From Candidatus Helarchaeota ASGARD archaeon Hel_GB_B (GTDB taxonomy: Archaea; Asgardarchaeota; Lokiarchaeia; Helarchaeales; HEL-GB-B): a DNA stretch of 32,000 nucleotides. The translations under genes were made by a program, and so were the position numbers. The stretch spans positions 1-32,000 of the forward strand of contig SUPR01000019.1 in NCBI GenBank assembly GCA_005191425.1. Reading direction: 5' to 3'. Positions 1 through 32,000 of the stretch are shown piece after piece (within the stretch, counting starts at the first letter, position 1; each line of letters starts with the position of its first letter). The notes below the pieces were generated by a model that was given only the letters and a program-made list of their open reading frames with translations, did no database searches and was not told the DNA's origin.

Positions 1-252
1 TACATTTCCTGTATTGTTTGCATACCACCCTTCCATATTATGTGTATCATTAGCCATAAAGACAAAATTTATTACGCCATTTGTATCTACAGCAATATCT
101 GGATATTGGGCATGTGATGACAGCCAATTAGTCAATTGAATTGGATCTGTCTTAAAATTCCATTCGTTTGACCCGGCATTTATTGGAATAGTTAAATTTA
201 TAGCAAAAATAAATAATAAAACAAAACCTATTAAATATTTTTTCTTATTCAT
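1..252 (-). CDS. Secreted/surface protein, N-terminal part only (runs off the window edge); possible beta-propeller
   Basis: Not in the ORF track. Manual translation from ATG at 252: MNKKKYLIGFVLLFIFAINLTIPINAGSNEWNFKTDPIQLTNWLSSHAQYPDIAVDTNGVINFVFMANDTHNMEGWYANNTGNV, open to base 1. Basic N-region, hydrophobic stretch and INA/G cleavage-like site. YPDIAVDTNG resembles a propeller blade. GTGAT SD-like site upstream. Confidence 0.7.
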   Translation of the reverse strand, partial: MNKKKYLIGFVLLFIFAINLTIPINAGSNEWNFKTDPIQLTNWLSSHAQYPDIAVDTNGVINFVFMANDTHNMEGWYANNTGNV

Positions 253-393
253 AATTTTATCACAAATTTCTTTTTAGTATTTAAAGAATATTTAATAGAC
301 TTGTTAAATTTTTTTATTAAATTAAATATTTAAATTAGTAAATTAAATTTTAAGTCATTTTATTTAAAAAAATTATTTTTAATTAAAAGAAGA

Positions 394-476
394 TTTAGGT
401 ACTAAACTTTATATCTAGAAATACATACTATATTTTGTAAATTTAGGTATTTTAGGTCTTTATTTCCTTTTTAGGT
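394..476 (+). repeat. Four copies of heptamer TTTAGGT in an intergenic region
   Basis: Exact copies at 394-400, 442-448, 451-457 and 470-476. Confidence 0.8.
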
Positions 477-517
477 AAATTAAAAAGTTATAACAAATAA
501 TTATACTTCCAAATAAG

Positions 518-3500
518 CTAAATTTTTTGCTTGTTTTCAATTTTTTTAATCCACGGGTGTGATTTTATTAATTTAATTTGTTCTAAAATTTTAGTATCTT
601 CAATTATGTTTTTATGGACAGACTTGATTGTTTCAAAATTTTCAGATTCTATTTGAATAAGTTTAAGTTCATCAAAAGGTTTTTTTAACAATTTTTTAGT
701 ATAAAGGTCAATAAATTCGTCATAATTAATTGGTACTAAATAATTTGAAATTTTTCTAATAAAGTCAATTTCAAGACCTTCTAATTCAAATATGTCTTTA
801 AAATATAATTCATATACCATACAATCTGCTATTTTTTTATCTAAAAATGTTATTATTTCCTTTAACTTGATCCGATTTTCAGGAATAATATTTAAGAATA
901 GTAAATAATCCGCAAAAATTTCAAAAGTATTAACAAGTTCTGTTTTTTTAATGGGTATTTGTTCAATATATTGAGCAGCGGCATAATAACCATTTCCTAA
1001 AAGAGCACAGTAATTTTTCATCAAAAAGGGGTTTAACGAAGATTGAAGTATTAATTGTAGAAATTTTAGGTGCTTTCCGACGATAAAAAACATTGAATCA
1101 AGGACATAAATCCCACTTGGGACTAATTGAAAATAAACATTATAAGTTATCCTATTCCAGACTAATTTTGGTTTTTCTAATTCTGAATAATATACACATT
1201 GCCTCAATTCCCACCAATAATCTCCTTGGTCATCTCGGTTGAACAAACCTTTTCCTTTACCTGTTGTTTTCTCTCCAATATGCATTAAATATCGATATAA
1301 TTCAGGAAAGGTCTCTCTAAATATTTTTTCTGCGTTTTTTACATCTAAATTATGATTTTTAATGTATTTATTTGTCCATCCTGATGGAATTACAATAAGC
1401 CATAGATTTTTCCAATAAAAATAATATTTTCCAATATCTTTACCTCGTAATAAAGGTTTTAAGAAGGTTAATACTCTTGGATTTTTACCAATTATCTCTT
1501 CTTTTTGTTGACTATCTATTATAAAAGCTTTATTATAGCCAGTTTTAATCCCAAAATAGATATTCACTCCAAAATCTTTTAATTTTATTGTCGTTTTGTC
1601 CAAATAGTCTTTAATTTTATAAGTCAGAAAATCCGAAAAAGACCATAGATTATCACCTAATAATTTCTGTCTGATCATATATCCGTTGTCATTTAATGAA
1701 TGCAGATCATTAGGCCGGTTGTAATATACCATACTTTCTTCCTCTGGACTCTTTAATTGTATTAAATATATGATTGTATCTACTGCAATTCTTTGAAATA
1801 AATTTTTACCTGAAAAATCAACAATCCTTATAATTTTAGTTTTATTTTTGAATAAATTTCTAATTTTATTTCCATATTTAGCCCTTAACCATTTACTAGT
1901 AATAATAAAGGAGTGAAACCCATTTTTTTTCAGTAATTTAATACTCCTTAATATAAAATATACGCTGTAATCAAATGTTGTATCAAAAATGTCAAAAGTT
2001 TTTGCAAGGAGGTGCTTATAATCAAAATTTGGGATAATATGGTTTATACCTTCTTGACGGATAAAAGGTGGGTTCCCTATTATTATATCAAAACCCGGGC
2101 TGTCTTTAAATATCTCTGGAAATTCTATTGGCCAATGAAACAACTTCAAGTTTTTTAATAATTCAAAGTCTATTCCAAGATTTCTTAAAAGCAATATATC
2201 TAATTCATAGGAAAATATCTTGATAATTCTTTGAATTAAATTACCCAATTTAAAACAATCTAAAGAATTCAAGGAATCTAAAAGCGCGGACTTCAAAATG
2301 TTTAAATCTTGTACTAGTAATTTTATTTTATAAGATTTTATTAAAGGTCCAGCAAATAATTCTTTTAATCCCGAAAAAAAGTCATTATGGTCTTTTTGTT
2401 TCAATAGAAATTTTGTCTTATTGCTGAAATTTTTTTCAATTTCGATGATTAATTGACCATATTGAGATGTCTCCTGGTCCTTCTTAAAAATAAATTGGTC
2501 AATTGAAAGTTGCTTGATTTTTCGTAAATCTTTATTTAGATCGACAACTCCTATTAATGAATTCCCAGTTCTTAGATTAAAATATGTCTCAGGAAAATAG
2601 ACCCAATCCCAATTTAAGTCATAATATTGAGTCAATAATAAAAATAGCCTTGCCTTGGTTATATTAATTGATGTCTGGTCAATATCTACTCCATAAATAT
2701 TTTTAGGGATGATTACATAATAAAGTAAATCAAATTTTATTTTATTTACATCTAATTCATTTATTTTAATTCCGAAATAATCTTTAAATAAATTTATCAT
2801 ATTATCTTGGAAATTTGATGTTTTAATTCGTAAATTTTCCAAAATTTTATCATAAATCTCCAGTAATATTCTAATAGTTGATGATAAAAAATGTCCAGAC
2901 CCAACTGCTGGGTCTAAAATTCTTAATGTACCAAGATTCTTTAATAAAAATTCTAATTTTTCTTTATTGTTGTCAAGTATTTCTTCTAATGTTTGAAAAT
3001 TAGTTTTATATTTATTGTTTACGACTTCAATTAAATAATCAATAATTGTATTTTTTGAAATATAATTTGTTATTAATTTAGGTGTATAAAATATTCCGTG
3101 TTTCTTTTTATCCTTAATAGATAATAGTTTTTCATAAAAATTTCCAATAAAAAAATCATCGACTTTATCTTCATATGAAAATAATATTTCTAATAAATTT
3201 AAAAGTGGGATCTCTTTTTTGTTATTTCCAATATTCTTCATATTCCATCTTGTACTTAACCCCTTTTTGTAAAAACATTCATTTGGCATCGTAATTGTAT
3301 TTAATTGAAATTTTGACCATCTTTTAGAAATGAAAAAAATTAAGGGCTTTAAAAATAATATTTTACCAAAATTTTGTTGTTCTAAAAATTTTACGTCATC
3401 ACGACTGCTCAAAAATTCAAAAAATTTGATTAAAAAGTCATAATAATCATTAAATACATTATTTTCATTATTAGAATTAATATCATTAAATTTATTTATA

Positions 3501-3709
3501 AAATATTGATTATCTGCGTTTAAAAATCCTAATTTCTGAACATACCATAAAATCATTAATTGTAGAAATAATTGGTCCAAAAATTCTTCCTTTTCATCGT
3601 TGTCCATCAACCCAGAAATATTTTGTAAAATAGAACGTTTAGAATTTTCATACATTGAAAAAAACATATTTAACAATTGCTCATAACCAAAATCTTTATT
3701 TCTCATCAT
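518..3709 (-). CDS. Type IIG/Eco57I-like N6-adenine DNA methyltransferase with TaqI-like C-terminal target-recognition region; no recognisable N-terminal nuclease domain
   Basis: GIFYTP, motif I ILDPAVGSGHFL, IYGVDID, NLRTGNSL, FHWPIEFPEIF, motif IV DIIIGNPPF, KTGYNKAF, PLLRGKDI, WWELR, PKLVW. Confidence 0.9.
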   Translation of the reverse strand: MMRNKDFGYEQLLNMFFSMYENSKRSILQNISGLMDNDEKEEFLDQLFLQLMILWYVQKLGFLNADNQYFINKFNDINSNNENNVFNDYYDFLIKFFEFLSSRDDVKFLEQQNFGKILFLKPLIFFISKRWSKFQLNTITMPNECFYKKGLSTRWNMKNIGNNKKEIPLLNLLEILFSYEDKVDDFFIGNFYEKLLSIKDKKKHGIFYTPKLITNYISKNTIIDYLIEVVNNKYKTNFQTLEEILDNNKEKLEFLLKNLGTLRILDPAVGSGHFLSSTIRILLEIYDKILENLRIKTSNFQDNMINLFKDYFGIKINELDVNKIKFDLLYYVIIPKNIYGVDIDQTSINITKARLFLLLTQYYDLNWDWVYFPETYFNLRTGNSLIGVVDLNKDLRKIKQLSIDQFIFKKDQETSQYGQLIIEIEKNFSNKTKFLLKQKDHNDFFSGLKELFAGPLIKSYKIKLLVQDLNILKSALLDSLNSLDCFKLGNLIQRIIKIFSYELDILLLRNLGIDFELLKNLKLFHWPIEFPEIFKDSPGFDIIIGNPPFIRQEGINHIIPNFDYKHLLAKTFDIFDTTFDYSVYFILRSIKLLKKNGFHSFIITSKWLRAKYGNKIRNLFKNKTKIIRIVDFSGKNLFQRIAVDTIIYLIQLKSPEEESMVYYNRPNDLHSLNDNGYMIRQKLLGDNLWSFSDFLTYKIKDYLDKTTIKLKDFGVNIYFGIKTGYNKAFIIDSQQKEEIIGKNPRVLTFLKPLLRGKDIGKYYFYWKNLWLIVIPSGWTNKYIKNHNLDVKNAEKIFRETFPELYRYLMHIGEKTTGKGKGLFNRDDQGDYWWELRQCVYYSELEKPKLVWNRITYNVYFQLVPSGIYVLDSMFFIVGKHLKFLQLILQSSLNPFLMKNYCALLGNGYYAAAQYIEQIPIKKTELVNTFEIFADYLLFLNIIPENRIKLKEIITFLDKKIADCMVYELYFKDIFELEGLEIDFIRKISNYLVPINYDEFIDLYTKKLLKKPFDELKLIQIESENFETIKSVHKNIIEDTKILEQIKLIKSHPWIKKIENKQKI

Positions 3710-3860
3710 TTCAACTCTAAGTTATTTCAAAAACTTATTAAAACTTAGAAACATTATCTGTAATAACTTAACCACAGATAACATTGTTGTTGTTTCATCA
3801 TATTTTATAATTTAATTTTATTAAGTGATTTAAAATATTTAATCATTTATTAATAATAAC

Positions 3861-3895
3861 TTTTAAAAGCAATATGTATAAACATACATATCGAT
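3861..3895 (+). promoter_or_regulatory. TATA-like box followed by a ModE-box-like palindromic operator upstream of wtpA
   Basis: TTTTAAAA at 3861-3868, then the perfect inverted repeat ATATGTAT-aaac-ATACATAT at 3872-3891 and CGAT at 3892-3895. Confidence 0.6.
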
Positions 3896-3949
3896 CAATC
3901 CATTTTAAAATTTTTTATAGACCATAATAATTTGAGGTGTAACAAGTAT

Positions 3950-5065
3950 TTGAGTATAACAGAAAGTTTCTGGTCAAGATATAAGGTTAAGATAATTTCT
4001 GGGCTGATAATTATCATATTGTCCATTTCGATTATCTATACAATAATTTGGATGGTCAACCAAAACAATAAAACAGTTATACACATTTTTCATGCTGGAT
4101 CGCTTTATGTACCTATTGAAGAATTCCAAAGGGAATACGAAGCATTATATCCCAATTATCAAATTGATAATGAAGCATTTGGTAGTGCTACAGCTATTAG
4201 ACAGATTACAGAACTTGGTAGAAAATGTTCAGTATTAGGTACTGCGGACTATTCATTAATTTATACCATGATGATGAATGAATCAGACCCAAATTGTATT
4301 GACGCTACTACAGGAAAAACTTGGGCTGATTGGTATATTATTTTTGCAGTTAATGAAATTGCATTAGCTTATGATGAAAAAAATAACCCGCCATACTTAA
4401 ATTTACTTAAAAATGGTTCCAAACTTTGGTGGCAGGTCTTGAATAGGACGGATGTTGTATTTGGCAGGTCTGACCCATATCAAGACCCCTGTGGATATAG
4501 GACATTAATGGTCTGGGGACTTGCTGATGATTATTATTTTGGCGTTTTACATGGAAATTGGACTTCAAATCAAATTAATCAATCAATGTATAACAAAGAC
4601 CCAATTTCTGGTTATACTGGGCCTGGTGCAACTATTGTAAAAGCAAAAGAGACAGATTTATTATCGTGTTTAGAGGCTGGTGAAATTGATTATTTATTTA
4701 TTTATACTTCTGTAGCGAAACAACATGGGCTCAATTATATAAAATTTGATGACCATCTCAACTTGGCTAATAGGAGTTTAAATGATTTCTATTCCAATGT
4801 TACTGTATTAAGAAAAAGTCCTTTAATTCCTGGTGCTTCTGCAACACCTAAAACAGCCAAAGCTATACAATATGGTATAACAATCCCAAATAATGCGCCG
4901 CACCCAAATTTAGGGATAGATTTTATAAAATTTATGCTTCAACGCCCTGGTATAATGCTATCTTTAGGACAGCCTGCTTATTATCCTGCATATGCTAGCA
5001 ATATTACCAAGATCCCAGAAGTTTTGAGGTCATATTGCGTCCAAGACCCAAATCCCATAATATAA
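3950..5065 (+). CDS. wtpA: Tungstate/molybdate ABC transporter substrate-binding protein (WtpA class) with N-terminal membrane anchor
   Basis: FHAGSL, GSATAIRQITELG, ADYSLI, GRSDPYQDPCGYR, KETDLL (the Asp and Glu typical of WtpA-class oxyanion ligation), YGITIP. Start moved from track position 3932 to the in-frame TTG at 3950 because GAGGTG lies at 3934-3939. Confidence 0.9.
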   Translation: MSITESFWSRYKVKIISGLIIIILSISIIYTIIWMVNQNNKTVIHIFHAGSLYVPIEEFQREYEALYPNYQIDNEAFGSATAIRQITELGRKCSVLGTADYSLIYTMMMNESDPNCIDATTGKTWADWYIIFAVNEIALAYDEKNNPPYLNLLKNGSKLWWQVLNRTDVVFGRSDPYQDPCGYRTLMVWGLADDYYFGVLHGNWTSNQINQSMYNKDPISGYTGPGATIVKAKETDLLSCLEAGEIDYLFIYTSVAKQHGLNYIKFDDHLNLANRSLNDFYSNVTVLRKSPLIPGASATPKTAKAIQYGITIPNNAPHPNLGIDFIKFMLQRPGIMLSLGQPAYYPAYASNITKIPEVLRSYCVQDPNPII

Positions 5066-5120
5066 TCCATAAATTTTTTATTTTTTTCGATTTAGTGATA
5101 AAATCAATTTAGAGGTAAAA

Positions 5121-5948
5121 GTGATAAAAATGAAAATTGATAAATTGGTCTGGAAATATCAAAAATATGGTACTTTTACTATTTTTTTTGTATTTTTATC
5201 TATTTTGCTGATTTTGCTCTTGATTGGACCGATTGTTTATATTCTTTTTCAAGAAGACCCAATGGTCATTTTACAAACCATGAGTACTGATTATGTAATT
5301 CAAGCAATTATTAATTCATTTATGTGTTCCTTTTTCTCAACTTTACTAGCGATAATACTTGGTGTTCCAATGGCGTTTTTATTGGCTAAGTATGATTTTC
5401 CGGGGAAAGGATTTTTAGATTCATTAATTGATTTACCAATTCTTATTCCGCATTCTGTCGCTGGAATAATTTTATTAACTGCGTATAGTAATCATGGTCT
5501 ATTTGGTCAGTTTTTTAATTTATTTGGGTTCACCTTTTTTGATACATATCTTGGGATAATTATTGGGATGTTTTTTGTAAGTTCGCCCTTTTTGATTAAG
5601 GGGACAAGAGATACTTTTTTAATGGTTAACCCAAATTATGAAAAAGCTGCTCGTACATTAGGTGCATCAAGATTTAAAACTTTTATTGACGTAAACATAT
5701 CATTAACTTGGCGGGGAATAATCTCATCAGCCATATTATGCTGGGCGAGAGGGGTCTCTGAATTTGGTGCTGTCTATATTTTAGCGTCTATACCTATTAC
5801 TGGCCCGGTTCTTGTTTATTTCCAATTCGAGGGAAGTGGTCTCTCAGCAGCAATACCAACCGCAATTTCCTTAGTATTAGTCTCATTTTTTATTTTTATT
5901 ATCATTAAAATTATCAATAGAACTCCTAAAAATAGACGTGAGGCTTAA
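5121..5948 (+). CDS. wtpB: Tungstate ABC transporter permease
   Basis: Multiple TM helices, IDLPILIPHSVAG, EAA-like loop YEKAARTLGAS, WARGVSEFGA; GTG start with GAGGT upstream; lies between wtpA and wtpC. Confidence 0.9.
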   Translation: MIKMKIDKLVWKYQKYGTFTIFFVFLSILLILLLIGPIVYILFQEDPMVILQTMSTDYVIQAIINSFMCSFFSTLLAIILGVPMAFLLAKYDFPGKGFLDSLIDLPILIPHSVAGIILLTAYSNHGLFGQFFNLFGFTFFDTYLGIIIGMFFVSSPFLIKGTRDTFLMVNPNYEKAARTLGASRFKTFIDVNISLTWRGIISSAILCWARGVSEFGAVYILASIPITGPVLVYFQFEGSGLSAAIPTAISLVLVSFFIFIIIKIINRTPKNRREA

Positions 5949-5953
5949 CTTTT

Positions 5954-7009
5954 ATGCTAGAATTACAAAATATTTCAAAAAAATGGCAAGATTTTAATTT
6001 GGACAATATCAATCTTGCAATAAATGAAGGTGAATTCTTTGTCATTTTAGGTCCATCTGGGGCAGGTAAAACTCTATTACTGGAATTAATTGCGGGAATT
6101 CATTATGCAGATAAGGGTAAAATTATTTATAATGGAAAAGATATCACGTTATTACCACCGCACAAACGAAATTGTGGATTTGTTTTTCAAGATTCAGCAT
6201 TATTTCCAAATAAAAAAGCCTGGAAAAATATAGCATACGGAATCCGTCTCCAGAAAAGAATAAAATACAAGAAAGTAATGGAAAAAGTAATAGAATTTTT
6301 AAAATTATTTAAAATAGAACATGTGGCAAATAGATATCCATCGACATTAAGTGGGGGTGAAAAACAAAGGGTAGCACTTGCAAGAGCATTAATTATAAAT
6401 CCAAACATTTTATTACTTGATGAGCCTCTCGCTTCGGTCGATTATAATACAATGGTACAACTTAAAGGAGAAATTAAAAGGATACATAAGAAGTTTAAGC
6501 CAATTACAATTTATGTTACACACAACAGACTTGAAGCAATGTCCCTAGCAGATAGAATTGCTGTTATGAATAAAGGGAAAATTGTCCAAGTCGGAACACC
6601 GGACGAAATTTTCAGGAATCCACAATCTGAATTTGTGGCTAAATTTATTGGTTTTGATAATATATTTTCGGGTACTGCAAAATTTAATAAAGAAATTGGG
6701 CTAAGCGAAATTCAAATCGATAGTATGACTATCTATTCAGCTGATAAATTATACGGTAATGTTAAAGTTTGTATTAGGCCTGAAGACATAATACTATCAA
6801 GACAGCCGTTAAAATCAAGTATGAGAAATGTGATAAATGGTACTATAGTCAAAATTGATGATTTAGGGACTCTATTCGAAGTAAGTATTAATATCGGGAC
6901 TATTATCAAAGTTCTAATTACACAAAATGCTTTACTTGATTTGGGACTTAGTGTGGGGTCAAAAACTTATGTAAATTTTAAATCTGCCGCTTTAAAGACA
7001 ATAATGTAA
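5954..7009 (+). CDS. wtpC: Tungstate ABC transporter ATPase with C-terminal TOBE domain
   Basis: Walker A GPSGAGKT, signature LSGGEKQR, Walker B LLLDEP, H-loop YVTH, C-terminal TOBE-like beta region ending FKSAAL. Confidence 0.9.
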   Translation: MLELQNISKKWQDFNLDNINLAINEGEFFVILGPSGAGKTLLLELIAGIHYADKGKIIYNGKDITLLPPHKRNCGFVFQDSALFPNKKAWKNIAYGIRLQKRIKYKKVMEKVIEFLKLFKIEHVANRYPSTLSGGEKQRVALARALIINPNILLLDEPLASVDYNTMVQLKGEIKRIHKKFKPITIYVTHNRLEAMSLADRIAVMNKGKIVQVGTPDEIFRNPQSEFVAKFIGFDNIFSGTAKFNKEIGLSEIQIDSMTIYSADKLYGNVKVCIRPEDIILSRQPLKSSMRNVINGTIVKIDDLGTLFEVSINIGTIIKVLITQNALLDLGLSVGSKTYVNFKSAALKTIM

Positions 7010-7243
7010 TAAATCTATGGACTCTATTTTGTGGATAATTTGGTGAAATCAAATTCTAAAAGATGAAATGAAAATACTCTATTCTTTACATTAAAATTTA
7101 AAATTAATTTGAGTATTAAATAACTAAACTGCTAAAAATATTATAAATAATCGATACAAATGATAAAATTATAAAGTAGGTGTTATTTAATTCTTGTAGC
7201 AATCTTATAATTTTAATCAAGATTATTTATGTGGTGATATAAA

Positions 7244-8125
7244 CTGTTTCAAGAGATTAAAAAGAATATTATATTTATTGAAGGTAAAAGGCATGGTAAA
7301 TATCCTTACTCAAATTCCGTATTGATTTTAGGGCAAAAGGAAAATATTCTAATTGATGCAGGAATGGGGCTATCTCGAGCTCGAAAAATTCTTAAAAATT
7401 TTTCAATTAATAAAATACTATTATCGCATTGTCATGAAGACCACACATCCTGCTGTAAATATTTTAAAAGTTCTAAAATTTTAGTGCATAAACTGGACAA
7501 AGAAAATGTCGAGTCTATTAGTAATTTACAGAAATTATATGGTCTAAATAATGAAAAATATGATGCAATTTTCAAATCATTTATGTTATCACTGGGGTAT
7601 AGAGAAATAAATATTTCGGATACTTTTGATGATGGTCAGATATTCGATTTGGGAAATTTGAAAATTCAAGTTATTCATACTCCTGGTCATTCTGCCGGGC
7701 ATTGTTGTTTTTTAATTTATCCTAATATAATGTTTCTTTCAGACATTGATTTAACATCTTTCGGCCCGTGGTATGGTGCTACAGATGGCAATATTGATAA
7801 TTTCATTAATTCAATTAAAAAAATTATTAAATTTAACCCCAAGATTGTAATATCTTCCCATAAAGGTGTTTTTTACAATGGAATTAGAGAAAAGTTAAAG
7901 ATATTTTTGAGCAAATTTGAAGAGCGAGACCAAAAAATTTTAGTGAATTTAAAACAGAAACAAACGTTAGACGGACTTACAAATAAACTTTTAATTTATG
8001 GAAAAAATCCAAATCAAGATGAATTATTGCTAATTGCGGAAAAATTTATGATTAAAAAACATTTGGAACGTTTAATTAAAAATAAAAAAATTCAAAAAAA
8101 AGATGGTTTTTATTCTTTAATTTAA
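7244..8125 (+). CDS. Metallo-beta-lactamase-fold hydrolase (probable CTG start)
   Basis: HxHxDH (SHCHEDH), LIDAG, HTPGHSAGH, SDID, SHKG. The frame is open 26 codons upstream of track start 7322 (FQEIKKNIIFIEGKRHGKYPYSNSVL) back to CTG at 7244, preceded by GGTGAT at 7233-7238 and bounded by an in-frame TGA at 7235-7237. Confidence 0.85.
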   Translation: MFQEIKKNIIFIEGKRHGKYPYSNSVLILGQKENILIDAGMGLSRARKILKNFSINKILLSHCHEDHTSCCKYFKSSKILVHKLDKENVESISNLQKLYGLNNEKYDAIFKSFMLSLGYREINISDTFDDGQIFDLGNLKIQVIHTPGHSAGHCCFLIYPNIMFLSDIDLTSFGPWYGATDGNIDNFINSIKKIIKFNPKIVISSHKGVFYNGIREKLKIFLSKFEERDQKILVNLKQKQTLDGLTNKLLIYGKNPNQDELLLIAEKFMIKKHLERLIKNKKIQKKDGFYSLI

Positions 8126-8127
8126 AG

Positions 8128-9843
8128 TTATTCTTCTCTTAACTTCCTCTTTAATACTTTACCTACAGTTGTCAGAGGTAGCTCTTTACGAAACTCCCAG
8201 ATCTTTGGTTTTTCATATTTTGAAAGGTTATCTTCGGCATATTTTTTAATATCCTCTTTAAGTTCATCTGTTAGTTCTACATCTGATTTTAATTGTATAA
8301 CTGCCTTAACTTTTTCACTACCTGGTCTGTCTGGGTCCTTGATCCCTATTATTGCAACAAGTTCAATTGCTGGGTGTTTAATTAAAATATCTTCTACATG
8401 GACACTATAAACTTTATACCCACTAACTATTAGCATATCTTTTGTTCTATCTACGATTGTGATAAATCCATCTTCATCCATTATTCCTACATCACCTGTG
8501 TGAAACCACCCATCAATTATGGTCTTTTTGTTAGCTTCAGGTTTATTATAATAACCTAGAGTAACTTGTGGACCTTTACAGATGATTTCACCGGGTTCAC
8601 CCAGCGATACATCTTTACCGGTCTCTATATCGATCAACCTAACATCTGAATCCTGAATTGGTAAACCTACTGTACCGATTTTCTTAGTCCCATAGAACGG
8701 GTTCATTGTCAATATTGGACTGGTTTCAGTCATTCCATATACTTCTAGCACCTTATTTTCTGCGTCCATTACCTTCTGAAATTCTCTAATCATTTCTGCA
8801 GGAAATGGGGCTGCTCCAGAAATATATGCTTTAACATTTTTTAAGACTTCACTCGGAATTGTTCTTGATAGCGGTTCTTTCATTATCATTAAATATAACG
8901 AAGGGACATTAGCAATTAAAGTCGGTTTTTTAGATTTCATTTCATTAATAAAGAATTTTATATCTCTGGGGTCTGGTATTAATATTTGCGGATTGGACAA
9001 AAAGACTGCAGCTTGACAAAAACATAGTCCTGCTAAATGGAACAGCGGAAATGCTGAAAGACTAATATCTTCACCAGGTGCCAAGTTAATCCAATTTGAA
9101 ATTTGCACTAAGTTAGCTATTTGATTTGCATGAGTTAACTGCGTACCTTTTGGTCTACCTGTTGTACCACCAGTATATTGCAATAAGGCAAGGTCCTTGT
9201 CGGGGTTGATTTCGACCTTTTTAACATTTGGTCCGGTTTTCAATACCTTCCTAAAATTTATAACTATTTTTTCGGGATGTGGCACGACCTTACCTTTTGG
9301 AATTTTTCCAATTAATTTTCCTAATAATACAATCAACTTTGAAAGCCCCATATAATCAGAAATATTGGTAGTAATTACAATTTCCAAGTTAGGAACTTTA
9401 CTTAATACATCTTTAGGGATTAAAATATCTGCATAAATTTTATCTAGCGTAATCAATACTTTAGCCCTGCTATCATTAATTTGGTATATAAGTTCATCAG
9501 CACTCAAAAGTGGAGAGCACCCCGATGCTACACCACCAGCTAATAAAGTCCCAAAATGAGTGACCATATATTGAGGGCTATTTGGTAAATTAATTGCAAC
9601 AACATCCCCTTTTTTAAAACCATTTTCCTGTAAGTAAGTAGCAAATCTATGGACATAATCTCTAAACTCACCAAAAGAAATCTCCTTTTTTCTCATCCAA
9701 CAAGCTGGTCTATCAGGAAATCTCTGCATTGATTCATCAAAAATTAATCCAAGACTCTTTTTAGGGTAATCCAAATCTGTTTTTATATGTTTATCATATG
9801 ACTTTGTCCAAAATCTTGAATTATATATCTCCATTATTTTCAC
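8128..9843 (-). CDS. Long-chain fatty acid--CoA ligase (FadD/LcfA-like ANL adenylate-forming enzyme)
   Basis: YTGGTTGRPKG, YGMTETSP, GPQVTLGYY, WFHTGD, DRTKDMLIVSG, terminal TTVGKVLKR. Confidence 0.9.
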   Translation of the reverse strand: MKIMEIYNSRFWTKSYDKHIKTDLDYPKKSLGLIFDESMQRFPDRPACWMRKKEISFGEFRDYVHRFATYLQENGFKKGDVVAINLPNSPQYMVTHFGTLLAGGVASGCSPLLSADELIYQINDSRAKVLITLDKIYADILIPKDVLSKVPNLEIVITTNISDYMGLSKLIVLLGKLIGKIPKGKVVPHPEKIVINFRKVLKTGPNVKKVEINPDKDLALLQYTGGTTGRPKGTQLTHANQIANLVQISNWINLAPGEDISLSAFPLFHLAGLCFCQAAVFLSNPQILIPDPRDIKFFINEMKSKKPTLIANVPSLYLMIMKEPLSRTIPSEVLKNVKAYISGAAPFPAEMIREFQKVMDAENKVLEVYGMTETSPILTMNPFYGTKKIGTVGLPIQDSDVRLIDIETGKDVSLGEPGEIICKGPQVTLGYYNKPEANKKTIIDGWFHTGDVGIMDEDGFITIVDRTKDMLIVSGYKVYSVHVEDILIKHPAIELVAIIGIKDPDRPGSEKVKAVIQLKSDVELTDELKEDIKKYAEDNLSKYEKPKIWEFRKELPLTTVGKVLKRKLREE

Positions 9844-10076
9844 ATTTCAAAATTCTAATCTCTTTTTCAAAAATAAATGCTTTTTTCTTTTATTAAGCAA
9901 TCATGGAAATAACTATAATTAAAATCTACTATAAATAATTTATTGATTTAGAGAAAATTCCTAATAATAGAAATTAGATTTTTTACATTATATGTTCAAG
10001 GCTCTAATTTGGACTAAATATGACCTATAAAAATTAATAAATTTAAAAAGAGTATTTAATATATAGAACTAATAAT

Positions 10077-10112
10077 AAATAAAATTATTAAATTAAATAA
10101 AATTATTAAATT
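10077..10112. repeat. Perfect 2 x 18 bp tandem duplication AAATAAAATTATTAAATT abutting the tyrS stop codon
   Basis: Copies at 10077-10094 and 10095-10112; pure A/T, low complexity. Confidence 0.7.
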
Positions 10113-11193
10113 ATCTTGTGATTTTTTCTTCTTTAAAAACAGAAATTAGATTTTTATTATTTTTAAAATATTCTCTGACCGGTTCTAATATTTTAATTAA
10201 GTATTCTGATACATTTTTCTTTACATCTTTAGGATGTAAATCTCCATTTTTGTAGAGGCGTTCAAATTCCTCTAATGTTACTGTAATATCTCCTCCAAAT
10301 TGTGATTTTCTTTTAATTTCAAATGTAGCGTCCTTTTTTCTCAAGATTATGTATTTTACTATTTCATAAATGGGATTTTGGTCTAATATTTTTTCTGGGC
10401 AATAAGCCTTCTTAATTTTTCTCCTAATTTCATCTGGTGAATCTAAAATGAAAATTGCTGAATCTGGTTTGCTTTTACTTTGTTTTGAGCTAATTTGCTT
10501 ATCTATATTAATGTCTACATCATATCCCATACGTTCTTGGAGAATTAAGCCCATTAGAAGATGGTGGTGCACAGCTACTGGTTTCCAAAAGCCTAGCTTT
10601 GGCCCTACTTCTCTGGCTAACATATTGACATTTCTCTGGTCCATTCCTAATTGATTTATATCTACTTCTAATTCAAAAATATCTGCACATTGGAGCGCGG
10701 GGTATAATAAATGGGCAAAAGTAAGTCCTTCGTTTTTAGTCCTGCCAAGAATGGGTAGACAACGTTGAATTCTCTTAAGAGTAGTCTTAGTAGATATCCT
10801 CATAACTTTTTCCCAATAACTTTCATTGGCAATTAAATCACTTGCATAAATATATTCAACATCATTTACTCCTAAAGCTGACCAACCCGCTTTGAAATAT
10901 TCTGCCACTTTTTTTATTTTATCTATATTACCGCCCATTTTTTTGTTTAAAAATGCATGCCAATCAGCTAATAACACTTTATACTTTATTCCTGCTTCTA
11001 TAAAATCCATCATTTTAAAAGCTGAAATTAGTCCTGTTCCTAGGTGCATCTGTCCGCTGGGCTCAAACCCGTTATAAGCAATTGGATGCTCCTTCGTCTC
11101 AAATAATTCTTTTAATTCCTTTAAATTTATTATTTCTTCAGTCGGTGGACGCTTTATCAAATTTATTTTTTCTTCAATGTCCATTTTAGTCAT
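10111..11193 (-). CDS. tyrS: Tyrosine--tRNA ligase, archaeal/eukaryotic type
   Basis: AYNGFEPSGQMHLG (HIGH), LLADWHA, LYPALQCAD, GMDQR, KQSKS in place of KMSKS, IKKAYCP, LHPKDVK. Confidence 0.95.
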   Translation of the reverse strand: MTKMDIEEKINLIKRPPTEEIINLKELKELFETKEHPIAYNGFEPSGQMHLGTGLISAFKMMDFIEAGIKYKVLLADWHAFLNKKMGGNIDKIKKVAEYFKAGWSALGVNDVEYIYASDLIANESYWEKVMRISTKTTLKRIQRCLPILGRTKNEGLTFAHLLYPALQCADIFELEVDINQLGMDQRNVNMLAREVGPKLGFWKPVAVHHHLLMGLILQERMGYDVDINIDKQISSKQSKSKPDSAIFILDSPDEIRRKIKKAYCPEKILDQNPIYEIVKYIILRKKDATFEIKRKSQFGGDITVTLEEFERLYKNGDLHPKDVKKNVSEYLIKILEPVREYFKNNKNLISVFKEEKITR

Positions 11194-11241
11194 CCTTACT
11201 ATTAGTTATTTTAAAAATTCACCAATTCTTTTAAACATTTT

Positions 11242-12072
11242 CTAATTTGATTTATTAAATTTTATGAATCCGATATTAAAACATCCTAATTGTTGCTCTT
11301 CAATATCTAAATTGCCATATAACCTTAATAGAAACTCCTTTAATTCTTGGACTATTTTATCATGAATATTTTTCGGGACTTGCGTGTGCCACGTCATACT
11401 CTGGTCTTCAAATTCTATTAAGCTTTTTTTAAGACTTTTTTTCACAGAATATGTCCCCTCAAATATTTCGATTTGCGCGTTTAATTCATTTTTAATAAAT
11501 TCAGGAATTTCAGCCCAATCTGCACCGTAATAAAAAAGTGGATATCCGTATTTTTCTCTTAATTCAAGATATTTATCATTAGACGGACATTTGTTTAGAA
11601 TTTTTTTACCTGGTCCGCCAGTGATAATAACTAGTAGTCTATTATCCTTAATACACCTTTTTACTTCTCTGATTGCATCCTTCCACCTTGGGAGAATATG
11701 AACCGCTCTTACCATTAATGATAAATCAAATTTATCTTTTTTAAATGGTAAATAATAGGCATCAGCTAAGATCATTTCTAAATCTGAATTCTTATATTTT
11801 TTCTGTAATATCTTGAGCATTTTCTTTGATATATCGATCCCAATATACTTTGGTACTAAATTTCTTAGATTTGGCAGATAACTTATTACCATTCCTGTCC
11901 CTATACCCACCTCTAATACGATAGGTCTATCTCCTTTTTTAAAGCCGGATTTCTTGAATATTAAGGATATTATTGATTGAAATGAATTTGATATTTCTCT
12001 AGTCTTATCATAAATATCCGCAAAAATATCAAAATTAAAATATTTTTTAAGATCATTAATATTTTTGTCCAT
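11242..12072 (-). CDS. Class I SAM-dependent methyltransferase (Methyltransf_11/25-like)
   Basis: VLEVGIGTG, GIDISKKML, ADAYYLPFKKDKFDL. Confidence 0.85.
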   Translation of the reverse strand: MDKNINDLKKYFNFDIFADIYDKTREISNSFQSIISLIFKKSGFKKGDRPIVLEVGIGTGMVISYLPNLRNLVPKYIGIDISKKMLKILQKKYKNSDLEMILADAYYLPFKKDKFDLSLMVRAVHILPRWKDAIREVKRCIKDNRLLVIITGGPGKKILNKCPSNDKYLELREKYGYPLFYYGADWAEIPEFIKNELNAQIEIFEGTYSVKKSLKKSLIEFEDQSMTWHTQVPKNIHDKIVQELKEFLLRLYGNLDIEEQQLGCFNIGFIKFNKSN

Positions 12073-12274
12073 AATAATATCCTTTTAACCAATTTTTTTC
12101 CTAAATTTACACAACATGATGTTTATTAATTTATAGATAAAAATATTTTTCCAAAATACACATTTTTAAATACTAAATTTTTTAACTTATTATTATAAAA
12201 AATATCTTCAATTAGACTAAAAAATTGATTAGTTATTTTCAGTATAACTGTTTAGAATATAACATCCAGATATA

Positions 12275-12439
12275 TTAACCCTTAACTTGTCCACAATCAT
12301 TAAAAAAGTCGCAAATTATGCATTCAAATCTATTCTTTTTAAAGGTCTTAAAATCCTGAAAACAAGATGGGATTGATTTTATAGTTGTTTTATGTTTATC
12401 TTTTAGTATCTTTTCTTTAATTTTTCGAGTAATTACCAT
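12275..12439 (-). CDS. Small basic protein (54 aa) with a C-x13-C-x2-C-x5-C putative metal site
   Basis: ATG at 12439 with GGTGG at 12445-12449, in frame with the 70-aa track ORF. Sequence MVITRKIKEKILKDKHKTTIKSIPSCFQDFKTFKKNRFECIICDFFNDCGQVKG. Confidence 0.55.
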   Translation of the reverse strand: MVITRKIKEKILKDKHKTTIKSIPSCFQDFKTFKKNRFECIICDFFNDCGQVKG

Positions 12440-12769
12440 AAATTCCACCACAAGTATTCGATAAAGAAATATATATAAACACATCAATTCTTAAAAATTT
12501 GATAAAAGATCAAACCAAAATATAAAAATATCCAATAGAAATTGATTTCTAATCATAATTCTTGAAATTTAAAAAAAAAATAAAATAAAGATTAAAGTGA
12601 TAAAATATAATAAGCTTAGTTAATAATTTAAATATAAAGACCAAATAAAAAATAACATAAAAGACTTAATTTTTACCAAAATTAAAAGAAATAATCTACA
12701 TCTAATATATATTCTATTAAAAATAATAAATAAAAAGATTCTTTATTATGCTCTTCTATTCTAATTAAT

Positions 12770-13522
12770 TTACACATGGCGATCTACTAAAATTCTTGCA
12801 TTTTCAGGGCAATGAGACACACATAGTCCACAACCTTTACATAATTTTAAATTTGTTTCTACTTTTTTATCGTTAGTAAATTTAATAGCATTAAATTGGC
12901 AATAATCGATACATATTCCACACCCTGAATATTTTTCCACATTATATTGGACAATAAAATCTGATGGTTTAATTAAATAGGTTTGTTCTCCAAATAGTTT
13001 ATAGGTATTCAAAACCACACAACAACAAGAACAGCAATTACATATGACATAGAAAAAGTCTTTATTCGGGAAGTGACTTAATTGGTGTACCAATCCCCAT
13101 TCATCAGCTAACTTTAGTATTTTAAAAATTTCTTCTTTTGAAATTTTCATATTAAACCCGGCATTATCTATTTCTTCTAGGTTTTGTCCTCTTGCTAGTA
13201 TAATACATGTATGGACTGGAGCTTTGCAATTTTTATCATGATAAAAAAGTGTCCTACAAAAGCAATCTGTAATGCCTACAACTTCTGCACGTTGGACCAA
13301 CTCATAAATTTCTTGTGATGGTCTTACCTCTACTTCAGTCGAAATGGTCTGCTTTACAGGAATTACACGTCCTCCCTACACATTATGAATTTTTCGATAA
13401 AAATAATACCTGAAATTTTTAATAAATAGTTTTTTAATAATTCTGACAAAAGTTAGCATCGGAATTTCTAAAAATTTTCCGAAATAAGTGGAAAATCTTC
13501 TTTTAATAGATGCATTTTTCAT
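12770..13522 (-). pseudogene. Multi-Cys Fe-S / 4Fe-4S dicluster-domain protein interrupted by an in-frame TAG at codon 49 (nonsense allele or amber readthrough)
   Basis: ATG at 13522 behind GGAGA, 48 codons, TAG at 13378-13376, then the same frame continues GGRVIPVKQTISTEVEVRPSQEIYELVQRAEVVGITDCFCR into track ORF 12770-13300 (CFCR, CNCCSCCC, YSGCGICIDYC, CKGCGLCVSHCP). Confidence 0.7.
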
Positions 13523-13538
13523 TATAATCTCCAAATTC

Positions 13539-14711
13539 TTAAAATTTAATGGGATAGACCCCATATTTTTTTGTAATATTGAGCATACCTTCAATATAAT
13601 TCGCCGGAATCGTATTAGGTGGAATAGAATGGTCTGCAGCCATAATAAATCCTCCGCCAGGTCCTAAATTCTTTATTAATTTTATTGTATAATCTTTAAC
13701 TTCCTCTATTGTCCCATTTGTTAATAAAGGCATTGGGACATTTCCGACAAGCGTGATTTTATCTCCAAATTTTTCATGAATTTCAAAAATATCCATTGGA
13801 ACTGTAGACTGTATCGGGTTTAAGCCATCAAATCCGCTTTCAATGAAATCCGGGATTAATTTTCTGATATTACCACATGAGTGCAAAATAATTTTAGAGC
13901 CATTTTTATGGACAACATTACAAATTTTTTTGTGCCATGGATAAATATACTTCTGTAAAAATTTTGGAGACATAATTGGCCCTAATTTCTCACCAAGATC
14001 TTCGCTTAACCATATAATTTCTGGCGGTGGGTCTATTTCCATAAATCTTTTAATTTTTTCAAAAGTATAAGAGCCGCTATCTTCAAAAACTCGTTTAATA
14101 AATTTTTGTTCTTGATATAGTAATTTTGTAAATAATTCCATCCCAAATCCATTCCAAATTCGACCGAAAATTTCTCCAAAAGATGGTAAAATTACAATCT
14201 CATTGACCTTTTTTCTAATTTTTTGGTATCCATTAATTATTTGGTCAATTTTTGGATCATCAGCACTTGGTATATCCCATTCATCATAATCTTCTTTACT
14301 TGTCCAATATCCTCCCACATAATAAAAACTCTCTGCTCCCTCAGGTAATTTTTGTATTTTCATTTTTGACCCCCAATCAGTTACAATTGTATTTTTATCG
14401 AGAAACTTAATATAAAGTGGTGGATTTGCCATAAAATATGTCAAATCTGCCCCTAAATTCTCATAAAATTTATAAAGCTTTAGTAGATAATTTTCTCGAA
14501 TAGGTGTCAATTTTCTATAAAACCAACTAAGGATATGCCTCCACCCAATCAACCAACTCACAACATTTATTATTGACTTTAAACTTGATATTATTTGAGG
14601 ACCATCATACATTTCAATTATCTTAATGGAATCAATTAGGTCTCCAAAAATTGGTATTCTATCTGGTTCTTTATGTTCTAATGTAGTTATAACCCGATCT
14701 AAAGAATTCAT
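13539..14711 (-). CDS. Uroporphyrinogen decarboxylase / MtaA-CmuA-like family protein (URO-D-like TIM barrel)
   Basis: N-terminal DRVITTLEHKEPDRIP, SEDLG...GPIMSP, LHSCGN, LNPIQ, GNVP, GPGGGFIMAADHSIP. Confidence 0.85.
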   Translation of the reverse strand: MNSLDRVITTLEHKEPDRIPIFGDLIDSIKIIEMYDGPQIISSLKSIINVVSWLIGWRHILSWFYRKLTPIRENYLLKLYKFYENLGADLTYFMANPPLYIKFLDKNTIVTDWGSKMKIQKLPEGAESFYYVGGYWTSKEDYDEWDIPSADDPKIDQIINGYQKIRKKVNEIVILPSFGEIFGRIWNGFGMELFTKLLYQEQKFIKRVFEDSGSYTFEKIKRFMEIDPPPEIIWLSEDLGEKLGPIMSPKFLQKYIYPWHKKICNVVHKNGSKIILHSCGNIRKLIPDFIESGFDGLNPIQSTVPMDIFEIHEKFGDKITLVGNVPMPLLTNGTIEEVKDYTIKLIKNLGPGGGFIMAADHSIPPNTIPANYIEGMLNITKKYGVYPIKF

Positions 14712-14947
14712 TTTTAATCATTCAGTTTGTTATTTATACTTTAAAATAAAATTTTAATTTAAAATGGGATTTAAAAATAATTTATTAGTCATACAGTGTT
14801 ATTCGAGTATTTATAAATTATTAATGGTATTAATTTTATAATTATTAAGCACTTTTTTTAAAAAATCTAAATTATAAAGAATGTTTTTGTAATTTTATAA
14901 CTTTTTATAATATTGGAAGACATAATCATAAAAGTATCTTGGATTTA

Positions 14948-17900
14948 TTACTCCAAATCTCCTTCTAAATTAATAATTATGTTTTTTAACTCATTTAATC
15001 TATCTTGGGAAGTGTTCCAATATCCACGATTTTCTGACTCTACTAATAATTCACAAATTTTCATAGTGGCGTATGGATTATTTTCAAGCAATTTTTTTCG
15101 CAATTTTTCATTAAAAATCAAATTATTTGCTACTTCGTCAAAGACCCAATTTTCTACTTTATGAGTTGTGGCTGCAAATCCTAATAAATGCTCTATTCTA
15201 TCTTTGATTTTTTTAGTTCCATGGAATTCATGTTTTAACATACCTTTAATCCATTTTGGGTTTAATATTCTAGTCCTTACTGAGCGTTCAATGCTAATTT
15301 TCAAATCTTCGACAATCACTTCCTCTTCTGTAGAATCAATTATCAGTTCGTCGCTATTTTCTCCCCTAACATCTTGAACTGTCCTTGATAATCCCCCTAA
15401 AAATTCATAATAATGGTCTAAATCTGTTATTTCATATTCTATATTATCTCTTTCTTGGGTTATTAAATTTATATTTTTTAAATTGTTGGCAAAAGCTTGT
15501 TCATTTTTTATAATTTTACCTTGAAAATATAAATAGCTCATACTCTCTTTATAACTTTTTACAAGGTCTTTTTCATCTTTCCAGGCACTATTTTCTACTA
15601 GCGTTCTCATAGCAGTGGCATATTCTGTAGGTGATGGACCAAAAATTCTAGCCATTGCAAAATCTTTCAGGTCTTTTTTCATTTTAAGGTAATGTTTTTT
15701 GATATAATTTTTTTCAATGTCTTCATCAAGATTTGCGACCATTTCAATTGCTCGGTTTATCAACTCTATGTGTGTCATAAATGTGTCGCGAAAAATACCA
15801 CATATTGTAATGACAACATCTATTCTTGGCCTTTTAAGGTCTTCTAGTGGTATAACTTTAAGTTCTTTAAACCACGGATTCTTTTTATGTAAAATTTCCA
15901 CGCCAAGAAGTGATAGGATAGTCGCGATAGTATCCCCTCCGGTTTTCATAGTCTCAAAACCCCATAAAACAATTCCGATGCTTTCTGGAAATTTTTCATA
16001 TTTATCAAAATATGATTGGATTAATAATTCTGCTGCCTTTTTGCCCCTTAATTCTGCAATTACAGTTGGAATTTGTCTAGGATCAAAGGCATACATTGCT
16101 CTACCTGATGGATATACATCGGGATCTCTGATAGGATCACCGCCCCGATATGGAAATATATATCTTCCTTCTAAAGATTTTAATAGACTTGTACTCTCAT
16201 CAAATTTTTCAATTCCTCTAAAAATATCATTTACATAATTAATATAATTTTTAGGAATCCATTTAGGAATATTTTTGTTCTCTATGATACTCTCTATAAC
16301 TTTAAATGCTTCTTTTTCTATTGATTTAGAGATTTTACTATCTTTAATTTTTTCCCAATCCAAATTTTTCTGCTTGGAAACTAATTTAAAAATTGATGGG
16401 AATTCTCGGTCTATTCTTAAAGTGCTAAGCAAATATTCTAGTAATTCTTTTTTATTATATTTTCTGTCCATTATGTGTAGTCCATAAGGGATAAGTCTTC
16501 TACGCATTCTATATATTTCTTTTTTTAGCTGTCTAATTTCTAAAGGTAAATTTAATTCACTTGCCGTTTCTAGAATTAATTCCAAAGTCTTTTCATCGTT
16601 ACTACTTTCATATTGGTCCAATAATTCATCAAGGACTAAATATTTTTCATATAATCCCGAATATGTCATTGGTGGTGATGCATGAGAAATACATAACGCA
16701 TAAGAACGTCTTTTTGCTATTGTAGATTCAGATGTATTCCCAATCCAATAATAATATATATGTGGCAGATTTCCAATTAAAATATCTGGGAAACAGTTTC
16801 TTGATAGAGCTACCTCTTTTCCTTTAGTAAATTCTAGCGTTCCGTGCATTCCAAAATGAATTATTGCATCTGCATTGAATTCATTCTCAATATAGCGGTA
16901 AAATGCAAGATATTGATGATGGGGCGGTAAATCTTTGTCATGATATGCTTTATCCAGGTCTTCATGAACTCCGCGTGAAGGTTGAATACCCAAGAAAATA
17001 TTTCCCAATATTATCCCTGGAATTATTATATTATTCCCGTTTGTCATTATCATTCCAGGTGGCTCTCCCCATTTTTCAATTACCTCATTTTGTATTTCTT
17101 TTGATAGGCTTTTAAACCATTTTATATAATTTTCCAAAGAAATTTTCAATCCTTTTTTTTCAATATATCTTGGAGAATTTACAAGCCCTTTTGACAAAAA
17201 TAAATCTTTTAAATCTTGGTCTGGGATCTCTACATTATACCCTGCAGATTTCAGCTTGTTTAAAAAGATTTCCAGACTTTTAAAAACATCTAAATATCCT
17301 GCATTTCCGACATTTTCTTCACCTGGCGGATAATTATAAGTAATTATTGCAATTTTCTTATCGGAATTTGCTTTCATTCTTAAATTTATCCATTTTAAAA
17401 TTCTATTGCATAACTTTTGGACTCCATCTTCTAATACTGCAATTTTTTTTATCTTTCCCAATTCATTGTCAATATCGCTTTTAAGAAGTCCAATTATTAT
17501 TGGTTCAATACCGCCATCTAATTCTGGTAATATTATTCCTAGTGCAACTTCAAGAGGATTTAAGCCATTTTTATCCATTTGCCAGTTATCTATTTCAGTT
17601 TCATATGAACTTAATCCAATTAAATAAGGAGAATCATTTTTTATTAAAAAATCATAAGTTGGCTCGGGTTCTCCCCCATAGGGCCCACCATGAATCCTAA
17701 AATATTGCAAATTTAAAAATAAATCAGTATATTTCAGATACTTATTAATAGCAAAAATATTGTACTCTACTTTTGAAAATACAATTATTAAATTAACTTT
17801 GTCTTTTAAATGATTAAAGATACTATCTACTAAAGGCCTATTATCATCAAAATGCATTCCACCATAAAATAAGATCCCTACTGATGGTCTATTACTATTA

Positions 17901-18553
17901 AATTTGATTTTATTTTTGTATTCAGTTAAATCTTCAAAAAATCCTACTTGTGGAAGATAAAGGCCAAATGGCGGTTGCTTTTTTGGTGGTGGTACCTTTT
18001 TTATTTGTTTCATATTTGCATAATTTTTTAATAAAAATAAGATAAGATTTTTTAGATTCTCAGTTCCGCCCTCAGCAAAGTATTCTTGGGCTAAAATCCA
18101 ATTTCTCATATCTTTTAATATACCAATTGGTAAAATTCGACCTAATTTCTTGGTAAATTCTGAAATTTTTTGCATTTTTAAAAATTTATGTATATCAAAT
18201 TCCACATCTTTATTGGGTTTAAAAATCATACTACCTTTAAATTTTCCCATATTTAGAAAGGAATAGATTTGCTGACTTCCTGCAACTAAAACAACAATGG
18301 TTTTGTCTAACCCTTTCAATAAACTTGATAACTCTCTTCCTACTCTAATATCGCCCCTAATATCAATAAGAATGATATCTGATTCAATTATTTTATTCTT
18401 TATTTCTTGTAGTGAAATATTGTTGTTTTCAAATTCATCAAAATAAACTTTATGCACCTCAACAATTTTACCATATTCTAACTTTATCTCATTAATTGCT
18501 TCTTTTAAGCTAGTTGTATTATTTATTGTAGTTAATGCCAAGATTCGTTTCAC
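14948..18553 (-). CDS. cobN: CobN/ChlH-family class I metal chelatase large subunit
   Basis: 1201 aa. [82 protein letters not shown]. The GTG start overlaps the upstream TGA (GTGA). Metal specificity is not established from sequence. Confidence 0.88.
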
Positions 18554-20337
18554 ATTATCTCCTCCAAATAAAAGTGTGATGCGTTAAATATCTTGGATAT
18601 CTTTTCGAGTATTCCTATACTTTTATACCTATTTTCTGCATTGATAATTACAAAATTTGTATTATTTGAAATTGAATTAAGAAATTTAATGTCTTCATCG
18701 ATATTATTTTTTATAAATACATTACCTTTACCATCTGAAATCAATACTATAGTTGGAGTATTATTTTTATATTTATTAGCCAATTCAATTGCTTTATATA
18801 GAGCTATAGTCAATGGAGTTTTACCACCAGTAGGTAGGTCCTGTAAAGCTTCTTCTATTTTTATCATATCTCTAGTGGGATTAACTAAAATACGTGCATT
18901 TTCTCCCCTAAATGATATAAGACCTACTTTATTTTTTCCTTCATAGGACTTTTTAAGGAGAAGCCACGACAATGTTTTGGCGAATTTTATTTTTTTATCG
19001 ATTCTCATTGACGAAGATGAATCCAATAATATTATGTATAGCGAGCTACTTTTCCCAATTCGTATTTTTTCCATTAAATGTTCAGGTAATATTTCCAATT
19101 TCCCGTTTTCTCTCACAGATTTTCTAATAGTAGCATCTATGGCAATATTTTTAGGTTTATCACTATTTCTTGCTTTAATATATAGTCCTCGCTCACTGTT
19201 AATCTTGAATAAATCTTTACCTTTAGATATCCCGTATATTTTTGAATTTAATAAATTATTTTTAATCTCACCTTGTCTATCAAAATCAAATACTTCTTCA
19301 TTAACTTTAGTCCTAATCATTTTCTGAATAGATTCAGGTGTAAGTTGTTTTCTTTTATCAAAAGGATCTTGCCTTAATCTATGGTTTAATGCTAATTGAG
19401 TTGCTTCTATTAAATCATTTTCAATTACATAATTTCTTCCATCTAATGCCATTAAGGCTTTTATTACTTTTTCCATTACAATATCTGCTCGATGCGTTTT
19501 TATACCCAAGGATATCGTAATTTCTACTATTTTTTCAAGAATTTCATCAGGAATGTCTATAATATCTATATTCATTTGGGCTTTCGCTATTTTTTCTCTT
19601 AATCTATCAATTTCATTTTTAAATTTACTTTCAAATTTCCATGGATCTTTATCAAATTCTGATCTATATTTTACAACTTTCATTCTATCTTCTTTATTAC
19701 TTAGCGCTGATATATTAACGCAAAGCCCAAACCTGTCCAATAATTGAGGCCTCAAATCTCCTTCTTCTGGGTTCATCGTCCCGACTAATATAAATCTTGA
19801 TGGATGATATATGGAAATCCCTTCTCGTTCAATTATATTAACGCCCATTGCAGCTGCATCTAATAAAATGTTTGCAAGATGATCGTCAAGTAAATTCACT
19901 TCATCAATATACAATATATTCCTGTTAGCTTTTGCCAATATTCCAGGTTCTAAAGCCTTTACTCCTTCTTTAAGTGCCTTCTTTATGTCTATTGTTCCTA
20001 CGACCATATCTTCAGTTGCAGATAATGGCATATCTATAATCTCCATTCTCCGTTCTATCCACGGTAATTTTCCTTCTTCCTTAAATCTTTTCTGACATGT
20101 AGGACACATTAATCTTAAATTTTCCGGATCGCAATTAAACGGACAATCCTTAACAACTTTTATTTTTGGTAATAAATCCATTAATGCACGGACTGCTGTC
20201 GATTTTCCTGTCCCTTTATCACCATTAATTAGTACTCCACCTATTAATGGGTCAATAGCATTAATCAATAATGCTTTTTTCATTAAATCTTGTCCAATTA
20301 TTGCTGTAAATGGGAAAATTACAAATTTATGGTTCAA
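18550..20337 (-). CDS. Chelatase AAA+ subunit, ChlI-type ATPase fused to a VWA domain (ChlD/BchD-like)
   Basis: FPFTAIIGQ, Walker [49 protein letters not shown]; VWA MIDAS DSSSSM, GGKTPL, ISDG. TTG start with GGTGA upstream. Confidence 0.9.
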
Positions 20338-20348
20338 TAAAATTCACC

Positions 20349-20376
20349 GTAATACTGTCACTTTACACAGTAATAC
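20349..20376. promoter_or_regulatory. 28-bp GTA...TAC operator-like site upstream of the chelatase operon
   Basis: GTAATA-N16-TAATAC. GTAATACT is directly repeated at 20349 and 20370 (21-bp spacing), and an inner inverted repeat TACTGT/ACAGTA lies at 20353-20358 and 20367-20372. Confidence 0.45.
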
Positions 20377-20788
20377 TCAAATGTATTTATGAAAATATCG
20401 TTTAATTAATTGAAAACCATATTAAATAAAAATTAATTAAAAATTTTATATATTGGCATAACTCTTTAAGGTTAATTTTACTTTACAATGAAATATGGCT
20501 ATTAATTATAATAATTAAATGATTAATTGATTATATTACTATAATTTCGCTAAATATAATAAATGTTAGAACATATTTTCCTATTTATTGCTAAAAAGTT
20601 ACAAATTGAACTGAAATTTCAAAAAATCTAATAAAATACTTTGATAATTTTCTATAAACAAAATTAACTCTACAATTTGTAAATTTCAAAAGATTAATTA
20701 AAATATAATTGTTATTTTAAATCGAAAAATTAATTTAGTATAATATTTTTTATTATTTAATCAATACCAACTAAATCGACGAAATAAA

Positions 20789-22333
20789 ATGGGTATTTCA
20801 AGTCTAATTGTCCAAAAGATTATAAAATATGTTGATAAATTCATTAGAAAAGATATTGAGCGTCCACTTGAAATTCAAGAAAAGTTATTTCATAGCATAA
20901 TTAAAAGAAATACCCATACAAAATTCGGTATAGACCATAAATTTAGTGAGATCTATAATATTGAAGATTATCAGAAAAATTGTATGCCCCAAAAATATGA
21001 ATATTTCAAACCTTACATTGATGAAATTTTTAAAGGAAACTTTAATTCTCTTTTTAATGCCAGATTAGTCTGTTTTGGTCAAACTCCTGGGACTACAAGT
21101 ACACCCAAATTAATTCCTATTATTCATCAAACATTTTCCAGTGTATCTCTAGCACAATTACGAATTTATACTTCATATATCTTAGAGGACCCTGCTAAAA
21201 ATGCGCAATTTTTGGACGGTATTACATGCTTTTTTAGTGCATATCCTATTTTAAGAAAAATCAAAATAGGAAATCGTAGTTTCAATATTGGCTATGGGAC
21301 GGGAATTTTCTCGTATCCAATATTATATGATATTTCTCATATTTGGAAGATTCTTCTAAAAAACAAAACATTTATCCCAATTGAATTGAATATAATGACA
21401 GATCTAGACAAAAAATATCGGTATTTAACTGATGAATGCTTAAAAAGGGATATAAGGTGTTTCTCAGGGACGCCCCCAATAATTCTCAATTATTTAGAAA
21501 AAATTTTAGATTATAGTGGAGCAAAAAAAATTATTCAACTTTTTCCAAATCTCAGTTATCTCAATTTTGGCGGTATTCCACCCCTATTTTATGAAAAACG
21601 TATTGAGCATGTAATTGGGCGTTCCATTGATTATAGAGAAATGTATGCCGCCACAGAAGGTGTTATAGGTTATCAATTAGACAAAACTCCTTCACTGCTA
21701 ACCCCTGCATTTGATGCTAACTTTTTTGAGTTCATAAGTGTTGACCAACCTGATAAATGCTATACTCTTGCTGATGTTAAAAAGAATGTCAAGTATAGGG
21801 TAGTAATGACGTCATACAATGGTTTTTATAGGTATTTGATTGGCGATATAATCGAATTTAAAAAAATTGACCCTTATTTGTTCAAATTTGTTGATAGAGA
21901 AAATTCAATAAATTTAATGGATGAAAAAATGTCCGTAGACCAAATTTATCTTGCTATTCAAACGAGTGCCCAAAAATTGGATATAATTATTAAAGAATTT
22001 TCGGTTGTAGGTGTCCAAAAAGATAATAGATATGTAATAATTATTGAATTCCTAAAAAAATCTGACTCAAAATTTTATCAGCAATTTATACATCAATTAG
22101 ATGATAATTTTTGCAAAATCAATCCTACATACAAATATTTCAGAAAAAATGTCAAGACAATCAAACCACCAATTTTATGGGTTGTAAAACCTAACGCATT
22201 TAATGAAGTCGAGAATGAACGAATAAAAGAAGGGCAAGCTAGTCATCAATTGAAAATTTTACAAGCAAGTATGGACCTAAATATTTTATCTGAATTTGAA
22301 AATAAAATATTACAAGTCATTACTCTGAAATAA
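20789..22333 (+). CDS. GH3 (auxin-responsive promoter family) acyl-adenylate-forming ligase, copy 1
   Basis: TKFGIDHKF, motif I QTPGTTSTPKLIP, motif II YAATEG, FFEF, motif III GFYRYLIGDII. Confidence 0.85.
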   Translation: MGISSLIVQKIIKYVDKFIRKDIERPLEIQEKLFHSIIKRNTHTKFGIDHKFSEIYNIEDYQKNCMPQKYEYFKPYIDEIFKGNFNSLFNARLVCFGQTPGTTSTPKLIPIIHQTFSSVSLAQLRIYTSYILEDPAKNAQFLDGITCFFSAYPILRKIKIGNRSFNIGYGTGIFSYPILYDISHIWKILLKNKTFIPIELNIMTDLDKKYRYLTDECLKRDIRCFSGTPPIILNYLEKILDYSGAKKIIQLFPNLSYLNFGGIPPLFYEKRIEHVIGRSIDYREMYAATEGVIGYQLDKTPSLLTPAFDANFFEFISVDQPDKCYTLADVKKNVKYRVVMTSYNGFYRYLIGDIIEFKKIDPYLFKFVDRENSINLMDEKMSVDQIYLAIQTSAQKLDIIIKEFSVVGVQKDNRYVIIIEFLKKSDSKFYQQFIHQLDDNFCKINPTYKYFRKNVKTIKPPILWVVKPNAFNEVENERIKEGQASHQLKILQASMDLNILSEFENKILQVITLK

Positions 22334-22495
22334 CAAATATAGACCCATTTTCTTATTTTTAAAATCAAAAAATAACTTAAAAAAACGCGATATCTAATTA
22401 TTATGCCTTATTTTTTTTAAAATAATCAATCAAAAATTTAAATAATAGGAATGGTAATATTATTATTGAATTTCTTAATTTTAGGTAGGGTTTTA

Positions 22496-25159
22496 ATGAA
22501 TCCAAGAATTTTTAAATATAAGGAAAATGTTCTTTCAGCGCCTTATGAAATATGTATTGAACGACCAAAATATTATACTGAGTCCTATAAGAAAACCGAG
22601 GGTCTCCATCCTGTATTAAGGTCTGCCATGGCTTTTAAACATTTAGTTGAGAATATGACTATTTATATTTTAGATGAAGAGATTTTAGTCGGTAATAGGA
22701 CCTCAAAATTAGTGGCACCAATTATACCTATTGAACGGGGAGAGATCAACACAGTAATGAAGGTCGACTTAAACAATTTATTAAAAAGAAAATTCCAGCC
22801 CTTTCACATCGATAAAAAAGATAAAAAATTATTAATGAAGAAAATTCTCCCATATTGGAAGGGTAAAACAGTAAAAGATTTACGTACTAAATTATTAAAA
22901 GAAAATAAACTCATAATTAAACCCAGTATTGGCATAAAATCTTGGATTAAAAGATATAAGTCTATGGGCGGCTTTAATTGGCTAAAAAAATTTTATGACC
23001 TTTTAATGAAGGGCAGATTACGATATATGTTTGAAGGTCTTACTTTACTTGCTACTAATAACCCAAACTTCGTAAATAATGTATTTGATACTCAAGGGCA
23101 CCTTGTCATGGGACATAATAATTTATTAGAAATTGGCGGGTTCTCCAAAATAAAGGAAAAAGCATTAAGAAAATTAGAAGAGCTGGAATCTTCGATAAAT
23201 GAAAATAAAGACCCACCTGAAGTAATACAAAAAAGTATACCTAAAAATTATAGTTCCTTTAATAATCATATTTCCGATGACTTAAATTCAGACCTCTTAA
23301 CTCCTGAACAAAAAGTTGTAGACTATATAAGTCCAGATTCTCTCTCTTTAGAAGATAAAAAGGCATTTCTTAAAGCAGTTTGTATTTGTTGTGATGCTAC
23401 CAAAATTTATGCCGAACGGTTTTCAAAACTTGCAAATGAAATGGCAATGAAGGAAACGAATAAAGATAGAAAAGAAGAATTGCAAAAGATATCTGAAGTC
23501 TGTAAACAAGTCCCATGGAATGGACCCAGAGACTTTCATGAAGCAGTCCAAATGGTCTGGTTTAACCAGGTATTAGGATATTTATCTCATGGAATTGGTG
23601 CTATTTTTGCACTTGGCCGCCCAGACCAATATCTTTATCCGTTTTATTTAAAAGATAAAGAGAAAGGTATGCCTGACCAATATTTTCTGGACTTAATAGA
23701 AGACCTACTCATTAAAACTTCTTATAATTTATTACCTCTTCCATCTTATGCAAAAGCTACGGCTTCCGAATTAGGCGGCGATAATGTAGGAATTTGCGTT
23801 GGCGGTCTGGACAAAGATGGAAATGACGCCACTAATGAGCTCAGTTATTTGTTTATGGACGCTATTAAAGACCTTAAAAACATGACTAATTCGTTTTCAA
23901 TCCGGACTTCTTCTAAGAGTAGTCGAAAATGGTTTGATAAAATTGTAGAAGTATGTACGACTACTTCAGGCCCTGCAATTTATAATGACGATGTAATTAT
24001 CGAGGCACTCAAAAAAACCGGTCTTACGCTGGAAGATGCCAGAGATTATGGAGTAATTGGGTGCGTTGAGCCCTCCGGACAAGGTAATACGCATTCTTGT
24101 ACTTCTGGTAATGACATTGACTTATATGGAATATTAGAGCAGGTATTCACTAATGGAATGATAAGGAGCTGGGGCAAAAGAAGTGGTTTAAAAACGGGGA
24201 ATCCAAGTGATTTTAAGACTTTTAACGAATTTTATAATGCATTTTTGAAGCAATTAAAATTCTGGATCGATTTTATTGTCAAATGGGTGGATATTAAGGA
24301 TTATGTATACGCAAAATATTATCCAAATCCATTTGTTTCATGCACAATGAGTGGTTGCATTGAACATGCTGCTGATATAACCCAAGGTGGTGCAAAATAT
24401 AATATGTCTAGCATCTCTGGGAGAGCTTTTGGTACCACCGTGGACAGCCTTTACGTAATTAAAACAGCTGTTTATGAAAAAAATGTTATTTCGATGGAAA
24501 AACTGTGTAAAATGCTAGCAAAAAATTTCAAGGGAAAAGAAGCCGAAATCATCAGACAAAAATTTGAAAATAAATTTCCCAAATATGGAAATGATATCGA
24601 GGACGTTGATACCCTCGCCGTAAAGTTAACGGAACATTTTTGTAAAATGGTCCGTCAAAATAGATGTATCCATACAAACGAAAATGGCGGCATTTATCGA
24701 CCGGGGTTCTTTTCATATGGAATGAACGTTTCTGATGGATTCTTTCTAGGTGCAAGCCCTGATGGTAGATTGGCTGGTACGCCGGTTTCAAACAGTATGT
24801 CTCCTTCAAATAATTCTGAACGAAATGGACTAACTGCAGTGTTAAATTCTGTTTCTAAGATTGATTTTACCAACGTCAGTAATGGATATTCTATAAATGT
24901 AAGAATCCCCACAAGCTTATTTAATAACAAGGAAAATTCCCAAAAACTTGCTCAGATTATACGTTCCTATTTTCAGCAAGGTGGAAGTCATATCCAATTT
25001 AATATAATTGACCACCACGTGTTATTAGATGCACAAAAACATCCTGAAAATTACAAGGATCTTGTTGTTAGAGTAACCGGATACGCTGCCTATTTTATAG
25101 ACTTGGGAAAATACGTCCAAGATGACATTATTGCGAGATGTCAGTTCCAGATGCTATAG
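22496..25159 (+). CDS. Glycyl radical enzyme of the PFL2/eliminase-like class, substrate unassigned
   Basis: ICIERPKYYTESY, EILVGNRT, QGHLVMG, GRPDQY, Cys loop IGCVEP, GASPDGR, glycyl loop LVVRVTGYAAYF. Start set at ATG 22496 behind AGGTAGGG; the track start is 22451. Confidence 0.9.
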   Translation: MNPRIFKYKENVLSAPYEICIERPKYYTESYKKTEGLHPVLRSAMAFKHLVENMTIYILDEEILVGNRTSKLVAPIIPIERGEINTVMKVDLNNLLKRKFQPFHIDKKDKKLLMKKILPYWKGKTVKDLRTKLLKENKLIIKPSIGIKSWIKRYKSMGGFNWLKKFYDLLMKGRLRYMFEGLTLLATNNPNFVNNVFDTQGHLVMGHNNLLEIGGFSKIKEKALRKLEELESSINENKDPPEVIQKSIPKNYSSFNNHISDDLNSDLLTPEQKVVDYISPDSLSLEDKKAFLKAVCICCDATKIYAERFSKLANEMAMKETNKDRKEELQKISEVCKQVPWNGPRDFHEAVQMVWFNQVLGYLSHGIGAIFALGRPDQYLYPFYLKDKEKGMPDQYFLDLIEDLLIKTSYNLLPLPSYAKATASELGGDNVGICVGGLDKDGNDATNELSYLFMDAIKDLKNMTNSFSIRTSSKSSRKWFDKIVEVCTTTSGPAIYNDDVIIEALKKTGLTLEDARDYGVIGCVEPSGQGNTHSCTSGNDIDLYGILEQVFTNGMIRSWGKRSGLKTGNPSDFKTFNEFYNAFLKQLKFWIDFIVKWVDIKDYVYAKYYPNPFVSCTMSGCIEHAADITQGGAKYNMSSISGRAFGTTVDSLYVIKTAVYEKNVISMEKLCKMLAKNFKGKEAEIIRQKFENKFPKYGNDIEDVDTLAVKLTEHFCKMVRQNRCIHTNENGGIYRPGFFSYGMNVSDGFFLGASPDGRLAGTPVSNSMSPSNNSERNGLTAVLNSVSKIDFTNVSNGYSINVRIPTSLFNNKENSQKLAQIIRSYFQQGGSHIQFNIIDHHVLLDAQKHPENYKDLVVRVTGYAAYFIDLGKYVQDDIIARCQFQML

Positions 25160-25259
25160 ACTTTCTATGTTATAATTTCGAATTTAACTTTTTTAATTCC
25201 ATTCAAAATAAATAGTTTTTGAGTTATACATTATTTAGTAAAAATTTGAGGGTTCTAAA

Positions 25260-26243
25260 TTGTCATTCGTAAACTTAGAAGATGACGATAAATTAAGAAT
25301 TTTATTAAATTCGGCAAGTCTAGAGCAATTAAAGGAATTAATACGGGATTATAATGATGAATGCATTAAAAATAACCAAAAAGAAAATAAAATTAAAGGA
25401 TATTCCAAGTACAGAAAACTTGAACTGACCGATTTTATAATTTCTTCCTTGTCTGATGAATATAAAAAGAAACTATTACCAAAAATCGAAAAACAATACG
25501 TTCAATATCTAATTTCTGATGGGATTTTAATTTTGAAAAATCAAGATACCCGTGAAGTACTAAATAAAGTTGAACATTTCGAAGGTCTGGAAACCGGCTA
25601 TTCTTTTATTTTTAAGGGTTTCAATTGGGAAACTGAAACAAAAATAATACTTGCAGATGATGGTTCAATAGATGACTTTATATGTGGCTGTAGAATTGCT
25701 CAGAACCAGGGATTATGCAGGCATTTCTTTACAGGTTTGATTTATCTTTTAAATATTGGTGAATTAGACCCAAACAATCTTGGCATTTTTTTCGAGATTG
25801 AAGATGATAAATTAAAGGAAATAAAATCATTGGAAGTTGTAATTGGAAAATCAAGACCAGGGACTGGCGTTGAAACTTTAATGCCTTTTGATAAGATTGA
25901 AACCGCTCCAGTGATCGAACAATTTGCATCTGAGGACGAAAAGCAGCGCGTTTCAATTTATGATGCAAAAATTGTTTTAATAAGCGAAAATAAGTCTACA
26001 TTTCAAGACCATGTCAATATATGGTATCTTATTAAAATACAAGGTGGTGAATGCGGAAATATTGACGAAACATTACCTGATAAAGAACCTTTCAATGAAA
26101 TTAATATAAGGTGTTCAAAGAAATTGATGGAGAAAGAAAAATTAAAAGTTAATGACATAATCTCGTTTAAGGGTACCTTAAAAAGAGATAACTTTTTTGG
26201 TCTTTTATTACAAAATATACGTAAAATTGTTAAATCAAATTAA
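25260..26243 (+). CDS. Hypothetical nucleic-acid-binding protein: N-terminal helical (HeH/SAP-like) region, SWIM zinc finger, C-terminal OB-like fold
   Basis: SWIM C-x-C-x8-C-x-H (CGCRIAQNQGLCRH at 25683-25724). N-terminal LEQLKELIRDY...IKGYSKYRKLELTDFI. C-terminal alternating beta strands ending LKVNDIISFKGTL. The non-SWIM domains are pattern-based calls. Confidence 0.6.
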   Translation: MSFVNLEDDDKLRILLNSASLEQLKELIRDYNDECIKNNQKENKIKGYSKYRKLELTDFIISSLSDEYKKKLLPKIEKQYVQYLISDGILILKNQDTREVLNKVEHFEGLETGYSFIFKGFNWETETKIILADDGSIDDFICGCRIAQNQGLCRHFFTGLIYLLNIGELDPNNLGIFFEIEDDKLKEIKSLEVVIGKSRPGTGVETLMPFDKIETAPVIEQFASEDEKQRVSIYDAKIVLISENKSTFQDHVNIWYLIKIQGGECGNIDETLPDKEPFNEINIRCSKKLMEKEKLKVNDIISFKGTLKRDNFFGLLLQNIRKIVKSN

Positions 26244-26393
26244 AAATTTAATTTTTAGGTCTCTAATTTTTTTGTAATTATAAATTTTTCTAATTTTCAT
26301 ATGATTTTTTAAGTAAAAAAGATTTTTAAATTCTATATTATGATTTACAATGAATTTGGATGAAATTAGGTTAATTAAAAGGAAGAATAGAAA

Positions 26394-27524
26394 ATGAGCA
26401 AAAAAAAAGTGATTTTAATATCGATTTTTTCGATAATTATTGCTGTAACTATTTATGCATTAATAGATTTTATTTATCCACAATTCAACCTAATTCCAGA
26501 CTGGGTATTTCCGACTATTTATTCTTATTTAGTAGTAATTTTTTATAAGGACAACTATTATTTCTTTATCATTGCTCTTTTAGCAAATTTCATAAGCGGA
26601 GGTATTTTTGGACTTGGTTATAATATTACAAAGCGATATCGAGTCAACGGGACAATAATTTATTTGATTGGTCTATGTGGTATTTTTCTAATAATCTTAA
26701 TTTCTATTGGGTATTATGGCTTTAGTATTATTTTTGCGGACGATATTACAGTTTCCTTAAAGATCATTTTATTAGGGACATATATGCCACTTCTGTTTAT
26801 TTTTTTTTTAATATTAGAATTAATTTTTGATTCTGGCTCTTATTTAAAAGATGTAATCAAGGCAAGGCACGAATATAAAAATCTTGATTATAGGGTAAAA
26901 AAGATAAAAGACGGAAAAGTAACTTTTATTGAAGTTTTTCGGAAAAATGAGGATTCAACAACCAAGTGTTTTTTTGAAACTGCACCTCAATTAGTCTTAG
27001 AAGAAGCACTATACAAGCTTGGTGATGGAGCAATATCAAGGTACATTAAAGCTGCAGCTACTAATATTATTCTCTTAATTGCATCCCATTTAACTGGGTG
27101 GCATTCTGCAAAAGCTGCATTATATAGATTCCTTGGTGCTAAAATTGGCAAACATTGTTTAATTTCTCATTATAGCAGGTTTGACCCACTTATGCCTAAT
27201 AAAATCGAGATGGAAGATTATGCAGGAATTGGGATGGAAGTATTATTACTTACCCATAGTTTTATTGATAGAGAAGGTTTTATGGGATTTAGATATGGCA
27301 CTGTTAAATTATGTAAACATTGCCGTATTGGAGTTAGTGCTACAGTTTTACCCGGTGTCACAATTGGAGAAGGAGCTGTCGTAGCTGCAAATTCATTAGT
27401 AACCAAAGATATCCCTCCTTGGACAATGGTAGGCGGAGTCCCTGCAAAAGTCATCCGGAAACTTGACCGGTCAATAGCTCATGTTTTGACCAATGAAATT
27501 GATGGTGAATTAATGGATGAATAA
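26394..27524 (+). CDS. Membrane-anchored hexapeptide-repeat (left-handed beta-helix) acyltransferase with about 4 N-terminal TM helices
   Basis: Hydrophobic N-terminal ~145 aa. C-terminal LYRFLGAKIGKHC, LLTHS, CRIGVSATVLPGVTIGEGAVVAANSLVTKDIPPWTMVGGVPAKVIR. Confidence 0.85.
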   Translation: MSKKKVILISIFSIIIAVTIYALIDFIYPQFNLIPDWVFPTIYSYLVVIFYKDNYYFFIIALLANFISGGIFGLGYNITKRYRVNGTIIYLIGLCGIFLIILISIGYYGFSIIFADDITVSLKIILLGTYMPLLFIFFLILELIFDSGSYLKDVIKARHEYKNLDYRVKKIKDGKVTFIEVFRKNEDSTTKCFFETAPQLVLEEALYKLGDGAISRYIKAAATNIILLIASHLTGWHSAKAALYRFLGAKIGKHCLISHYSRFDPLMPNKIEMEDYAGIGMEVLLLTHSFIDREGFMGFRYGTVKLCKHCRIGVSATVLPGVTIGEGAVVAANSLVTKDIPPWTMVGGVPAKVIRKLDRSIAHVLTNEIDGELMDE

Positions 27525-27586
27525 AATGAACGTTAAATAATATAGAAAATTGAAAATAATAATTCTGCTCGTGTATTCAGGTCAAT

Positions 27587-29128
27587 GTGATGAAGTTTCT
27601 AAGTTTGATTGGAAAATCGTTTGGAAATTATCTTCTAAATTATTTTGAGGATAAAAACGAAGCACCAATTAAAACTCAGATTAAATTATTGAGTAAAATT
27701 TTAAAATATAATTCTACTACTAATTTTGGAAAGAAACACCATTTTTCTGAAGTTAGGAGTATACGAGATTTCCAGAAAAATTGTAAAATTATAGATTATT
27801 CTTATTTAGTTCCTTATATTCGCGCTACAATAGAGGGAAACAAAAATGCATTAACAAATTCTAAAATTTTATATTGGGCACAGACTTCCGGAACTCTTGG
27901 CGCACCGAAATTGATCCCTATAACTAAGTTTATAATTGATACTTATAGTTCATTGTCGGTTAGAATTATTTTACATTATATAAAAGAATATCCTGAGAGG
28001 TCTGAATTTCTGGACGGTAAATGGTTTTTATTATCTAGTTACCCTTTATTAAGGTATGAAAAAGACGGAACCCCAGTCGGATTTATAACGGGTATCATTA
28101 TGCATCCATTTGGAATTTATTCATGGAAAAAATTTATCAGACCTTTTTATTATTATCCGATCAAATTTCTACAAATAAGAGATGTAGAAACTAGGTTCAA
28201 AAGGATCGCTGTTGATATTAAAAATAAAAATATTACTTACACAATGGGAGTAACTTCTGTTATAATGAACTTTTTTGAGAAAATAATTGAATATAATAAT
28301 GTAAATAATTTACTGGAAATTATACCTAATTACAAATTTGCAATTTTTTCAGGAGGGGGCACAAGAAAATATATTGATAGATTTTATAAAATAGTCGGGA
28401 GGAAAATAGATGTAAGAGAAGGTTATTTTGCAACTGAAGGGAGTTTTGCTATTCAAAAATCTGATAAACCTGTAATGGAATTTGCATACGATTCTTGTTT
28501 TTACGAATTTTTACCTGTTTCAAATAAAAATAAAGGTATTGAACGACTCATTATAGACCAGTTAGAAAAAAACAAAGAATATTCCCTCATTATTACTTGT
28601 TATAATGGACTTTATGCTTATACTATGAATGATATTATTAAAGTAATTTCTACTGACCCCCTACAAATTCAGTTTTCTTATCGATCTGGAGTTATTGATT
28701 TAGCTGATGAAAAATTAACACCTAATGAAATAAATATGGCTGTTATGTATTCAGCAAATAAAAATAATTGCGATTTTATTGATTATTGTTTAGTCGGAGT
28801 TTATAACCCTAAACCTCATTACATATTTATTTTTGAATTTAAAGATAAAAACACTCCAAAAGATTATACGCTATTTTTGAAAGATATTGACTTAAAATTA
28901 CAAGAACTTAATAATATTTATTACTTTAACATCGCAGGGCCCAATAAAGGGACTTTAACGAGTCCAGAATTGTGGGTACTTAAAAAGAATGGCTTTATCG
29001 AAGCAAATAACAGAAAAATTAATGAATTTGATAATATTGGGCAATCCAAAATTAATCGTTATTCTACTGATAGCACTATATTGAAATATTTTGATGATTT
29101 AATAATTTCCAAATATTATTTAGAGTAA
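27587..29128 (+). CDS. GH3-family acyl-adenylate-forming ligase, copy 2
   Basis: TNFGKKHHF, motif I QTSGTLGAPKLIP, motif II YFATEG, FYEF, motif III GLYAYTMNDII. Confidence 0.85.
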   Translation: MMKFLSLIGKSFGNYLLNYFEDKNEAPIKTQIKLLSKILKYNSTTNFGKKHHFSEVRSIRDFQKNCKIIDYSYLVPYIRATIEGNKNALTNSKILYWAQTSGTLGAPKLIPITKFIIDTYSSLSVRIILHYIKEYPERSEFLDGKWFLLSSYPLLRYEKDGTPVGFITGIIMHPFGIYSWKKFIRPFYYYPIKFLQIRDVETRFKRIAVDIKNKNITYTMGVTSVIMNFFEKIIEYNNVNNLLEIIPNYKFAIFSGGGTRKYIDRFYKIVGRKIDVREGYFATEGSFAIQKSDKPVMEFAYDSCFYEFLPVSNKNKGIERLIIDQLEKNKEYSLIITCYNGLYAYTMNDIIKVISTDPLQIQFSYRSGVIDLADEKLTPNEINMAVMYSANKNNCDFIDYCLVGVYNPKPHYIFIFEFKDKNTPKDYTLFLKDIDLKLQELNNIYYFNIAGPNKGTLTSPELWVLKKNGFIEANNRKINEFDNIGQSKINRYSTDSTILKYFDDLIISKYYLE

Positions 29129-29155
29129 ATTAAATAAAAAGATGGTTTAAATAGA

Positions 29156-29839
29156 TTGAATAAAAATAAATTTGAAAAATATTATCAAAGGGAAGGTTTA
29201 AAATTTGGATTGAATGATTATTATATCGGAATTTACCAGATGTATTCATCTCATGCCTGTAGAATTTCGATTATAAAAAAATGGTTAAAACTTATTAAAA
29301 CTGGAAATTTCTGTGAAGTAGGTTGTGGATTTGGTTATTTTACTCATTTTGTCGCAAAAAAAGGAATACCAAGTACTGGTATAGATATCTCCGAAAATAA
29401 ATTGAAAATAGCTCGGCGAATTGCAGAAAAAAATAAATTAAACTGTAAGTTTTATAGGATGGACGCTCAAAATTTAGATTTCAAGGGCAATTCTTTTAAT
29501 TGGGTACTTAGTTCTCAAGTTTTAGAACATGTTCCTGATGATTTAAAAATGATTTCCGAATTATACAGAATTTCTAAAAAATATACTATTCTTACTGTTC
29601 CCAAAAAAGCGTTATTCTGGGAATTATTAGATTCCAGTTCTCACATTAGAAGTTTTGATAAACCTGGACATGGGCATCTAAGAGAATATACCACTAAAAA
29701 TATTATTGAAAAAGTAAATAAGGTTGGATTTAAAGTCTTAGAGATGAAATATGCTGGTTTTATTTCCCCCCGAATTGATATTATATTTAATAAAATACCT
29801 TTTATGCAAGCAATAATATGTCTCTTGCTTAGGAAATGA
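29156..29839 (+). CDS. Class I SAM-dependent methyltransferase
   Basis: CEVGCGFG, GIDIS, MDAQNLDFKGNSFNWVLSSQVLEHVPDD, HLREYT; starts 27 nt after GH3 copy 2. Confidence 0.85.
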   Translation: MNKNKFEKYYQREGLKFGLNDYYIGIYQMYSSHACRISIIKKWLKLIKTGNFCEVGCGFGYFTHFVAKKGIPSTGIDISENKLKIARRIAEKNKLNCKFYRMDAQNLDFKGNSFNWVLSSQVLEHVPDDLKMISELYRISKKYTILTVPKKALFWELLDSSSHIRSFDKPGHGHLREYTTKNIIEKVNKVGFKVLEMKYAGFISPRIDIIFNKIPFMQAIICLLLRK

Positions 29840-29859
29840 CCTTTTTTCCTTAATAAAAA

Positions 29860-30210
29860 TTATGTAAAATAATGCAGTTTTTCCAAGTCTTCTTTTTCAT
29901 TCTTCTCTTCTATGTCTAGATCCTTCTCAAGTAGTAGCTTTTCAATAAATTCTAAAAGAAAATCACTATCTGCATAGTTCATATGATCTCGATCTCCATC
30001 GTCATTTATTTCTCCAGTTTTTACAAGTTCATCAAAAGCATCCTGAATTTCTTCCTTAGAGATATTTAAATAATCAGCTACTTCATCTAAAGGGATCTTA
30101 TTTCTACCAGTTTTTTCATGGAACTGATTACATACTTCTAAAGCATCTTTCGCCAGTCTCAATTTTCTTGCATCTAATTTGTCGATATCATAATCGCTTT
30201 CTTTCTTCAT
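29860..30210 (-). CDS. Small acidic winged-helix-like protein
   Basis: IPLDEVADYLNISKEEIQDAFDELVKTGEI fits a wHTH pattern. ATG at 30210 with GTGA upstream; the track start is 30234. Confidence 0.6.
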   Translation of the reverse strand: MKKESDYDIDKLDARKLRLAKDALEVCNQFHEKTGRNKIPLDEVADYLNISKEEIQDAFDELVKTGEINDDGDRDHMNYADSDFLLEFIEKLLLEKDLDIEEKNEKEDLEKLHYFT

Positions 30211-30579
30211 AATATTCACTAGTATTACTATCATATTTTATCATATTTTTAATTTATGTTTTTAAAAGAAATAAACCGAATTTAAAGAATCCTATTTTCA
30301 TATTTAATACAATTTTTCGCGTTAATATTTTCTACAAATTTTTGTTCATAATCAAGATCTCTGCATTTAAAAATAATTAAATTTAATTTTTAATGTTATT
30401 ATTTAAAAAAATTCCCATTTTCAAAATGTTGGTGTTAAAAAACTTACAAAAATATGTAATAAATATTTAAAAATAATTTGAAATAAATAGTTTTATAAGA
30501 GAAAAAAAGTAAAAATAACTTAGAAATTAGACTCTATTTTAATTAAATTAACAAATATTTAGAATAAAAGGATTTTAAA

Positions 30580-31194
30580 ATGAGTTCAGAAAACAAAAAA
30601 GGATTTAAGCTTAGTTATAAATATTATAAGATGTTATTAAACTTTAAGGAAAAAACAAATATCCCTGAAATTAAAATTCCGGGTGTTATTATTAGAAAAT
30701 ATGATAAAGATAAAGATTTTAATAAATTTGTAGATTTATATAATAAAATTAAAGTCCCATTTTATGACCCAAATTATACTGAATCTGAATTTAAATTAAT
30801 CCAAAATGATATGGTCTTTTTAGCTGAAATTGACAATAAATTAGTTGGGTATGTCATCTGTTTTATAAGGGACGCAAAATATGATAAAGATTCAGAACAA
30901 TTTTTTGATAAAGAATTAGCGCAATATGTAAATAAAAATGAAAGACTGGGTGTTTTGGGAGAAATTGGTGTACTCGAAGAATATAGGAGGAGTGGAATTG
31001 CAACAGCATTAGCTGCAGAAGTAGGGCGTTACTTTAAAGAGAAAAATGTGGATAAGATCTATGCTGAAGCTTATTCAGAAAATGTTGAAGCCTTAAAATT
31101 TATACAGAGCTTTGGGTTTAAGAAAATTGGTATGGTGGTAGTTACACAAGACGAAGTTAGAAAACCACATCCAAGAAGGATTCGACCGAGTTAA
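30580..31194 (+). CDS. GNAT-family N-acetyltransferase
   Basis: FLAEIDNKLVGY, acetyl-CoA motif IGVLEEYRRSGIATAL, NVEALKFIQSFGFK. Confidence 0.88.
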   Translation: MSSENKKGFKLSYKYYKMLLNFKEKTNIPEIKIPGVIIRKYDKDKDFNKFVDLYNKIKVPFYDPNYTESEFKLIQNDMVFLAEIDNKLVGYVICFIRDAKYDKDSEQFFDKELAQYVNKNERLGVLGEIGVLEEYRRSGIATALAAEVGRYFKEKNVDKIYAEAYSENVEALKFIQSFGFKKIGMVVVTQDEVRKPHPRRIRPS

Positions 31195-31218
31195 ATTTCT
31201 TTTTATATTCGTTTATAT

Positions 31219-31971
31219 TCATTTATTTACGGAGCGGTCGTAAGCAAAAATTCCTAAAAAAATGATTGAAATTGTAAAAATTGTGATCCCGATCATATCT
31301 TGAATTTGTATTTGCCATTGAAAAAGAAGCGACCTTAATATATTAACTCCGAAACTCATTGGATTGAATTGTAATATATAAACTACCAGATTTGGGAAAT
31401 AATTTGAGATTATATCAATAGGGTAGAATATTGTAGAACCAAACATCAACCACAAATACACCAAACTTCGAGCTAATGTAAAATTCCGGCTACCCCTAAT
31501 CGATGTAGCTAAAATAATTGCCAATGAAGTCATGGAAAGCGAAAAAACTATAATAAAAAATAATATAATCAGAATTTCTAAAATATTCGGTAATCTAATT
31601 AAAATAAATGATGTAATAAGTAGTGGAAATGAATAAACAAGCCCTTGCAAGGCTCCAGCTAATGCCCTGCCTAATATAAAGTCCAATCTTTTTAAAGGTA
31701 AAGAAAGTAAATAAAAATCAAATTTGTTTTCTTTTTCAATATTTATTTTCCGCCCTAAAATGAATGACGCTGAAAATGCAGAAACTAAAGTTATTCCAGG
31801 ACTGAAAAATTTCAAATAATTCAGGCCAACAATTAAATTTCCGAGTGTATTTGCCATAATCAACAAATCAATGATATATGATACCATTAATATTGCGATC
31901 CAATAAGTAAACCTGAAAAAGTTCTTAATGTCCATTTTTAAAATTATAACAAATGTTAGTCGGTTTTTCAA
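31219..31971 (-). CDS. ABC-2-type transporter permease
   Basis: About 6 TM helices, FSPGITLVSAF, LLSLPLKRLDFILGRAL, FGSTIFYP, NPMSFGVNILR; TTG start with GGAGGGTGG upstream. Confidence 0.85.
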   Translation of the reverse strand: MKNRLTFVIILKMDIKNFFRFTYWIAILMVSYIIDLLIMANTLGNLIVGLNYLKFFSPGITLVSAFSASFILGRKINIEKENKFDFYLLSLPLKRLDFILGRALAGALQGLVYSFPLLITSFILIRLPNILEILIILFFIIVFSLSMTSLAIILATSIRGSRNFTLARSLVYLWLMFGSTIFYPIDIISNYFPNLVVYILQFNPMSFGVNILRSLLFQWQIQIQDMIGITIFTISIIFLGIFAYDRSVNK

Positions 31972-32000
31972 CTGAATTTTCCACCCTCCAGTTTTGAAAT

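Follow-up and report, generated by a model that had tools for sequence, protein, structure and literature searches.

The six co-oriented genes described here, which lie in the window (the whole 32,000-nucleotide stretch of DNA that was analysed), probably constitute a composite locus. Its likely core is an operon of three genes encoding a membrane-anchored acyltransferase (TM-LbH), a GH3-family ligase (GH3_2) and a SAM-dependent methyltransferase (MT), which would make a membrane lipid or a lipid-linked product; a glycyl radical enzyme (GRE) and a further protein, here called protein X, appear to be extraneous to it.

Gene content and arrangement

An ORF check of the window places all six genes on the + strand, in agreement with an earlier note on this DNA, and Pfam and NCBIfam agree with the domains named in that note for both GH3 proteins, the GRE, the TM-LbH protein and the MT. 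The features referred to in the text are as follows.

3932..7009, + strand: SBP_bac_11/BPD_transp_1/ABC-TOBE transporter, with orthologs near a GRE ortholog in lineage L083
12770..14711, - strand: Fer4 protein and URO-D/MtaA-like gene, which adjoin GH3_1 in relatives
14948-20337: CobN/ChlID genes, separating GH3_1 from the Fer4 and URO-D/MtaA-like genes in the window
20789..22333, + strand: GH3_1, GH3-family adenylating enzyme of paralog lineage A2 with Pfam GH3 N, M and C domains
22451..25159, + strand: GRE of the PFL2/glycerol-dehydratase type with PFL-like and Gly_radical domains; likely start ATG 22496
25260..26243, + strand: protein X, without a Pfam family; SWIM-like motif
26394..27524, + strand: TM-LbH, Hexapep domain behind 4-5 hydrophobic helices (residues 1-145)
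27587..29128, + strand: GH3_2, canonical GH3 acyl-acid amido synthetase of paralog lineage B with Pfam GH3 N, M and C domains
29156..29839, + strand: MT, class I SAM-dependent methyltransferase; a T6 run follows
29860..31971, mixed strands: downstream context, with orf124, the GNAT and the first ABC-2 permease
Within 29860..31971, - strand: orf124, between the MT and the GNAT
30580-31194, + strand: GNAT, downstream of the MT
31219-31971, - strand: ABC-2 permease, the first downstream of the block

The last three genes of the block are separated by 62 nt (TM-LbH/GH3_2) and 27 nt (GH3_2/MT), exactly the distances given earlier, and the spacers between GH3_1, GRE, protein X and TM-LbH are 100-200 nt long and contain T5-T8 runs. 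The GNAT and the ABC-2 permease had also been placed correctly, close downstream; relative to the block, the GNAT and the exporter are on other strands or in separate units. The arrangement of the block is not an assembly artefact: the GH3_1/GRE, GRE/X, LbH/GH3_2 and MT/orf124 junctions are bridged by contigs of independent metagenome runs, and the same order is found in other samples.

Conservation across relatives

Five family-level lineages were compared (L075, L076, L078, L079 and the window), together with metagenome contigs including L082; the nearest homologs bear the names Candidatus Helarchaeota, Lokiarchaeota and Promethearchaeota. The order GH3-GRE-X-TM_LbH-GH3-MT was found again in three more Helarchaeota-type assemblies at 59-77% identity; of the five family-level lineages, four share it (the window, L075, L079/L082 and L078). 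It is absent from the congeneric species and was not found outside the family in the genomes and metagenome contigs compared. Species representatives alone were misleading in this respect: judged from these genomes, the GRE/GH3 adjacency looked unique to this genome, a reading that was overturned by metagenome contigs with the same block. The block is thus conserved in a narrow clade, and deeper comparison parted the GRE from the module. Some flanks vary: L075 has an IS element, L079 has an additional ORF, and the genes after the MT differ in L078 and L079. The synteny of orf124, GNAT and ABC-2 permease is kept in L075, L076 and G001 (contig C164) and not in L078, and in L075, L079 and L082 the Fer4 and URO-D/MtaA-like genes lie immediately upstream of GH3_1 in divergent orientation.

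Every one of the five family-level lineages has the LbH-GH3_2-MT trio, even the one in which the GRE is elsewhere; the spacers of the trio range from 13 to 70 nt across the five (L075, L076, L078, L079 and the window), and the MT keeps its position after GH3_2 in every one. At the order and class level only the LbH-GH3 pair of the six-gene block recurs. A GH3 gene abuts a TM-LbH gene in 6/6 class genomes with this GH3 clade (G000, G002, G004, G006, G012 and G035), GH3_2 itself adjoins TM-LbH in G002, G012 and G035 as well as in all family-level relatives, and the pair persists in three families, in either gene order and with different GH3 paralogs. The MT is not adjacent to GH3 outside the family in the genomes of the class that were compared. 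The neighbourhood comparison proposed as a check in the earlier note upheld the LbH-GH3 pair at the order/class level and the trio family-wide, but found the link between GH3 and GRE broken in the congener. The proposal that all six genes are one unit did not hold, the full order being confined to one family-level clade and the GRE and protein X being bounded by the longer spacers.

The orthologs of GH3_1 in L075 and L079 are 59-72% identical. In the window, as in an order-level relative, GH3_1 lies within 4-7 kb of the TM-LbH gene. GH3_1 and protein X were not found in the congeneric species, the genome of which is a fragmented MAG (93% complete with 8% contamination), so this absence is weak evidence. 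The best explanation is that GH3_1 is an older paralog that is more loosely attached than GH3_2 to the core.

The glycyl radical enzyme and protein X

The GRE has the glycyl motif RVTGY at residue 874 (nt 25070-25084; Gly_radical 105 bits) and the thiyl loop GCVEP at residue 537 (nt 24059-24073). It scores 609.5 bits against the TIGR01774 subfamily model, under the cut-off of 678.2, and is under every equivalog cut-off (HypD 531/1100, CutC 460/1050 and IAD 335/1100 bits). Among solved structures, glycerol dehydratase, diol dehydratase and HypD come closest. With the glycyl radical 1,2-eliminases (B12-independent glycerol/diol dehydratases, HypD and CutC) the GRE shares the glycyl motif and a Cys-x-Glu thiyl loop, and it matches those that have been solved at 390-450 bits; unlike these eliminases, the GRE has a longer N-terminal third and no adjacent activase. 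As judged by these matches, the GRE is nearest to the dehydratase-type eliminases and not to the arylacetate decarboxylases. An activase gene is absent from the block, and the sole match in the genome (93.7% complete) above the TIGR02494 cut-off is at C152:8043-8924. Protein X and the Fer4 ORF at 12770-13300 were both considered as activase and rejected, as neither has a radical-SAM domain.

Outside the block, the GRE is found in other company. The ortholog in the congeneric species is 75% identical with entirely different flanks. Orthologs in L083 and G005 (50-57% identity) are located in a conserved B12-binding/URO-D/GRE/AFOR/Fer4/SCP2/Fe-ADH operon, and this genome retains pieces of it on contigs C84 and C9; the presence of an aldehyde oxidoreductase and an alcohol dehydrogenase alongside these sister orthologs is as expected for aldehyde-forming eliminases. 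In L083, the region 4-7 kb upstream of the GRE ortholog holds orthologs of the window transporter at 3932..7009 (49-55% identity), which looks like remnant synteny of the older neighbourhood of the GRE. Further, G005, G029 and G031 have a GRE ortholog, and GH3 was not found in them. The GRE is probably part of a separate aldehyde-forming catabolic route, and a neighbour rather than a member of the pathway. It would act as a 1,2-eliminase-type enzyme, in a route that in the sister lineages would also involve the corrinoid protein, the MtaA-like methyltransferase, the aldehyde:ferredoxin oxidoreductase and the alcohol dehydrogenase, and its position between the GH3_1 and TM-LbH genes probably dates from the ancestor of the family.

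Protein X had been described as a SWIM protein. The SWIM-like CxCx8CxH motif is present at residues 142-155 (CGCRIAQNQGLCRH; CGC-x8-CRH), but neither Pfam SWIM (PF04434) nor Rho_N was matched at E<=1. The protein belongs to an Asgard-specific family of ~319 residues, the atlas clusters of which carry Rho_N, and it is fast-evolving (43-45% identity where its neighbours have ~70%). Homologs are found elsewhere in G002, G005 and G006. Protein X is probably a nucleic-acid-binding protein and does not look like a pathway member.

The composite reading has to be weighed against a single pathway of six genes, in which the acid activated by both GH3 enzymes, or a precursor of that acid, is a product or a substrate of the GRE, and the LbH and MT proteins finish the final compound. 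All six genes are co-oriented, and the whole order is kept in the window, L075, L079/L082 and L078 despite partly different flanks, which could reflect selection on the entire block. Other radical enzymes are also encoded beside GH3 genes in relatives. Paralogous GH3 genes (contig C126 of this genome, G004 and G006) are near B12-radical SAMs, each of which is paired with a one-helix membrane protein; in G004 the B12-radical SAMs are within the segment from a GH3_1-type gene to the LbH gene, and next after the GH3 gene of G012 and of G035 come HGD-D-type radical dehydratases. It is therefore possible that GH3 and radical enzymes are repeatedly linked. Arylacetates would provide a chemical connection, as they are substrates of some GREs and are also accepted by plant GH3 enzymes. 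However, the scores of the GRE (531 bits for HypD against 335 for IAD and 271 for the HPAD model) are of the dehydratase type, the block has no activase, and spacers of 100-200 nt with T-runs bound both the GRE and protein X. The GRE ortholog lies elsewhere in the congeneric species, belongs to a different conserved operon in the sister clade and occurs in genomes where no GH3 was found. Chance adjacency would also be easy, because GREs are so common in the class (37/41 genomes, with several copies each). We consider a single six-gene pathway unlikely, and with it a coupling of acid activation to the GRE.

The core enzymes and their likely product

In the composite reading, interest centres on the LbH-GH3_2-MT module. 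Both GH3 proteins match the three GH3 domain families (PF03321, PF23571 and PF23572; N-terminal, middle and C-terminal) above the cut-off of 23.6 bits, with scores of 86.2, 54.5 and 59.5 bits for GH3_1 and 107.6, 54.3 and 42.6 bits for GH3_2. The three nucleotide-binding motifs are defined as S/T-S-G-T..K, Y..SE and G.Y.Y..GD (PMC12493201). All three can be recognized in GH3_2 (TSGTLGAPK, YFATE and GLYAYTMND), including the serine of motif 1. In GH3_1, motifs 2 (YAATE) and 3 (GFYRYLIGD) are intact, and motif 1 (TPGTTSTPK) has a proline, kept in the GH3_1 orthologs, at the position of the essential Ser115 of the bacterial GH3 enzyme OlsH. A further paralog, on contig C126 of this genome, has TAGT in motif 1 and also lacks this serine. 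The S115A variant of OlsH is inactive (PMC12493201), and the ligase activity of GH3_1 and of the C126 paralog is uncertain because the motif 1 serine is absent from both. A search of genome contigs with GH3_2 alone also returned at least one Bacteroidota locus, and a look-up of its exact sequence gave no entry.

The TM-LbH protein begins with 4-5 transmembrane helices, as predicted from hydropathy (residues 1-145), and continues with a hexapeptide-repeat acetyl/acyltransferase domain (Hexapep 36.9 bits, cut-off 27) in which His288 is invariant in 20 aligned sequences. The top NCBIfam match is the YvoF-type heptaprenylglyceryl-phosphate O-acetyltransferase (NF058585), at only 90.1 bits against a cut-off of 300. 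By these sequence features, the protein is therefore classed as an LbH transferase but not as a YvoF equivalog. Matches in the PDB are to sugar and xenobiotic O-acetyltransferases. The C-terminal 150 residues, with the conserved His, resemble YvoF and the acetyl-CoA-dependent hexapeptide transferases MAT, GAT and Vat; the membrane domain of 4-5 helices is additional to what these enzymes have. A profile search of 1.84 billion representatives placed the full-length family in approximately 14 clusters at 50% identity, all apparently Asgard, and a word-based search with the membrane domain alone returned close relatives only. In the tree, a branch with SH-aLRT 92 sets the GH3-linked LbH proteins apart as a subfamily of their own; G012 carries the other subfamily too. 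Genes of that other subfamily are found beside a CDP-alcohol phosphatidyltransferase, GT2s, a deacetylase, a sulfotransferase, a LuxE-like adenylating enzyme and B12-radical SAMs.

The best NCBIfam matches of the MT are generic (MftM, UbiG, BioC and PmtA), all under cut-off, and the best solved match is the peptide carboxyl methyltransferase LahSB (49.5 bits). The hydrophobic C-terminus (residues 207-225) is highly conserved in sequence; it might be a membrane tail or may simply be part of the fold.

The closest characterised system is the OlsH/OlsG/OlsI ornithine-lipid operon of Singulisphaera acidiphila (PMC12493201; reviewed in PMC12971839), in which the GH3-family OlsH, the SAM N-methyltransferase OlsG and the alpha/beta-hydrolase O-acyltransferase OlsI make a membrane lipid; OlsH forms the N-acyl ornithine amide directly from fatty acid, ATP and amino acid (PMC12493201). 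The core of the block has the same triad of ligase, methyltransferase and acyltransferase, and OlsH (NF052613) is the sole NCBIfam family matched by both GH3 proteins of the window. The block nevertheless lies outside that system: the OlsH scores of GH3_1 (167.0 bits, E 6e-49) and GH3_2 (147.2 bits, E 6e-43) are far under the equivalog cut-off of 620, two or three GH3 paralogs are present instead of one, and the acyltransferase is a membrane-anchored LbH protein with no alpha/beta hydrolase in the block. The MT, 27 nt downstream of GH3_2, is a possible counterpart of OlsG. Such amino lipids are stated to be absent from archaea (PMC12493201; PMC12971839), whereas the host here is an archaeon.

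Other known systems are more distant. The plant GH3 enzymes (JAR1/AtGH3.11, VvGH3-1 and AtGH3.5/6/12) share the three-domain Pfam architecture and the motifs and are the sole PDB sequence matches, but only at 25-58 bits; they are also longer (~580-610 residues, compared with ~510 here), and the genomic context of membrane enzymes contains no pointer to hormone-like substrates. The poly-amino-acid synthetases of the Pls/PosA type likewise combine an adenylating enzyme with a membrane-bound LbH-like transferase, which is a resemblance of design only: here the proteins are separate, there is no carrier (T) domain and TIGR02353 scores 39 bits against a cut-off of 423.

In the proposed scheme, GH3_2 would use ATP to convert a carboxylic acid to an acyl-adenylate and then to an amide with an amine, the chemistry common to the plant GH3 enzymes and bacterial OlsH. 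The membrane-anchored LbH protein would acetylate or acylate the same molecule at the membrane with acyl-CoA as the donor, and the MT would methylate the molecule made by the two. LbH enzymes usually take acyl-CoA or acyl-ACP donors. The product would most likely be a membrane lipid or a lipid-linked head group with an amide-linked acid or amino acid, an archaeal analogue of the N-acyl-amino-acid lipids. The membrane helices of the LbH protein, its YvoF-type match, the lipid head-group neighbours of the paralogous LbH genes, the one-helix membrane proteins paired with B12-radical SAMs near paralogous GH3 genes and the OlsH-like triad all point to a membrane or lipid theme. The amide-forming or lipid-tailoring cluster envisaged earlier is supported in part, as the LbH-GH3_2-MT module of five lineages, with the GRE and protein X falling outside it.

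The module could instead make a small molecule for secretion rather than a structural membrane lipid. An N-acyl amino acid that is acetylated and methyl-esterified would be one example, a different amide natural product another, and the compound would leave through the neighbouring ABC-2 transporter. The GNAT and the ABC-2/DrrA-type exporter stay downstream in L075, L076 and G001, an ABC/MacB-type exporter follows arrays of 6-7 GH3 genes in another Asgard genus, and the LahSB match would suit a carboxyl methyltransferase. Against this, neither of these two downstream genes is placed as part of the block by strand or unit, as noted above, and neither is next to the MT in L078, and the LbH protein is predicted to be integral to the membrane, with a paralog subfamily among lipid head-group and glycan genes; we regard an exported product as improbable. 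That functional coupling is absent, with even the LbH-GH3 adjacency being inherited synteny without a common substrate, is very improbable: most TM-LbH genes of the class are without any GH3 (31/69 genomes, family f4) and GH3 genes of other Asgard families have other neighbours, but the pair survives in three families in both orders with different paralogs, the GH3-linked LbH proteins are a separate subfamily and the spacers are short (13-70 nt).

The earlier statement that GH3 enzymes are best known from plants has been outdated by the characterization of OlsH in 2025 (PMC12493201), and GH3 enzymes have now been studied in plants and one bacterium. Literature searches on GH3 in archaea, Asgard archaea included, turned up no paper on a characterised archaeal member, in line with the earlier note; GH3 is present in approximately 30% of the genomes that were sampled in the phylum (89 of 301). 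In the module described here, a canonical GH3 ligase is joined by a methyltransferase and by a membrane acetyltransferase of a family restricted to Asgard archaea, and as a core of three genes it is a small set open to expression and assay. A more specific extension, which is possible but rather doubtful, is that amide-linked amino lipids, or ether-lipid head groups decorated with amino acids, are made in Lokiarchaeia/Helarchaeales by an OlsH/OlsG/OlsI-like GH3 route, with B12-radical SAM tailoring in the paralogous clusters. If true, a GH3-dependent amino-lipid route would be the first aminolipid-type pathway in archaea, and an amide-linked lipid or head group, should the module make one, would bear on the make-up of Asgard membranes, the 'lipid divide' and eukaryogenesis.

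Architecture and recurrence of the six-gene block

The source metagenome-assembled genome (MAG; 3.54 Mb in 182 contigs, 93.7% completeness, ~28% G+C) carries six co-oriented ORFs in the window, and the ORF and domain calls bear out their description in the earlier note:

20789-22333, + strand: GH3_1, with GH3 N, M and C domains
22451-25159, + strand: glycyl radical enzyme (GRE), PFL-like and Gly_radical domains; likely start ATG 22496
25260-26243, + strand: X, no Pfam family
26394-27524, + strand: TM-LbH (LbH), predicted membrane-anchored acyltransferase with 4-5 hydrophobic helices, then hexapeptide repeats
27587-29128, + strand: GH3_2, with GH3 N, M and C domains
29156-29839, + strand: MT, class I SAM methyltransferase

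The 62- and 27-nt spacers, the GNAT and the ABC-2 permease were likewise as reported. X had been labelled a SWIM protein; the motif CGC-x8-CRH is present, but Pfam gives no SWIM match even at E ≤ 1, so the label describes this motif only. Four junctions (GH3_1/GRE, GRE/X, LbH/GH3_2 and MT/orf124) are spanned by contigs of independent hydrothermal-vent and sediment metagenome runs, which rules out misassembly as the source of the arrangement. For the GH3, GRE and LbH proteins, the closest homologs carry the names Candidatus Helarchaeota, Lokiarchaeota or Promethearchaeota.

The GH3 of the window clade occurs in only seven of 40 species-representative relatives. In these seven, no GRE, X or MT was seen beside GH3, and TM-LbH is the sole block partner adjoining it. 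The species representatives at first suggested a chance juxtaposition; metagenome contigs of closer relatives altered this view. Three additional assemblies share the full order GH3-GRE-X-LbH-GH3-MT: L075, a Helarchaeota contig of 527 kb; L079 and its partial twin L082, with an extra 191-aa ORF between GH3 and GRE; and L078, where the order is present from GRE onward. The enzymes are 59-77% identical to their window counterparts, and X is 43-45% identical. The flanks are partly different, with an IS element upstream in L075 and genes after MT in L078 and L079 that are not those of the window. CobN/ChlID chelatase genes (14948-20337, - strand) separate a URO-D-like gene from GH3_1 in the window; they are missing at this position from L075, L079 and L082, and a lineage-specific insertion or loss is therefore indicated.

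Further upstream in the window (12770-13594, - strand), a TAG codon divides a Fer4 ORF (176 aa) from a 72-aa ORF that lies upstream in the same frame. The counterpart in L079 and L082 is one Fer4 protein of 252 aa, whose gene immediately follows the URO-D-like gene; in the window, the gene is thus either disrupted or subject to readthrough.

The glycyl radical enzyme and X

The GRE carries the motifs RVTGY and GCVEP; its nearest relatives are glycerol dehydratase, diol dehydratase and HypD, but it scores under every curated cut-off. GREs are present in 37 of 41 genomes of the class, often in several copies, and the sole true GRE activase of this genome lies on another contig (C152). Orthologs with 50-57% identity (L083:4354-14912; L041, G005:C5, 2667-15290) lie in a well-conserved operon, 73-88% identical between the two, with the order AMP-ligase; corrinoid protein / URO-D (MtaA-like) / GRE / aldehyde:ferredoxin oxidoreductase (AOR) / ferredoxin (Fd) / SCP2 / Fe-ADH and a ModA-like ABC transporter upstream. 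The pieces are dispersed in the window genome: the transporter at window 3932-7009, the corrinoid/URO-D pair at C84:1074-2799 and the AOR/Fd/ADH/SCP2 set at C9:33763-37696. The GRE therefore resembles an aldehyde-producing eliminase with scattered partners, and the gene content of the ortholog operon points to an undescribed route that would combine corrinoid methyl transfer with radical 1,2-elimination to an aldehyde.

A congener (G001 and JGI sample 3300033150) shows a different arrangement. Its intact GRE (75% identical) has unrelated neighbours on a 41-kb contig: GNATs, a hydrolase, a C25 peptidase, an ADH and a further GRE accompanied by its activase. The segment LbH-GH3_2-MT-orf-GNAT-ABC2 is found on a different contig. 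The five family-level GREs share 73-80% mutual identity, and the congener's GRE is therefore an ortholog and not a distant paralog. GH3_1 and X were not found in the congeneric MAG, which is fragmented. X belongs to an Asgard family (~319 aa) in which atlas clusters carry Rho_N, and its homologs in three relatives (G002, G005 and G006) are located elsewhere.

The LbH-GH3_2-MT core and its relatives

Gaps between LbH, GH3_2 and MT measure 13-70 nt on all four of the other contigs; spacers among GH3_1, GRE, X and LbH are 100-200 nt. In the window, runs of at least five T follow GH3_1, GRE, X and MT, and none lies between LbH, GH3_2 and MT, a pattern that is only suggestive in a genome of 72% A+T. 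At the order and class level, GH3 adjoins TM-LbH, in either gene order, in every genome with this clade (G000, G002, G004, G006, G012 and G035). The GH3 protein of G002, a Helarchaeales-order genome (L032, G002:C115:866-2398), is identical to one labelled 'Candidatus Deferrimicrobium sp.' at NCBI (P0008), the contig behind which is probably mis-binned.

The GH3 tree resolves a single clade at class level (support 100/100), within which three paralog lineages are distinguished: A2 (GH3_1), A1 (the third GH3 of the window genome, on contig C126) and B (GH3_2). GH3_2 has three of three GH3 nucleotide-binding motifs (TSGTLGAPK, YFATE and GLYAYTMND). Motif 1 is TPGT in GH3_1 (20789-22333) and its orthologs and TAGT in A1 (C126:5706-7235); the serine is absent from both, and each substitution is kept within its lineage. 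OlsH of the planctomycete Singulisphaera acidiphila, the only characterised prokaryotic GH3, is inactive as the S115A mutant (PMC12493201), the position altered in these two lineages. Judged from these residues, adenylation activity may be altered or lost in A2 and A1.

In G004, the A2 gene lies 5 kb from an A1-LbH pair, with three B12-radical SAM and small membrane protein pairs between them. In the window genome, the radical-SAM/A1 cassette is on C126 and the A2-LbH interval holds GRE and X. GH3_1 and LbH are therefore old neighbours with variable intervening cargo.

Pairs of a B12-binding radical SAM (~470 aa) and a 71-84-aa protein adjoin GH3 paralogs at C126:529-7494, L029:2881-7930 and L036:3520-5140; the small partner combines a single transmembrane helix with the motif YGRD(D/E)V(V/I)K. 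In G035 and G012 (L033:11599-14093 and L035:11608-13879), the LbH-GH3 pair is followed by two genes for HGD-D, the 2-hydroxyacyl-CoA dehydratase D-component, another radical-type enzyme adjoining GH3.

TM-LbH proteins make up a small family, with ~14 full-length clusters found in a search of 1.84 billion representatives. Those linked to GH3 group as a separate subfamily (SH-aLRT 92); G012 has both subfamilies. The second, found in 31 of 69 genomes of family f4, mostly without GH3, lies in a conserved Lokiarchaeia cluster (L045-L055, for example L050:771-14191) with GT2 glycosyltransferases, polysaccharide deacetylase, UDP-galactopyranose mutase, sulfotransferase, CDP-alcohol phosphatidyltransferase, several B12-radical SAMs and, at eight of 12 loci, a LuxE-like adenylate-forming enzyme, which makes it a candidate cluster for a complex glycolipid or an envelope glycan. 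The LbH domain is similar to acetyl-CoA-dependent O-acetyltransferases, His288 is invariant in the alignment, and the top curated match is a YvoF-type prenylglyceryl-phosphate O-acetyltransferase (90 bits versus a cut-off of 300). MT is a generic class I enzyme.

Among 301 sampled genomes of the phylum, 89 carry GH3; a literature search for archaeal GH3 ligases found no paper. Tandem arrays of 6-7 GH3 genes in another Asgard family (G141 and G070; L070:378-19276 and L071:1-14000) have AlaDH-like, saccharopine-dehydrogenase-like and luciferase-like genes ahead of them and an ABC/MacB-type exporter after them, and resemble a natural-product cluster with multiple ligases. In two other Asgard families, a single GH3 is convergent with an adjoining conserved ~225-aa protein with ~7 transmembrane helices and no Pfam family (L062:6529-7218, L064:6798-7484, L065:9782-10459, L066, L073 and L074).

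Comparison with the ornithine-lipid operon and proposed function

OlsH converts fatty acid, ATP and ornithine to N-acyl ornithine; its operon partners are OlsG, an N-methyltransferase, and OlsI, an O-acyltransferase (PMC12493201). These three activities are also those predicted from sequence for the window module. However, its GH3s score 167 and 147 bits against the OlsH cut-off of 620, its acyltransferase is an LbH enzyme whereas OlsI is an alpha/beta hydrolase, and the module falls outside OlsH/OlsG/OlsI membership. Published surveys cover bacteria only, and such amino lipids are stated to be absent from archaea.

The earlier note had read the six genes as an amide-forming small-molecule or lipid-tailoring cluster, or as an acid-activation route coupled to the GRE. 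This is supported for LbH, GH3_2 and MT, which are tightly spaced and conserved, with the GH3-LbH pair conserved more deeply, but not for GRE and X; the GRE ortholog lies elsewhere in the congener, and a single six-gene pathway is unlikely. We favour, with some reserve, a composite locus in which the core operon TM-LbH/GH3_2/MT and its old associate GH3_1 would modify a membrane-bound compound through amide-bond formation, acetyl transfer and methylation, and in which GRE and X would be neighbours with other roles.
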